This document shows, piece after piece, positions 1-64,000 of a stretch of 64,000 nucleotides of DNA (positions are counted from its first letter, which is position 1; each line of letters opens with the position of its first letter). A program made the translations under genes and the position numbers. The DNA is from an uncultured Planctomycetaceae bacterium. GTDB taxonomy: Bacteria > Planctomycetota > Planctomycetia > Planctomycetales > Planctomycetaceae. Below the pieces are notes generated by a model, which was not told the DNA's origin, did no database searches, and worked only from the letters and a program-made list of their open reading frames with translations. The stretch spans positions 434,001 to 498,000 of the forward strand of contig CAXBME010000001.1 in the NCBI GenBank assembly GCA_963976765.1, read 5' to 3'.

Positions 1-1
1 G

Positions 2-106
2 CAAAGCCTCAACACCACCGGCGCCGAGTGGGAACAGGAACACAAACCCGCCGGCATGAAAACCGCAGCCCCCGGCATCAACCCCAGCCGCTGGGGCGAC
101 TGCTGA
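2..106 (+). CDS. Possible 3' end of a gene running in from outside the window
   Basis: Open frame from base 2 (QSLNTTGAEWEQEHKPAGMKTAAPGINPSRWGDC*) with C/G-rich third codon positions; no family recognised. Confidence 0.35.
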   Translation, partial: QSLNTTGAEWEQEHKPAGMKTAAPGINPSRWGDC

Positions 107-387
107 TGCGCTGGTTGCTGCTGGACGCGGTCAGTTGCCTCGCCGTTTACAGCCTGGTGAATAGCACCCAGCAGCCTGTCGAATAACATCGCCCCCTCAG
201 TTCAACGTGTGCTGCTGGCCCTGCCTGTGCGGAATGTCCTGCAAACGCCGAACACAAACAGCACTGGCCGAGCCAGTGGCACACTTTTTCAACAGGCCGT
301 TCAGCCATCATTACAGGACACGACTGGATTGTAAGTTCCTATGGAGCGACTCTCGGCCAGCTTTTATACAGGAGCCTTTCGCTGATC

Positions 388-2172
388 ATGACTCAACAAA
401 AATCGGTCTGCCTGATTCTTCTGCTTTCCATTTGCCTGGCAACAAAACTGGTCCGAGGTGCAGGGCCGAAAGATGACGCGGCTGCAACGAAGGCCTTTCA
501 CCAGTTGCTCGACAACGAGTGGCAGTGGACTCTGCATGATGATCCGGAGTTTGCGTCGTGGCTGGGGGATCATCGGTACGACAACCGATGGCAGAATGTC
601 AGCCTGGAGGCTATCGGCAGGCGGCATGAATACCGGCAGTCGGTGCTGGATGATCTGGCGAAGATCGACTTGACGCTGTTGTCGAAGCAGGATCGCATCA
701 GCTACGAGCTGTTTCGTGGTCAATATCAGAACGAGATTGACGCCTTCAGGTTTGGCTGGCATCTGGTGCCGCTGACTCAGCGCGGCGGCATTCAGGATTC
801 CAGTTCGCTGGCCTCGTCGCTGCGGTTTGAGACGGTCGAGGATTACGAGGCGTGGAATCAGCGGCTCTTCAGTTTTCCAGAATTCATGGATCAGACGCTG
901 GCTCTGATGCAGGAAGGTGTTGACCGGAAGATTGTTCACTCGCGAGCTGTGATGACTCGTTTGCCGGCTCAGATTCGGCAGCAGATTGTCGAGGATCCGA
1001 CGAGAAGCCTGTTCTACAAACCGTTTCGCCATATACCGAAGTCGATTCCGGTCGAGAAGCAGGATGAGCTGAAGTCTGGTGCCGAGCTGTTTATTAAAAC
1101 TCGCGTCGTGCCTGCTTATGAAAAAATGCTTCGGTTCTTCGAAGACGTTTATCTTCCGGCGTGTTTCGAACAAGAAGGTGTGTGGCAGATTCCGAATGGC
1201 AAAGAGTTTTACGCCTTGCGGGCTCGGCAGTTCACGACGACGGATTTGACGCCGCAGCAGATTCACGACATCGGGCAGCGCGAGGTGAAGCGAATCCGCG
1301 GCGAGATGGAAGGCGTCATGCGGGAAGTCGGCTTCGAAGGGACGTTTCCGGAGTTTCTGGAGCATCTCCGCAGCGACCCGAAGTTTTACTACAACGATCC
1401 GAACAAGCTTCTCGCCGAGTACAAAGCGATCTGCCGCCGCATTGATCCCAAGTTGCCGAAAATGTTCGGTCGGCTTCCGCGACGACCGTATCAGCTGGAG
1501 CCGATTCCGGAACACCTCGCCCCCGACACGACAACCGCTTACTACCGCCCGCCTTCGGCCGATGGGGGCCGCGACGGAACGTACTTTGTGAATCTCTACC
1601 GCCCGGAAACGCGACCGAAGTACGAGATGGAGGTTCTGTCAGTTCACGAGGCCGTGCCGGGGCATCATCTTCAGATCGCGATTGCTCAGGAGCTGGAAGG
1701 AATCCCGGAGTTTCGCCGGTACGGTGGCTACACCGCCTTTATCGAAGGCTGGGGACTTTATTCCGAGAGGCTTGGTTACGAGCTGGGCCTTTACAAGGAT
1801 CCGTACTCACGATTCGGGCAATTGACGTACGACATGTGGCGAGCGGTTCGCCTGGTCGTTGATACCGGAATTCATGACCAGGGCTGGTCCCGGCAACAGG
1901 CGATCGACTTCTTCGCCGCCAACGCTGCGAAATCGATGCACGACATCGAGAACGAAATCGATCGCTACATCGCGTGGCCGGGTCAGGCACTGGCTTACAA
2001 AATCGGCCAGTTAAGAATCCTGGAGCTTCGTCGGAAAGCGGAAGCAGAACTCGGCGACAAATTCAAACTGCAAGACTTCCACGACACGATTCTCGGCCAG
2101 GGAGCCGTCACGTTGAACGTGCTGGATGGCATCGTTAAGGATTGGATCACCGAGCGAAAAGTGGCAAAGTGA
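388..2172 (+). CDS. DUF885 family secreted protein (putative metallopeptidase-like)
   Basis: 594 aa, N-terminal signal peptide, HEAVPGHHLQ, EGWGLYSE, RLVVDTG and PGQALAYKIG motifs typical of DUF885; GGAG RBS upstream. Confidence 0.92.
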   Translation: MTQQKSVCLILLLSICLATKLVRGAGPKDDAAATKAFHQLLDNEWQWTLHDDPEFASWLGDHRYDNRWQNVSLEAIGRRHEYRQSVLDDLAKIDLTLLSKQDRISYELFRGQYQNEIDAFRFGWHLVPLTQRGGIQDSSSLASSLRFETVEDYEAWNQRLFSFPEFMDQTLALMQEGVDRKIVHSRAVMTRLPAQIRQQIVEDPTRSLFYKPFRHIPKSIPVEKQDELKSGAELFIKTRVVPAYEKMLRFFEDVYLPACFEQEGVWQIPNGKEFYALRARQFTTTDLTPQQIHDIGQREVKRIRGEMEGVMREVGFEGTFPEFLEHLRSDPKFYYNDPNKLLAEYKAICRRIDPKLPKMFGRLPRRPYQLEPIPEHLAPDTTTAYYRPPSADGGRDGTYFVNLYRPETRPKYEMEVLSVHEAVPGHHLQIAIAQELEGIPEFRRYGGYTAFIEGWGLYSERLGYELGLYKDPYSRFGQLTYDMWRAVRLVVDTGIHDQGWSRQQAIDFFAANAAKSMHDIENEIDRYIAWPGQALAYKIGQLRILELRRKAEAELGDKFKLQDFHDTILGQGAVTLNVLDGIVKDWITERKVAK

Positions 2173-2290
2173 ATCCAACGAGCATTTTCGGCGACTGGAA
2201 CTGGCGGAACGACGTTCCGGAAGTGGTGTCGAGAATCCTGAGTTTGCCGCAACGGCGCGAAGGTTGTTTCCGCCGCCGGTCGCGCGCACC

Positions 2291-2539
2291 TCACCGTTCA
2301 GCAGATTCTGGCTCGAAACCGGGCGATTCGGCGAAGTCTGGCTCGTCAGAAACAACGTCCTTCAGCGGCGGGGGCGGGACGGAATAGTAGACGGAGCTGC
2401 CGGATGCCATTGGGGGAGAGTGTCGGTTAAGTCGCCACAGGCGGTGGGGTTTCAGGTTGTGCAGCAGGCTTTCGCAACCTGTCGCGGATCCCAGAGCCAG
2501 GCCGGCAAGAACGAGCGGAATTAAACGGGAGGCGGGCAT
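2291..2539 (-). CDS. Small putative lipoprotein (82 aa)
   Basis: ATG at 2539 with GGAG upstream; MPASRLIPLVLAGLALGSATGC is a signal peptide with lipobox. Confidence 0.65.
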   Translation of the reverse strand: MPASRLIPLVLAGLALGSATGCESLLHNLKPHRLWRLNRHSPPMASGSSVYYSVPPPPLKDVVSDEPDFAESPGFEPESAER

Positions 2540-2777
2540 GGTGTGACTCCGATAGAGTCTCTGAGGATGGGATATGGCGTGCAGAATGCGGGAATTGCGG
2601 ATCACGCCAGGATGGGAGTCACAGTCTAAGGCCCATCCGAAAATGCGTGAAGATGAGCTTCCGACCGTCAACTTTGCCCGGAGTTCGATGGTTTCGAATT
2701 CTCGAAAAAAGCTACCAAATCTTCTGATAATCCTTCAGAAACCCACTATCTCTGGGTAGATGGATTGATTCAGGCGA

Positions 2778-2786
2778 TGGTATAGT
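2778..2786 (+). promoter_or_regulatory. Extended -10 promoter candidate for rpsA (TGgTATAGT)
   Basis: TG-n-TATAGT about 425 nt upstream of the rpsA start. Confidence 0.4.
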
Positions 2787-3210
2787 CCTCGGCTCGTCCA
2801 AGTGACGAAAGCGGCGTTTGCCCTGCGGTTTTCGGAACGTGCGTTCCGGACAGGGTAGACACTAACCCTTAGCAACTGACGATGGTGCCTGCATGACGTG
2901 TGTCGACCGACAGCTCTGCTGATCTGGTGACATGCGTTTTTTTGTTGGGTGCCTGCCAGTCCGCGGGATTCAGACAAGGATCTGAGTCGGCCGCAAGGAA
3001 TCGTCTGCCAGACAAGACTGATTCGCCCCTCACACTGCACGTTTCATTGCCCGAAACAGTGTTGAGCAACGAGGTGCAACGTCTTCCTGACTACGACGAA
3101 CTGACTGATGCATGCTCCACAGCAGCCACACTGACTGCTCTTTCCGGACGGATTTCGTACCCCCAAAGAAGAAGTAGAGTTGCTGACTAAAACGATGAGT
3201 GAGAGTCTAG

Positions 3211-5166
3211 ATGGTTGACCGTAACCTGCTGCGTGAGTTCCACATTCCCGACGAAGTGCTTGATGCGGAATTCCGCCAGGCCATGGATGCTGCCGGCGTT
3301 GGCGACGACGATGTTGATGATCTCGAAGCTTATTATGACCTGGCGCCGATGGCTTTTGACCCCGGCAAGATTGTTCCGGGAAAAGTGATCCGACTCGAAG
3401 GCGACGACGTGCTCGTCGATGTCGGCTACAAGAGTGAAGGCGTGGTTTCCCTTGACGAGTGGAATGACCAGGCCGTCAAGCCAAAGCCAGGCGACGAAAT
3501 CGAAGTTCTGCTCGAAGACTTCGAAGACGAATTCGGTCTGGTCATGCTTTCGAAGCGGAAAGCCGACCGGATTCGCGAGTGGGAAAAAATCATCAATACC
3601 CACGCCGAAGGCGATGTCGTCAAAGGCAACGTTGTTCGCAAAATCAAGGGCGGATTGCTGGTCAATATCGGCGTCAACGTCTTTCTGCCAGCCAGCCAGG
3701 TTGACATTCGTCGTCCGCCGGATATCGGACTTTACATCGATCGCGAGATCGAGTGCGTGATTCTGAAGATCGACGAAGCTCGACGAAACATCGTTGTTTC
3801 ACGTCGTAAGCTGATCGAAGAGCAACGCGAAAACCTCAAGAGAGACCTGCTGGACCAGCTGGTCGAAGGCGATACTCGCAAGGGGACCGTCAAGAACATC
3901 GCCGATTTCGGTGCGTTCGTGGATCTTGGTGGAATCGACGGCCTGCTCCATATCACCGATATGAGCTGGGGCCGAATCAGCCACCCGACGGACATGGTCA
4001 AGATCGACGACGAAATCGAAGTCAAGGTGCTGAACATCGATCGTGAACGCGAAAAGATCGCTCTCGGTCTGAAGCAACTGACTGCAAGTCCATGGGACGG
4101 CGTCGAAGCCAAATACCCGGTCAGCGAGCGGGTTAAGGGCGAAGTGGTCAACGTCATGACTTACGGTGCTTTCGTGAAACTGGAAGACGGCATCGAAGGT
4201 CTTGTCCACATTTCCGAAATGTCCTGGACCAAGCGAATCAATCACCCGACAGAGCTCGTTCAGATTGGCGACGAAGTCGAAGTGGTTGTGCTTGGCATCA
4301 ACAAGGACAAGCAGGAAATCTCGCTTGGCATGAAGCAGACTCAGCCGAACCCGTGGGACAACGTCACCGAGAAGTATCCGGAAGGCGCGAAAGTCACTGG
4401 TACCGTTCGAAACCTCACCAACTACGGTGCGTTCATCGAACTGGAAGAAGGCGTCGACGGGTTGCTTCACGTCAGCGACATGTCGTGGACGCGAAAGATT
4501 TCGCACGCCAACGAAATGCTGAAAAAGGGCACGGAAATCGAATGTCGCGTGCTTTCGGTCGACGAAGACCGCAAGCGTATCGCTCTTGGCCTGAAGCAGC
4601 TTTCTGAAGACCCTTGGGAAAACGATATCCCCAGCCGCTACCAGATCGACTCGATCGTCAAAGGGACGGTCACCAAGATCACCAACTTTGGTGTCTTTGT
4701 CGAACTGGAATCGGAACTCGAAGGTCTGCTGCACGTTTCTGAACTGGCCGATCACAAGGTCGAAAATCCAGAGACGCTGGTCAATGTTGGCGAAGAACTC
4801 GAAGTTCGAGTTCTCCGAGTCGACATCAGCGATCGTAAGATCGGCCTCAGTCGCAAACTGGATGCCATTTCGGCGGGAACTGAAGCAGGTGGAAGTGGCG
4901 GAGAAGGCGGTGGCGGCGGTACTGCTCAGATGGCATCCAATCAGCCGCTCAAGGGGGGGATCGGTGGCTCATCCGGCGGTCTGCTGATCAGCATGCCGGA
5001 AGCGGCTGCTGCCGAGGCACCAGCGGATGAAGAGCCAGTCGCCAGCGAAGAAGCACCAGCTGAAGAAGTCGCCAGCAAAGAAGTTGTTGCTGACGAGGTG
5101 GCACCTGAGGAGCCCGCAGCAGAGGATGCTTCGGAAGAAGCTGCCGAAGAGTCCAAAGACGAGTAA
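3211..5166 (+). CDS. rpsA: 30S ribosomal protein S1
   Basis: Six S1 repeats (DVGYKSEG, FLPASQVD, FGAFVDLGGIDGLLHITDMSW, GLVHISEMSW etc.) plus an acidic Ala/Glu/Pro-rich tail. Confidence 0.98.
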   Translation: MVDRNLLREFHIPDEVLDAEFRQAMDAAGVGDDDVDDLEAYYDLAPMAFDPGKIVPGKVIRLEGDDVLVDVGYKSEGVVSLDEWNDQAVKPKPGDEIEVLLEDFEDEFGLVMLSKRKADRIREWEKIINTHAEGDVVKGNVVRKIKGGLLVNIGVNVFLPASQVDIRRPPDIGLYIDREIECVILKIDEARRNIVVSRRKLIEEQRENLKRDLLDQLVEGDTRKGTVKNIADFGAFVDLGGIDGLLHITDMSWGRISHPTDMVKIDDEIEVKVLNIDREREKIALGLKQLTASPWDGVEAKYPVSERVKGEVVNVMTYGAFVKLEDGIEGLVHISEMSWTKRINHPTELVQIGDEVEVVVLGINKDKQEISLGMKQTQPNPWDNVTEKYPEGAKVTGTVRNLTNYGAFIELEEGVDGLLHVSDMSWTRKISHANEMLKKGTEIECRVLSVDEDRKRIALGLKQLSEDPWENDIPSRYQIDSIVKGTVTKITNFGVFVELESELEGLLHVSELADHKVENPETLVNVGEELEVRVLRVDISDRKIGLSRKLDAISAGTEAGGSGGEGGGGGTAQMASNQPLKGGIGGSSGGLLISMPEAAAAEAPADEEPVASEEAPAEEVASKEVVADEVAPEEPAAEDASEEAAEESKDE

Positions 5167-5310
5167 TCTGAATTCCGCCAACGGTCCACTGCTTTCTTCC
5201 GAAAGGGAGCAGTGGGCGAGGCGGGATTGACGAAAGCAAGTCCTGGTTCTGCAGAACAAAGGGGAAGTATCGATTACGCCAGTCAGGCCTGCTTCCTCAA
5301 GATCGACATA

Positions 5311-5349
5311 AACGGCCCGTCGGAACAATTCCGACGGGCCGTTACTTTT
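5311..5349 (+). terminator. Intrinsic terminator after rpsA
   Basis: Perfect 15-bp stem aacggcccgtcggaa-caa-ttccgacgggccgtt followed by acttttg. Confidence 0.8.
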
Positions 5350-5748
5350 GCGCCAGCCGCAAGGTACCCGTGGTCTTCCTGAATTCGCTCGCCGTTCAGG
5401 TCCAGCTCATCGAACCACGCGACCGATAAATCCTCTCAGTCTTCTCTGAAACTTCGACTCCAGCCACACAATACGAAGTCCATCCGTATTGGATGCTGGC
5501 AAAGACGTTGTTGTGCCGACTGAACACTGGTCCGCACGACAATCGGTCGACTTCATCTCAAGACTTCCGCAGACGGACGATTGCGGATTGCCGATCGAGT
5601 TTTCCCTTCACGTTTGACCCACTGAGTTACTTCAGCAGACCAGTCATCACTCGCAAGGATCGAACTGACTACTGTTGTGTGAACTCTGGTTCGGAACTCG
5701 CTTCTCTCCAGCTTCCCGAGCGACTCCAGACGAATCAGAAGGACATCC

Positions 5749-6597
5749 ATGTCGACTACAACCACAACGCGTCGTACTTCAGCCCGCTCTCGTGTCCAGA
5801 ACCCTCTGGAGACCTATCTCAAGGAAATCAACGAAACAGCTTTACTTTCTGCTGACGAAGAAAAGATGCTCTCACGTCGAATTTCTGCCGGCGACGGAGC
5901 CGCTCGGGACCGCATGGTTCGAGCCAACCTGCGACTCGTCGTTAATATCGCCCGTGCCTACACCGGTAAGGGACTGCCGCTTCAGGATCTGATCGAAGAA
6001 GGCAACCTCGGGCTGCTGCGTGCAGTGGAAGGTTTTGATCCCGACATGGGGACTCGCTTCAGTACCTACGCCAGTTACTGGATCAAGCAGTCAATCAAGC
6101 GAGCTTTGGTCAACTCGGCCAAGACAATCCGAATTCCCGCTTACATGGTCGAGCTGCTTTCGAAATGGCGACGAGCCACCGCGAAGCTCAGCGACCAGCT
6201 GGGACGCACACCGACTCCAGAAGAAGTCGCGCTGGAGCTGGAGATCCCGAAGAAGAAGCTGAAGATCGTCAAGAAGGCCATTGAACTCTACAACACAAAT
6301 CCGCAAACCGATCATCCGGACGGAACGTGGACACTCGGAGAAGTGCTGCCGGACGAGAAGAATAAAAGTCCTGACGACGAGCTGATGGAAAACGACAACC
6401 TGAAGCATGTCTTCAAGATGCTCGACAAGATGGACCCACGGGAAGCGACGATCCTCAGAATGCGATTTGGTCTCGACGACTCCGAGCCTAAAACTCTGAA
6501 AGAAATTGGCGAAGCACTCGGTCTGACCCGAGAACGAGTCCGCCAGATCGAAGGCGACGCCCTGAACAGGTTGAATCGCAGCCTCAATGGCGACTGA
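5749..6597 (+). CDS. RpoD/RpoS-family sigma-70 factor lacking region 1.1
   Basis: YLKEI (region 1.2), NLRLVVNIA, DLIEEGNLGL, RFSTYASYWIKQ (region 2), TLKEIGEALGLTRERVRQIE (region 4.2). Confidence 0.95.
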   Translation: MSTTTTTRRTSARSRVQNPLETYLKEINETALLSADEEKMLSRRISAGDGAARDRMVRANLRLVVNIARAYTGKGLPLQDLIEEGNLGLLRAVEGFDPDMGTRFSTYASYWIKQSIKRALVNSAKTIRIPAYMVELLSKWRRATAKLSDQLGRTPTPEEVALELEIPKKKLKIVKKAIELYNTNPQTDHPDGTWTLGEVLPDEKNKSPDDELMENDNLKHVFKMLDKMDPREATILRMRFGLDDSEPKTLKEIGEALGLTRERVRQIEGDALNRLNRSLNGD

Positions 6598-6629
6598 GTG
6601 AGTCGTTCGAACATCTGCAATAAAGAACA

Positions 6630-6673
6630 AAAACAGCCCGGCGATCATTGATCACCGGGCTGTTTTCTTTTTT
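6630..6673. terminator. Bidirectional intrinsic terminator between convergent genes
   Basis: aaaacagcccgg...ccgggctgtttt stem with an A-rich tract before and a T-tract after. Confidence 0.85.
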
Positions 6674-6705
6674 CCACATGCCTGTTGCTGCTGCTTTTAC
6701 CGTTG

Positions 6706-8364
6706 TTACTTTCCGCCCGGAACGGCGTCCTGAAGAGCACCGGTTGTTTTCTTGATTTGGCCACGTACGCCGTTCAGAGTATCAAGAGTGTTCTGCTGAT
6801 CCTGACGGACGCCAGCTTCGAAATCTTCCGGAGCGGCATTTGGTGGTAGCCCCTCCTGAGTTGTCTCTGCCGTTGCCGGTGGATTCAGCGACTCGGCGTT
6901 CGTGGTCGTTTCGCCAGAACCAGCTGCTGCCTGATGTTTGAACTGCTGCGTCATGCCCTGAAGCATCATTGCGGCGAGCGGGTTGGCAGCGATTGCTTCC
7001 TGCACGGCGGTCGTGATTCGGCCAGGAATCTGCATTGCCAGGTCGACCTCGTCGCCGCTTTTCTTTGCGCTCAACGAATCAATCGTCTCCTTACCGATTG
7101 CCGCGAAATCCGCAAACTGCGGAGGTATCTGACCGGTCGACGATTCAAACTGTGTTTTAACCTCGGCTAACGCTGTGTCGAGGTCGGTTTTCAGTGCGTC
7201 GGCCTCAGACGACGAGAAGCACTGCATTTGTACTTCCATTTTGATATCTGAGGTCAGACTCAAGCCAAACGCGAACGCTTTCGTGTTTTCGTCCAGTGAC
7301 TTCTGAACTTTCTGCAAAGCCGGACTTGCTGATGGAGTTGAGGATTGAACCTGACTTCGAGCTTCCGCATCCAGCAGTTTTGGCGGCGCGACGACGAACA
7401 GGAGCTGGTGTCCGGGGTTCACAAAGTCAATCCGGCGAACACGTGGCTCCGTCGACCCTCGGTCCATCGCCGCGGTCACTTGCCCTTCCTGCCCGACAAG
7501 CATTGTTCGAGCGTCAGCCAGGTAGATGGCCTGACCGTCCGGCGCCGAGTAGTAGCTCTTTCCACCGTGGTCTTTTTTTCGACTCTCGGCATTGTCACCC
7601 AGATCTGCGACCGTCACGTCTCTTTTGAATCGCACAACGCCGATCATTTTGGCGTCTGCTTTCTTCGCGATGGTCGGTCTGCCGGTGCGATTACCGAGAA
7701 AGCCGACTCGTTGCTGGTAGGTGTCCGACATATCCAGCCCGGCCATCGTGACGGAGTCGATGTCCGCCAAACCAATCTTCACGCCGCCCTGCTGAGTGGC
7801 CTGCTCCATCATCAGCTTGACAGTTTCATTGTCTCGAACATCGGCGAGCATCGGAGCATTCCACAGTTCGTCCGGTTCGACTTTCACAAAAAGGTCGGCG
7901 TCTTCAGGCAGCCAGGCGAGATTGATGACGTTACTTCCGCCGCTCCCGATGGCCGTCACCACAACTCCCACCAGGCCACCAAGAACCAGTACGCCTGCCA
8001 GTCCAAAAGCCACATACATCAGCCACGGTGGAAGCCCTGCAGATTTCTTCTTTTTCTTCTTCGACGATTTCGTTGAGGATTTTGTCGACGACGACCTCTT
8101 CGGAGCTGGCTCGTAGTCTTCGTACTGCCCATCGTCGCCGTAATCGTCGTACGCCTGGTCATCGTATTCGTCGTAGGAGCCGTAGTCCGGATCGTCGCCG
8201 TACTCGTCTTCCGGTTCTTCGACGACAGGTTTCGCCTTCTTCTTATAAGGCTTCACCGTGAACGGCTGGCGGCACTGGGGGCACGCCGTCTTTTTGCCGA
8301 ATGCCGCTTCGGATTTCAGTTTCAACGTCTTGCCGCAGTTGGGGCACTTCGTCATCGCAGGCAT
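6706..8364 (-). CDS. Hypothetical bitopic membrane protein with N-terminal Zn ribbon
   Basis: CPNC...CPQC, acidic D/Y-rich linker, poly-K, one TM helix, large C-terminal domain; GGAG RBS. Confidence 0.85.
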   Translation of the reverse strand: MPAMTKCPNCGKTLKLKSEAAFGKKTACPQCRQPFTVKPYKKKAKPVVEEPEDEYGDDPDYGSYDEYDDQAYDDYGDDGQYEDYEPAPKRSSSTKSSTKSSKKKKKKSAGLPPWLMYVAFGLAGVLVLGGLVGVVVTAIGSGGSNVINLAWLPEDADLFVKVEPDELWNAPMLADVRDNETVKLMMEQATQQGGVKIGLADIDSVTMAGLDMSDTYQQRVGFLGNRTGRPTIAKKADAKMIGVVRFKRDVTVADLGDNAESRKKDHGGKSYYSAPDGQAIYLADARTMLVGQEGQVTAAMDRGSTEPRVRRIDFVNPGHQLLFVVAPPKLLDAEARSQVQSSTPSASPALQKVQKSLDENTKAFAFGLSLTSDIKMEVQMQCFSSSEADALKTDLDTALAEVKTQFESSTGQIPPQFADFAAIGKETIDSLSAKKSGDEVDLAMQIPGRITTAVQEAIAANPLAAMMLQGMTQQFKHQAAAGSGETTTNAESLNPPATAETTQEGLPPNAAPEDFEAGVRQDQQNTLDTLNGVRGQIKKTTGALQDAVPGGK

Positions 8365-8499
8365 GGATCACTCCGGACGGGAAAAGAGATGCCACAAACG
8401 TAACATCGCTGACAAGCACCGTCTACGGCGTGACCCACACCATTGATTAACCTTCGATTTCACAAACCGTGTCAAGAATCACGTTCGAGCACTAATCTG

Positions 8500-9426
8500 C
8501 TAAAACGCACCGACCAGTTCGTCGCCTGCTCGAGTTGCCAGAGCTTTCCACACGCCCTCGTCAAGCGTTGACCCCACAAAATGAACAGCCCCATCTGCGG
8601 CCAACATATGACATCCGCCAATGTGTGGGCTGCTGAAATCGTCGAGGTGACCATTTTCATGATTCGGAGTATGGTCAGCGATACCCAGAGTTCTGGCTAA
8701 TGCCTCTTCTCCGTCAGCGGGTGCTCCGACCCATGTCGAGTTGAAATCGCCAGGATCCCCTGAGCGACGCTCTCCGGCCATGAACGTGCTGCTTTGCCCG
8801 TCTGTGAAATCACGAAATCGAGTGGCACTGTTGTGGTATAAGGCTCCGTCTCCGATGCACTGTTGATTGGGAGTCAGTTCGCAGTCTTCGAGTTCAAGCG
8901 TCCCGAAGTGCCCGACGTAATTGGAACTCGAAAGTTTGATCAGAAAGTTCCCCATTTCGTCGTCCAGATCCCACGTATCCTGAGCCGTGTCGGAAGGGCA
9001 ACGATAGACCTGAAGTATCTTCTGCGTTGGTGCATCATTCGCGGGATTGTTCGCCGGATCGAGTAGCGAAACTTTCGTGTTGAACTCCTGATAAAGCGGA
9101 GCCTGGTCAACCATCGGCAGAATAAAAGTACCCCAGCCAAACGAGTTCATTCCGCTGATGTGTTGAGTTCTGGTTGCCAGATCGACTCCGACAAAGCCAG
9201 GCGGCAATGTCTGATGCACATCGTGGTAATTATGCAGACCAATGCCGATCTGTTTCAGATTGCTTTTGCACTGAGCCCGTCGAGCGGCCTCCCTTGCCTG
9301 CTGCACAGCCGGCAGCAGCAGTGCTACCAGGATGGCAATGATCGCGATGACGACCAGCAGTTCGATTAATGTAAAACCTTTTCGTGACTTCGAGCCGCTC
9401 GGTGCGGCAATGACTGACTGACTCAC
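8500..9426 (-). CDS. DUF1559 prepilin-type N-methylation domain protein (H-X9-DG-CTERM type)
   Basis: [50 protein letters not shown]-terminal [14 protein letters not shown]. Confidence 0.95.
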
Positions 9427-9463
9427 AGAATTCTCCCAATGAAAAACGAGACAAAAACAGATA

Positions 9464-9503
9464 GTGGAAAATGAAATAGAATTTCCGGAGCAAGCTCCGG
9501 AAA
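9464..9503 (-). terminator. Terminator/attenuator-like hairpin in the leader of the DUF1559 gene
   Basis: Perfect inverted repeat tttccggagc-aa-gctccggaaa (9482-9503), followed on the minus strand by TTCTATTTCATTTT. Confidence 0.55.
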
Positions 9504-9812
9504 AGTGATCACTGTTCGTGGACTGCGCATCGACCCCTGCAAGCGCATCGGCATCTGCAAAATGGAGCCGTCTTCGCGTAAGGCACCTCTCAGCCTGAGT
9601 GGCTAAGAAAACCTTCCAGTCGCTTTCGCAGACGCTGCCGCAGGATGATCGTCAAGAATATCCGCGAACGAGCTCACGAGAATCAGCGGCGCAAGCTGGC
9701 AACAATCGGAGCGTCCCTGTCGGATCAAACGACTTGCATACAAAGCAAGCTTGACAGGTACTCATGACTGCGCAGCACGGCTGCAAAAGCGAATCAGTCC
9801 AGAATCTGCTCG

Positions 9813-10250
9813 TCAGACAGGGGGAGCGCGACCGCGAAGTGCATAACGTGCGGCGCTCTCTGGGGCCGCAGTGGGAGGCAGCTGTGCCTCGGCGATCAAA
9901 ACGTCGGAAGGAGCTACTTGAACAAGCGGAGTCGCCGCAAGCTCTAAAGCAATCAGATTACAAAGCGGGCAATCGCCCGAGACCGACGGCAGGTTGTCAG
10001 AACTCGTTTTATCGACTGGCTCTGAAGATTCCGAATGCTGGTGATCCGTGTGCCCGTGAACATGCCTATGAACATGACCGTGCGCATGGGTGTGCGTGGT
10101 GCTCGAATGAGAATGCCACGTTGTTCCGGCATCTGAATGAGCGACGCCATGATGACAATCATGCCCCGGATGGTGGATATGCACCGACGCCGAGAACCAC
10201 GCGAACGACCAGCTCGCAAGGATCATCAGAATGGAAAGTCGGCGAAGCAT
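9813..10250 (-). CDS. His-rich DUF2946/CruR-like protein with CxxC and C-terminal RAPP motif
   Basis: Hydrophobic N-terminus, 19 His in about 50 aa, DCPLC, ends RGRAPPV*. Confidence 0.8.
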   Translation of the reverse strand: MLRRLSILMILASWSFAWFSASVHIHHPGHDCHHGVAHSDAGTTWHSHSSTTHTHAHGHVHRHVHGHTDHQHSESSEPVDKTSSDNLPSVSGDCPLCNLIALELAATPLVQVAPSDVLIAEAQLPPTAAPESAARYALRGRAPPV

Positions 10251-10464
10251 GCAGTTTTCCGTGGGAAAGAACATCTCGTTTCGAAACGCGTCAAGAATCT
10301 AACGCGAATACGCTACTCAATTCAACACGTTGGATGCATAACTCATAAATCCTTCACAATCGGACGATTTTCATTCAGCTTCGTCATTGATCGTCCCCAG
10401 ACTGTATAAATTGCCGTTGGCAACGCTCGGAATTATCTGAATCCGTTCGGGGGCAGATCCCGGT

Positions 10465-11868
10465 GTGGCGGTTTCAACGGAAACTTTCGCAACTACAATG
10501 GCTGACTCTCCGCTGGAAATTGACCATCAGCCAACCGCCCCGCCTCAGCCGACCAGGAAGAATGACATGTACCTTCGGATGGCCAAACGCGTCCTGCTCG
10601 AAACTGACAAACGTCTCGTTTGGAAGTTCTTCCGAAACATGGGCATTCGTGGGACGATGTCCGTCCTTAAGTTCAAACGACGACTCAAACGCGGTGAATA
10701 CTTCCCGCCGTTTCTGTACGTCTCGGTGATCAACAGCTGCAACTTGAGATGTCAGGGCTGCTGGGTCGACGTCGCAGCGAAACAGCAGACGATCGATCTA
10801 CAGGCCATGTCCAAGCTCATCACCGAAGCGAAAGAGATGGGCAACGCGTTCTTTGGCATCGTGGGCGGCGAGCCGTTCATGCACCCGGAGCTGCTCGAAA
10901 TCTTCGAGGCTCACCCGGACTGCTACTTCCAGGTCTTCACCAACGGGCACTTCATCACCGACGACGTTGCCAAACGGCTGCGTAAAGCCGGCAACGTCAC
11001 GCCACTGATCAGCGTGGAAGGAACTGAGATCGTCAGCGACGAGCGTCGCGGTCGCGAGGGCGTGCTTAGTAAGACGATGCAGGGAGTGCAGGCCTGCATC
11101 GACAATCGGCTGCTGACCGGAGTCTGCACCAGCGTCTGCAAAACAAACATCGACGAACTGGTCACCGAACAATGGACTGACCGGTTGATCGAAATGGGCG
11201 TTTTCTACACCTGGTTCCATATCTATCGACCGATGGGCCCAGACGCGTCTCCGGAATTGTGCCTTACTCCCGAACAGCAACTGCGAGTTCGCGAGTTCGT
11301 CGTCGAGATGCGAGCTAAGAAACCAATCGCCATCGTCGACGCCTACTACGACGGCGAAGGCAAAGCACTCTGTCCGGCGGCCACCGGCATCAGCCACCAC
11401 ATCAACCCGTGGGGCGATATCGAACCGTGCCCGATCATCCAGTTTGCCACCGACAGTATCCATGACGAATCGAAAACGCTGCGTGAAAAATTTGCGTCGA
11501 AATATCTTTCCGACTTCCGCAAGCTGGCGTCATCGACGACTCGGGGATGCATCGTCCTGGAACGTCCCGACCTGCTCGAGGAACTCGTCGTGCTGCACGA
11601 TGCCAAAGACGCGACGGTTCGTAAAACGGCAATCGCCGAATTGCAGAACATGGAAGTGCGAACGTCGCAGTTCAACCCTGAAAAACAGATTCCCGAAAAG
11701 AGCTGGGTGTACCGCCTGGTGAAGCGTTTTCTGTTTAACGACTTCGGAGCGTACGACGGCCACGACCATACTGATTCAGCCGCTCCGTTCCTGCTGCAGG
11801 CTCGTAAGCAGGATGGTCCGCTGCAGAAGGATGGTCGTCCGGCGGCATCCGCAAGCCAGCATCCCTGA
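10465..11868 (+). CDS. Radical SAM protein with twitch/SPASM-like C-terminal region (start may be ATG 10498)
   Basis: CNLRCQGC, GGEP, FTNG, CPAATG..HINPWGDIEPCP. Confidence 0.92.
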   Translation: MAVSTETFATTMADSPLEIDHQPTAPPQPTRKNDMYLRMAKRVLLETDKRLVWKFFRNMGIRGTMSVLKFKRRLKRGEYFPPFLYVSVINSCNLRCQGCWVDVAAKQQTIDLQAMSKLITEAKEMGNAFFGIVGGEPFMHPELLEIFEAHPDCYFQVFTNGHFITDDVAKRLRKAGNVTPLISVEGTEIVSDERRGREGVLSKTMQGVQACIDNRLLTGVCTSVCKTNIDELVTEQWTDRLIEMGVFYTWFHIYRPMGPDASPELCLTPEQQLRVREFVVEMRAKKPIAIVDAYYDGEGKALCPAATGISHHINPWGDIEPCPIIQFATDSIHDESKTLREKFASKYLSDFRKLASSTTRGCIVLERPDLLEELVVLHDAKDATVRKTAIAELQNMEVRTSQFNPEKQIPEKSWVYRLVKRFLFNDFGAYDGHDHTDSAAPFLLQARKQDGPLQKDGRPAASASQHP

Positions 11869-12193
11869 TCAAGAAACGATCCTGAAAAAAATCGCTGTAC
11901 GAGGCCGGGCACCAGCAGGACAGCCAGTACGGGAAAGCAGTTGATTTCGCCAAATCCAGGAAACACTGATCACCGCTAATTACTCTGGAAGTCAGTGTCA
12001 TTCAGTGTTCATTCTTCTGGACTGATCGGACTGTGGCCGACTTACCGAGAAGTCTTTATCCTGACATCGGCGGAGAAAATCGGTCGATGATCCGAAGCTT
12101 ATCGGAAGCGTTGTTCGCCGCCTGTCGAAATTCAATCCCGCGTTCACAATACGTTGCCCTTTTTCAATCACATCCCAGCAGACAGGAACCAGC

Positions 12194-13054
12194 ATGTCTG
12201 AAGAGAATGCCGCGACACCACCTGACGTTTCCTCCCCGAGCAGCAAAAGTCCTGCCGAAGCTTTGGAAGACAAGCATCCTGCGCACGCGAAAACGATCTA
12301 CCTGATCTCGTATCCGAAGATCGTCTTTCTTTATCCGACGTTCTTCACGGCGTTGCTGGCCGGACTGATCATCTGGTGGGGCGGTGAAGTTAATGAGAAG
12401 ACCAATGTAGCCGCCGCTGCGGAAACGAGTGTCGATAAGAATGCTGATGCGGAATCGAAAACGTCGGACGTTCCAGCCAGTCACCTGCAGGTTACTCACA
12501 GTCGAACCCAGGAAGTCGCAACGCTGCTCTTTCTTGGAGTTTTAACTTTGAATCTGTGCGTGGTCACGTTCGACTTTCCTCGTACCACATCGCTGACGCT
12601 CTTCTTCTTCATCGCGATGCTGGTCATGGGCTGCTTCCTGACTTTTACTTACAAACCGGATCTGGTGCCGGCAATTGGCGAATTCTTCCAGCACCTCAAG
12701 CCCTGGGCGAATGCGCAATTCTTCTTCCTGATTGCCGCGATACTGTTCTGTTTCTATCTGGCTGTGCTCGTGGCCGTCCGGTACGACTACTGGGAAGTTC
12801 GGCCGAACGAGCTGCTTCACCATCACGGCTTTCTTTCAGACTTGAAGCGTTATCCTGCTCCCAATCTGCGGATCGACAAAGAGATCAACGACGTGTTCGA
12901 ATACATGCTGCTTCGTTCCGGGCGATTGATTCTGCACGCTCGCCACGAAACGAGAGCCATCGTTCTGGACAATGTTCTCTTTATTAATCACAAGGAACAG
13001 CTTCTGACCAAGATGCTCGGCGCGTTGCAGGTATCAGTCCGTGACGACGAATAA
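12194..13054 (+). CDS. Hypothetical multi-pass membrane protein
   Basis: 286 aa, about 4 hydrophobic segments, AGGA RBS, coding-like codon usage. Confidence 0.85.
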   Translation: MSEENAATPPDVSSPSSKSPAEALEDKHPAHAKTIYLISYPKIVFLYPTFFTALLAGLIIWWGGEVNEKTNVAAAAETSVDKNADAESKTSDVPASHLQVTHSRTQEVATLLFLGVLTLNLCVVTFDFPRTTSLTLFFFIAMLVMGCFLTFTYKPDLVPAIGEFFQHLKPWANAQFFFLIAAILFCFYLAVLVAVRYDYWEVRPNELLHHHGFLSDLKRYPAPNLRIDKEINDVFEYMLLRSGRLILHARHETRAIVLDNVLFINHKEQLLTKMLGALQVSVRDDE

Positions 13055-13156
13055 CGAATAAGTCGAAACTCTGATGACCATCATCGATTTCGCCCTGTCT
13101 GAATCGGCAGCATTGCCAGTTACAGACAGGGCGTTTCTTTGTGGCTGAGGCAGAAT

Positions 13157-13876
13157 ATGCGTGGTCTGTTTGTCACCGGAACCGACACCGATGTCGGAAA
13201 GACGTACGTTTCGTCGATCATCCTGAGGGAACTGATTGATGCCGGTTTCAGAGTGGGGGGGGCGAAGCCTGCCTGCAGCGGAGCCGTCCTCGTAAATGGC
13301 GAGTCGCGGTGGGCGGACCTCGACCAGCTGGCAGAGGCAGCCCGGATCTCGGACGTCGGCCTGATCTGCACTCAGAAGTTTAAGGCCCCGCTTGCTCCAC
13401 CGGTTGCTGCTCGGCTTGAAGGCAGGCAGCCGGATCTGCTGGCCATGCAGGAAAATTTTCTGGCGTGGGACAGTCGTGCGGACATCGTCGTTGTCGAAGG
13501 CGTCGGCGGACTGCTTTGTCCGCTAACCGATCAGCAGTCAGTTGCCGACTTCGCGGCGTGGGTCGGTTTTCCACTGTTGATTGTCGCCCGGCTCGGCCTG
13601 GGCACGATCAATCACACGCTGCTGACGATCGAGGCAGCCACACGTCGCGACATCCCCATTGCTGGCATCATTCTGAACGATGGAGAAGGTCTGGCGGATA
13701 CTCCCGCCGGGCAGACGAACTTCGACGAACTGACGAACCGGACCGATGTGCCGGTACTCGGAATCGTTGGTCATGCCACGCGATCTATCAGCTTGCGGGA
13801 TGGAGAAACGCCCGCCAGAATAGCCTGGCCAGGGTTGGCAGGTTTTCGTAGAAACGACGGAGCAATTTCGCAATAG
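13157..13876 (+). CDS. bioD: Dethiobiotin synthase
   Basis: FVTGTDTDVGKT, KP, VVEGVGG, LGLGTINHTLLT, GIILN. Confidence 0.95.
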   Translation: MRGLFVTGTDTDVGKTYVSSIILRELIDAGFRVGGAKPACSGAVLVNGESRWADLDQLAEAARISDVGLICTQKFKAPLAPPVAARLEGRQPDLLAMQENFLAWDSRADIVVVEGVGGLLCPLTDQQSVADFAAWVGFPLLIVARLGLGTINHTLLTIEAATRRDIPIAGIILNDGEGLADTPAGQTNFDELTNRTDVPVLGIVGHATRSISLRDGETPARIAWPGLAGFRRNDGAISQ

Positions 13877-14070
13877 CTGGCCCCAGTAGATTAATGAGCA
13901 GTGTGCGTCTTGACGCACCAGCGATTCTCTTTTCGGACGGTCATGTTCAGGCCGTTTCCGAAACCCACCCGATAAATTTCTCTGGATCATCCCTCGCGCT
14001 CCGCCATCTTCGTTGAGAAGTGAATTGGCATCGGCGAGCCTGAGTTTCAGACTTCTAAGAGTTCTCAATT

Positions 14071-15411
14071 ATGGCGTTTGAAGTTGCGTGCAGCGAGTGC
14101 GAAGGTCGACTGATGGTCGAAGAGGCTGGAGTTATCGTCGCCTGTCCTCACTGCGGAGCCCATCTCAACATTGAAGCTCCGGCAGGCTCGGAAACAGTAT
14201 CGACGGACGGCACAGCCGGCCCCCTGGATGAGCGATCGACTAACAGTTCGAACGAGATTCCCGAGACAGTTGCCGGTCAGTCAGCCGAACCATTGCCGGC
14301 CACCGAGTCATTAGCCACAGTGGCGGCAACTGTCGAAACCGTCGATCAGGAAACTCCGGCGGCGACGACTCCAAATGAAGACGGCAATGCGCTGCTGGCT
14401 GAAGATTCGGCGACAGTTGAAGAGTCCGGCAGCGTCTCAGCTAACGAAACAACTCCGGCAGAAGAAGCCCTCACGCCGCTGTTCGCAGGAGTTCCCGACG
14501 AGGTTCAACAGCCAGAGACAGAATTCACAGCCTCGGCTGCTCAAACCGAACATCCGACAACCGCCGAACCGCAAACAGCTGCCGACTCAGCAAATTCAGC
14601 CGAAGCACCAATCATCACCAGCGTGGCTGCTGGCCGAGGCGTTTCCCGGCACACGTTCACGCTGGTTCGCAACTACGCAATCGCCATGACGATCGCGGTT
14701 ATCTTTCTTGTCTACAAACTGCTGAATCCGAACATGTCAGCTCTGGAAAGTTTGCCGGATGTAAAACCGCAGAAGAAGGACGACAAGATCGTTTACAAGC
14801 TGGTTCCGGAAGCTACCCAAATGCCGCCGGGGCATCTGTTATCGCTCGGGCGATCGCAACGGTTCGGCAACCTGCTGGTGACGCCCGTTCGGGTAACCAA
14901 AGAGCCGATCGAATTCGTCCATCATCTCGGCGATACCGGTGTCTCGCGAGAAGCGGGCCCGGAAGTGGTGAAGCTTTGGTTTGAGTTCGAAAACCTCTCG
15001 ACCGATCAGCACATCGCACCGCTCGACGGGCTTGTCTTCAAACGAGACGACAACGACTTCGAAAATGTACGATCGAACAACTTCGCCTGTCGCCTGTCGC
15101 AAAAGAAGAAAGGCGGAGAACTTGCGTTTGTTTACGATCTCAACGAATTCGACATCTGGAACCTGCGCGACCAGAACGTCGAGCAGGAAATCGCTCCCGG
15201 CGAGAAACTGACAACGTACATCCCAACTACCGAAGAAGGCGTCGCTCAACTGATGGACTCAGGCGAGCCGCTCGTCTGGCGAGTCCACTTCCGCAAAGGC
15301 TACAGCCCGAAGAACTACGGAGTAACCACCGTCATCGAAGTCGCGTTCGAAAGCTCCGATATCGGAGCCGCTCCAAAATCCGACGAACCAGCAAACAAAA
15401 ACGCGGCATAG
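14071..15411 (+). CDS. Hypothetical bitopic membrane protein with N-terminal Zn ribbon
   Basis: CSEC...CPHC, long A/E/T/P-rich linker, one TM helix, globular C-terminus. Confidence 0.85.
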   Translation: MAFEVACSECEGRLMVEEAGVIVACPHCGAHLNIEAPAGSETVSTDGTAGPLDERSTNSSNEIPETVAGQSAEPLPATESLATVAATVETVDQETPAATTPNEDGNALLAEDSATVEESGSVSANETTPAEEALTPLFAGVPDEVQQPETEFTASAAQTEHPTTAEPQTAADSANSAEAPIITSVAAGRGVSRHTFTLVRNYAIAMTIAVIFLVYKLLNPNMSALESLPDVKPQKKDDKIVYKLVPEATQMPPGHLLSLGRSQRFGNLLVTPVRVTKEPIEFVHHLGDTGVSREAGPEVVKLWFEFENLSTDQHIAPLDGLVFKRDDNDFENVRSNNFACRLSQKKKGGELAFVYDLNEFDIWNLRDQNVEQEIAPGEKLTTYIPTTEEGVAQLMDSGEPLVWRVHFRKGYSPKNYGVTTVIEVAFESSDIGAAPKSDEPANKNAA

Positions 15412-15424
15412 CCGAACGGCTGGT

Positions 15425-15498
15425 GTAGGGTGGGCACTGCCTGTCGGCAAAGAATACGGACGTGCTTTCTTCCGAGTGATTGTCAGTGCCCACCTTAC
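15425..15498. repeat. Inverted pair of GTAG-type REP-like elements (REPIN-like)
   Basis: GTAGGGTGGGCACTG (15425-15439) and an inverted copy cagtgcccaccttac (15484-15498), 14/15 match, between convergent genes. Confidence 0.65.
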
Positions 15499-15587
15499 TG
15501 ACTGTGACGGAAGTGGCGATGCTGCGGGCTTCAGTGCCAGGCTCTGGCGAGTCCGGCTAAGTTTCAAGAAGCTCCCGGCTCACCGAA

Positions 15588-18500
15588 TCAATTGACTTCA
15601 TCCGTCGAGTTTTCTTCATCATCCGTAGCAGGATTCTTTGGAAGCTGCCAGATGATGACGTTCGTGGTACCGAACTGCTGCGGCCCCTTGATCTGGAATT
15701 CAAGATGGGCGATTTCTTCTGGCGACTCTTCAGTGGCTTTCGGAATTCGATTGCTGGCCTCTTCAATAGGAGCCGGGGTTGAGTCGGCTTGTTCGCGCCC
15801 CAGAAGCGCTGCGTTCTCCGAATCGTCAGATTTAGGATCGACAGGGGCAACACTGGAGAAGCCTGAACTTCCCACCGTACCTGCAACCATTGGCGTGTCA
15901 TTTGGATTATCCTGATTCTCGACTCGACCAATGTTTGCCTGCGAGAGCCGAAACGTCATCAGAAACGGGGTGTTCGCCTCAACAAGAACGACGTCTCTTT
16001 CCTTGAGATCGCCGGGCAGCCCCTCTGGGTACCAGATGAAGGGGAGCCCCGTCCAGGGATCGTTCAGCGAAGCGTCAACATCATCCAGTGTGGTTGGCAG
16101 TTCCCCTGATGCTCTTTGCTTTTGAAGAAGCTGAAGCAGAAGCTTCGTAGCTCGAATCCGACATTCCGTATCGGTGTTCTGAACGCAGAGGTGATCTTGT
16201 GCTGGCGCACTGGCAATCATGGCGAACAGCGGTGTGGTCTGTACGGCATGCCGTAGAACATTGTTGGACTCACTGTGTGCGGTCGACGACGCGAGAAACC
16301 AGTCAGCCATGCTGCTTCCGTTCCCGTTATCAGAGATCGCCTGTTGACTTCGGTAAGAAGCCATACTCTCGACGTCGTAGGACTCAAGCGTGTTCAATAG
16401 TCGTTGGCTGCGAGCCTGTTCGCCAGGAAACTTTGAAGCCAGCAGGATTGGCAGTCGCCCTGAGTTGTCTGTCAGTTCTGCAATCGTGAATGCGTCCGCG
16501 TCGAGCGTGTTTCTGATCATTACTGCCGTCGCATAGTTTGAAATCTCAACCGGCATCATCTGCTCGCGATGCTCGTCGAGTATCTTCGTTGCTTGCTCAA
16601 TCAGTTCGGCGTCGACAGCGGGATGTTGTGCCCATTCCTGAATTGCGGCGAGTGTCTGCCTTGTCAATTCGTGACTCGACCACCAGTTTACTTCTGCACC
16701 CCGACCACCTGCATGACGGCTGAGAGCGAGCGCCGAGCGATAACGATCCAGGGCATTTTCGAGGTTTCCTTTTTCGATCTCTCGTCGCGCGTCGAACAGG
16801 ACCAGGTTTAACGCCGATTGCATTGTCCCAGCGATTGTTGACGTAACTGTTTCGGCAATGTTTGTCGTCGCGGGGCTGACGTCGGCACATGCTGGCAACG
16901 CCGAAGCATCCAGGGTCAGGCGGATGGCTTCTTCGATCACTGGTCGATTTTCCTCAGCAACAGCCTGCCAGATTTCTTCGATCGTGTTCTCACCCGGTCG
17001 CTGATCCAATCGGTTCTTGCCCAGCAGGTCAGCGGCTCGCTGATAAAGTTGAAAGGTGTTTCGTTCTTCTTCAGAAACTGGAGCCAGCACAAACGCTCGC
17101 TGCTCGGCGGTCATGCCATCGTTGAATTCGGCAGACGTTCCATCACTGAAGAACGGCTTTGACCAAGGGATTTCGTAGACGCGGAACAAGCCCGTTCCAA
17201 CATAAACAAAAGCCAGAGCGATAGTGATCGATGCTGTTGGCCAGAGCCAGGTCCGCCCTCGATTGTCGTCAATCATCCAGGACTTTGTGCGGCACCACGT
17301 GACCAGCAGGCAGCCAATTGGCAACGGCAGGACGGACAGAATGAACGGAACGTTGAACCAGTAGCAGACTCCAGCCCAGCCGAATGCTGTCAGTCCCAGA
17401 ATAAACGAGACGAACAGCGACACGATTGTTGAGCGAATTAACTGAGAACAGACCTGCCCGATGCCGTACATCATCAAGGTCAGAATGACGGCTCGTCCGA
17501 ACAGGCGGATGCCGGTGTCGGAGTTAGGCAGTGCATTTGGCAGTTGGGTGTTCAGCCAGGCTTTTTGCGTGAACGACTCGAAACATCCAGCAGAACGTGA
17601 AGTGCCAAAGAGTTCAATGACGATGAGTGCAAAAGTCAGAATCGCGAAAATGCTGATGACTGCTCGTACGAGCCACACAAGATGCTTACTGAACCAAACG
17701 GTCGCCGGTCGAAGTCCCATATCTGCAAGTCGTTGAACTTTTCGCTCGTCCTGTTCGGCTCGAAAAGACATCGCTCCGCAGGCGACGCACGCGGCATGAA
17801 TGAAGAAGCCAGCTACTCCGTGCCATCCAATGCTGTTCACATTTCCGAAAGTGACCCAGACGGTGATTAACATCGTCGCCAGTAGAAAGCCGACGAACAG
17901 CTTTCGAGTTTCGATAGCTTCCTTCCAGCGGAGAAAACGCAAATGTCGAAACAGATCTGGCCACCACATCTCGTAGAGCATGCGCAGGCCGAAACGCGGC
18001 GGTGGCTGATGAACGGCGACTTCCGGGCTGACGACTTCGAAGGCCGTGCGGTCTTCGACGCCGATTTCAACAACCATGCTCCCGTCGAGCCCTGATCGAC
18101 GGAATCTCCAGCGTTTGAAGAACGATGGTGACTTCGCAGACGTTTGGTCAAAGAACGCGCGAGTCAGCCAGCGGTGAGTCAGCAGGTAATTCACGGCAAG
18201 CAGCAATGCAGACAGCAAACACGGAAGCAGTGCTCCAACCAAAAGTTGCGGGCCAGTAATTTGATGAGGCAGTTGTCGTTGCCCGCTTTCCATCATCACG
18301 GCTGATGTTGTGCCGACAACAACGTACGAACCAATCATGGCAACAGCCGCCAGACCGAGTGCGACGATCACTTTCCGAGTCAGCAGCGAAAAGAACATCG
18401 ACCAGAGCAAACAGCCCAGGTACGGCAACGCCACAAACAGCAGCGCCAGTGGGACGATCAATCTCTGCGTGTCGGGTGGGAATGTGTTTTCGGGTAAAGT

Positions 18501-18866
18501 CAAACTGCCACGAGAAAATAGAAGCCCCGAGCAAATTGTGGTTCCCAATAAAAGTGCCGTCGCCACGATGCCGAAAATTGTTTTCACCGAGAGCGTCAAC
18601 CCTGGCGGACAGCCGAGCATGACAGGTCTCAACTGTGTCCCATCTTCCCGCTCGATCGCAAACGTGATTGCCCCGGATCCGATTGCGTAAAAGCCTGTCA
18701 ACATGAAGGCCACCGGCACGATTCCCTGGAATCTTTCCGGGCTGCTGGGCATCAGGAAGGCGATCAATGCCTGCAGCATGACGCTGCCAACAGCCATCGC
18801 CAGCCAGAGTCCACGCTGCATGCGGTACTCTTTCCAGAGAAGTCTCAGAGCGATTGATGAATGCAT
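15588..18866 (-). CDS. Large ABC-2-type permease-like membrane protein with two permease repeats and a C-terminal soluble domain
   Basis: Repeated L.WKE motif and F..E.E/D motifs, many TM helices; lies downstream of an ABC ATPase; start taken as ATG 18866. Confidence 0.85.
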   Translation of the reverse strand: MHSSIALRLLWKEYRMQRGLWLAMAVGSVMLQALIAFLMPSSPERFQGIVPVAFMLTGFYAIGSGAITFAIEREDGTQLRPVMLGCPPGLTLSVKTIFGIVATALLLGTTICSGLLFSRGSLTLPENTFPPDTQRLIVPLALLFVALPYLGCLLWSMFFSLLTRKVIVALGLAAVAMIGSYVVVGTTSAVMMESGQRQLPHQITGPQLLVGALLPCLLSALLLAVNYLLTHRWLTRAFFDQTSAKSPSFFKRWRFRRSGLDGSMVVEIGVEDRTAFEVVSPEVAVHQPPPRFGLRMLYEMWWPDLFRHLRFLRWKEAIETRKLFVGFLLATMLITVWVTFGNVNSIGWHGVAGFFIHAACVACGAMSFRAEQDERKVQRLADMGLRPATVWFSKHLVWLVRAVISIFAILTFALIVIELFGTSRSAGCFESFTQKAWLNTQLPNALPNSDTGIRLFGRAVILTLMMYGIGQVCSQLIRSTIVSLFVSFILGLTAFGWAGVCYWFNVPFILSVLPLPIGCLLVTWCRTKSWMIDDNRGRTWLWPTASITIALAFVYVGTGLFRVYEIPWSKPFFSDGTSAEFNDGMTAEQRAFVLAPVSEEERNTFQLYQRAADLLGKNRLDQRPGENTIEEIWQAVAEENRPVIEEAIRLTLDASALPACADVSPATTNIAETVTSTIAGTMQSALNLVLFDARREIEKGNLENALDRYRSALALSRHAGGRGAEVNWWSSHELTRQTLAAIQEWAQHPAVDAELIEQATKILDEHREQMMPVEISNYATAVMIRNTLDADAFTIAELTDNSGRLPILLASKFPGEQARSQRLLNTLESYDVESMASYRSQQAISDNGNGSSMADWFLASSTAHSESNNVLRHAVQTTPLFAMIASAPAQDHLCVQNTDTECRIRATKLLLQLLQKQRASGELPTTLDDVDASLNDPWTGLPFIWYPEGLPGDLKERDVVLVEANTPFLMTFRLSQANIGRVENQDNPNDTPMVAGTVGSSGFSSVAPVDPKSDDSENAALLGREQADSTPAPIEEASNRIPKATEESPEEIAHLEFQIKGPQQFGTTNVIIWQLPKNPATDDEENSTDEVN

Positions 18867-18945
18867 TGTTTTGCCCTGCTTGATCACCAGACTTCCTCTC
18901 AGGCAGTGTGTGACAGGAGAAAAAGTCTGATGGTGATTACTTCTT

Positions 18946-18983
18946 GCGGCTTCGCCGCACAGGTTGCAGGCAACCTGTGCCAC
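18946..18983 (-). repeat. GTGG-type REP-like palindrome
   Basis: Minus strand GTGGCACAGGTTGC-CT-GCAACCTGTGC (perfect 11-bp stem, 18957-18980) adjoining GCGGCGAAGCCGC. Confidence 0.55.
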
Positions 18984-19030
18984 TCACCGAACACATTGAA
19001 AATGTCCGCCTGGAAACACTCGCAACAACC

Positions 19031-19089
19031 TGAAAAAGCCGGACGCGGAAAAAGGCGAATGCTGCCGGCGTTCCACCACCGCGTCCGGC
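19031..19089 (-). terminator. Terminator-like stem between the ABC ATPase and permease genes
   Basis: 11-bp inverted repeat gccggacgcgg (19038-19048)/ccgcgtccggc (19079-19089) followed by TTTTT on the minus strand; 30-nt loop. Confidence 0.45.
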
Positions 19090-19106
19090 CCCGCACGCTC
19101 ATGACC

Positions 19107-20009
19107 TCAGTTGAGATCCCGTTCTACTTCACCCTGCATGTAGCCGACATAAATGTCTTCCAGCGATGGCTGCCTGACTTCAACGGTCCCAACATTTGCC
19201 CCCTGCTGAAACTCGGCCATTTCAGAATTTCTGGCGTGCCGCACCAGCAACCGCCACTGACGATCCTGTTGCACCTTGTGAATTAACTCGCCCGGCGGTT
19301 TGGGAATGTCCGTCGCTCCGTTCCGTAAAGTGACCGTCAGCTCGCTGAGACTGGTCTTCAACTCGTCCAGCTTTTCGACAATCTCAATCTTCCCGTGCTT
19401 GACGATGCAGACGACGTCGGCGACTCGTTCGACTTCGGGAATCTGATGACTCGACAACAGAACCGTGCGGTCGGTCGCGGCTACGTCCACCATGCTTTCC
19501 AGAAATTCGCGACGGACGATTGGATCGAGGCCCGACGTCGGCTCGTCAAGAATCAGCAATTCCGGATCGTGCGAGATCGACAACGCCAGCCCGACCTTTG
19601 CCTTCATTCCTTTAGACATCGTGCTGATGCGTTTTTTGAGCGGCAGGCCGAATTCACAAATCATCCGCCGGTAATTCTCGACGAACGACTTGTCGTAAAA
19701 GCCGCCGCAGTACCAGCCGATTTCGTCAACGGTCATCCATTCATAGAGCGTTGGTTTGTCGGGGACGTAGCCGATGCGACGTCGAATTTCCTGACCATGA
19801 ATCCAACTGTCGAGGCCAAAGATTCGACCGGAACCACCGTCCGGCTCCAGCAGCCCGAGCAGGATTCGAAGGGCGGTTGTTTTACCCGCGCCGTTTTCGC
19901 CCAGCAGAGCGACAACGGTCCCTCTCTCGCCAGCAAGCGACACATTATCGAGCGCCACCTGGCGGCCGAACTGCTTCGTCACATTTTTCAGTTCAAAGAC
20001 AGCGCTCAT
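19107..20009 (-). CDS. ABC transporter ATP-binding protein (YtrB-like)
   Basis: GENGAGKTT, MSKGMKAK signature, LILDEPTSGLDP, SSH. Confidence 0.95.
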   Translation of the reverse strand: MSAVFELKNVTKQFGRQVALDNVSLAGERGTVVALLGENGAGKTTALRILLGLLEPDGGSGRIFGLDSWIHGQEIRRRIGYVPDKPTLYEWMTVDEIGWYCGGFYDKSFVENYRRMICEFGLPLKKRISTMSKGMKAKVGLALSISHDPELLILDEPTSGLDPIVRREFLESMVDVAATDRTVLLSSHQIPEVERVADVVCIVKHGKIEIVEKLDELKTSLSELTVTLRNGATDIPKPPGELIHKVQQDRQWRLLVRHARNSEMAEFQQGANVGTVEVRQPSLEDIYVGYMQGEVERDLN

Positions 20010-20401
20010 TCTGCGGTCCCCTTTCCGTTCAGCCGAGCCAGCTCGGAATCAATCAGCTGGCGGATTTCGTCAACTTGAAGCTGGCTTTGCTGAGCTTCTT
20101 TCAGCACGGCTCGCAGACGCTCCTGGATCAACCCCTGGCGATCCTTCCGACATTTTTTGACCGCAGCAGTCGTAACCTGAAGCCCGGTCCCTCGGACGAT
20201 GTCCAGAATTCCTTCGGATTGAAGCTCGCGATAAGCCCGGGAAACAGTATTTGGATTGACCGCCGTCTGTTTCGCCATCTCGCGGACCGAAGGAATCAAC
20301 TCGCCCGGCAGAACGACTTCGCTGGCAATCGCGAACTTGATCTGCCGTACGATCTGATCGTAAATCGCCAGCCCATTTGCAGCGTCGATCGAAATGATCA
20401 T
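20006..20401 (-). CDS. GntR-family (YtrA subfamily) transcriptional regulator
   Basis: IYDQI, LPGELIPSVREMA, VNPNTVSRAYREL, short C-terminus; ATG 20401 with GGAG; 4-bp overlap with the ATPase gene. Confidence 0.93.
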   Translation of the reverse strand: MIISIDAANGLAIYDQIVRQIKFAIASEVVLPGELIPSVREMAKQTAVNPNTVSRAYRELQSEGILDIVRGTGLQVTTAAVKKCRKDRQGLIQERLRAVLKEAQQSQLQVDEIRQLIDSELARLNGKGTAE

Positions 20402-20416
20402 GACTAACTCCAACAG

Positions 20417-20462
20417 TGTTCTAGATGGGTAGTACAGTAGGTTGGCGTCGGCAGGATGTCAA
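20417..20462 (-). promoter_or_regulatory. Sigma-70 promoter overlapped by a YtrA-type palindromic operator
   Basis: Minus strand TTGACA(20462-20457)-17 nt-TACTGT(20439-20434); palindrome TGTTCTA-N6-TAGTACA at 20417-20436. Confidence 0.75.
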
Positions 20463-21533
20463 TTACAATTCTGAAATTCCAGAGAAACTCTTTTCTCAAC
20501 TGAGGCAGGAGCGTTGGTTGCTGAATCACAATGGCCGATTCCACGAGACGAGAAGTCAAGGTGGGCTCCGGCACCGCTTCACGCCCGAAGCTGCAAATCC
20601 GCGTTGGGAGAGCAGCAGTGCCGGAGCAGGCGACACTGTTACTCTTCCTGCAGCACTATTCCTGACCAGTGGGCAAAGTGGCATTTCTGCGAGTTCGCCG
20701 AATTTGTTGTCAGGCAGGCTTGATATGGGGCGGTGATTGGCGGACTCCGAGCATCTTGACCGCAATCAGCAATCAATGACGTGGTGATCGAAGTCGGATG
20801 CATGCTGGGGGACTATCGAGCCAACGCGGGCAGGTGACAGTCAGATTGGTAACTGCGATCGCATGTCTCCCGAACAGCGAGGTGATCTGCTGGTTCCCCA
20901 ATCGACGCTCGAACCAACATCGATGACTTCAGAGTGACGGCTTGCCGACGACTGACGGGAAAACTTTCCGTCGGTTTTGCAGCACTGCTCGGTAAAGCTG
21001 TCGAGCTATTGGCGCTAAATGGGATGCAGTGTTTGCCAGATGCCTGTCGCACGAACAGAGTGACCGATGTTTCCAGGCTGAGGAATTGCTGAGCGACCTG
21101 CAGGTGATTACGAAGGACGGAATTAAAGAGGTCTTCTGATTTAGAGCTCAGTCTGCCACCACGTGATCAAGCGTCGTCTCCATCCGATTCTGAGATCTCA
21201 ACAGAACCAGCTCACAAAGCAAATACCGGCCCAGTTGAGGCGAGGGCATCGGACATAGCCGGCAGCAATGACGGACGGCTTGTCGCTACCTCGCCCTTGT
21301 TTGAGTAGCAGTGAGCAGATCGGATTCCGTATTCGATGAGTTCCGAATTTTTATGGCTCCTTAATGCGCATTTCGAATGAGAAAGCGGACGCCACGCGCC
21401 GTTGCCGGGCCAACAGCAACAGCGAGTCCCACGGACTCATCGCGGCGCCCGCCACTCCTCCATTCACCCCTCAAGCAGGTCATTCTGGAAGCCCGCCTTT
21501 GTTCAGACAGGATTCCAGCCTGATGGTAAGCTC

Positions 21534-23519
21534 TCAACGGCGAGCACGATCGCGATGGCCACGGATGGTTTCGTTACTGCCGCGTCCGCCTTGCAAGTCG
21601 TCGCGGACTTCGTCGTCTGTCGTCGCGCCCAGACTGAGCAAGGCTGTCGACAAATCACCGTTTATCCAGGCTGACAGAGCAGTATCGAGCGCAGCCGGAT
21701 CAGACTCGTTGGCTACCGAACCACCAATCAGCAGGTCGTCGCCATGATCCCCTCGGATGCGGTCGCGGCCGGAACCGCCGGTGAGGATGTCGTCGCCGCG
21801 CCCGCCGCTCAGGTAATCGTTGCCGGCTCCACCGTCGATGAAGTCGTCACCCAGGCTGCCGATCAGGTGATCGTTACCCTCGCCGCCGAAGATCGAAGCG
21901 CTGATGTTCGTCCCGCCGAAGAATCCGCCGACGTGGGCGTGGTCGTTGCCACCGCGAGCGTGAATGACGATCCGGTCGATGCCCGACGCGTCAAACACCT
22001 GGTGGATGTGCTGTCGGTCCCGGCTGCGGACGTTGAGGTGAGCATGAACGTGGAGTTGATCCAGCCACCAGTGTTTGTGAACGTGGATCACGTCTTTGCC
22101 GTCCGTTCCGATGACATACAGCGTGCCATCGACAACGCCACTTCCCTGGACGACCGCCGTCGTCGAGGCAACGCTGGTGCCGCCGTTGCCGTCATCGATT
22201 GTGACGGCAATCGTGTAAACACCGCCGTTGGCATAACTGTGGTTGCCTGCGAGCGTATCGGCAAGCTGGTCGACAGATAGAGACTCGACAGTGCCATCAC
22301 CCCAGTCGACCGTCGCCGTGTGAATATCCGCCAGATCGACGTCGCTGAACGAGCCACTGATCGTTACCTGGCCATTAGCGGATGCCGTCGAGACGTCGGT
22401 GTGGTCTGAAGACAGGCTGCCGATTGCTGGAGTATCGTTCTCGCCAAGGATCGTGATGGTCGCTGTGGCGCTGGCGGTTTCTCCGTTCGCGTCTTCGATC
22501 TGATAGTCGAAACTGACCTCAGCCGATTGTCCCGCTGACAGCGATTCGAACGCTCCATTCGGATCGTACGTGAATGATCCGTTGCCATTGTCGGTCAGCG
22601 TGCCTGCCGACGGGCTGATCAGAGCTACTGTGTTTTCGGCAACGATATTGTCTTCGGAGTCTGTGTCGTTGGTCAGCACGTTGATGGTGACCGGGTTGCC
22701 TTCGCTCGTTGAGCCGCTGTCATCATTGGCGACGGGCGGCGTGTTGGTGACAAAAATCGTGCTGATATCGTCCAGAACCATGGTGGACGAGGCACTGGCC
22801 GTGAAGGATTCGATGCCTTCCCAGTCCGCTCCGGAAATGGAATGAGTGCCGTCGCCCGAAATGGACGCTGTCCCGCCTTTGGAAGAAACAAGTGTCAGGA
22901 CCGATCCGTCCTTTGAAGAAGAGATATTCAGGCCGGTTAATGTGAATCGGCCGCCATCGTCCCGCGTGAATTCGACCGGCGACAGGGATGAGTTAAATCG
23001 GAAGGACTGGTCCTTTGAATCGCTTCCTGAACTGCCGCCTCCGTCACCGTCTTTGCCGCCTCCGCTGTCACCACCGCCAGAGTCTTTACCACCTCCGGAA
23101 TCTTTCCCACCTCCGGAATCTTTCCCTCCGCCGGAAGTACCTCCGCCGTCCTTGCCGCCGTTTTCGGATTCCTGGTCTCCGCTGTCGCCGCCACCGCCTC
23201 CGTCTTTACCACCGCCACCGCCACCGCCACCGCCACCGCCACCGCCACCGGTGTCCTGTTCCCAGACCTGAATCTGTTCACCGATGTCGTCCGCCTCGTT
23301 CGTCCGGGACATGGTCAAGCCGGCTTCCGAGTGGCCTTCCGCACTGGTTGTTCCCAAATCAAACGTCATCGTTACGGATGACAGGAGTGCGCGTTGTTCC
23401 AGTTTGTCAATCTGGTGCGTTTGAAAGAGGCCGGAACGATTGCGTCTTCTGTTGACTCGACGAGCGTTTCCCTGCCGGCAGCGATTAGTCAGGTTCTGAA
23501 TCCAGTTGGTCGTTTTCAC
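21534..23519 (-). CDS. Planctomycete extracellular protein: LEPR-XLL-like motif, Gly-rich linker, Ig/cadherin-like and PKD-like domains, RTX-like Ca-binding repeats
   Basis: KLEQRALLS; NTPPVANDD...NVLTNDTD; VDWGDG; several GGxGND repeats; GTG start with GGGGA RBS. Confidence 0.9.
   Translation of the reverse strand: MKTTNWIQNLTNRCRQGNARRVNRRRNRSGLFQTHQIDKLEQRALLSSVTMTFDLGTTSAEGHSEAGLTMSRTNEADDIGEQIQVWEQDTGGGGGGGGGGGGGGKDGGGGGDSGDQESENGGKDGGGTSGGGKDSGGGKDSGGGKDSGGGDSGGGKDGDGGGSSGSDSKDQSFRFNSSLSPVEFTRDDGGRFTLTGLNISSSKDGSVLTLVSSKGGTASISGDGTHSISGADWEGIESFTASASSTMVLDDISTIFVTNTPPVANDDSGSTSEGNPVTINVLTNDTDSEDNIVAENTVALISPSAGTLTDNGNGSFTYDPNGAFESLSAGQSAEVSFDYQIEDANGETASATATITILGENDTPAIGSLSSDHTDVSTASANGQVTISGSFSDVDLADIHTATVDWGDGTVESLSVDQLADTLAGNHSYANGGVYTIAVTIDDGNGGTSVASTTAVVQGSGVVDGTLYVIGTDGKDVIHVHKHWWLDQLHVHAHLNVRSRDRQHIHQVFDASGIDRIVIHARGGNDHAHVGGFFGGTNISASIFGGEGNDHLIGSLGDDFIDGGAGNDYLSGGRGDDILTGGSGRDRIRGDHGDDLLIGGSVANESDPAALDTALSAWINGDLSTALLSLGATTDDEVRDDLQGGRGSNETIRGHRDRARR
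23083..23250 (-). repeat. In-frame coding tandem repeats: (ccaccg)7 at 23209-23250 and imperfect 18-bp units encoding GGGKDS
   Basis: Read directly; encodes a poly-Gly run and GGGKDS x3. Confidence 0.85.
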
Positions 23520-23814
23520 GGTGAGTTCCCCTTAGTATCTGGTGGCCTTCAGCACTCAACCGCAGGTCTGGCGACACGCCAAACGGGTTGCGAGGCCCGC
23601 AATGCGGCAGGTGGTCAATAAGGGAATGCACAACCAGTTCAGAACGGGGCCACAATTCTGAACGATTCTCCAGAATTGTTTCCAAAGCCGTGGCGACGTT
23701 TGCCCCGCAGGCGCAGACCGAATCGCAGGCGGCTTTCATCAGCATCGCCGCTGCCTGCAAGGACGCGAACCACAGCGCCTTTGGTTGCGGGTCAAACAGG
23801 TGGGGCGCTTCGTA

Positions 23815-26800
23815 TCACTCGCCTACAAGCAGATGCACCTCACCGCGGGCATCGCCGGCGGCGAGAGTCTTGCCGTCGGGGCTCCAGGCGATTGATGTGA
23901 AGCGGTCGCCGATCGGGTGGTTGAGCATGGCGGTGGCTTCGCCGGTGGCCGGATCCCACAGGCCGATGATGCCTTCACCTTCCGTCAGTGATGCCAGGCG
24001 GCGACCGTCCGGGGACCAGACGATCCGGCCAACCTTCGCCGTGTGGCCGATCAGCGTGTGCTGCAGTTCGAACTTCTCGGTGTCCCGCAGTTCGATCAGG
24101 TTCTCGCCAGCCAGAGCCAGCAGACGATTCTGTGGATCGAGGGCGATGTCGAAGATCCTGTCGGTGGTGGTGGTCAGTGTTTCGACCGGGCTTCCGTCAA
24201 GTGGTTTTCGCAGCAATCTCTTTTGAGCCTCAATGACAAGCAGACTTTGTCCATCCGCGTTCCAGCAGTAGGTGCCCGCAGTGGTGGCCCTGTTTCCATT
24301 GAGAGCCTGAACCTCTGTCAGCCCAGCGTCGCAGACCCAGACAGTGCCATTGAATTTTCGGGCAACAGCGATTCGCGATCCGTCTGGGGACCATTTCAGA
24401 CCCTCGACGATATTTCCGCCAGTTCTACGGGGAAGTTCCATTGAATGCAGTTCACGGCCATCGTTTCCGTCGAAGATCTTCAGTTCGTCGAGAGTTGCCG
24501 TCGCGATGTGGCCCTTAACCGGACTGTGACTCACGGCTAAGCTACGGCATTTCTGCTTCCAGACCACTGGTCTGTCGGCAGAGGCCAGATCGAGATGCAC
24601 GCAGTCATACTCACTCTGGGCAGTGAGCGTGTGACCGTCCTTCGACCAGACCACGGCGTGAATCGGGCGGTTGGCGATCGAAAGTGGCGAAGTGTGCTGA
24701 TCGACATCCCAGACGCGAAGGGAATTGTCCAGGGATGTGGAAAACAGCTTCGTCCCATCGGGCGTCCAGGCCAGTCGGTGGATTTGCCGTGTATGACCGC
24801 GGAGCAGGGCAACCAGTCTTCCATCGGTTGCGTCATGAATGCGGATAGCGCGGTCACCGCCGGCCGTCGCCAGCCAGCGACCATCCAGACTCCACCGTAC
24901 AGTTGTAATCTGGGCAGTGCTTTCGGTCCGCTTCCATGCGAAATCCTGTTTGTCGGTATTCCAGACGGCGACGCTGCCGTGCGGCTCATCGGCGATTGCG
25001 ATGAGCCGTCCGTCGGGATGCCAGTCTGCTTCTCTGCGGATTCCGCTCCCCACGTATTTCGCTGCGACGAGGGTATCGCGTTGTCCGTCGTCGGTCAGTG
25101 AACCCAGCAGCCACTGTCCCCGCGCGGCGATGACGAATCGCCTCGAATCGGTGGGATGGCAGTCCACCCAGGCGGAGTACCACTCGTGCTGAGAATCAGA
25201 AAGAACGTGACCGTCAGCGCTCCTGTAAACAATCTGCCCGAAGTGTCCGTGGTGGATCAGCCACTTGCCGTCGGCTGACCAGTCGACACTGTCGGTGCCG
25301 ACGATCCGTTTCAGGCCATAGAGTCTTTCACCGGTCTCCACTGAGTACACTGCGCCCGGCTCGCCCATTGACGCAGCGACGGCAAGCATTGTTCCGTCCC
25401 GGGAAAACCGGAGGCAACTGGGTTGCAATTGGCTGGAGTTCTTCAGTTCCCGGGCGACCTCCCCCGTTTCGAGATTCACGAATGAGATCGGTACGTCGCC
25501 GTCCGGCTTACGAACAACCGTCGTCCCATCCGGGCTGACAGCAATGGCCGCTCCATGCCCGAGCCCATAGACTGACGTGAGGACCCGACTCTGAGGTTTC
25601 AGTTGCCGCTTCAGGTAGCGGTATTCCCAGCCGATCAGATCATCCGCGTCGGCCCATTTGGAAGTGATTCTCTCGATGGTGCTCAGCCCGCCGGCTTCGT
25701 GGACCGCGTTCGATGCGACCCGCATTTCGGCGTTGTAAAGATGCCGCCGCATTTCGGTTTCGCTCTTTTCAGCTCGGCTGCGAGCTTCGTCGGCTTCGTT
25801 TCGTCGACGTTCCGCTTCGTCGGCATTTGTCATTGCGACTTGAGCGTTGGCTCTTGCTTCCTCAGCATTTGTCTGAGCTTCGGCTCTCTTTTCGGCCAGC
25901 GCGTTGACTGTCTCGGTGAGTGCCGCGTTGGACTGATTCAAATTGCCGATGGTTGCTGTCAGCTTTGTGTTGGCCGTTGCCAGCCGACCAACGTAGTAAC
26001 TCGATAGACCAACGATCGCGCACAACGCGAGCAACACAGTCAGCGTCATCGCTTTGTTGCGGCGATAAAACAGCCACGCTCGGCGTGCCGAACTGATCGG
26101 TCGCGCCAGAACCGGCTCGTGATTGAGGAACCGGCTGAGATCGTCGGCCAGTTCTGCGGCGGACTGGTATCTCCGGCCCTGTTCTTTCTCCAGACACTTC
26201 AGGCAGATCGTCGACAGATCGGCGGGCAGACCTGGCAGCAATGCAGTCGGAGCGACGGGGGCGGCTTCCGTCACCATGCGGATTGTTTCCAGCGGCGTCG
26301 CTCCATGAAACGGCGTCCGGCCGGTCAGCAACCGATATAGAATCACGCCGACCGAATAAACGTCGCTCGTCGGCCCGATGTCGCTGTCCCCGCGAGCCTG
26401 CTCGGGAGACATGTACTGAGGCGTTCCCAGGATCTCGCCCGTCCCGGTGACTCCGCTGTCGTTGCCAATCGTTCGAGCCAGGCCAAAGTCGGTGATCTTG
26501 GGTAACCAGCCATTCGAGATTCCCGCACCATGCCGGTTCGCACTACTGCCCGACCCACTGACAGATCCGAACCGCGAAATCAGCGAATCCTTCGTAGTCG
26601 GTCCGCTCTGGCTTTGAAGTCTCTGCGTTGCATCGATTCTTTTGGCAACGTCGGTGGTCGATTCAGCTCCGACAAGTATTGTCGGTTCTGCGGCGGTGAT
26701 TGCTGCGCTCTCGCTGGACCGGTCCGGCTGCTGCTGAATCAGAATGTTCGCCGGCTTGAGATCCCGGTGAATCACTCCGTTCTGATGCGCATACTCAACC

Positions 26801-27492
26801 GCTCGAGCAACCGCGACACACAACTCCGCGGCGATCTGTGCATTCAAGGGCTCGTCGTCGATCAGGCCAGCAAGGCTGCTCCCCTCGACCAGTTCCATCG
26901 CGATGTACGGAGAACCGCCGTGACTTCCCAGTGCGAACACCTGAACGATGTTTGGGTGCTGAAGTCTCGCCGCCGCTTCCGCCTCAACTTCAAAGCGCTT
27001 CAGCACGGAAGAACCAGCATGATCACCGGCCAGCACCATCTTCAGCGCCACGGCCCGCTTCAGCTTTGGATCATGCGCCCGATAAACGACCCCCATCCCG
27101 CCTCGCCCAAGGACATCATCGATCTCATAACCATCGATCGAACGTGGTATTCCAACTGCTGACTTTCGCTCGTTTTCCGGGGGCTTTGAGTCTGACTGAG
27201 ATTTGTAGACGGTTTGTGCTGTCGATATGTCGCAAACGGCGTCCGCGTACTCACTAAACCGCTCTCGATAGTCGTTAATATCGATTGTGCGATTCTGTTC
27301 ACGCAGGACTTCCAGCTCGATTTCCAGCAGCTCGCGAAAAGCGACTGGCCTTAACTCATCAGCAAAAGCGGCCAGTACATCCTCAATCTGCGGACTGTGA
27401 CCGTCACGCAACTCTGCTTCGAACTGCGTCGCAGCCTGGTCAATTGCTCTGACCTGCTCGACACTCAGATCGGAAATACTGTCACCGGTCAA
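23815..27492 (-). CDS. Hanks-type Ser/Thr protein kinase with hydrophobic helix, coiled coil and WD40 repeats
   Basis: LGRGGMGVVY, VALK, HRDLKPANIL, DFGLA, GTPQYMSPEQ; many WSPDG and GH..W WD40 repeats. Confidence 0.96.
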   Translation of the reverse strand: MTGDSISDLSVEQVRAIDQAATQFEAELRDGHSPQIEDVLAAFADELRPVAFRELLEIELEVLREQNRTIDINDYRERFSEYADAVCDISTAQTVYKSQSDSKPPENERKSAVGIPRSIDGYEIDDVLGRGGMGVVYRAHDPKLKRAVALKMVLAGDHAGSSVLKRFEVEAEAAARLQHPNIVQVFALGSHGGSPYIAMELVEGSSLAGLIDDEPLNAQIAAELCVAVARAVEYAHQNGVIHRDLKPANILIQQQPDRSSESAAITAAEPTILVGAESTTDVAKRIDATQRLQSQSGPTTKDSLISRFGSVSGSGSSANRHGAGISNGWLPKITDFGLARTIGNDSGVTGTGEILGTPQYMSPEQARGDSDIGPTSDVYSVGVILYRLLTGRTPFHGATPLETIRMVTEAAPVAPTALLPGLPADLSTICLKCLEKEQGRRYQSAAELADDLSRFLNHEPVLARPISSARRAWLFYRRNKAMTLTVLLALCAIVGLSSYYVGRLATANTKLTATIGNLNQSNAALTETVNALAEKRAEAQTNAEEARANAQVAMTNADEAERRRNEADEARSRAEKSETEMRRHLYNAEMRVASNAVHEAGGLSTIERITSKWADADDLIGWEYRYLKRQLKPQSRVLTSVYGLGHGAAIAVSPDGTTVVRKPDGDVPISFVNLETGEVARELKNSSQLQPSCLRFSRDGTMLAVAASMGEPGAVYSVETGERLYGLKRIVGTDSVDWSADGKWLIHHGHFGQIVYRSADGHVLSDSQHEWYSAWVDCHPTDSRRFVIAARGQWLLGSLTDDGQRDTLVAAKYVGSGIRREADWHPDGRLIAIADEPHGSVAVWNTDKQDFAWKRTESTAQITTVRWSLDGRWLATAGGDRAIRIHDATDGRLVALLRGHTRQIHRLAWTPDGTKLFSTSLDNSLRVWDVDQHTSPLSIANRPIHAVVWSKDGHTLTAQSEYDCVHLDLASADRPVVWKQKCRSLAVSHSPVKGHIATATLDELKIFDGNDGRELHSMELPRRTGGNIVEGLKWSPDGSRIAVARKFNGTVWVCDAGLTEVQALNGNRATTAGTYCWNADGQSLLVIEAQKRLLRKPLDGSPVETLTTTTDRIFDIALDPQNRLLALAGENLIELRDTEKFELQHTLIGHTAKVGRIVWSPDGRRLASLTEGEGIIGLWDPATGEATAMLNHPIGDRFTSIAWSPDGKTLAAGDARGEVHLLVGE

Positions 27493-27695
27493 CGGAATCG
27501 CCTTTCACATGGTCTTGTGTTCAAATCGACGGTTCTAACAACACAGTGGAAGAGCTTCACTGAGCAGACTTGTTTATTCCACCATGAGGACACGCCATCG
27601 GCGAAGCGACCTTACCAGGAAATGCCCATTCGATTCAGGTCGGGGACACATTTCGCGATGTGTTTCTGAATTTTTCCAGAATTGCGAATTCATCA

Positions 27696-28286
27696 TCATT
27701 CATTGAACACTTCTTCGGTGAGTTCCTGCTCCCAACGTTTTCGGATCAACACCGATCTCCGTTTAATTGTCCTTTCCGACATGTCGAGTTTCTGAGAGAT
27801 CTCCTGGTTCGTCAGACCGTCAAGTTTAAGCAGGGCAATCTCGCGGAGATTGTCGTCGTCCAGCTTCTTCAGCAATCGCTGACATTCGTCTTCGACAGTT
27901 GCCGAAAAATCCGGAGCGGGCCCCACATCCGGTAGCTGATCCGGTTCGACGGCTGCCTGACGGGCATCGCTACCACCGCGTTTCTGACGATGATTGTATT
28001 GTGCCCGCTTACCCATTTTCCGCTGAGCAATCACCAGCATCAGAGCCCAGAGTTCGTCCCGCCCTCCGAGTTCCGGATACCGATTCTCGCGAGCAAGCTG
28101 GACCATCGCGTCGAAGACGCTCACGGCGAGGTCTTCTTCATCGTACGTCGGATCGTGTCCCATTCGGCCCCGTGCAAGTTTCGCGATCTGCCGAAAATAG
28201 CGGTCCCACAGACGCTCTGCGGCATTGTCATCGCCCGACTGTAAAGCAACGAACCAACCGGTTATCGATTGTGAGTCACCCATCAA
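27696..28286 (-). CDS. ECF-type sigma factor of the STK-associated planctomycete type
   Basis: SITGW...GD..AAERLW.RYF, DEED, RQKRGG, LKLDGLTNQEISQKL..SERTI. Confidence 0.92.
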   Translation of the reverse strand: MMGDSQSITGWFVALQSGDDNAAERLWDRYFRQIAKLARGRMGHDPTYDEEDLAVSVFDAMVQLARENRYPELGGRDELWALMLVIAQRKMGKRAQYNHRQKRGGSDARQAAVEPDQLPDVGPAPDFSATVEDECQRLLKKLDDDNLREIALLKLDGLTNQEISQKLDMSERTIKRRSVLIRKRWEQELTEEVFNE

Positions 28287-28370
28287 AACGGTTCGTCCTT
28301 GTGTGATCGTAAGAATTCAATCGCGCGCTGACTTAACGAGTCATCGTAGTCTGCCAACGCCGACAACGAA

Positions 28371-28790
28371 ATGTTCGTCCGCACCGACGGTCATCTCTGG
28401 AAGATCGCCAGAATAGGAAGAAACAAAAAATGCAGAGCCCTCTCTGGAATCTGCGTTGTCCTCTGCTCAGACCGCTCGGTCAAACTGTCACCAGCGATTA
28501 TCGATCTGGCATTTGTGTACGACACCAGTCACCACTTTGAGTCTCCGAATTCGACATTGGCCTCAATTCCCGATGCCCTCAAACCTGGCGGAATGTTGGT
28601 CGTCGCTGACTTCAAACGCATCCCGGGCGAGTCGCGCGAGTTTCTTCTCAATCACGTACGAGCGGGCAAAGAAGTCTTCCGCAGCGAGATTGAATCGGCC
28701 GGATTTGAAGTGGTCAAAGAAGCCGACATTGCCGGGTTCGAGGAAAATTACTTTCTGAAGTTCCGGAAGGTCGCGGCGAAATCGCTTTGA
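28371..28790 (+). pseudogene. Remnant (C-terminal half) of a class I SAM-dependent methyltransferase
   Basis: IDLAFVYDTSHHFE.P...LASI..ALKPGG.LVVADF; no N-terminal SAM-binding glycine motif. Confidence 0.7.
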
Positions 28791-28799
28791 GGCAAGGTG

Positions 28800-29267
28800 T
28801 CAGTAGACGAAAGGGATAAATCGTCGAGTTTTCTTGCAGTACTTTTCGTAATCCGGAAACTGCTTCAGCAGCAAACATTCTTCGTATCCGGCCTTGAGTC
28901 GCAAGGTACCGATCAGAAGACACCACACGACCAGCTTCCAGACGCTGAAGGGCGTCAGGACGAAACCGCCGGTAAACAGAATTAAACCGGAGTACATCGG
29001 ATGGCGTATCCGGCGGAACGGTCCGCTGGTCACAAGTTGGCAATCGACATTCACTTCCGGCATCACGGATAGTTGACGGAGTCGAATCGCTGCGATGGCC
29101 CGGCCTCCGAGGATCATTCCGGCTGCCGTCACAGTAATGCTCAGCGGTCCAACCGACTCCCAGTCCATCGACAGGACCAGCGCAGCGGAACAGACAAACT
29201 GCAAAGCAACATAAATGACGGAACGATGGACCACGGCAGGACACCAGCGTGACGAGGGGACAGTCAC
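28800..29267 (-). CDS. Isoprenylcysteine carboxyl methyltransferase (ICMT/PEMT) family membrane protein
   Basis: LVTSGPFRRIRHPMYSG, EE..L...F.DY..Y...T.RFIP. Confidence 0.9.
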   Translation of the reverse strand: MTVPSSRWCPAVVHRSVIYVALQFVCSAALVLSMDWESVGPLSITVTAAGMILGGRAIAAIRLRQLSVMPEVNVDCQLVTSGPFRRIRHPMYSGLILFTGGFVLTPFSVWKLVVWCLLIGTLRLKAGYEECLLLKQFPDYEKYCKKTRRFIPFVY

Positions 29268-29296
29268 CTTTTCCAGTATCTTACCGAAACAAAAGA

Positions 29297-30013
29297 TTAT
29301 TGAGTCTGAACTTCACGACAAAGCGGGCAAGCTGTTGGCATTGCTTCACCGGATTTCAGACCTGTGGCCCCGCGGAGGATGGTCACGCTGCCCATCACGA
29401 TGACGCAGAACGCGGCGGCCTTGACGAGTCGCTTGCGGCCTTCGAGTCCGATCAGTGAACCACCAAGTCCTGCCCCCACCATTAGTGGTACAGTTCCCAG
29501 GCCGAAGGCAAGCATGATTAACGCTCCGGTATGCATGTGACCGGAACTGAGGGCGAGTGCCAGGAAAGCGTACACAAGCCCGCACGGTAAGAACCCGGTC
29601 GCGAGGCCTGCGAGAAACACGTGACCAGGACGACCGGATTTCAACAGGCTGCGAAAGTGCGTGGCCGCTGCGCACGAGGAAGCCTGTTTGAGCCACTTTT
29701 CAGAGGATGGAATCAACCCGCCAGAAACAAGTCCCGTTGCGACGAGAGCAACGCCCGCCATGACGGACAACACGCCCTGCACATTCGCGACCGTTACCAG
29801 ATCGTGCTGAAGCTGTTGTCCTCCAAAGCCGGCCGTCGCACCAAGAAACGCATAAGTAAAGCATCGCCCCAACGAGTAGACCGATTGCCGGGTGAGATTC
29901 TGTCGAGGCGTGCTGGTGTCCCAGCCAATCGCCACCGCGAAAGCGCCGCACATTCCGATGCAGTGTCCGCTGCCGAGGAGCCCGCCGAGGAATATCAGAG
30001 GCCAGTCGATCAT
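29297..30013 (-). CDS. DsbD_2/TauE-like cbb3 biogenesis membrane protein
   Basis: GLLGSGHCIGMCG, Y.LGR..TY, GFLPCGLVY, FGLGTVP; ATG 30013 overlaps the ATPase stop. Confidence 0.9.
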   Translation of the reverse strand: MIDWPLIFLGGLLGSGHCIGMCGAFAVAIGWDTSTPRQNLTRQSVYSLGRCFTYAFLGATAGFGGQQLQHDLVTVANVQGVLSVMAGVALVATGLVSGGLIPSSEKWLKQASSCAAATHFRSLLKSGRPGHVFLAGLATGFLPCGLVYAFLALALSSGHMHTGALIMLAFGLGTVPLMVGAGLGGSLIGLEGRKRLVKAAAFCVIVMGSVTILRGATGLKSGEAMPTACPLCREVQTQ

Positions 30014-32355
30014 ACTCCAACCGCCTCGCTGACTGATTCGGCGTTTGTTGTGAGTGCTGGCGTCGGTGACGGAGTTTCTGTCGTTTGCCCAAGAGTATCC
30101 TTCAGCTCGAAGTCGCTCAGTCTTCGCGAATTCCAAAGGACAAACGCGCTGCTTCCGAACATCAGACCTGCTGCCACGACAGGATTCAACATGCCGGTCG
30201 CCGCCAGAACCATGCCAGCCGTGTTATAACCAAAGGCCCAGAAAAGATTCTGACGGATCACTCGTCGCGTTCGACGGGCCAGGCCGATCATCCACGGTAC
30301 GCAACTCAGGTCATCTCGCAACAGGCAGACTCCACCCGCGTCGCGCGAAAGGTCTGTTCCACTACCCAGCGAAGCGGCAACGTCTGCACCGGCCATTGCA
30401 GGACCGTCGTTGATTCCGTCGCCAACCATCAGCACTGGGCCGATGCTTCGCTGCACGGTGTTGAGCGTGGTGAGTTTGTCTTCGGGCAGAAGTTCGCCCG
30501 ACGCCGGAATTCCCAGAGCAGCACCCAGACGCTTTGCGTGAACGGCAAGGTCACCAGAAAGAATCCCGAGGTCCAACCCCAGTTCGCTACATGCCTGAAC
30601 TGTCGCAGCCACCTCTTTGCGCACGTCCTCTTTCAGTGTGAACACACCTCGCACTGAATTGTCCCAGCCAATCAGTACAGTCGATCGTCCTTCGTTTCGC
30701 GCTGACTCAATCATTTCATGCAGTACTGAGCCCAGCTCGCACTTGTTTGTTTCGAGGAACCGCTGGCTTCCCAACCAGACGATGGTTTCGTCAGACGCGT
30801 CTGCTGTGTTTGCGAAGGACGCCTCAAGTCCGAATCCGGAGACCGTCCGAACGTCGTGCACGACGAGTCCCTGGCCGTCGCTTTGCGTCAGTGAGTTTTC
30901 AAGCGAGGTTTCTGAGAGGTAACCGGCGATTGCCTTTGAGAATCCGTGAGTTGACTCTCGGCAAACTAACTCGGCGATTGTGGCAACTCGCAGGTGATCG
31001 GTTTCATCTTCGCAAACGAACGACGAAACACGCGGCAGACCGGTTGTCAGTGTGCCTGTCTTGTCGAAGCGAACGGCTTTAACCTCGCTCAGTCTTTCCA
31101 GGATCTCGCCGCTGCGAAACAGAACGCCTCGATCTGCCGCGCGTCGCATGGCCGTCCAGACGGCGACCGAAGTCGCCAGCCCAAGAGCACACGGGCAGGC
31201 GATCAAAGTCACGGCCAATGAGGTCAACACTCCATCTGCGAGGCTTCCCGAAGCCGTATTGCCTGCAAAAGTCGCAACGGCTGCGAGAGCGACAAAGGGA
31301 ACGAACCAGGAAGTCGTTCGGTCCGCTGCTTTCTGGAATTGCCCGCGTTGAGCTCGGGCCCGGCGGACGGCATCGAGAATCTGGGACACCGCACCTTCGT
31401 GAGCTGGTCGAGTTACTCTCACCACGATGCTTGCATCAATCGGTACCGCGCCGGATACAATTTCTTCACCGGGCCGCCGCATCGCGGGATCGCTTTCGCC
31501 GGTCAGAATCTGCTGATCGATTGCGACGCAGAGTGAGGGCTGGCTGACTTCATCGTCAGGTGATATCGAGGTTCCTCGTTCGAGCACTCCATCGGCGGGA
31601 ACGCGTTCCCCGGCCAGGACACGTACCCGGTCGCCGGGTTTCAGGTTCAAGGTCGGCGTTTCGATTTCACCGGACGAGAGCAGCAATCGCGATGTCGGCG
31701 GAATCAGCTGATCCAGTGATTCCAGCACCTCGCCGGTCTGGAGTTTGCCGCTTGCTTCCAGCCAACGGCCCACCGTAACGAGGACCAGGACCATGCTGGC
31801 CACTTCAAAGTAGACGTGCCCGCTTCCCTGAAGCAGTGATACGACGGAGTAGACAAACGCGGCGACGACGCCCAGAACGACAAGCAGATCGGTGGTGACT
31901 CGTCCGCGCGACAGTTCCGCCCCCGCAGCAACGGTGATGGGAATTCCCAGTAGAAAGAGCACCGGCGTTGCCGACACAAAGCACAGCCAGCGGAAGAGTT
32001 CGCTTAACGAGGCGACAAATGGCTGTGAGCGATCAACGTCATAAACGTCCTGGCTCCACAAAGCCATGGTGAACACCATCACGTTCATGCTGCAGAAAAT
32101 GGCGATACCGAGCCGCGTCAACGTCCACTGAACCTGCCCGGACTCTCCTCGATCCTGAGTGACCTGCGAGGCAAATCGGCATCCGAAACAGCAGAACTCG
32201 TCATCGGCTGTCCGCCACTCGGCTGTCTGACTCGCATCGACCGCTTTCTCTGAACGTGAAGTAGCAGCCGCAGTCGGACGCCGAGACCAGAACCAACTGC
32301 TGGCAACTGGCAAGCCGCACCACGAGCAGGTTCCGGGTTCGTGTTCGACCATCAT
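30010..32355 (-). CDS. ccoI: P1B-type Cu-transporting ATPase, CcoI/FixI-like
   Basis: N-terminal CSWC..FCCFGC, TGES, CPCALGL, DKTGTLT, GDGIND, YN and MxxSS motifs; lies within the cco operon. Confidence 0.88.
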   Translation of the reverse strand: MMVEHEPGTCSWCGLPVASSWFWSRRPTAAATSRSEKAVDASQTAEWRTADDEFCCFGCRFASQVTQDRGESGQVQWTLTRLGIAIFCSMNVMVFTMALWSQDVYDVDRSQPFVASLSELFRWLCFVSATPVLFLLGIPITVAAGAELSRGRVTTDLLVVLGVVAAFVYSVVSLLQGSGHVYFEVASMVLVLVTVGRWLEASGKLQTGEVLESLDQLIPPTSRLLLSSGEIETPTLNLKPGDRVRVLAGERVPADGVLERGTSISPDDEVSQPSLCVAIDQQILTGESDPAMRRPGEEIVSGAVPIDASIVVRVTRPAHEGAVSQILDAVRRARAQRGQFQKAADRTTSWFVPFVALAAVATFAGNTASGSLADGVLTSLAVTLIACPCALGLATSVAVWTAMRRAADRGVLFRSGEILERLSEVKAVRFDKTGTLTTGLPRVSSFVCEDETDHLRVATIAELVCRESTHGFSKAIAGYLSETSLENSLTQSDGQGLVVHDVRTVSGFGLEASFANTADASDETIVWLGSQRFLETNKCELGSVLHEMIESARNEGRSTVLIGWDNSVRGVFTLKEDVRKEVAATVQACSELGLDLGILSGDLAVHAKRLGAALGIPASGELLPEDKLTTLNTVQRSIGPVLMVGDGINDGPAMAGADVAASLGSGTDLSRDAGGVCLLRDDLSCVPWMIGLARRTRRVIRQNLFWAFGYNTAGMVLAATGMLNPVVAAGLMFGSSAFVLWNSRRLSDFELKDTLGQTTETPSPTPALTTNAESVSEAVGV

Positions 32356-32528
32356 GGAGGGGACACCATCTCCGTTTGAATGGCGGGCAGAAGGTACGTC
32401 ACGGTGTAGTAAATGACGAACGCCCAGAACAGCAGCCATAACATGCGAACGTACCACGGGATGGCGTTGCTCGTGTAGTTATGAAACTTCTGTTCGGCTT
32501 TGGCTGATGATTGATCGGTCTCATGCAT
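32352..32528 (-). CDS. 58-aa single-TM protein missed by the ORF track (resembles the CcoP N-terminus)
   Basis: Hand-translated MHETDQSSAKAEQKFHNYTSNAIPWYVRMLWLLFWAFVIYYTVTYLLPAIQTEMVSPP*; fills the operon gap, with an ATGA overlap to the ATPase. Confidence 0.8.
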   Translation of the reverse strand: MHETDQSSAKAEQKFHNYTSNAIPWYVRMLWLLFWAFVIYYTVTYLLPAIQTEMVSPP

Positions 32529-32536
32529 GAACTGTC

Positions 32537-32854
32537 TCAGTTGTCCGAGGGAGTTGCTTGGGTGCTGGCTTCGTCGAGCTTTGCTTCCTGCTCAAGCATG
32601 TGGTATTTCGGTTCTTCGATGTCGCGAAACATGCCGTTGAGCGTCGCCCACAACAGCAGGCAGAAGAATCCAAGACTTGCCAGCAGGTAATTGGCAACGG
32701 GCGAAATGGCGAATATTCCATCCACGTCGCCACGGACCAGCGCGATGAATTCTGTCAGCTTCATGCCAAACCCCCACAGGCTCGGCACAAGAATCAGAAC
32801 AGCCAGAATCGCCGTGACGATGATGGTGGCTTTGCTTTCGCGATGTGATGACAT
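32537..32854 (-). CDS. Two-TM small protein with a CcoS/FixS-like C-terminus
   Basis: LLWATLNGMFRDIEEPKYHML resembles the CcoS W...G.F.D.E.P motif; located in the cco operon. Confidence 0.75.
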   Translation of the reverse strand: MSSHRESKATIIVTAILAVLILVPSLWGFGMKLTEFIALVRGDVDGIFAISPVANYLLASLGFFCLLLWATLNGMFRDIEEPKYHMLEQEAKLDEASTQATPSDN

Positions 32855-32856
32855 AT

Positions 32857-33558
32857 TTACTCGTCCTCAGATTCTGAGTTTTCCTCAGGTTGCTCAAACG
32901 GGGCCGGCTGATAGTTTTCGTAGTCCGGATAGCTTTCCAGCCACGAACCGAGCCACTGCACGTAGGTAATCAGAGCAAGGCCTCTTCGGTTCGGCTTGTC
33001 AGGTGTACCATCGAAGAGCCACGGGTACTCCGGCATCGGCGACTTCGTGGATGTCATCTCGGGTTTGAAGAGATGAACCGCGTGCCAGTCGTTAGAACGC
33101 CGACCGCCTTCACGACTCAGATCCGGCCCGATACGACGCGTGCCGAAAAGCACTGGTCGCTGGAGTTCGTTCTGATATTCCCATGACGCAGACACTGGCC
33201 CCCAGCGTTTATCTTCATTTGAAACGGGGCGCACGAACTGGCTGTGACAATGCCAGCAGCCTTCTCCGACGTAAATGTCGCGGCCTTCACGAAGCGAATC
33301 AGCGACGTTCTGGTTCCACCAGTCGGCTCCGGTTTCGGGATCGACCGGTGGCTCGCCGTACGCCTTCACGAAGGATTCGGGATAGCGTCGAGAAAGATCC
33401 TCGAACTGGAACCGCACATTTCCGTTAACAAGTTCTTCAGCCGTCTGCTCGGGAATGTTCCGGTACATCAGGTACGGGACGGCCGCGTTCGATAGAAAGG
33501 CGAATCCGAAGAATGCCAGCCCGGCGACTAACAGGATGCCGGATTTACTTTCAAACAT
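32857..33558 (-). CDS. ccoO: cbb3-type cytochrome c oxidase subunit II
   Basis: GRDIYVGEGCWHCHSQFVRP, GTRRIGPDLSREGG.RSNDWH, SPMPEYPWL. Confidence 0.93.
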   Translation of the reverse strand: MFESKSGILLVAGLAFFGFAFLSNAAVPYLMYRNIPEQTAEELVNGNVRFQFEDLSRRYPESFVKAYGEPPVDPETGADWWNQNVADSLREGRDIYVGEGCWHCHSQFVRPVSNEDKRWGPVSASWEYQNELQRPVLFGTRRIGPDLSREGGRRSNDWHAVHLFKPEMTSTKSPMPEYPWLFDGTPDKPNRRGLALITYVQWLGSWLESYPDYENYQPAPFEQPEENSESEDE

Positions 33559-33644
33559 TTTGACTCGATCCTTGCTTCAGGCTGGATGTGACTTTGACCA
33601 GCCGATTCAGAAACTCGGGGCTATAGAATTACTTTCTGACCGAA

Positions 33645-35060
33645 TCAGGCTGGGGCCGCGGCGACATTCATCGCTGGTTCCGGCTCGCTTCGCCAGGTCA
33701 TGTAAAAGTTGTAGAGAAACACCATCAAGCCGCCGAACATGGACAGTCCAGCCCAGATGCGGATCATCCAGAACGGGAAGGAAACATCGACCGAGCGATC
33801 CCAGGGCTGGAGACTCGACCAGCTCCAGCCCTGAAACAGACCGCCGAGGATCAGGTCCGCAGCCATAACGGCCAGACCGGCGGCCGACAGCCAGTAGTGA
33901 TATTCACACAGCTTGTTGCTGTACCAGTCTCGTTTCAGGATCAGCGGGATCAGATAAGTCATCATGCCGAAGATCCACATGCTGAAGACGCCGAACATCA
34001 CCAGATGGGCGTGTCCGACAACCCAGTCGGTGAAATGAATCAGTGCCTGGAACGTCAGCGTGGTCTGCATTGCACACTGCAGACACGTCAGGAAGTAAAA
34101 GACCATGCCCGTGTAGAAGTAGCGGATCGGGAGATTCGTCAGAACCTCGCGGCCACGTCCCCAGATCGTCCCGAAGAAGTTGATCACCACCGTCGTGACG
34201 ACCAGTTCGACGGCGATCGTCGAGATGATCGCTCCGTACTGCAGGAACATCGGAATCGGTGTGTAGAGAAAGTGGTGGATTCCATTGAGCGGGTAAAAGA
34301 ACGCCAGCCCCCAGAAGCCAACCAGCGACAGCCCGTGACTCCAGATTGGCTTCTTCAGCAGAATCGGGACGAAGTAATACATCAGCCCCCAGCCGAGGGG
34401 CGTCACAAACAGCCCAACCAGGTCGTGAATGAACAACCCGCCGACGGCACCAGCAGCGGTTCCCGAGACAAAGTATTCGGGGACAAAATTGCCCATCGCA
34501 TAGGTGAGGAACGTCCAGACGAAAGCCGCCAGAAAATACCACAGCGTGACGTACATCGGGCCTTTGACCTGAACGATCGGCGTCATGAAATTGATCGCGA
34601 CCAGCAGCAACCCGAGCTGCGCCAACGGGTCAATCCACGTCGGCGTCTCACCCCATTCCAGTCCCTGAGCCTGGCCCAGCAGAATTCCGACAGCTGTCGC
34701 GAGCACAACAATCTGCCACGCCGTGAAGATCAGCCACGACAGACGCCGATCAAGTACCGGCCTTAACGTCAGGCGAGGAATCACCCAGTGCAGCAACCCC
34801 AGAAATCCGTTGGCCAGAAATCCATAGGCGATGGCATTTGTATGAAGCATTCGCCAGCGGCCGGGCGAGAAAATCTCAACCCCACTCAGCGGGTTATGAC
34901 GCAGTAGTTGAGCTGCCATCAGGAACCCACCGAGCATCGAAATCGAGATGAACGTCAGCGCCGCGATGAAATACGCCAGCACAATCTTCTCGTCGACCAG
35001 CGAGGCATGCGTTGTCGGTGTGGATAGAGAATTGTCAGGTTGCAGAGCTTCGTCAGTCAT
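33645..35060 (-). CDS. ccoN: cbb3-type (C-family) haem-copper oxidase subunit I, divergent
   Basis: GRWRMLHTNA, HDLVGL, FFYPLNGIHHFLY, HFTDWVVGHAH; about 12 TM helices. Confidence 0.92.
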   Translation of the reverse strand: MTDEALQPDNSLSTPTTHASLVDEKIVLAYFIAALTFISISMLGGFLMAAQLLRHNPLSGVEIFSPGRWRMLHTNAIAYGFLANGFLGLLHWVIPRLTLRPVLDRRLSWLIFTAWQIVVLATAVGILLGQAQGLEWGETPTWIDPLAQLGLLLVAINFMTPIVQVKGPMYVTLWYFLAAFVWTFLTYAMGNFVPEYFVSGTAAGAVGGLFIHDLVGLFVTPLGWGLMYYFVPILLKKPIWSHGLSLVGFWGLAFFYPLNGIHHFLYTPIPMFLQYGAIISTIAVELVVTTVVINFFGTIWGRGREVLTNLPIRYFYTGMVFYFLTCLQCAMQTTLTFQALIHFTDWVVGHAHLVMFGVFSMWIFGMMTYLIPLILKRDWYSNKLCEYHYWLSAAGLAVMAADLILGGLFQGWSWSSLQPWDRSVDVSFPFWMIRIWAGLSMFGGLMVFLYNFYMTWRSEPEPAMNVAAAPA

Positions 35061-35177
35061 GATGAAAGTTGTCTGAGTTGGGGACGATTAAAATTTCAGG
35101 AACGTTGCAGAGTTGTTTCGAAAGCAGTCTGCCAAACAGTCCATGGTGAAACTGTTTGTGCCAGGGTTCCGAAATAG

Positions 35178-35852
35178 TCATTCTTCGGAAGCAGGTTTCG
35201 ATGGCGTTCGGTAGGGAACGAACTGACCGAATGGAAAAACAAAGACCATCGTCACTCCGAAGACAACATGCGTGGCCGCAGCAACCCACCAGGGAAGGTA
35301 TTCGCCGCTGGTAATCCAGTTGCCACCGCAGACGATCGGTTGCAACCAGACCAGCACTCCGTAGAACAGAAACAACCATGCAAAGATTCCCAGAGTCGCA
35401 GCAAACAGCACTCGCTGCATGGTCGTGGCTCTGGGCGTAAATCGAGCCAGCAGCACGTGAAACGGAACACCAAGAAACATTCCCGTGCCGAGATAAAGAC
35501 AGACCCCACACGCCAGGATGACTCCGTTATCAAGGGCATAAACCTGAGTCGCTGAATTGGTCAGTGCGAGAGCCCGCTCACCAAGGGGGAACGTCAGGTA
35601 AACCCGAATCAGTTCCAGAGGCTCCTTGCCGGCAATCGGAGCGCCGATCACGTTAAAGACGAGACTGACGGACGCCGCGATGAGCCCCAGCAGGAACCCG
35701 TTCGTTGCGTAGTACATGGTGTAAAAGCCAGTCAGCCGCCACGGAATCGCTGCGGATTCTTCGAGAATCTCCGCTTCGAGTTCATTAGCCTTCTGACGCA
35801 TCGCCAGCAGTTCAAGCTGCTTTGATTCAAGTTCGGGATCAGTCAACGACAT
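35178..35852 (-). CDS. Hypothetical multi-TM protein in the cco operon
   Basis: 224 aa, about 4 TM helices, GAGG RBS. Confidence 0.85.
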   Translation of the reverse strand: MSLTDPELESKQLELLAMRQKANELEAEILEESAAIPWRLTGFYTMYYATNGFLLGLIAASVSLVFNVIGAPIAGKEPLELIRVYLTFPLGERALALTNSATQVYALDNGVILACGVCLYLGTGMFLGVPFHVLLARFTPRATTMQRVLFAATLGIFAWLFLFYGVLVWLQPIVCGGNWITSGEYLPWWVAAATHVVFGVTMVFVFPFGQFVPYRTPSKPASEE

Positions 35853-35918
35853 ACCGTTGCCTCAGAATGGTGTCCGTCTTTAATTGCCCAGTAACCGACG
35901 ATTTGACGAATGAAGTGT

Positions 35919-36983
35919 CTATTCGGCAGACGCAGTTGCCGCTTCCGGCTTGTCGCTTTCAGGTGTTGTCATGCTGAACATTCCCGGTGTTGGAATCTCT
36001 CCATCACGCCGCTGACCCGAAACGTGCAACACATACGCCACCAGGTTCCAGATCGTTTCCGGTTCTTTTTCGAGCGAACTCTTGAATCCTGGCATTGGCG
36101 TGCCATTGATGCCGGACACGATTCGCCGATAGATATCGAGTGGCTCGCTACCACCGTGCAGCAACCCGGATGTCAGATCCGCAGCCTTTGTCGTGAACCC
36201 CCACCCATCCTTGCCGATATTGTCTTTAGTCATGCCTCGGCCATCGTCGCCATGACATTTCGAACAACCCTTGGAGAGAAATGCCTCGCGCCCCGCAGCT
36301 ACATGATCTGCCGTGAGAAAAGGAGGCCGATTCGTCAGCGGATGAACTTCCGCCTTCTCGGCGGCGTCCCATCGTGACAGTACTTCTTCCACAATGCCGG
36401 GCACGTTTTCCGGATCGATCTCTTCTTCAAACTCCGCTTCGAGTGCGAGCCGCGTTTCCAGTTCGCCTCGATGACTCAGTAGCAGCACGTAGTCGACAAG
36501 AGCTTCCAGCTCACGGTCCGGGTGCAGATTGAACGACGGCATCGAAGTGCCGGGGATTCCGCGGCGAAGTGTTCGCATCAAATCTTCCCGCCGAGGCCGG
36601 TTGCCGTATGGCGTCGACGTGAACTTGAAGATGCCCTTGCGATAGTCTCGAGGCCGCGGGTAAAGAAACTTCGCTGCGACTCCTTTGCCGTCACCGGAGA
36701 TTCCGTGGCACTGCTGGCAGTATCGGTTGTAAAGATCTCGACCAAACTTCACGTTGTGTTTTGGCGTTTCCGGATCTGCGAGTGGTTTGGGGACGGTCGG
36801 GGTACCGGACCGTTCGAGCACGATCACGGTGACCGCCTGTCGCAGCTCTTCATCGAGAGCGGCGACAGCCTCGCCAGTTACAAACTGTGTCTCAACTGCC
36901 GGTCGGCAACCACTGGCCAGTACCAGGCAAAGCCCGAAAAAAACAGGCAGACGGGCTCGAAAGACAGATTTCAAACGCGGCAC
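35919..36983 (-). CDS. Dihaem c-type cytochrome lipoprotein
   Basis: Lipobox LASGC; CQQCH...GTSMPSF and CSKCH...GTPMPGF; PRPRDY. Confidence 0.92.
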   Translation of the reverse strand: MPRLKSVFRARLPVFFGLCLVLASGCRPAVETQFVTGEAVAALDEELRQAVTVIVLERSGTPTVPKPLADPETPKHNVKFGRDLYNRYCQQCHGISGDGKGVAAKFLYPRPRDYRKGIFKFTSTPYGNRPRREDLMRTLRRGIPGTSMPSFNLHPDRELEALVDYVLLLSHRGELETRLALEAEFEEEIDPENVPGIVEEVLSRWDAAEKAEVHPLTNRPPFLTADHVAAGREAFLSKGCSKCHGDDGRGMTKDNIGKDGWGFTTKAADLTSGLLHGGSEPLDIYRRIVSGINGTPMPGFKSSLEKEPETIWNLVAYVLHVSGQRRDGEIPTPGMFSMTTPESDKPEAATASAE

Positions 36984-37060
36984 TCTTTGAGTCTCCGAAA
37001 AAGTAATTCAACACCGAATGGACGGTCGTTATCCGTGCCAGTTCGACGCTCGCATCTGAC

Positions 37061-37075
37061 GCAAGCAGTGTGCCG
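37061..37075 (-). promoter_or_regulatory. Sigma-54 -24/-12 promoter candidate for the cytochrome/cco operon
   Basis: Minus strand CGGCACACTGCTTGC (GG-N10-GC), 77 nt upstream of the start. Confidence 0.65.
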
Positions 37076-37450
37076 AACTCTCAGGCAGGTCCGTTCCCGG
37101 TGCCGCCACGCAATTCTCGGCTGGCATTTGCCACAGAAACGTCATTGCTACCAAATCTGGAAATCCAGATTCCTGATAGGCAACGCCCGACTGGCTGTGC
37201 GGCCGGTGCGCACCTGGCGAAGCGTAGTCGCGCTCCATCGCACACTTTTGATTCGTAAGACTCTTAAGCGACGTGGTAAGTCGCCCGGAGCCTGACGTTC
37301 CACTTGCGGATGTGCTTATGGTCAACAGCTTTCGATTCAGAACGGAAATTCGCCCTTCGAGTGCGATTCGCCGGCGTTCAATCTCATCGTCAGTATTGAC
37401 GCCTGCTGCTCCAGAACCGCGCCTTCGAAATGCCGTGCCGCTTCGGGAAT

Positions 37451-37492
37451 GTCCTTCAGGAAACGTCCTTCAGGAAACGTCCTTCAGGAAAC
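37451..37492. repeat. Perfect 14-bp tandem repeat x3 (gtccttcaggaaac)
   Basis: Read directly; preceded by a degenerate unit. Confidence 0.9.
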
Positions 37493-37752
37493 GAGCGGAG
37501 ATCGCCAGGCGACCACGAATGTCGCAGCGTTTCGACTCGACGTAAGGATTTTCGCACTCCCGCAATGCGTAGCCGTAGGTTGCGTTCTCTGAGAATGCCC
37601 AAATAACTGCTGATCATGACTCACGGGAAGATGTACAGACCGAGCGTCGATGTGGTTGAAACATGGAGAAAAACACCCATGCCCAGGATTAGAATTCTCG
37701 CCCAGGGACACCGGCAGACGAATTCGAGAATCTGAATCTCGACGATGGTTTG

Positions 37753-38361
37753 TCAACGAGTTGCGACGTCTACGTCAGTACGGCTCATGGCGACGACGGG
37801 GAATTGCGGCATCGTCAATCGTTCCAGCCTTGGGTTATCCAGCAACGCAGCGCGAGCCTGTCTGGCCAGCCAGGCTCCACGGTATTCGACAGATGTCCCG
37901 TCAGGCGGAAAGATGTCGCGAATGTGGATGTAGGATTGCTTGTCGGTTGGTGTCGGTGTCAGCTTCCCGACAAGGTGATCAGGCAGGTTGTATTTCTTCG
38001 CCCACGACTCCTCGACCACCAGAATTCTTAGGATCGGCTCGTGCGATGTTCTGGCCAGTGAGTTTTGAGCCTGCCGCAGCATGTGCTCAGCAAACGGGTT
38101 GTAGTGTTGCCGGCTGAGGTTCTCCGAGTACGCGGAGAATGAACCCCAGGGGCTAGGAGCGAGCTCGTAGAGCTCGCCGCTTTCGTCTTCACCCAGGATG
38201 TGTGCGCTGGTCCCAGGCGGAGCACCCGCAGAACATGTCTCAGATCACGAAGTATTTCAACGGGTGGGAATACTCACGAAAAAGCACCGCGTGAACGGCG
38301 GCCTCATCGTCAGGATGCCGAGATAAATCGCGATAGCTGAGTAAGTGCTTCATCGTTTCAT
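37753..38361 (-). pseudogene. Possible frameshift-disrupted gene of unknown family
   Basis: GGAGG RBS then ATGAAACGATGA; a 37-codon frame (MKHLLSY...YFVI*) abuts an open frame of about 160 codons ending at 37753. Confidence 0.3.
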
Positions 38362-38792
38362 GGCGTCCTCCCTGGCGTGCGGGCACAAAAAAAACTTCGT
38401 CGTAGTTCTGGCTGCATCGAAGAGCAATCATCGCCTGATCTGAGTCATCGTCTCGTAAGACTCGATCGCTCAGACGCGCGGACCGTATCTCTGCCTCAGC
38501 GTAAAGGTAAACGCGAAATCGAGACAGAATCCAGGGTGCATGGTTTGGATTGTGCGGACGGGAAATCCTGCACTCAAACAGCGTGCTCGACTGTCGCACT
38601 GTCTGTGCACTTACGCACTGTTGAAGGTTCAGTCAAAGCTGCCGTGCTGAGAGAATCGCACCTCCGAATATCTGGAAACCTCGCCACGTTGCGTCAGTAG
38701 TGAGTTCCGCACCGTAGTTGAGAGCCGCTGCGAAGCAATTCGCCGAACAGCCAGACGCGACCAGCAACCTGCTGAATACAGTGAGCACACAC

Positions 38793-38807
38793 TGGCACGC
38801 TATTCGC
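38793..38807 (+). promoter_or_regulatory. Sigma-54 promoter candidate
   Basis: TGGCACGCTATTCGC (GG-N10-GC), about 100 nt upstream of 38906. Confidence 0.6.
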
Positions 38808-38905
38808 GATCTCCCGGCGGCGTACCATGCCTGCCGTCTCACGCAGGTCTTCTGTCCGGTACGTTCATTCAACCAGCAGATTTACTTGAGGGAGCAGAAG
38901 TCGCC

Positions 38906-39898
38906 ATGAGGCCCGTTAGTTACTCACCGCAGAAATTGATTGCCGTGGCTGCCGCCGCCAGTTTGTCATTCTTCATCGCCGGTTGCGGAGGCGGTGATGG
39001 TGGCGCGTCGCCGTCATCGGGAGCCTCCGCGCAGACTTCGACAGCTCCTGCCGAAACGGCCCCAGCTGAACCTTCAGGTAAATCTGCCGAAACTGCGTCA
39101 ACCTCGGTCGTCACGAAGGATGATTCCACTACCACGGAAAGCGGCACCGCGCCAGCTGCGGATTCAGGAGCGACCGGGACGCTGGTCGGTTCGGTCGTCT
39201 TCAGTGGCGACTACAAGCCGCTGCCATTGATTCACAAAGCCGGTGCCGAAGGTGTCAAAGATGGCTCGGTCTGCGCCAAACATGACGTCCCCAACGAGTC
39301 GTTGCTCGTCAATCTGGAAGAAGGGAAGGGCGTTGCCAACGCGTTTATCTACCTTTCGAAAGCTCCAAAAGGTTACACAAAAAGTGACTTGCCGTTGGAG
39401 CCTTTGGTGATGGACCAGAAGGGCTGTGTCTTTCTTCCGCGAGCCATGGTTGTTCAAACAGGACAGACCGTCTTGATTAAGAGTGACGATGAGGTGCCAC
39501 ACAACGTCCACACGTTTCCGACCTTTCAGGAATCTTTCAATCAGATTTGCCAGCCGAAAGAGCGAGACGGCTTGAAGCTGGTTTACGAAAAGGTTGAGCG
39601 GCAACCTGTCGAAGTGAAGTGTGACATTCATCCGTGGATGAAGGCGTGGCATCTGCCTGTCGATCACCCATTCGCCGCCGCTTCTGATGCCGGCGGTAAA
39701 TTCCGCATCGAAGGGCTGCCAGTCGGTGTTCACAAATTCCGAGTCTGGCACGAAAAAGCTGGCCAGGTTGAAAAGTCTCTTGAGGTGACAATCTCAGCAG
39801 GCTCGGAAACGGAAATCACCGTCACGATCAATCAGGATCAACTGGCACAAAATGCTGACCCGGTTCGCACGATCCTGCTGTCGTCTCTGAAGAAGTAA
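38906..39898 (+). CDS. Lipoprotein with cupredoxin-like Cu motif and carboxypeptidase-regulatory-like domain
   Basis: Lipobox IAGC; DQKGCVFLP, PHNVH, KCDIHPWM, WHE. Confidence 0.85.
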   Translation: MRPVSYSPQKLIAVAAAASLSFFIAGCGGGDGGASPSSGASAQTSTAPAETAPAEPSGKSAETASTSVVTKDDSTTTESGTAPAADSGATGTLVGSVVFSGDYKPLPLIHKAGAEGVKDGSVCAKHDVPNESLLVNLEEGKGVANAFIYLSKAPKGYTKSDLPLEPLVMDQKGCVFLPRAMVVQTGQTVLIKSDDEVPHNVHTFPTFQESFNQICQPKERDGLKLVYEKVERQPVEVKCDIHPWMKAWHLPVDHPFAAASDAGGKFRIEGLPVGVHKFRVWHEKAGQVEKSLEVTISAGSETEITVTINQDQLAQNADPVRTILLSSLKK

Positions 39899-39942
39899 CG
39901 TTGTTTGTTGAGTCGTCAGATTGAAATCTGACTGCGCGAAAC

Positions 39943-39988
39943 GCGTCCCGGGGAATTGGTGAATTCACCGGGACGCTTCTTCCTGTTT
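39943..39988 (+). terminator. Terminator-like hairpin after the lipoprotein gene
   Basis: gcgtcccgg...ccgggacgc stem (39943-39976) followed by ttcttcctgttt. Confidence 0.55.
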
Positions 39989-40025
39989 GAAACTCCTGCC
40001 GGAAACCGCGTGAAGGGATGATCGG

Positions 40026-40532
40026 ATGCTGATGCCGATTCCAGAAACAGCGAAACACTGCGGCGAAGTTACGGGAGCTGTCGTGACCTGTAAGAGCGAT
40101 GCTGCCGGCCTGGATAAATTAACGAGGGCTGACTCACAACGGCGGCGCCCCGCCTCTCGATCGAAGCTCAACTTCATACTCGACATCGCGCTGACCGTAT
40201 CATTTGTTCTTCTCTGTACCGTCGCTGCCATTGTTCAACTGGTGTTTCCTCCGCCGACTGCCGCGGCTGGCTGGATGGTGTTTGGAGCCACGATCGACCA
40301 GTGGATCACGCTTCAGTTCGGCTGTTTATGCGTGCTGGCGGGTGGAATTATTCTGCATGTCATGCTGCACTGGAACTGGGTTTGCGGGATGCTCACGCGA
40401 GGCCGCCCGGATTCGGCGCTACGAACTGATGACGGAGTGCGAACGATCGTCGGCGTCGGATTTCTGATCGCGATTCTTCATGTGATCGGGTTTGCTGTTC
40501 TTGTTGCTCTGCTGACGGTCCATTCGCCATAA
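40026..40532 (+). CDS. DUF4405-like three-TM membrane protein
   Basis: LNFILD, ILHVMLHWNWV; start codon uncertain. Confidence 0.75.
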   Translation: MLMPIPETAKHCGEVTGAVVTCKSDAAGLDKLTRADSQRRRPASRSKLNFILDIALTVSFVLLCTVAAIVQLVFPPPTAAAGWMVFGATIDQWITLQFGCLCVLAGGIILHVMLHWNWVCGMLTRGRPDSALRTDDGVRTIVGVGFLIAILHVIGFAVLVALLTVHSP

Positions 40533-40614
40533 CGCCATTCTTTCACCAGGCCACTTCATTCCTGACCCGAAGGCTGCCAGCCATTGCGGGAAACGGGAAC
40601 CGATCGAAGCAGTC

Positions 40615-41217
40615 ATGACAGGCACCCTGCGAATCGTCGTCGCGGGTGATGAGCCCGACATGCTCGGTTTTTACCAGACCATGCTGAGCGGTCTGGGACA
40701 CGATGTTGTTGCCATGGCCCGAAATGGCCAGCAACTGGTTGACCTGACGCTTCGGCACAGTCGCGATCTGATTATCACCGACATTCGGATGCCCGAACGC
40801 GACGGGCTGAACGCCGTTCGAGAAATCACACTGCAGAAGCCTGTTGCCGCGATCGTTGTCTCGGCGCACACGGACAACGAATACATTGAACAGGCGGCGC
40901 ACAATTGCATTCTGGCATATCTTGTTAAACCAATTCGTGCAGCCGACCTCGGCCCGGCAATCATCCTCGCTCGGCAACGGTTTCGAGAATTTCAGGCCTT
41001 GCAGCAACAGGCCGACAACCTCCGGCAGACACTTGAAGATCGGGAGATCATTGAGCGAGCCAAAGGCATTCTCATGGACCGCAGCAGGGTTTCTGAGAAA
41101 GACGCGTTCCTGCGACTGAGGAAGTTGTCGAACGATCGCAATGAGAAACTGGTCGACATCGCTCGAACGATTGTCACTGCCGAAGCCGCTTTCGTGAGAG
41201 AGTCAGTCGTCAGTTGA
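40615..41217 (+). CDS. REC-ANTAR response regulator (NasT/PdtaR/EutV-like)
   Basis: LIITDIRMP..DG, YLVKP, LEDREIIERAKGILM...SEKDAF..LRK.S. Confidence 0.93.
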   Translation: MTGTLRIVVAGDEPDMLGFYQTMLSGLGHDVVAMARNGQQLVDLTLRHSRDLIITDIRMPERDGLNAVREITLQKPVAAIVVSAHTDNEYIEQAAHNCILAYLVKPIRAADLGPAIILARQRFREFQALQQQADNLRQTLEDREIIERAKGILMDRSRVSEKDAFLRLRKLSNDRNEKLVDIARTIVTAEAAFVRESVVS

Positions 41218-41506
41218 CACGCGTTCGGTTTTGTCCGGTTTGGCCTGACGGGTTTTCTCAACGAGGTCGCGACGATCCGTGACTCGGATCGTTGCCACAC
41301 CCGCGCAGGTCTGAGATTCAGTTCGAAGTTCGCCTTCGTATCAGTGGGTGTATAAACGATCGAGCGAACACTTCCGCCGTGAGAAATGAGAAGCACGGCC
41401 AGTCACCGCGCGACAATTCACTCATAGCGCGCATTTTCGCACACTTTAGAGTGCCGGCAGTGCGATTTCGGCAGTGTCCGCTGGCCAGAATCGCGGGACG
41501 AAGGTT

Positions 41507-41521
41507 TGGCACGCGATCTGC
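41507..41521 (+). promoter_or_regulatory. Sigma-54 promoter candidate for the globin (and possibly nap) transcript
   Basis: TGGCACGCGATCTGC (GG-N10-GC), about 126 nt upstream of the globin start. Confidence 0.65.
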
Positions 41522-41647
41522 CAATGATCGGTGGAAACTCATCTGGATGACTGAAAACATTCGATGCTGGTATCTGAGTCGAGGTTGACTTCTGCTGGCC
41601 GGACGAATTGTCAGACAAGCCATTTGTGAAGATCGAAAGCAACACCA

Positions 41648-42106
41648 ATGCCTCGGGCTGAAAAGATCTCGTCAGCGCCACAAACCTCACAGGACCGGCT
41701 ATCTGCACTCATTGAAGACGTCGTTCGTCCGAGCTTCGTTCGTTGCTGTGCGGACTCTTCCGAGTTCTTCGACTCCTTTTACTTCAGGCTCGGGGTGCGA
41801 TTGCCTCAGGTCGGAACGATGTTTGCCCGGGTTGATATGCAGAAGCAGAATGATCTCATGAAAGACGGCATTAAAAAATTGATTGAATATGCCAATGGGA
41901 ACTCGAAGGCTGAGGCTGAGCTGAAACGAGTTGCAGAAAGTCATTCGCGGTCCCGCCTGGGCGTTCTTCCAGAGTACTACCCCCACTGGATCGACTCTCT
42001 GATGGAGACGATTCGGGAGCACGATCCCGCGACGACTGACGAAGCCGAAACGGCGTGGAGGCAGGTTCTGGCTGGTGGAATTGCTCTGATGATTGCCGGT
42101 TTCTGA
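41648..42106 (+). CDS. Single-domain globin
   Basis: F...FY (B10 Tyr), MF (CD1 Phe), Q (E7), VAESH (F8 His), GV.PEYY..W..SL, AW. Confidence 0.88.
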   Translation: MPRAEKISSAPQTSQDRLSALIEDVVRPSFVRCCADSSEFFDSFYFRLGVRLPQVGTMFARVDMQKQNDLMKDGIKKLIEYANGNSKAEAELKRVAESHSRSRLGVLPEYYPHWIDSLMETIREHDPATTDEAETAWRQVLAGGIALMIAGF

Positions 42107-42206
42107 TGTCTATTCGAAATCGCAGAAGTTGAAATGACAGATGCTGGCAGGCGTGATGGTGCGATGGTTTGCCGGATCAGTTTTCTGAAGTCTTAACAGG
42201 GAAGTA

Positions 42207-42944
42207 TTGGCGAACGTGCGATTTTTCAGGCATCAACCCGACGATACATCCGCCGAAAGGCAGAAGTCCGCTTTGCCACGCTGGTCGTTGGGGGCTGCTC
42301 TGTGCAGCCTCGCGATTGCTGGCGTCGGGGCCGCAATGACTGCGGAATATTCTGACGACAACGAATCCGGGATCGACGTTCCCGGCAAATCGGTTCAAGC
42401 TGACTCTCAACCAGGTAGTGACGATTCCGGTTCAGACACCGGCACTTCCACATCCAACTTTGCCATCGAAATCCGCAAGCCTCCCGGCCCACCACGAGTT
42501 GGCACCGGGCTGAAGAATGTCGATGGAACTGAAGTGACGGTTGCCTGCTCAACATGCCATACAACTCGAGTTCCGAATCACCACAACAAAACCGTCAAAG
42601 AACTCGACGAATTTCACGGCGGCATGGCGTTCTCACACGGCACGGTCAGTTGCCTGTCGTGTCATAACGAACGCGACTACGACACGCTGCGATTGGCAGA
42701 TGGAAGTCGAGTTGAGTTTCCCGACGTCATGAAGCTCTGTGCTCAATGTCACGGCCCTCAGATGAAGGCTTACGAGCATGGAGCGCACGGCGGAATGAAC
42801 GGGTATTGGGACTTAACTCGAGGACCACAGACGAAGAACAACTGCATTGATTGCCACGACCCCCATGCTCCGCAGTTTCCAAAGATGCGACCGACGTTTA
42901 AGCCGAAGGATCGATTTCTCGAACAGCCGAGGACCAGGCATTGA
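42207..42944 (+). CDS. Tetrahaem c-type cytochrome with N-terminal anchor/signal
   Basis: CSTCH, CLSCH, CAQCH, CIDCH; TTG start with AGGGA upstream. Confidence 0.9.
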   Translation: MANVRFFRHQPDDTSAERQKSALPRWSLGAALCSLAIAGVGAAMTAEYSDDNESGIDVPGKSVQADSQPGSDDSGSDTGTSTSNFAIEIRKPPGPPRVGTGLKNVDGTEVTVACSTCHTTRVPNHHNKTVKELDEFHGGMAFSHGTVSCLSCHNERDYDTLRLADGSRVEFPDVMKLCAQCHGPQMKAYEHGAHGGMNGYWDLTRGPQTKNNCIDCHDPHAPQFPKMRPTFKPKDRFLEQPRTRH

Positions 42945-43915
42945 TTGCAGATGACAACTCCTCGCCAGAGAGACAGGCCGAGACAAATGAGGGATGGCAC
43001 CTGCCAGTTGTAGATCAGCCGTCGACTCGACGAACCGCGATGAAGACTGCCGGAGCAGCACTTGGTCTGGCGGCGTTCGGCAAAGCGATTTCGCCGTTGT
43101 GGAGCATTCCTGAGAACGTTTCGGTCGATGAGTTTCTGCAGCAGCACTACAAGGAACTTTCAGACAAGGACAAGCAGAAAGTCTTTCAGAGACTGGAAGC
43201 TGAATCCAGGGAAACCTACGGCGCGGAAGTCACGATTTCCGATCCGAAGCCTGTTCCTGGAGTGCGGTTTGGTTACGCCATCAACCTCAGCAAGTGCAAT
43301 GGCAACGGTGCCTGCATGGAAGCCTGCAACAAGGAAAACAACCACCACCGAGGAATCGACCAGTCGTATATCCGTGTGCTGGAAATGTCCAAGGGGTCGA
43401 TGGACATGGAACACGGCACAACAACCTACGACCACACCGTTCCACAGGACGACAAGTTCTACATGCCGGTGCAGTGTCAGCAGTGTGAAAACCCGCCGTG
43501 CGTGTCGGCGTGCCCGATCGAAGCGACATGGCAGGAAGACGATGGCATTGTCGTGGTCGACTACAACTGGTGTATCGGGTGTCGCTATTGCGAGGCAGCC
43601 TGCCCGTATCATGCGAGGCGATTTAACTGGGAACAGCCCGAGATTCCGGCGGGCGAGATCAACCCTGATCAGGGTTACCTGTCGAACCGCATTCGCCCTC
43701 AAGGCGTGATGGAAAAGTGTCACTTCTGTCTGCATCGAACGCGTGAAGGTCGAGCCCCTGCCTGTCTGGAAGCCTGCTCGACCGGGGCGCGAGTCTTTGG
43801 TGATTTGAACGATCCCGATTCGGATATCAACTGGGTTCTCAAGAACAAACGCGTTTTCGTGCTGAAAGAAGAACTCGGTACCCAACCCAATTTCTTTTAC
43901 TTTTTCGATTCGTAA
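42941..43915 (+). CDS. NrfC/DmsB-type polyferredoxin with twin-arginine signal
   Basis: STRRTAMK; CNGNGACMEAC, CQQCENPPCVSAC, CIGCRYCEAACP, CHFC..PACLEAC. Confidence 0.93.
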   Translation: MIADDNSSPERQAETNEGWHLPVVDQPSTRRTAMKTAGAALGLAAFGKAISPLWSIPENVSVDEFLQQHYKELSDKDKQKVFQRLEAESRETYGAEVTISDPKPVPGVRFGYAINLSKCNGNGACMEACNKENNHHRGIDQSYIRVLEMSKGSMDMEHGTTTYDHTVPQDDKFYMPVQCQQCENPPCVSACPIEATWQEDDGIVVVDYNWCIGCRYCEAACPYHARRFNWEQPEIPAGEINPDQGYLSNRIRPQGVMEKCHFCLHRTREGRAPACLEACSTGARVFGDLNDPDSDINWVLKNKRVFVLKEELGTQPNFFYFFDS

Positions 43916-43918
43916 ATC

Positions 43919-45196
43919 ATGTCGTCGATCACCGCTCAGAATCATACAAGCACTGACTCTGCCGACTCAGTGCGCAGCTACCCGCGATTTCTCTGGTGGG
44001 GATTGGGGGAAGCCACAAATGGTGGGCTGCGATTCTACGTCTGGATGTTCGTGCTGACCGCGATCTCACTTGTCGGCGCAAATGCGTGGGCGAATCAGGT
44101 GGCGGAAGGAATGATCATTACCAACATGACCGACCACGTCAGTTGGGGCCTTTACATTGCAAACTTCACTTTCTGCGTCGGCCTTGCTGCTGGCGGCGTG
44201 ATGATGGTCATTCCTGCCTATCTCTACGACGACGAAGAAATGCACAGGATTGTGATCGTTGGCGAAGCTGTCGCCGTCGCTGCAATTGTAATGTCGACGT
44301 TGAGTGTTGTTGTCGATCTTGGTCGACCGGATCGTTTCTGGCATCTGATCCCGGTAATTGGTCGCTTGAACTGGCCCGTCTCCATGTTGACATGGGACGT
44401 GATCGTGCTGAACGGCTACCTGCTGATCAATCTGCATATCGTCGGCTATCTGCTTTACATGAGGTACCTTGGTCGCAAGCCAAACCCGAAGTGGTATGTC
44501 CCGTTTGTTTTCCTTTCGATCATCTGGGCCATCAGCATCCACACCGTTACAGCATTTCTCTATTGCGGACTCGGAGGCCGCCCCTTCTGGAATACTGCTT
44601 TACTTGCGCCGAGGTTTCTGGCGTCCGCATTTGTCAGTGGCCCGGCATTTATCATCCTTGTAATGAGGATTCTTCGAATCACTGCCGGGTACTCGGCCCC
44701 TCCCGGACCGGCCCGCACGCTGATTCAAATCATTCGTGTCGCGATGACCATTAACCTCGTAATGCTTGCCAGTGAAATCTTTACACTGTTTTACACCGGT
44801 GGATCGCACGGCGCATCGGCCAGATATCTGTTCTTCGGAAGTCACGGTCACTACGGACTTGTCCCGTGGATCTGGACGGCGATCGTCTTCAATCTGGTCG
44901 GCACGATCCTGTTCTTTATGCCCGCAGCTCTTGATCGCAGTACTGTCCGAATCGCTGCTTGTGTGTTGTGCATCGTTGGCATCTGGATTGAGAAGGGCAT
45001 GGGGCTGATCGTTCCGGGGTTCATCCCGTCAACGCTTCACGAGATTGTTGAGTACACACCAAGCCTTGTGGAATGGAAAGTCACCGCCGGAATCTGGGCA
45101 TTCGGATTTCTGTTGCTGACCGTACTGCTGAAGCTCATCGCGACAGTCTTTTCCGGTGAACAGAATGCGGGCAAGGCCATCGCTTCTTCCGGCTGA
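43919..45196 (+). CDS. NrfD/PsrC-family (DsrP/QrcD-like, about 10 TM) quinol-interacting membrane subunit
   Basis: VSWGLYIANFTFCVGLAAG, DLGRPDRFWH, SMLTWD, SIHTVTAFL, RPFWNTALLAPRFLASAF, YTPSLVE. Confidence 0.93.
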   Translation: MSSITAQNHTSTDSADSVRSYPRFLWWGLGEATNGGLRFYVWMFVLTAISLVGANAWANQVAEGMIITNMTDHVSWGLYIANFTFCVGLAAGGVMMVIPAYLYDDEEMHRIVIVGEAVAVAAIVMSTLSVVVDLGRPDRFWHLIPVIGRLNWPVSMLTWDVIVLNGYLLINLHIVGYLLYMRYLGRKPNPKWYVPFVFLSIIWAISIHTVTAFLYCGLGGRPFWNTALLAPRFLASAFVSGPAFIILVMRILRITAGYSAPPGPARTLIQIIRVAMTINLVMLASEIFTLFYTGGSHGASARYLFFGSHGHYGLVPWIWTAIVFNLVGTILFFMPAALDRSTVRIAACVLCIVGIWIEKGMGLIVPGFIPSTLHEIVEYTPSLVEWKVTAGIWAFGFLLLTVLLKLIATVFSGEQNAGKAIASSG

Positions 45197-45258
45197 AAGT
45201 CCGTGCCTTGCCTGCCACGACGTCCCGTTCAACTCAATCGATTCATTGAGACCAGAAA

Positions 45259-45543
45259 ATGATTGCCAGCGTAGTTGCCACACTCGACGGTTTCGACGGT
45301 GATGTTCAGCACATCGTCGACGAATTCTGCAAGGAGTCGGGTATCGAAATCGGAGTTGTCGGCAAGGGAGTCCGCCGTGTTCCGATCACCATCGATTCGC
45401 CCGTTCCAGATGCCCTTGAGGAAACAACGAAACGGCTGCAGGAGTGCCGCGGCGTGGCATTTGTCGATGTCGTGTTCGTCCACTTCGAAGACGAGTCAGA
45501 GAGTCCTGCGACGACACATTCAGGAAAGATCAACCACTCATGA
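45259..45543 (+). CDS. napD: NapD-like chaperone
   Basis: 94 aa, MIASVV...GVAFVDVVFVHFEDE, translationally coupled to napA. Confidence 0.75.
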   Translation: MIASVVATLDGFDGDVQHIVDEFCKESGIEIGVVGKGVRRVPITIDSPVPDALEETTKRLQECRGVAFVDVVFVHFEDESESPATTHSGKINHS

Positions 45544-47963
45544 ACGGTGAATTGCAACCAGCAACCGAGGCCATTCGGCGTCGGCAGTTTATCAAGGCTG
45601 CGGCCATGGCAGCGGCTTCTTCCGTTGTCGGCGGGTCGGATTACACGCTTCCGGTTCTCGCGGATGAATCCTCGCAAGGAGTTCAGTGGGCGAAGGCTCC
45701 GTGTCGGTTTTGCGGAACCGGATGCCATGTGCAGGTGGGTGTCCAGGGCGGTAAGGTCGTCGCCGTTGCGGGCGACAGAAACGCGGAAGTGAATAAGGGG
45801 CTGCTCTGCGTTAAGGGGTACCACGTTGGCTCGGCACTCTACGGCAAGGACCGTCTCACTCGACCACTGCTTCGTGACGGGGATCGCTATCGTGAGATCT
45901 CCTGGGAAGAGGCAATCCGAACAATTGCTGATCGAATCGAGGTGGCTCCGGAACGGTTCGCGTTCTACGGTTCCGGCCAATGGACCATTCCAGAGGGGTA
46001 CGCGGCTCAGAAGTTCATGAAGGGTGGCTTGTCGAACAACCACATTGACCCCAACGCCCGGTTGTGCATGGCTTCAGCCGTGACAGGTTTTCTGGCGACG
46101 TACGGCGTGGATGAACCAGCGGGCTGCTACGACGACCTCGATGAATGCGACGTACTCATCATGTGGGGCAACAACCCGGCGGAGATGCATCCGGTGCTGT
46201 TTTCCCGAGTGGTTGACCGCCGCAGTCGCGGAGAAAAAGTCACGCTCATCGACATTGGAACGCGACGTACCCGGACAACAGAAGCCTGTCAGCACTATCT
46301 CGAAATGAAGGGGCACGGTGATCTGGCAATCGCCAATGGTATCGCTCACCTGCTGATAAAGAACGGGACGTACGACCGCCGGTTTGTGGAATCATTCTGC
46401 AACTTCAAAGCGTCAGACGACGAGAATCCCAACCTGCACGGTAAACCGATCTCGTTTGATGACTACAGGAAGTTTCTTGAACCCTACACACCAGAACACG
46501 TCGAGGAACTGTCTGGCGTTCCTGCTGAGCAGATCCGGATGCTGGGCGATCTGTTTGGCAACCCTGATCTGAAGATCACTTCGTTGTGGTGCATGGGGAT
46601 GAATCAGCACACGCGAGGCACTGCTGTTAATGCGCTCGTCCACGGAATTCATCTCCTTAGCGGACACTTCGGCACGCCAGGCAACGCACCAACGAGTCTT
46701 ACTGGGCAACCGTCCGCCTGCGGAACGGTGCGGGAAGTTGGCACTCTGGCTCACGCCCTTCCTGGCGGTCGCGTTGTCGCCAACGAGGACCATAGGAAGC
46801 AGTCTGAGGAATTCTGGAATATCCCTGCCGGTCGCATCAATGCGACTCCCGGCTACCACACCGTTAAAATGTGGGAAAGCTTCTGCACACCAACAGATCA
46901 GGGAGGCGACATCGGCACCATCTGGGTGCAGGTGACAAATCCGGGGCAGACACTGCCAAATCTCAACAAGCTGTTTAATCCCAAAGGTGACAACAAAGCC
47001 GGACTTGAGGACAAGTTCCTCATCGTCAGCGACGTCTATCCGACAGCAACGACTCGGCTGGCTGACTTGATCCTGCCGTCAGCAATGTGGGTGGAAAAGA
47101 ACGGAGTGTTCGGCAATTCAGAACGTCGCACTCAACAGTGGTTCAAGATGGTCGATCCTCCGGGAGATGCTCGCGACGATTGCTGGCAGACGATCGCGGT
47201 CGCTCACGAGTTGTTCAGTCGGGGCATGGCTGGCATGAAAGATCGGGACGATCGATTTCTGTTCGAAATAAAAGACAAAAACGACATGCCCGTGCCCGTC
47301 TGGGAATGGGAGCGTTATTACGACGTGAATGTCGACGAGTATTTGTTCGAGGAATACCGGCAGTTCACTCGGCTCAAGCACAAAGACCTCGCTCCGTACA
47401 GCGAGTATGTCAACGCACGTGGCCTTCGCTGGCCGGTCGTCGAAACGGACGGACATTGGCGGGAAACGCATTTACGATTCTCGGAGCACTTCGATCCGTA
47501 CGTTGAAGCCGGCAGAGAAGTTCAGTTTTACCATTCTTCGACGCAGGATGACCGCGCACAGATCTGGTTCCATCCGTGGATTGCCCCCGCCGAAGTTCCT
47601 GATGATGACTACCCGTTCATGCTCTGCACCGGACGAGTCCTGGAACACTGGCATTCCGGTTCGATGACCCGTCGCATTCCGGAGTTGAACCGGGCCATGC
47701 CCGGCGGCTATCTGGAGATTCATGCCAAAGATGCGGCGGCACTCGACATTCGCAACGGTGACCAGGTCGAGGTTGAATCCCGTCGCGGCTCGCTGGTAGT
47801 TCCAGTGTGGATTGATGGTCGCGGTCAGCCACCTCGGGGAACGGTCTTCATCCCGTTCTTTGACGAAACGTTGCTGGTCAACGATCTCACGCTGGATGCT
47901 CTCGATCCGTTTTCAAAGCAGCCAGACTATAAAAAGTCGGCTGTGCGGATCAGAAAGGTCTGA
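45540..47963 (+). CDS. napA: Periplasmic nitrate reductase catalytic subunit
   Basis: Tat IRRRQFIK; APCRFCGTGC...LCVKG; GSGQW; DPNARLCMASAV; MGMNQH; LTGQPSACGT.REVG; TGRVLEHWHSGSMT; SKQPDYKK. Confidence 0.95.
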   Translation: MNGELQPATEAIRRRQFIKAAAMAAASSVVGGSDYTLPVLADESSQGVQWAKAPCRFCGTGCHVQVGVQGGKVVAVAGDRNAEVNKGLLCVKGYHVGSALYGKDRLTRPLLRDGDRYREISWEEAIRTIADRIEVAPERFAFYGSGQWTIPEGYAAQKFMKGGLSNNHIDPNARLCMASAVTGFLATYGVDEPAGCYDDLDECDVLIMWGNNPAEMHPVLFSRVVDRRSRGEKVTLIDIGTRRTRTTEACQHYLEMKGHGDLAIANGIAHLLIKNGTYDRRFVESFCNFKASDDENPNLHGKPISFDDYRKFLEPYTPEHVEELSGVPAEQIRMLGDLFGNPDLKITSLWCMGMNQHTRGTAVNALVHGIHLLSGHFGTPGNAPTSLTGQPSACGTVREVGTLAHALPGGRVVANEDHRKQSEEFWNIPAGRINATPGYHTVKMWESFCTPTDQGGDIGTIWVQVTNPGQTLPNLNKLFNPKGDNKAGLEDKFLIVSDVYPTATTRLADLILPSAMWVEKNGVFGNSERRTQQWFKMVDPPGDARDDCWQTIAVAHELFSRGMAGMKDRDDRFLFEIKDKNDMPVPVWEWERYYDVNVDEYLFEEYRQFTRLKHKDLAPYSEYVNARGLRWPVVETDGHWRETHLRFSEHFDPYVEAGREVQFYHSSTQDDRAQIWFHPWIAPAEVPDDDYPFMLCTGRVLEHWHSGSMTRRIPELNRAMPGGYLEIHAKDAAALDIRNGDQVEVESRRGSLVVPVWIDGRGQPPRGTVFIPFFDETLLVNDLTLDALDPFSKQPDYKKSAVRIRKV

Positions 47964-47965
47964 CG

Positions 47966-48754
47966 ATGAACCGGGAAAAAAACACAAAGCAAACGACTCT
48001 CTTTGCGTTCGTTGTGCTTTCAATCGCCATCGCTGGATATTTTACGGGACTGCAGGCACCGATGGTTGCTTCAACGACAAGCCGATCGAGCCCGGTGGAG
48101 CATCTTAAAACGGAGTCGTCATCCAGACTGGAAGTCGGCGTGATTCCTGCGACGCCTTACGCTGACATTGCTGAGGCGACAACGAAACACCGTCACCATA
48201 CTCGATTGGCCAGTCTCAAGTCAGAGTTTGACCCGTTTGAGGAAATCAGGATTGCACCGGGAGAGAAGTCAGCAGCACTCGATCAGCGCAGCAGGAATCG
48301 AGCGTTCAATGGATCCCCACCGACAATACCGCACCCGATTGAGCAACGGTCGGACAAGTCGTGTGTCGCGTGCCATAGCCAGGGCGTCAGAACGGAGTCG
48401 CTAAGAATTCCGCGAATGTCGCATCAGTTTCTGGCCAACTGCACGCAGTGTCATATTGAGAGTAACCCGCGACACATGGTCGCCGTTGAATTTCGCGAAA
48501 ATGGCTTTGCCGGACTGGCTGCTCCCACTGGAGGTCCGCGAGCGTTCGAAGGTGCGCCGCCGCAGATTCCTCACACAACCTGGATGCGAGTCGACTGTCT
48601 GAGCTGCCACGGTGATGGAGGGCAACGAGGAATTCGCACCACGCATCCGTGGAGAATGAACTGCCAGCAGTGTCACACCCCATCGGCTTTGTTCGATCAA
48701 ACCTTGCTGGCTGTTGAACCTCAGTTTCTTCCTGGCCCGCAAATTAAACAGTAA
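47966..48754 (+). CDS. napB: NapB-like cytochrome, tandem-duplicated with four haem motifs
   Basis: RAFNGSPPTIPH..CVACH..CTQCH and RAFEGAPPQIPH..CLSCH..CQQCH. Confidence 0.85.
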   Translation: MNREKNTKQTTLFAFVVLSIAIAGYFTGLQAPMVASTTSRSSPVEHLKTESSSRLEVGVIPATPYADIAEATTKHRHHTRLASLKSEFDPFEEIRIAPGEKSAALDQRSRNRAFNGSPPTIPHPIEQRSDKSCVACHSQGVRTESLRIPRMSHQFLANCTQCHIESNPRHMVAVEFRENGFAGLAAPTGGPRAFEGAPPQIPHTTWMRVDCLSCHGDGGQRGIRTTHPWRMNCQQCHTPSALFDQTLLAVEPQFLPGPQIKQ

Positions 48755-48761
48755 GGCAATC

Positions 48762-49262
48762 ATGGCAGACGGCAACAGGATGTCACGACGGGATTGGTTT
48801 CGCCTGCGCCCTCGTCAAAAAGAACAAAACGTCGAAGCGTCGCGCAACATGCCGAACAGCGTCGGCGGTGCTGCAATGGGTGAAGCACCCGACGTTCTTC
48901 AGGCGGTCGCCCATCCCGTTAACCACGACGGGATGGACCTTTCTGAATTGCCGCCGATGCGCGAAGCGCTACTGACGGAAGAGCAGGTTCGACAGTTGTT
49001 TTCCGACATTGAATCGCTCGCCTCGGAAATTCTGCTGATGCAACGCTCGGCTCGCTCTCAACAAGCCACAGCATCCAGAGCGACAACCGCTGAGCAACTC
49101 CGCACGGCGCAGGAGTCTCTCCTGTCCGGCAACGTTCCTCGTGTGCAGATCCGCTATCACTGGCAGGATTCAAACTGGATCGACACGCTGGAAGCTCGCG
49201 ACCGGGGCATAAGGCTGGTACGCATCGCCCACAACCTGCCGGCGTCAGCACGCAACAGCTGA
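48762..49262 (+). CDS. Hypothetical protein at the end of the nap operon
   Basis: ATG 7 nt after the napB stop, with AAGG upstream; 166 aa; SRRDWF near the N-terminus. Confidence 0.8.
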   Translation: MADGNRMSRRDWFRLRPRQKEQNVEASRNMPNSVGGAAMGEAPDVLQAVAHPVNHDGMDLSELPPMREALLTEEQVRQLFSDIESLASEILLMQRSARSQQATASRATTAEQLRTAQESLLSGNVPRVQIRYHWQDSNWIDTLEARDRGIRLVRIAHNLPASARNS

Positions 49263-49651
49263 TACATCATCAGCACGAGCGCTTGCAAGTTGTCTGAAGA
49301 CGCCCGTTGACCGGCGCAGGAATCGTCCGGTGCGGGAATCGTTTGGCGAGGAAAGCATGGCTCATCGAGCATCGCGGTCATGCGAGTCCACTTGCATTCT
49401 TTGTCCACATCCTGACTCTTCAGGAAGGATTACCAGCGGGCGGTCGCGCACATCATGCCGAACGAGAACCTGCGGTTGAGAATGGATTGCCGTGAAATTG
49501 GCTGTCGAGTGTTGTCTCATCCATTTAAGCCTGCATGGTCAATACGACGAATTTATCCACCGATCTCTTTCCTGAATGTAAACAAGGACCGTAACCTCTG
49601 GCATCAACTGGCCTGGCCGGAATTTCTTTCTTAAGTCAACGAGGATATTTC

Positions 49652-50788
49652 ATGTTTCAACAGAGGATGGCGGTTTCCGTCGCACTCGTCGTGTGTTCGT
49701 TTCTGGCGATTGACTCGGTTTACGCGCAGCCGCCCAAACGGATGCCGCCGCCGACTCGGAAGTTTGATGCTCCGGGGGCACCGAAGTTCGTTCGGCTGGA
49801 TGCGAAAACGGGTCTGAATCCTCCGCTGGACGTAGACGGTGATTTTCTGATCGGGCCTGAGTACTCGTCCGCTCCCGAGAACAACGTGGTCGATGGTGTC
49901 CCGCAGGGGAAGGTGCAGCAATTCAGCATCGATTCGACGGAAACCAAACTTTTGAATCCTGGGATTGCCCGAAAGGTTTTCGGGACGGTCGATCCCAATA
50001 ACCCGAAGACGCTGATCGTCGAAACGCACGAGATTGACTACAAACGGCAGATCACCGTTTACATACCGGCTCAGTACAAGCCAGGCAGCGAAGCCCCGTT
50101 CATGGTCATTCATGATGGTCCGAAGGGTAAGCCGAATCTGGGGGTGCCACGGATTCTCGACAATCTGATCGCTCAGAAGCGTGTTCCCGCGATGATTCTG
50201 ATCATGGTGGCCAACGGCGGCGGCGACGCTCAGGGGCACGAGCGAGGTAAAGAATACGACACGATGTCGGGGCTCTATGCAGAATACATCGAAACCGAAG
50301 TGTTGCCGCGGGTCGAGAAAAACTGCAACGTAAAGCTGACGAAAGATCCTGAGGGGCGCGCGGCAATGGGCAGTAGTTCCGGCGGCTCGGCCGCACTGGC
50401 CATCGCCTGGTACCGTACGGATCTTTATCACCGCGTTCTGACGACGTCAGGCACCTTTGTGAATCAACAATGGCCATTTAATCCGGAGACTCCCGGTGGA
50501 GCCTGGGACTTTCACGACAAGCTGATTCCTGAGAGCCCGAAAAAGCCTCTTCGTATCTTTCTGGCCGTTGGCGACCGGGACAATTTCAACCCAAACGTCA
50601 TGCGTGACGGCATGCACGACTGGGTCGAGGCTAACCACCGCATGGCTAAAGTGCTGAAAGCCAAAGGCTACCCGTACCAATATCTGTTCTGCCAGAATTC
50701 GGGCCACGGAGTGGGTAACGCCAAGGCTCAGTTTCTGCCGCACGCCATTGAGTGGGTCTGGCAAGGCTACGCTGCGACGCCAGAGTAG
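49652..50788 (+). CDS. Secreted enterochelin-esterase-like alpha/beta hydrolase
   Basis: Signal peptide, VYIP, HDG, ERGKEYD, GSSSGG nucleophile elbow, GH. Confidence 0.9.
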   Translation: MFQQRMAVSVALVVCSFLAIDSVYAQPPKRMPPPTRKFDAPGAPKFVRLDAKTGLNPPLDVDGDFLIGPEYSSAPENNVVDGVPQGKVQQFSIDSTETKLLNPGIARKVFGTVDPNNPKTLIVETHEIDYKRQITVYIPAQYKPGSEAPFMVIHDGPKGKPNLGVPRILDNLIAQKRVPAMILIMVANGGGDAQGHERGKEYDTMSGLYAEYIETEVLPRVEKNCNVKLTKDPEGRAAMGSSSGGSAALAIAWYRTDLYHRVLTTSGTFVNQQWPFNPETPGGAWDFHDKLIPESPKKPLRIFLAVGDRDNFNPNVMRDGMHDWVEANHRMAKVLKAKGYPYQYLFCQNSGHGVGNAKAQFLPHAIEWVWQGYAATPE

Positions 50789-50872
50789 TAACGTCGACGG
50801 ATGATTTCAGCGTGCGAAGAAGTCTGTACTTCAAGAACTCGCAATCTTCATTTCCCCCTTCTCAAAGAAGTC

Positions 50873-53299
50873 ATGATGCGTTTTCTTCTTGTCATTACTG
50901 TATGCGTTTCCGTTTCAGTGTCGGCTTCCGCCGCTGAATCGTTTGAGGCGTTTCTGACGAAGCACTGTCTGCGCTGTCACGGGCCTGAAAAGGTTGAGCG
51001 TGACTTGCGTGTCGATCAGTTGTCGCGCGATTTCAGAACTGGATCAGACTCGCATCTCTGGGCTGAGATCGTCGAACGGATCAACGCTGGAGAGATGCCG
51101 CCGGAAGATGAACCTCAGCCGACGGAAGATGAGATCGCGTCAGTTGTTGGACAGCTCGATTCACGAATTCGTGAAGGGCGGGCGGCACGCATGGCGGTGC
51201 GGCCTTCGGTAGCCCACTATCGGCTCAGCAGGAAGGAGTACCAGAACACGGTCTACGATCTGCTCGGAGTGCGCTACGATCCGGCGAAACCGGGCGAGCT
51301 GAATGCAGACACCTTGTGGCAGGGTTTCGAACGAATTGGATCGCAGCTTTCGCTGTCACCCTCACACGTCGAACGCTACTACCGAGCTGCCGAAACCGTG
51401 CTGGATCGTGCCTTTCCGACAGAGCCACTCGAGACGCGTCAAGTCCGCATGACCGCCGCCGACATCCGTTACGGCGGTGGTAAGACTCAGCAGGCATATC
51501 TGGAACGCTTCGGAATCAAGCGACCGCTACGTGCATTAATTTTTCCAGGGCGAATGCAGCAGGCGTTCCGGCCAAACTGGTTCGGGGCAGCCGGATCGAA
51601 GGCCAGTGGGCTATACCGTGCGCGGATGCAGGTCAGCGGCCTTCGCCCGCCGGGAGGACAGATTCCGCACTTGCGCATCGGTACACAACTCACTGAAGAG
51701 GCCAATGAAGGGCTGGTCGAGCTGGATATTCTTGCGGCGGAGGATGAACCCGAGATCATCGAATTCGAAGTGTTTCTCGAAATGCCCGCGAGCCTCAACT
51801 TCAACGTCATCGCGACCGACATCATCGATCGCCAGAAGGGCGGTCACTATCGCAACGCACTTTCCAGTCCTCTTTATATTTTTACCCATACCAGCGAAAC
51901 TCGACTGCTTAATCCCACGGCACCCAGGATGTTCGATGACGAGGGCAACGGGATTTTCTCGTCCGTACTGCTGGACTGGATCGAGTGGGAAGGTCCGCTT
52001 GAAAGCGACACCGAACTCGCCACGCGTGAAGGTCTGCTGCCGCCTGACGACGCGACACTCGAAGTCGTCGCGAAGCATTTGCAGCGTTTTGCCGAACGTG
52101 CCTGGCGTCGCCCCGTCGGTCAATCAGAACTGAGTCACTATCTGAGTGCCTATGAGACGGAACGTGCGGCTGGCGAGAATGTATTCGCTGCGTACCAGGT
52201 GGCGCTGCTCGGAGTGCTGACGTCGCGAAACTTTACCTACATCGTGGAAGGCGACACCGAACCTCGTGAATACTTGAATGACTGGGAACTGGCTTCGCGG
52301 CTCTCGTATTTTCTGTGGAGCTCGATGCCCGACCAGAAACTTATTGAAGCCGCCCGCAACGGCAGGCTGACCACTGACAGTCTGGTCGCTGAAGTCGACC
52401 GCATGCTCAGTGATGAAAGGATCAATCGATTTATTGACGACTTCCCTCGTCAGTGGTTGCAGTTGCATCGGCTGGGAATGTTCCCTCCCGATTCGAAGCT
52501 CTATCCCAGCTATGATGTCTGGCTGGAAGCCAGCATGCGCGAAGAGGTCGTGAAATATTTTCGCGAGGTCTTCGCGAATGACCTGACTATTGATGCGTTT
52601 CTTACTTCGGACTGGACTGTCGCCAATCCCCGACTCTGCGACTTTTACGGTCTGCCCGAACCAGCATCGAGCGGCTTTCAGCGAGTTTCGCTGCGGCCTG
52701 AAGATCATCGTGGGGGGCTGTTGACGATGGGCGCGATTCTTGGCCTCACGTCAGATGGCACACGGCATCGCCCCGTCCACCGCGGGGTCTGGGTCAGTGA
52801 AGCCATCTTTGGTAAAACGCCGCCCCCGCCGCCAGCGAACGTCGATCCCATTGAACCCAATCCTCCGGACAGTCCCAAGGCGACCATTCGTCAGAAAATC
52901 GAGGCTCACGCACAGAACGCGAACTGCGCAGCGTGCCATCGCAACATCGATCCGCTGGGGCTGGCATTCGACCAGTTCGATGCCATCGGACAATGGCGAA
53001 CCCATGAACGAGTCGAAAAAGGTACAGGCGACGATCCAATGGTTGATCCCAGCGGCAGGATGCCTGATGGTCGACAGTTCGCCGACGCGGGTGAGTTCAA
53101 GCAACTGCTGCTCGAAGATCGCGACCGTTTTCTTGAGGCATTCGTTGAGCAGCTTTGCACCTACGGTTTGCGACGTGTGCTCACGGTCGATGATCAGGAA
53201 GACATCCAGGCAATCGTGAGCCAGGCAAAGAAAGACAACTACCGTTTGAAGGACATCGTGCGTTCGGTGGCCTTGTCCAGTCTGATGCGGAGCCGCTAA
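50873..53299 (+). CDS. DUF1592-family planctomycete cytochrome-c-domain protein (PSCyt1, DUF1587/1595/1592/1588/1585)
   Basis: [55 protein letters not shown]. Confidence 0.93.
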
Positions 53300-53337
53300 C
53301 CGCTAATGACTAACCGCTATTCGCTTAAGGCTTCCTC

Positions 53338-54677
<1,340 letters not shown>

Positions 54678-54681
<4 letters not shown>

Positions 54682-55958
54682 ATCGATCCGATATTTTTCG
54701 AGACAGGCACGAAGCGTCGATAAGCGAGCACACAAGTCGAATCAGCTTACATCGTCTTCACGTGTTTGCGCTTCGCACTGGCGTGTTGCTGCTCACGTTC
54801 GTGGGGATCATGGCAACCGTCTACGCCGATGAACCATTCCGCCCGGAGCGAGGAAAATTTCCGCCGATCGCAGAGGCAAAATCTTATCGCGGCGAACTTG
54901 TTTTTGTGGATCACATTAATCGCCGAGGAAGTCTGCGTCTGCATGTGGATGGACACTTCCACGAAGGCCGCTTACACCATTTCGCGATGCTGCCGTACGG
55001 CATGATTCGTTATCGTGGTGCTCCGGCTGCTTTGCGGGATGTTCCGATCGGCACGGTATTGTACGGTCGGTTTTACCTGCCGCCTGACCCGACGATTTCT
55101 GTGGTCCCCGTTGTGAACAGAAAGGACGTGACCGCACCGCCTGAAAACTACGCGATCCTGCTTGAGGACGGTCCGAGTCTCTGCCTGCGAGAAGGCAAGA
55201 CCTGGCATCTCAAGAAAGTTGAGATCAAAAATGCAGAAGGCTTGCTCGTGGCCAGTCTGGATCGCAAAGAGGGAGGAGAGGGGCTCGGCGGCGAGCACTC
55301 GCTGACTATTGATGGCTCGACACGCATCTGGCGCGGTCGCGAACTGCTTCGTCTCGACGATCTGGTATCGGAAGGTGTCTGGCCGGAAGATGGAGCGAAA
55401 CAGTTTGCCGACGATGAGGTGCAGCTCGGTCTCACGTGGCACCCACGGTATCTCTATCAGCAGTTTCATATCGCCGATCTCTGGCTCGATGAAGCAGCGA
55501 TGCAGCACGCCGCCGAGCGACAACGAGGGCAACACATTCGTCACATTCGCCTGCGGTGGATGCCGGCACGCATCGACGAAGTGAAGCAGGAGAACTTCGG
55601 ACCGGCCACAGTCACGGCGACACTTTTCGGCGGCATGGACGAGTCGCTCTACGCAGACTTCAAGCCGAACACAGGCGCCCAGATGGCCGCGGCCGAAGAC
55701 ACGCTGCGCACCTGGTGGCCCGATCATGACGGTATGGATGGCCGAATCACGGCCGTGGACCAAACCGGGAAAAACTCTGAGTTCGGCAGCAGTGGGATCC
55801 AGGTGAAATTTCAGGTGCCGCTCGCGTTGGAAGGTTTCCGCCCAGGCAGCACCGTTCGCATCCGCCCGCATAGCTGGCCCAGGGTAAAACCACCAGTCGA
55901 AGAACTGATCAAAAGCCTGGAAGACCGCTGGCCGAGCCCGGACGTTTTCAAAAAGTAA
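54678..55958 (+). CDS. Hypothetical secreted protein (start uncertain)
   Basis: 426 aa ORF overlapping the DUF1552 stop; signal-peptide-like segment ending ATVYA-DE. Confidence 0.8.
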
Positions 55959-56187
55959 GAAAAGTAAGAAACGAAGCGACCGCGATAAACTGACAGTACT
56001 CCTGACGGAAACGACCGGCTGATTCCAGGAGCAGGCTGACCTTTAAGCGTGGGAGACGCAGAGGAAAAAAGCAGAGCTACAGGAGACACTTTCCTTATTT
56101 TCAGCGACTGTCGCTCGCGGTCCTCTACGATTAAAAGTACCAGTCAAAATCTGACAATCGCTTTATTCACATCGAGACTCCGCCGAG

Positions 56188-59100
56188 ATGTCCGATCTTA
56201 TCGACGCTCAAATCACTCACTCACGTCGTGAACTGCTTGACCTGACAGCTCGCAATCGACTGATCAATACGCCGCTGACGCGAAGTCGTTCGTCGCGGCT
56301 CGACATCACCGATGAGCTTTCGTCGGAAGTCTTCCGGATCATTGTTCAGGAACGCCGCGAGATGGCTTTTCTGTCTGACGAGAATTCTCACACAGACGAA
56401 CAGTCCGACACTGAAGAACAGACCAGCGACCACGACGTAGAGCAGGAAGGGGTTCAAGCCGCTTCGGCAGACGACTCCGAACTTTCCGCGTCAGAGAATG
56501 TCGTTCATTTTGCGCAGCCGATTGAGGACGACGATGACGAGATCGCCGATCGGCACCTCGATCAGAATCTGCAAACGCCCTTCGACGATGAGAAACTTCA
56601 GAAAAGATTGCTGCGGCTATATTACGACGCGCGAGGTTTTTACGAAGAGCAGGGGGTTAACAGTCTCTACCTGGCGATGGGGTTCCTCGAATGGTACGAA
56701 TCGCCAGCTTCTGACAAACCTCGATTTGCACCGCTGCTGCTGATTCCGGTCGAGCTTCATCGCCGAACCGTCAATGCCCGATTTCGACTTCGGATGCTGG
56801 ACGAAGACCTGACGACGAATCTTTCATTGCAGGAAAAACTCAAAGCGGAATTCGGCTTGCAGCTTCCAGACGTGCCGGAAGTGGACGATCTGTCGCCAGT
56901 AGAATACTTCGACGCCGTGCAGAAAGTTGTTGAAGGTCAGCCGCGGTGGCAACTGCATCGAGACCGGATGACTTTGTGGTTTTTCTCCTTCGCGAAGTTT
57001 CTGATGTTTCGCGATCTGAATCCCGACGTATGGCCTGAGGGTAAAGGTCCGACCAAACATACGGGACTGCGTGGGTTGCTGGGGGGAGAAACTGAGTTCC
57101 TGTCGCCTTTAATTGGCGAGTCTGAAAAACTCGACGACCGCATCGCCGCGCGAGACATCACGCACATTATGGATGCGGACAGTTCTCAGGCGGCGGCCAT
57201 CGAAGAAGTGCGACATGGTCGCAACCTGGTGATTCAGGGGCCGCCGGGAACTGGCAAATCACAGACGATTACGAACCTCATCGCGGCGGCGGTGAAAGAT
57301 GGCAAAAAAGTTCTGTTCGTCGCTGAAAAGATGGCAGCACTGGAAGTCGTCAAATCCCGGCTGGATCGAATCGGACTGGGTGACCTGTGCCTCGAACTGC
57401 ACAGCCACAAAGCGAATCGTCGTGCCGTGCTGGACGAACTTGACAGAACGCTTCAACTGGGACGCCCGGCAAGCAGGGACGTTGAAAAATCGTCAGCCGA
57501 TCTTGAGCGAGTGCGCGGTCGACTTAACACTTACGCGCAGCAGCTTCACGCGCCGGTGAGTCCATCCCGGCAGACACCGTTTCAATTAATTGGGACACTT
57601 TCGCGACTCCAGGCAAATGGCACGCGCCGCTATGAAACGGTTCCTGCCGGGATCGGAGACTGGTCGACATCGACACTCAAAGAGAAACAGGCAATCCTCA
57701 ACGACATTCTTGAACACATCACCGAACTCGGCCCACCAACGACTCACGCCTGGCGAGGTGTGCAGCGGCAGATGCCGTTTCTGCCTGCCGATGTTCAACA
57801 GATCGAACGCGACGTTCAGGAACTCAGTTCTGCTCTGAGCGCGATCCAGCAGCACGGTAAGGCTCTTGCTGACTCGTTGAAAATATCGTGGAAGGACGAG
57901 GCGGCATCGTTCAGCTCGACGCAGCAACTGGCGTTGTTCGCGTCGAAACTTCAGAGCATTCCGCCGATGGACCGAAACGCGTTCGCCAATCCGGTCTGGG
58001 AATCAAAGCAGAACGAAATCAGCAGAATCGCAACGCTGGGCAAAGAGTGGAAAGGCTGTCAGGACCTATTGGAAGATGTCCTGGCTCCGACCGCCTGGCA
58101 GATCGATGTCGCGCAAACGCGAACGGACCTCGCTGCAACGGGTGATTCCTTCTTTCGCTGGTTCAGTGGACGGTGGAGGACGGCAAGTCGAAATCTGAAA
58201 GGACTGCTTCGCGACCCGCCTCCGAAACTTCTGAAAGATCAACTGCAGATTCTGGACTCACTGTTCCGCTGGCAGCAACTTGCTCAGCAACTCGGTAACG
58301 ACGGCACGCTTCGCGCCGTTGCCGCCGAGGCGTTTGGTGAATTCTGGAAAGATGGCGATTCGGACTGGGACCAGTTGCAGTCCATCATCGACTGGAATCA
58401 GGATTGTTCGCAGAACGATTTGCCAAAGGTTTTTCGCAACGTAATTGGCAGGTGGTCTGACCCCGCTCAAACGAAGTCGATCTTTCTTTTGCTGCGCGAC
58501 GTTTTTCAGGACGCCTTTAACGAGCTGAAGAGACTGCGTGATCTTCTGGAGCTATCTGCGTCCGGCGCGTTTGGACTGAGCAGACTTTCGGATGTGCCAC
58601 TGACGGTTCTGAATTCACGAATTACCGAATGGCTCGGTGCCATTGAACAGCTCAATCGATGGATCATCCTGCAGCGTCGACGGGCGGACCTGATCGATGC
58701 CGGCCTGGAATCGCTGCTTCCGGAAATTGATTCCGGCTCGATCGGCTCTGACGCGCTGGATCGGCTGACGCTGGTCTTCAGCGAAGCCGCGATGAAGCAG
58801 GCCTACACGCAGTATGAAACAATTGCCGAGTTTGATGGAGTCACTCATTCGCGAATCGTTGACGAGTTCCGCGAACTGGACCAGCGGCGCATTGAACTGG
58901 CTCGACATGAAACAGCCTGTGCCCACTTTGAAAGAATGCCTGCCGGAGGAGATTACGGTTCTGTTGGTATCATTCGAGGAGAGATTCGAAAGAAGCGACG
59001 TCACAAGCCGATTCGACGACTGCTGACCGATGCCGGACACGCCGTTCAGGCAATCAAACCTGTTTTCATGATGAGCCCGATTTCTATCGCTCAGTTCATC

Positions 59101-61053
59101 GAACCGGGTGTCCTGGAATTCGACCTGCTTGTGATCGATGAGGCCAGTCAGGTTCGTCCCGTCGAAGCCTTTGGAGCCGTGATGCGATCCCGACAGGCGG
59201 TCGTCGTTGGCGATAATCGTCAGTTGCCACCGACCTCGTTCTTCGATCGAATGTCCGGCAGCGACGATGTGGAACCTGGCGAAGACGATGACACGACATC
59301 AGCGGCGGATGTCGAAAGTATTCTTGATCTTTGTGTGGCGAGAAACTTTCCGCAACGAATGTTGCAGTGGCATTACCGAAGTCGCCATCACTCTTTGATT
59401 GCCGTGTCGAATCGCGAGTTCTATCAGGACCGGCTGTTTGTTATTCCCAGCGCCGAGCGGGACGGCGGTACTCGCGGACTTCAGTTTCGGCATGTTGCCA
59501 ACGGAGTCTTCGATCGAGGCAAGTCGCGGACAAATCGTCAGGAAGCCAGAGCGGTTGCGGCAGCCATGATCGAGCACGCTCGCCACTCGCCTCGGCTTTC
59601 CCTGGGGGTCGGTACCTTCTCTGTCGCACAGCGCGACGCGATCCTTGACGAACTTGAATTGCTCCGCAGAAATCACCCGGAGACGGAAGATTTCTTCTCA
59701 TTGACGTCTGCCGAACCGTGGTTTGTCAAAAATCTGGAGAACATCCAGGGCGATGAACGGGATGTAATTTTCATTTCGGTCGGCTATGGCTTTGATGCCT
59801 CCGGGTATTTCTCGATGAACTTCGGCCCTCTGAATCGGGAAGGCGGCGAGCGACGGCTGAACGTGCTGATTTCTCGCGCTCGCGAGCGTTGCGTCGTCTT
59901 CAGCTCAATCAAAGCTGATAACGTGGATCTGCGACGGACTTCAGCGATCGGCGTCAAGTCGCTGAAAACTTTTCTGCACTTCGCCGAGACGGGAAAACTG
60001 GAGACTGCCGAAATCACCGGTCGCGATTTTGATTCCGATTTTGAAATCGACGTGGCCAATGCAATCCGTTCATTGGGCTATGAAGTGGATCAGCAGGTTG
60101 GCATGGCCGGTTTCTTCATTGATCTGGCTGTTGTTGATCCGGATTGTCCTGGTCGATACATCCTCGGCGTCGAGTGCGACGGGGCGACTTATCATTCCGC
60201 AAGGTGGGCGAGGGACCGGGACAGGTTGCGACAGGCAGTGCTTGAGAACCACGGATGGTCGCTGCACCGAATCTGGAGTTCCGACTGGTTTCAAAGTCGG
60301 AACGACCAGGTCAAAAAGCTGGCTGCAGCGATTGAGGATCAGCGACTGAACAATCGTGTCGACGCAGCAGCGACCAGCGAGTCGCTAACAGAAGAAGACT
60401 CAAACGACGGCGAGATCGTTGTCGACTCGCCAGAAAACGGCATCGAGCGAGAATCGCTGTCTGATGCTGAAGGCCTCGAGAACGGTACCGCTTGCCCCGA
60501 CTACAAAGAGGCCGGCTTCCACAATCAGATGATGTCTGAAGAGATTCACACGTTGTCTGCGGAAGAACTCAGCCAGATCGTTACCCAGGTCGTCCGCGTG
60601 GAAGGACCGGTTCATGAGAACGAGATTGTTCGAAGAATCACAACCTTGTGGGGACTCTCGCGGGCTGGCCGGCGCATTGCCGATGCCGTTCATGCGGCCA
60701 TTAAATTTGCAGAGTACTCAGGCACGATCAATTCCGAAGAGGATTTCTACTGGCACTCTGAACAAACAGAGTTTCCTCTGCGCAATCGCGACCAGGTGGA
60801 ATCTACCGGATTGAAAAAGCCGGAAATGCTGCCGCCTCGCGAGCTGCATTCGGGCATCTGCGAATTCGTCGAGAAACATGTGTCGGCAACGCCAGAAGAA
60901 ACTGCGAGGGCGATCAGTCGCCTGCTCGGATTCCGCACAACCAGCCGACAGCTTCGCGAAAGGATCGAAGACGAGATCGACGTTTTGATTGCTCGAAGCG
61001 AACTCGTCCAGGAAAACGGTTTGCTCCGACGCAGTCGTCAGCAGGAAGGGTGA
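56188..61053 (+). CDS. DUF4011 / SF1 (DNA2/NAM7-like) helicase / Vsr-like nuclease / DUF3320 protein (Hhe-like)
   Basis: LLDLTARNRLIN, EEQG.N.LYLA.GFL.W, GPPGTGKSQT, DEASQ, GD.RQLPP, WHYRS, ENIQGDERD, IDLAV..GVECDG..YH..RDR.RQ..LE..GW. Confidence 0.92.
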   Translation: MSDLIDAQITHSRRELLDLTARNRLINTPLTRSRSSRLDITDELSSEVFRIIVQERREMAFLSDENSHTDEQSDTEEQTSDHDVEQEGVQAASADDSELSASENVVHFAQPIEDDDDEIADRHLDQNLQTPFDDEKLQKRLLRLYYDARGFYEEQGVNSLYLAMGFLEWYESPASDKPRFAPLLLIPVELHRRTVNARFRLRMLDEDLTTNLSLQEKLKAEFGLQLPDVPEVDDLSPVEYFDAVQKVVEGQPRWQLHRDRMTLWFFSFAKFLMFRDLNPDVWPEGKGPTKHTGLRGLLGGETEFLSPLIGESEKLDDRIAARDITHIMDADSSQAAAIEEVRHGRNLVIQGPPGTGKSQTITNLIAAAVKDGKKVLFVAEKMAALEVVKSRLDRIGLGDLCLELHSHKANRRAVLDELDRTLQLGRPASRDVEKSSADLERVRGRLNTYAQQLHAPVSPSRQTPFQLIGTLSRLQANGTRRYETVPAGIGDWSTSTLKEKQAILNDILEHITELGPPTTHAWRGVQRQMPFLPADVQQIERDVQELSSALSAIQQHGKALADSLKISWKDEAASFSSTQQLALFASKLQSIPPMDRNAFANPVWESKQNEISRIATLGKEWKGCQDLLEDVLAPTAWQIDVAQTRTDLAATGDSFFRWFSGRWRTASRNLKGLLRDPPPKLLKDQLQILDSLFRWQQLAQQLGNDGTLRAVAAEAFGEFWKDGDSDWDQLQSIIDWNQDCSQNDLPKVFRNVIGRWSDPAQTKSIFLLLRDVFQDAFNELKRLRDLLELSASGAFGLSRLSDVPLTVLNSRITEWLGAIEQLNRWIILQRRRADLIDAGLESLLPEIDSGSIGSDALDRLTLVFSEAAMKQAYTQYETIAEFDGVTHSRIVDEFRELDQRRIELARHETACAHFERMPAGGDYGSVGIIRGEIRKKRRHKPIRRLLTDAGHAVQAIKPVFMMSPISIAQFIEPGVLEFDLLVIDEASQVRPVEAFGAVMRSRQAVVVGDNRQLPPTSFFDRMSGSDDVEPGEDDDTTSAADVESILDLCVARNFPQRMLQWHYRSRHHSLIAVSNREFYQDRLFVIPSAERDGGTRGLQFRHVANGVFDRGKSRTNRQEARAVAAAMIEHARHSPRLSLGVGTFSVAQRDAILDELELLRRNHPETEDFFSLTSAEPWFVKNLENIQGDERDVIFISVGYGFDASGYFSMNFGPLNREGGERRLNVLISRARERCVVFSSIKADNVDLRRTSAIGVKSLKTFLHFAETGKLETAEITGRDFDSDFEIDVANAIRSLGYEVDQQVGMAGFFIDLAVVDPDCPGRYILGVECDGATYHSARWARDRDRLRQAVLENHGWSLHRIWSSDWFQSRNDQVKKLAAAIEDQRLNNRVDAAATSESLTEEDSNDGEIVVDSPENGIERESLSDAEGLENGTACPDYKEAGFHNQMMSEEIHTLSAEELSQIVTQVVRVEGPVHENEIVRRITTLWGLSRAGRRIADAVHAAIKFAEYSGTINSEEDFYWHSEQTEFPLRNRDQVESTGLKKPEMLPPRELHSGICEFVEKHVSATPEETARAISRLLGFRTTSRQLRERIEDEIDVLIARSELVQENGLLRRSRQQEG

Positions 61054-61118
61054 CTCACACTTTGAATTACGGATTGGGAAGTTGAGTCGGCAGGAACGCA
61101 TCCCGGCTTTGTTGGCCC

Positions 61119-61140
61119 GCTAGGTCGAGACCCAACCTAC
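61119..61140 (-). repeat. GTAG-type REP-like palindrome overlapping the uvrA stop
   Basis: Minus strand GTAGGTTGGGTCTCGACCTAGC. Confidence 0.5.
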
Positions 61141-63824
61141 AGCTGTTTAACGTGAGCTTTCAGGGCCGTCGCGGTGTGTCCGTCATTGGGGAGCGCAATC
61201 AGATCCTGCGGCGTGCCGGTGGCAACAGTCTGGCCGCCGGCTTCTCCGCCTTCCGGGCCGAGGTCAATGATCCAGTCGGAAGCAGCGATGACGTCGAGGT
61301 GATGCTCGACGACCAGCACGCTGTTGCCGTGTTCGAGCAACCGTCTGAAGAGAGCGATCAGACGGGCGACGTCGGCAGGGTGTAGTCCGGTTGTTGGTTC
61401 ATCGAGGACGTATAGAACTTTCTGCTCGCCACCTTTGCCGAGTTCCGCGGCCAGTTTAATTCGCTGAGCTTCTCCGCCAGAAAGTGTCAACGCGGACTGG
61501 CCGAGTTCCAGGTATCCGAGCCCGACGTCGCACAAAACCTCAAGCGTTGACTTTAACTTTGGAAAGTCCTTGAAGAACTCGCGAGCTTCGTCGATGCGCA
61601 TGCTCAAAACATCGCCGACGCTGTGACCTCGATACTTCACGGCCAGTGTCTGAGTGTTAAATCGGGAGCCGCGACAGTCCGGACATTCGATGTGCACATC
61701 CGGGAGAAAGTTCATTTCGATGCGTTGAGTCCCTCGCCCTTCGCACTTCGGGCAGCGGCCATCTTTTGCGTTGAAGCTGAAACGCTTCGCCTTGAAGCCT
61801 CGTACGCGAGCGTCACGAGTCTTCGCAAAGACCTTGCGGATTTCATCCCACATACCTGTATGAGTTGCCGGGTTTGAACGACCGGATCGACCGATTGGCG
61901 ACTGATCGACGACGACCAGGCGATCTATATGCTCGGTCCCGGAAATACGACGGCAGGCAATGTCGAGCTGCGTCAAATCGGTTGCCAGTGGTGTCTCGTC
62001 TTTTGATGTTTTCGGTGAGCCACGCCACGATTCGTTGATCGCGTGCCGGGCTGCGGGAATCAGCGAGTGAGTAATCAGCGACGACTTTCCACAGCCGCTG
62101 ACACCCGTCACCGCTGTTAAAACTCCAAGTGGAATTTCGACGGAAACATCTTTGAGGTTGTGGCGACATGCTCCTTCGAGTCGAAGACTTCGCTCGAAGC
62201 TACCAGTTTCAGATTCCGCCTGCCGCTTTGAATCGCGGGTGTTGCCGGCAGTGGCACCCAGTGCCAACGCGGTGGGGGAATCGCCCGTGATTTCATCAGA
62301 CGGCCCGGACCAGATGATCGATCCACCTTCCTTTCCGGCTCCTGGACCAAGATCGACCAGCCACTCGGATGCTCGCATCAGGTCGACGTCGTGCTCGACG
62401 ACAAGGACGCTGTTGCCACGATCCCGCAGATCTTTCAGGACGTCGATCATACGACTCGTATCGCGGGAATGCAGCCCGATGGTCGGTTCGTCCAGCACGT
62501 AGCAGATGCCGATCAGACCGGAACCCAGACTGCTGGCCAGACGCGCTCGCTGAAACTCTCCGCCGGAAAGAGTCGGTGTCGGTCGATCGAGCGTTAAATA
62601 GTCAACGCCGACTCGGAGCAGGAATTCCAGCCGGGATGCCACTTCCGGGAGGATACTCTGTGCGGCCTGAGCCGCCTCGGGAGCGATATCTAATCTGATT
62701 TTCCGAACAAACTCGTCGGCTTCAGCAACGCTCATCGCCGTCAGTTCATGCAGCGTTGTTTCGGCGAACGTGACTGCGCGTGAGACGGGGGCGAGTCTTG
62801 CTCCGTGACACGAATCGCAAAGTGGCTGCCGTGTCAGCTCAACTCGCAATCGGTTCGGCTTCGCCTGAACTTCCGGAGAAACTTTGCGACCGAGACCTCG
62901 GCACGCCGAACACGCACCGTACGGACTGTTGAAACTGAATGAGCGGGGTTCCAGCGGAGGGAAGCTCGTGCCGCAGTCTGGACAGCAGTATCGACTGCTG
63001 AAGAGTTGATCGTGCCACCCTTCATCGGTCTGTTCGCAAACGAGGCAGGAGCCATCGCCATGTTTCAACGAGAGTTCGACAGACTCGCGCAGACGCTCTT
63101 CGATGCCTTCCTTCACGATGATTCGATCGACGACGGCTTCGATCGTGTGAGACTCTCCGCGAGAAAGGTCCGGCGGATCGCCTGCGTCGACAATTTCACC
63201 ATCGACTCGGGCACGGACAAATCCCGCCTTGCAGATTTTCTCGAAAACGTCGCGGTGAGCCCCTTTTCGACCAACAACCAGCGGGGCGAGAATCATCACT
63301 TTGCGGCGTTCGCCGAGTGCCAGAATTCGCTCAACAATTGTGGCGACACTCTGTTGAGAAACCGGCACGTTGCAGTCAGGGCAGTGTGCCTGTCCGGCGC
63401 GTGCATAGAGCAGTCTTAAGTAGTCATAGATTTCGGTCGTCGTGGCCAGCGTGCTGCGAATTCGCGCCGAGCCAACTCGCTGGTCAACACAGATCGTCGG
63501 CGGCAGGCCGGTCACCGAATCGACATCCGGGCGTTCGAGTTGCGTGAGGTGCTGGCGAGTTCTGGCGGAAAGGCATTCCAGGTAGCGACGCTGACCTTCG
63601 GCGAAGAGTGTGTCGAAAGCGAGCGAACTTTTTCCGCTGCCGCTGACACCGGTGATCACGACCAGTTTGTCGCGTGGGATGTCGACGTCGATGTTCTGCA
63701 GGTTGTGGACCCGCGCGCCGCGAACACGAATCCAGTCGCCGGTGGCCGGATTTGCGACGACTTCTGAAGAGGTCGGCACGGGTTGCGAAAGACTATTCGA
63801 CATGCGACTCGTGAATCTGCTCAA
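61137..63824 (-). CDS. uvrA: Excinuclease ABC subunit A paralogue lacking the insertion domain
   Basis: Two ABC cassettes ([51 protein letters not shown]) and Zn-binding Cys pairs; start may be 63803. Confidence 0.93.
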
Positions 63825-63868
63825 GGGACGTATTTAGAGTACGCTCTGGATGACGCCTCAAAATCTGA

Positions 63869-63923
63869 GCCATAGAGAGCACAGAGAAAAGTTCTTACCG
63901 AACAACTCCGTGTTCTCTGCGGC
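63869..63923. repeat. Imperfect intergenic palindrome (MITE/REP-like)
   Basis: gccatagagagcacagag ... ctccgtgttctctgcggc, 14/18 match, mismatches mostly G-U compatible. Confidence 0.45.
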
Positions 63924-64000
63924 AAAAACTCCACGAGCCCGAGATTGATTTCCGCCCGACGGATTCCTATCCGTCGCTGGCTGATTCGGAATGCTGGATT

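What the first reader, a model, noticed from the sequence alone, without database searches (positions are those of the whole stretch)
42207..49262. Nap nitrate reductase wired to a cytochrome/NrfC/NrfD quinol module instead of NapC or NapGH
Seen: a tightly packed operon (overlaps at 42941-44 and 45540-43; gaps of 2-7 nt, one of 62 nt) encoding tetrahaem cytochrome c, Tat polyferredoxin, NrfD-like protein (about 10 TM), NapD, NapA, tetrahaem NapB and an unknown protein. There is no napC, napG, napH or napF in the window. Known: characterised Nap systems draw electrons through NapC/CymA or NapGH and Nap itself is regarded as non-electrogenic, whereas cytochrome + FeS + NrfD-like trios form the core of Qrc, DsrJOP and alternative complex III. 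Inference: this is a distinct Nap architecture in which quinol oxidation could be proton-coupled.
Basis: partly seen in the sequence, partly recalled or inferred. Interest (0 to 1): 0.82.

Follow-up and report, generated by a model that had tools for sequence, protein, structure and literature searches.

The report
Nap reductase with DsrOP-like quinol module
A periplasmic nitrate reductase in this planctomycete lacks both textbook membrane electron donors and sits beside a three-gene cytochrome/iron-sulfur/membrane module that very probably feeds it electrons from quinol, a widespread but untested wiring with no sign so far that it pumps protons.

Summary
The seven genes are real and as described. 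The molybdoenzyme is a true NapA and the NapB is a tandem four-haem form. The membrane protein is DsrP-like, not QrcD or ActC. The 100%-complete genome has no NapC and no NapH or NapG above cut-off, though an unlinked NapH-NapG-like fusion exists.

In 150 family genomes, all 14 with this NapA clade carry the trio; the 5 with another NapA use a Rieske/cytochrome b pair instead. In 55 GTDB loci of the same NrfD clade, 51 have napA alongside. The halves are usually divergent, so the single operon here is the minority order. In a sister clade the trio sits beside the octahaem cytochrome that Rieske/cytochrome b serves elsewhere (13 of 25 loci), so it looks like a swappable quinol-oxidising input.

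Best reading: electroneutral menaquinol-to-nitrate transfer. Pumping is unsupported: two of three essential QrcD channel residues appear missing, and there is no ActF partner. The trio is in print as a module of unknown function. The Nap link gets one passing mention, and this scan has found it repeatedly on other DNA.

The parts
42207..42944 (+). Membrane-anchored tetrahaem cytochrome c, 245 aa, TTG start; predicted bis-His haems; output subunit of the quinol module
   Evidence: 4 CxxCH and a hydrophobic stretch at 28-46. Four invariant distal His in 64 of 64 aligned rows. Homologues align from residue 1-2. Fused to a DsrP-like protein in P0133 (hhalign probability 99.9). Model pLDDT 88, only weak fold matches (MtrA Z 2.8, NrfH Z 2.5).
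42941..43915 (+). Tat-exported NrfC/DsrO-type iron-sulfur protein, 324 aa; three canonical 4Fe-4S motifs plus one with Cys-to-Asn122
   Evidence: NCBIfam DsrO 198.6 bits, cut-off 200; best PDB match PsrB 2vpw_B E 4.6e-36. Tyr216 lies between Cys ligands of the third motif in every row where that motif was found; I infer it is the counterpart of QrcC Y113.
43919..45196 (+). DsrP-like NrfD-family membrane subunit, 425 aa, 10 predicted helices; putative P-side menaquinol site Y79/D133/S155/D160
   Evidence: NCBIfam DsrP 418.3 bits, cut-off 350; the only PF03916 match in the genome. It keeps 18 of 20 residues listed for D. vulgaris DsrP, mapped through proxy P0151. The four site residues are invariant in 69 of 69 main-clade rows.
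45259..45543 (+). Probable NapD chaperone, 94 aa
   Evidence: PF03927 E 0.0033, below cut-off; overlaps the napA start by 4 nt; homologues at the same position in relatives.
45540..47963 (+). NapA, periplasmic nitrate reductase catalytic subunit, 807 aa
   Evidence: Twin-arginine motif; E. coli NapA 2nya_A E 2.1e-211. C55/C58/C62/C90, K92, the Mo-ligand C176, M177 and most of LTGQPSACG are invariant in 64 of 64 clade rows. It falls in a 75-row NapA group (SH-like 100) that excludes NasA and Fdh.
47966..48754 (+). Membrane-anchored tandem (double) NapB, four haems, 262 aa
   Evidence: PF03892 E 1.5e-9; weak match to C. necator NapB 3ml1_B E 0.0067. Two PP..PH...CxxCH...H...CxxCH repeats with four invariant distal His in 50 of 50 rows. 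Hydrophobic stretch at 11-29.
48762..49262 (+). Conserved Nap-associated protein of unknown function, 166 aa, alpha/beta domain of about 100 aa, no Cys
   Evidence: Present in 36 of 55 main-clade GTDB loci and 0 of 25 sister-clade loci, after napB wherever it could be placed. No Pfam family in the window copy. Model pLDDT 78; best fold Z 6.6, not distinctive.

Best explanation
The trio is a menaquinol:cytochrome c oxidoreductase that replaces NapC/NapGH. The DsrP-like subunit oxidises menaquinol at a site near the periplasmic face. Electrons then pass through the Fe-S chain to the anchored tetrahaem cytochrome, on to the anchored double NapB, and to NapA, which reduces nitrate to nitrite in the periplasm. 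The quinol protons go to the periplasm, where nitrate reduction uses them, so this segment is electroneutral. It serves micro-oxic respiration or redox balancing, and any energy is conserved by upstream dehydrogenases.

Shown: gene identities, catalytic and quinone-site residues, absence of NapC, conserved linkage, co-occurrence and substitution by Rieske/cytochrome b.

Inferred: direction of flow, order of carriers, physical contacts, side of proton release, physiological role.
For: 1. NapA is intact and groups with NapA. MoaA and the menaquinone enzyme MqnC score above cut-off in the genome.
2. No NapC/NirT match in a genome 100% complete; NapH and NapG only below cut-off.
3. In 150 family genomes: 14 have both, 0 have this NapA clade without the trio, 1 has a NrfD fragment at a contig end without napA, and 5 have another NapA without the trio. 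All 5 of those have Rieske + cytochrome b + octahaem upstream of napA.
4. napA is in 51 of 55 GTDB main-clade loci from Planctomycetota, Verrucomicrobiota, Myxococcota and Sumerlaeota; all 4 misses have a short upstream flank. Flammeovirga kamogawensis p1 has all six core genes on one strand.
5. The sister-clade trio lies beside the same octahaem family in 13 of 25 loci, and beside some cytochrome of 5 or more haems in 22 of 25.
6. A natural NrfD-cytochrome fusion exists, P0133.
7. NapH is above cut-off in 1 of 64 trio-plus-napA genomes.
8. The Qrc/HybB cytoplasmic-channel residues D70/D58 and Y110/Y99 map to N82-T84 and I123.
Against: All of it is genomic; no assay or expression data were seen, and related genomes are not independent.

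The halves are divergent in most relatives, so they need not be made in fixed ratio. Other possible donors exist in this genome: two cytochrome b genes and the NapH-NapG-like fusion. PF03264 scores above cut-off in 31 of 64 trio-plus-napA genomes. Of the 30 hits inspected, 20 are tetrahaem genes beside a five-haem NrfA-like gene, so probably NrfH, but NrfH-type proteins could also feed Nap.

The polar residues E116, Y167, H208, R221, R232, E286, E358 and K359 are invariant or nearly so. That leaves a proton path open, and the electroneutral part of this reading is its weakest step.
Confidence: 0.68

Rival explanations
1. Same electron path, but the DsrP-like subunit also pumps protons, making this Nap branch energy-conserving.
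For: The drop from menaquinol (-70 mV, PMC6303296) to nitrate/nitrite (about +0.42 V, recalled) is ample. The protein keeps 18 of 20 DsrP residues proposed as quinone site and half-channels, including the mid-membrane Lys. The ten-helix architecture matches ActC, its best PDB match (6f0k_C). Proton translocation has been suggested for DsrOP-type modules (PMC13047784).
Against: Electrogenicity has been measured only for Qrc, which does not pump. Mutating the proposed gating Arg of QrcD (K359 here) left about half the activity (PMC13059093). There is no second NrfD subunit like ActF (one PF03916 match). ActC His139 is Asp133 here. The channel lists come from homology models.
Confidence: 0.14
2. 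The trio is a general quinol:cytochrome c oxidoreductase, co-regulated with nap but serving several periplasmic acceptors (the neighbouring cbb3 oxidase, an anchor-less Tat molybdoenzyme on contig C23). Nap is fed partly or wholly by the bc-type complexes or the NapH-NapG-like fusion.
For: Divergent transcription in most relatives. The trio occurs without nap in the sister clade (napA in 4 of 25 loci) and in cable bacteria. This genome has two cytochrome b genes, the fusion, a cbb3 cluster about 5 kb upstream and an orphan Tat Mo-enzyme plus Tat ferredoxin (L006).
Against: The fusion occurs in only 3 of the 14 family genomes with this Nap, and in 16 genomes that have no napA match. The cbb3/globin neighbourhood is not conserved: among 96 loci, globin 0, ccoN 0, ccoP-like 1. 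Main-clade trios are not seen without napA where the flank is long enough.
Confidence: 0.14
3. The module keeps a Qrc-like cytoplasm-facing proton channel, so quinol oxidation releases protons inside and spends proton-motive force (a dissipative valve), or it runs towards quinone reduction.
For: It belongs to the ten-helix NrfD group that includes QrcD and HybB, which work this way in reverse (PMC6303296). Counterparts of QrcD S138 and Y150 and of QrcC Y113 are kept. Nap is described as serving energy dissipation (PMC13223375).
Against: The counterparts of QrcD D70 and Y110, both essential in Qrc, are non-acidic (N82-T84) and Ile123. This mapping used E. coli HybB and published numbering, not a QrcD sequence. 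The reaction is strongly downhill and needs no driving force.
Confidence: 0.04

Closest known systems
Canonical Nap systems (napEDABC, napDAGHB, napCMADGH, napAGHBFLD, as listed in PMC13223375; E. coli napFDAGHBC)
   Same: NapA with all checked catalytic residues, NapD upstream, and a NapB-type haem partner downstream.
   Different: No NapC or NapGH in the locus. NapB is a membrane-anchored tandem four-haem protein. This NapA forms its own 64-row clade (SH-like 100) apart from the E. coli/Rhodobacter/Cupriavidus clade and scores just under both NCBIfam NapA cut-offs. The review has no occurrence of 'nrfD'.
dsrOhPh-tetrahaem locus of cable bacteria, some Desulfobulbales and Gamma-/Betaproteobacteria (PMC13047784; passages and supplement passages read)
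   Same: The same three parts: a DsrO-like FeS protein, a DsrP-like NrfD in a clade apart from canonical DsrP, and a bis-His tetrahaem cytochrome. It is separate from dsrMK and speculated to pass electrons from quinone to the periplasm.
   Different: Described there as of unknown function and with no nap link (one napA mention, elsewhere; none in the supplement text held). The cable-bacterial TMH1 gene has no counterpart between the tightly packed genes here. I could not place named DsrPh sequences in my tree.
Geobacter sulfurreducens Cbc4 (CbcS-CbcT-CbcU; bioRxiv 10.1101/2025.04.14.648717, parts 1-3 of 5 and passages read)
   Same: An anchored bis-His tetrahaem cytochrome with a flexible linker and a haem domain of about 100 residues, a four-cluster FeS protein and an integral membrane subunit. 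It is proposed as a quinol oxidase feeding periplasmic cytochromes.
   Different: Its acceptor is PpcA and extracellular electron transfer, not Nap. The preprint text never calls CbcU NrfD (that label is recalled). Sequence homology was not tested because no CbcSTU sequence came up.
DsrJOP of DsrMKJOP
   Same: The DsrP model is passed and the DsrO model missed by 1.4 bits; 18 of 20 listed DsrP residues are kept.
   Different: Tetrahaem rather than trihaem DsrJ; no DsrM/NarI-family gene in the genome; presumed canonical DsrP proteins form a separate clade (SH-like 99).
QrcABCD and alternative complex III
   Same: Cytochrome c + FeS + ten-helix NrfD core, with a Ser/Asp-type P-side quinone site.
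   Different: No cofactor-less Mo-like QrcB/ActB domain and no ActDEF. The QrcD model scores 46 of 570. The molybdo-subunit here is a catalytically complete NapA.
Multihaem/4Fe-4S/NrfD cluster near nap in MAGs OFTM8 and OFTM33 (PMC10732223, section 10 read)
   Same: Those two MAGs carry this layout in my scan (L102, L085), so the paper very probably saw this system.
   Different: The paper gives it one sentence, as a reduced variant of an ACIII-like cluster with a general respiratory role. It does not propose it as the Nap electron donor. I did not see its figure or supplementary table.

Membership tests
NapA | Tat signal, four-Cys FS0 cluster, bridging Lys, Cys ligand to Mo followed by Met, LTGQPSACG segment | tested here: met
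   the residues match E. coli NapA and are invariant in 64 of 64 clade rows (Ser392 in 62 of 64).
NapA | Groups with NapA, not NasA or Fdh | tested here: met
   a 75-row group with SH-like 100 holds E. coli, Rhodobacter and Cupriavidus NapA. FastTree only; the two outgroup rows are long branches.
NapA | Passes the NCBIfam NapA equivalog cut-off | tested here: not met
   878.9 against 904, and 845 against 930.55; a divergent clade, so annotation pipelines may leave it unnamed.
Canonical Nap operon | NapC, or NapG plus NapH, as quinol dehydrogenase | tested here: not met
   PF03264 has 0 matches in the genome. TIGR02163 and TIGR00397 match only one unlinked fusion gene, below cut-off.
Canonical Nap operon | Soluble dihaem NapB | tested here: not met
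   Four CxxCH in two NapB-like repeats with an N-terminal hydrophobic stretch.
DsrMKJOP | DsrP-type membrane subunit and DsrO-type FeS subunit | tested here: met
   DsrP 418.3 against 350; DsrO 198.6 against 200, borderline.
DsrMKJOP | DsrM partner and trihaem DsrJ | tested here: not met
   PF02665 has 0 matches in the genome; the cytochrome has four haems and no DsrJ model was listed.
DsrMKJOP | DsrK, DsrC and DsrAB in the genome | not tested
   No search was run for these.
QrcABCD | QrcD-type subunit with D70 and Y110; QrcB subunit | tested here: not met
   QrcD model 46 against 570. HybB D58 and Y99 align to N82-T84 and I123 (by proxy). No QrcB-like gene in the locus.
Alternative complex III | ActB fusion, ActC with His at the quinol site, ActF second membrane subunit, ActD/E | tested here: not met
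   A stand-alone 324-aa FeS protein; Asp133 in place of His; a single PF03916 gene in the genome.
dsrOhPh-tetrahaem module | DsrO-like + DsrP-like + bis-His tetrahaem genes together, away from dsrMK, in a clade apart from canonical DsrP | tested here: met
   against the description.
dsrOhPh-tetrahaem module | Falls in the published DsrPh clade | tested here: inconclusive
   No named cable-bacterial or Table S3 sequence appeared among the best 120 hits of either search or in 20 cluster look-ups.
Geobacter Cbc4 | Sequence homology to CbcS, CbcT and CbcU | tested here: inconclusive
   The architecture agrees, but no named Geobacter sequence came up.
Electrogenic NrfD complexes | Measured charge separation or proton translocation | not testable with these tools
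   Needs proteoliposome assays.

The most novel reading that the evidence does not exclude
This is an energy-conserving periplasmic nitrate reductase: a DsrP-like subunit that pumps protons while oxidising menaquinol for NapA. Nap respiration would then be electrogenic in many Planctomycetota, Verrucomicrobiota, Myxococcota and Bacteroidota. It would also give a function, and a tractable assay with nitrate as acceptor, to the orphan DsrOP-tetrahaem module.
Probability: 0.14. Interest if true: 0.85.

Novelty: new variant of a known kind. Interest (0 to 1): 0.5.

Why it matters
It points to a third route from the quinone pool to Nap, absent from the four operon types in a 2026 review (PMC13223375). 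It also suggests a job for a DsrOP-tetrahaem module that a 2026 paper lists as of unknown function (PMC13047784).

DsrP-type proteins have no direct bioenergetic measurement in the papers I read. A version coupled to a soluble, high-potential acceptor, in cultured organisms, makes the question of whether ten-helix NrfD proteins pump protons directly testable.

In practice, the subunit is annotated as 'sulfate reduction DsrP' and this NapA falls below NCBIfam cut-offs. Genome surveys may therefore over-call sulfur metabolism and under-call nitrate reduction in these phyla.

Tried and rejected
Complex prediction of the tetrahaem cytochrome with double NapB gave no verdict (score 0.00); not used either way.

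RNA run search: no RNA holder was listed, so no reads were laid.

Unknown protein: no Pfam family in the window copy, and six single-member matches at E 0.02-0.09 among 34 rows. The Atlas gave only an unnamed cluster. Fold searches were not distinctive (best Z 6.6; no Foldseek E below 0.001). The fold search of the cytochrome gave only Z 2.8 and 2.5.

Regulation: sigma-70 and terminator scans were at chance level. A sigma-54-like match lies at 41507 upstream of the globin gene. Only 1 of 11 divergent intergenic regions of relatives had one and none had a strict FNR box, so no shared regulator is claimed.

The IQ-TREE run on NapA did not finish; both trees are FastTree only. Attempts to find named Geobacter CbcU or cable-bacterial DsrPh sequences failed.

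Rejected readings: DsrMKJOP (no DsrM, tetrahaem), Qrc (model score, residues), ACIII (no ActB/ActF), and a catalytically dead NapA-like protein (C176 present). The NapH-NapG-like fusion was rejected as the family-wide donor (3 of 14 genomes), but not excluded in this genome.

Literature: 8 full-text searches showed no title or abstract proposing an NrfD-type donor for Nap. I opened 9 papers (passages or sections only). Subscription journals are not held, including a recalled 2021 review of the NrfD family by Duarte and colleagues. The spreadsheets of PMC13047784 (Tables S1, S2) and the supplement of PMC10732223 were not seen and may bear on novelty.

Full report
1. Observation. The seven genes lie on the + strand exactly as described, with gaps of -4, 3, 62, -4, 2 and 7 nt. 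The cytochrome has four CxxCH motifs and an N-terminal hydrophobic stretch. The FeS protein has a twin-arginine motif and 15 cysteines. The NrfD protein has ten hydropathy peaks. NapD is a weak call (PF03927 E 0.0033, below cut-off), backed by its position. The host is a Planctomycetaceae-type genome by the names of its closest homologues; it is 8.57 Mb and 100% complete.

2. The molybdoenzyme is NapA. Its best solved relatives are E. coli and C. necator NapA (E 2e-211 and 1.5e-209). The FS0 cysteines, bridging Lys92, Mo-ligand Cys176 and Met177 are invariant in 64 of 64 clade rows. In a FastTree tree of 78 rows it lies in a 75-row NapA group (SH-like 100) that excludes the genome's NasA and Fdh. 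Within that group it belongs to a 64-row clade (100) separate from the proteobacterial NapAs. It scores just below both NCBIfam cut-offs. NapB is a tandem of two NapB-like dihaem repeats with four invariant distal histidines in 50 of 50 rows.

3. The trio is DsrOP-like. The membrane subunit passes the DsrP model (418 against 350) and fails QrcD (46 against 570) and NrfD; the FeS protein sits at the DsrO threshold. There is no DsrM/NarI-family gene and only one PF03916 gene, so neither DsrMKJOP nor alternative complex III is encoded. In a 134-row tree the nap-linked NrfDs form a 70-row clade (99), apart from a 9-row clade of presumed canonical DsrP (99) and far from HybB, ActC and NrfD; those outgroups are long branches. 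The cytochrome has four invariant distal histidines in 64 of 64 rows. It is fused to a DsrP-like protein in P0133 (probability 99.9), which ties it to the module.

4. Canonical donors. NapC/NirT has no match in the genome. NapH and NapG match only an unlinked 739-aa fusion on contig C9, below both cut-offs. That fusion is in 20 of 150 family genomes but in only 3 of the 14 that share this Nap. PF03264 is above cut-off in 31 of the 64. Of the 30 hits inspected, 20 are tetrahaem genes beside a five-haem NrfA-like gene and read as NrfH; the rest are other multihaem proteins. Many of these genomes are MAGs of unstated completeness. Among the 14 near-complete family genomes, 10 have no match.

5. 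Linkage. In 150 family genomes the NrfD occurs in 15 and napA in 19. Fourteen have both. One has a NrfD fragment at a contig end and no napA at the threshold. Five have a different NapA clade and no such NrfD. All five of those carry Rieske + cytochrome b + HAO-family octahaem directly upstream of napA. A GTDB scan found at least 572 relatives and kept the best 80. Of the 55 in the main clade, 51 have napA in the locus: 40 divergent, 9 trio-then-nap as here, 2 nap-then-trio. The four misses have short upstream flanks. They span Planctomycetota, Verrucomicrobiota, Myxococcota and Sumerlaeota. Flammeovirga kamogawensis p1 has napD, napA, a c3-family cytochrome, a hypothetical gene, the FeS gene and the DsrP-like gene on one strand. 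All 14 family loci that hold both halves are divergent, so the window's order is probably a derived rearrangement (inference). Kin are not independent, so these counts are descriptive.

6. Modularity. In the 25 sister-clade loci, napA is present in 4. The same octahaem family that Rieske/cytochrome b accompanies lies beside the trio in 13 of 25, and some cytochrome with five or more haems in 22 of 25, against 2 of 55 in the main clade. The trio and the Rieske/cytochrome b pair thus alternate in front of the same two kinds of acceptor. That is the strongest indirect argument that the trio is a quinol-oxidising input.

7. Mechanism. Menaquinone is the likely quinone (MqnC above cut-off) and MoaA is present. 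Proxy P0151 matches 19 of 20 residues listed for D. vulgaris DsrP at the same numbering, and the twentieth one position off (PMC8076601, passages). Through it, the window protein keeps 18 of 20, including the quinone-site set Y79/D133/S155/D160, invariant in 69 of 69 rows. The FeS subunit keeps Tyr216 between cysteines of its third motif, which I take as the counterpart of the essential QrcC Y113 (PMC13059093, abstract and passages). The inferred path is menaquinol, FeS chain, tetrahaem, double NapB, NapA. In a planctomycete subclade that includes the window, the first FeS motif has Asn for its second Cys; what that site binds is open. In this genome nitrite has no NrfA, no NirK or NosZ above cut-off and no NorB among the two PF00115 matches. 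Two NirB-type genes exist. NirS and complex I were not searched.

8. Proton coupling. The only NrfD complex with measured electrogenicity is Qrc. It takes up cytoplasmic protons to reduce menaquinone and does not pump; in reverse it needs proton-motive force (PMC6303296, passages and part 4 of section 3). For a quinol oxidase, a Qrc-type channel would therefore cost energy, and release to the periplasm gives zero net charge. Only true pumping would conserve energy. Of three essential QrcD channel residues, Y150 is kept (Y167). D70 and Y110 map, by E. coli HybB D58 and Y99, to N82-T84 and I123; this is by proxy, with a one-residue ambiguity at the first site. The proposed gating Arg proved non-essential in QrcD, and there is no ActF. 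Against this, a set of buried polar residues is invariant, so pumping is not excluded. I give 0.68 to electroneutral donor, 0.14 to pumping, 0.14 to general-purpose module and 0.04 to a dissipative or reverse mode.

9. What is known. A 2026 review lists four nap operon types and has no occurrence of 'nrfD' (PMC13223375, passages). The trio's architecture matches the dsrOhPh-tetrahaem locus, described as of unknown function (PMC13047784), and Geobacter Cbc4 (bioRxiv 2025.04.14.648717). Sequence-level identity with either could not be shown. One paper notes a multihaem/4Fe-4S/NrfD cluster near nap in MAGs OFTM8 and OFTM33 (PMC10732223); both MAGs carry this layout in my scan (L102, L085). My eight searches found no paper proposing it as the Nap donor, within a library that lacks most subscription journals. 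Earlier notes of this scan report the same system on other genomes at least six times; they are leads, not evidence.

10. Verdict. The locus is real and conserved: a new variant of the Nap system, built from known modules. The donor role is well supported by genomics and untested at the bench. The proton-coupling claim is speculative. Interest 0.5; 0.85 if pumping were shown (probability 0.14).

Noticed in passing
L071-L075 (G061, G040, G081, G045, G042): All 5 family genomes with the other NapA clade carry Rieske + cytochrome b + HAO-family octahaem + napA + tetrahaem NapB-like gene, a second non-canonical Nap layout. The scan has noted it before.
   Followed up: partly
L131, L139, L140, L141, L144, L146, L148, L149, L152-L156: The sister-clade trio lies beside an HAO-family octahaem cytochrome in 13 of 25 loci. 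Others lie beside large multihaem clusters (L133, L137, L138, L142, L145, L147, L150) that may be extracellular electron transfer conduits.
   Followed up: partly
P0133; P0123; P0122: Natural fusions of the DsrP-like subunit: with the tetrahaem cytochrome (P0133), with a C-terminal domain whose cluster has a member named CBS-domain protein (P0123), and with a long unassigned C-terminal domain (P0122, 859 aa).
   Followed up: partly
window 43295-43327: The first Fe-S motif of the DsrO-like protein has Asn for its second Cys, shared by a planctomycete subclade; most other members are canonical.
   Followed up: partly
L080, L081, L083, L085, L091, L094, L097, L102, L116, L119, L124, L151 and shorter matches in about 16 more: Many relatives have a NapG/NapF-like ferredoxin, full or short, after napB; six were scanned and all fell below cut-offs. 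The window has none, and its unknown protein begins with a twin-arginine-like stretch lacking a hydrophobic core.
   Followed up: partly
window 29297-36983 (-) and 40615-42106 (+): A cbb3-type oxidase cluster (ccoN, ccoO, dihaem cytochrome, Cu P-type ATPase), an ANTAR response regulator and a single-domain globin lie upstream. There is a sigma-54-like match at 41507. This neighbourhood is not conserved around relatives' nap loci.
   Followed up: partly
L006:6679-11155 (G000:C23): A possible chaperone gene, a Tat-type ferredoxin (TtrB-like) and a 971-aa PhsA-like molybdoenzyme with no membrane anchor gene beside them; the window's NrfD is the genome's only NrfD.
   Followed up: no
L009:5227-7446 (G000:C9): A 739-aa NapH-NapG-like fusion, in 20 of 150 family genomes and mostly without napA.
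   Followed up: partly
L005:6907-15657 and L010:8522-10000: An assimilatory cluster (narK, nirB, FeS protein, nasA-like), and a second nirB-like gene near a ten-haem ORF and a second globin.
   Followed up: no
L030, L031 (G116): One family genome holds two full copies of the nap-plus-trio locus on different contigs.
   Followed up: no
L121, L135: Records titled Klebsiella and Enterobacterales carry this locus but group with Myxococcota sequences in both trees, so their titles may be wrong.
   Followed up: no
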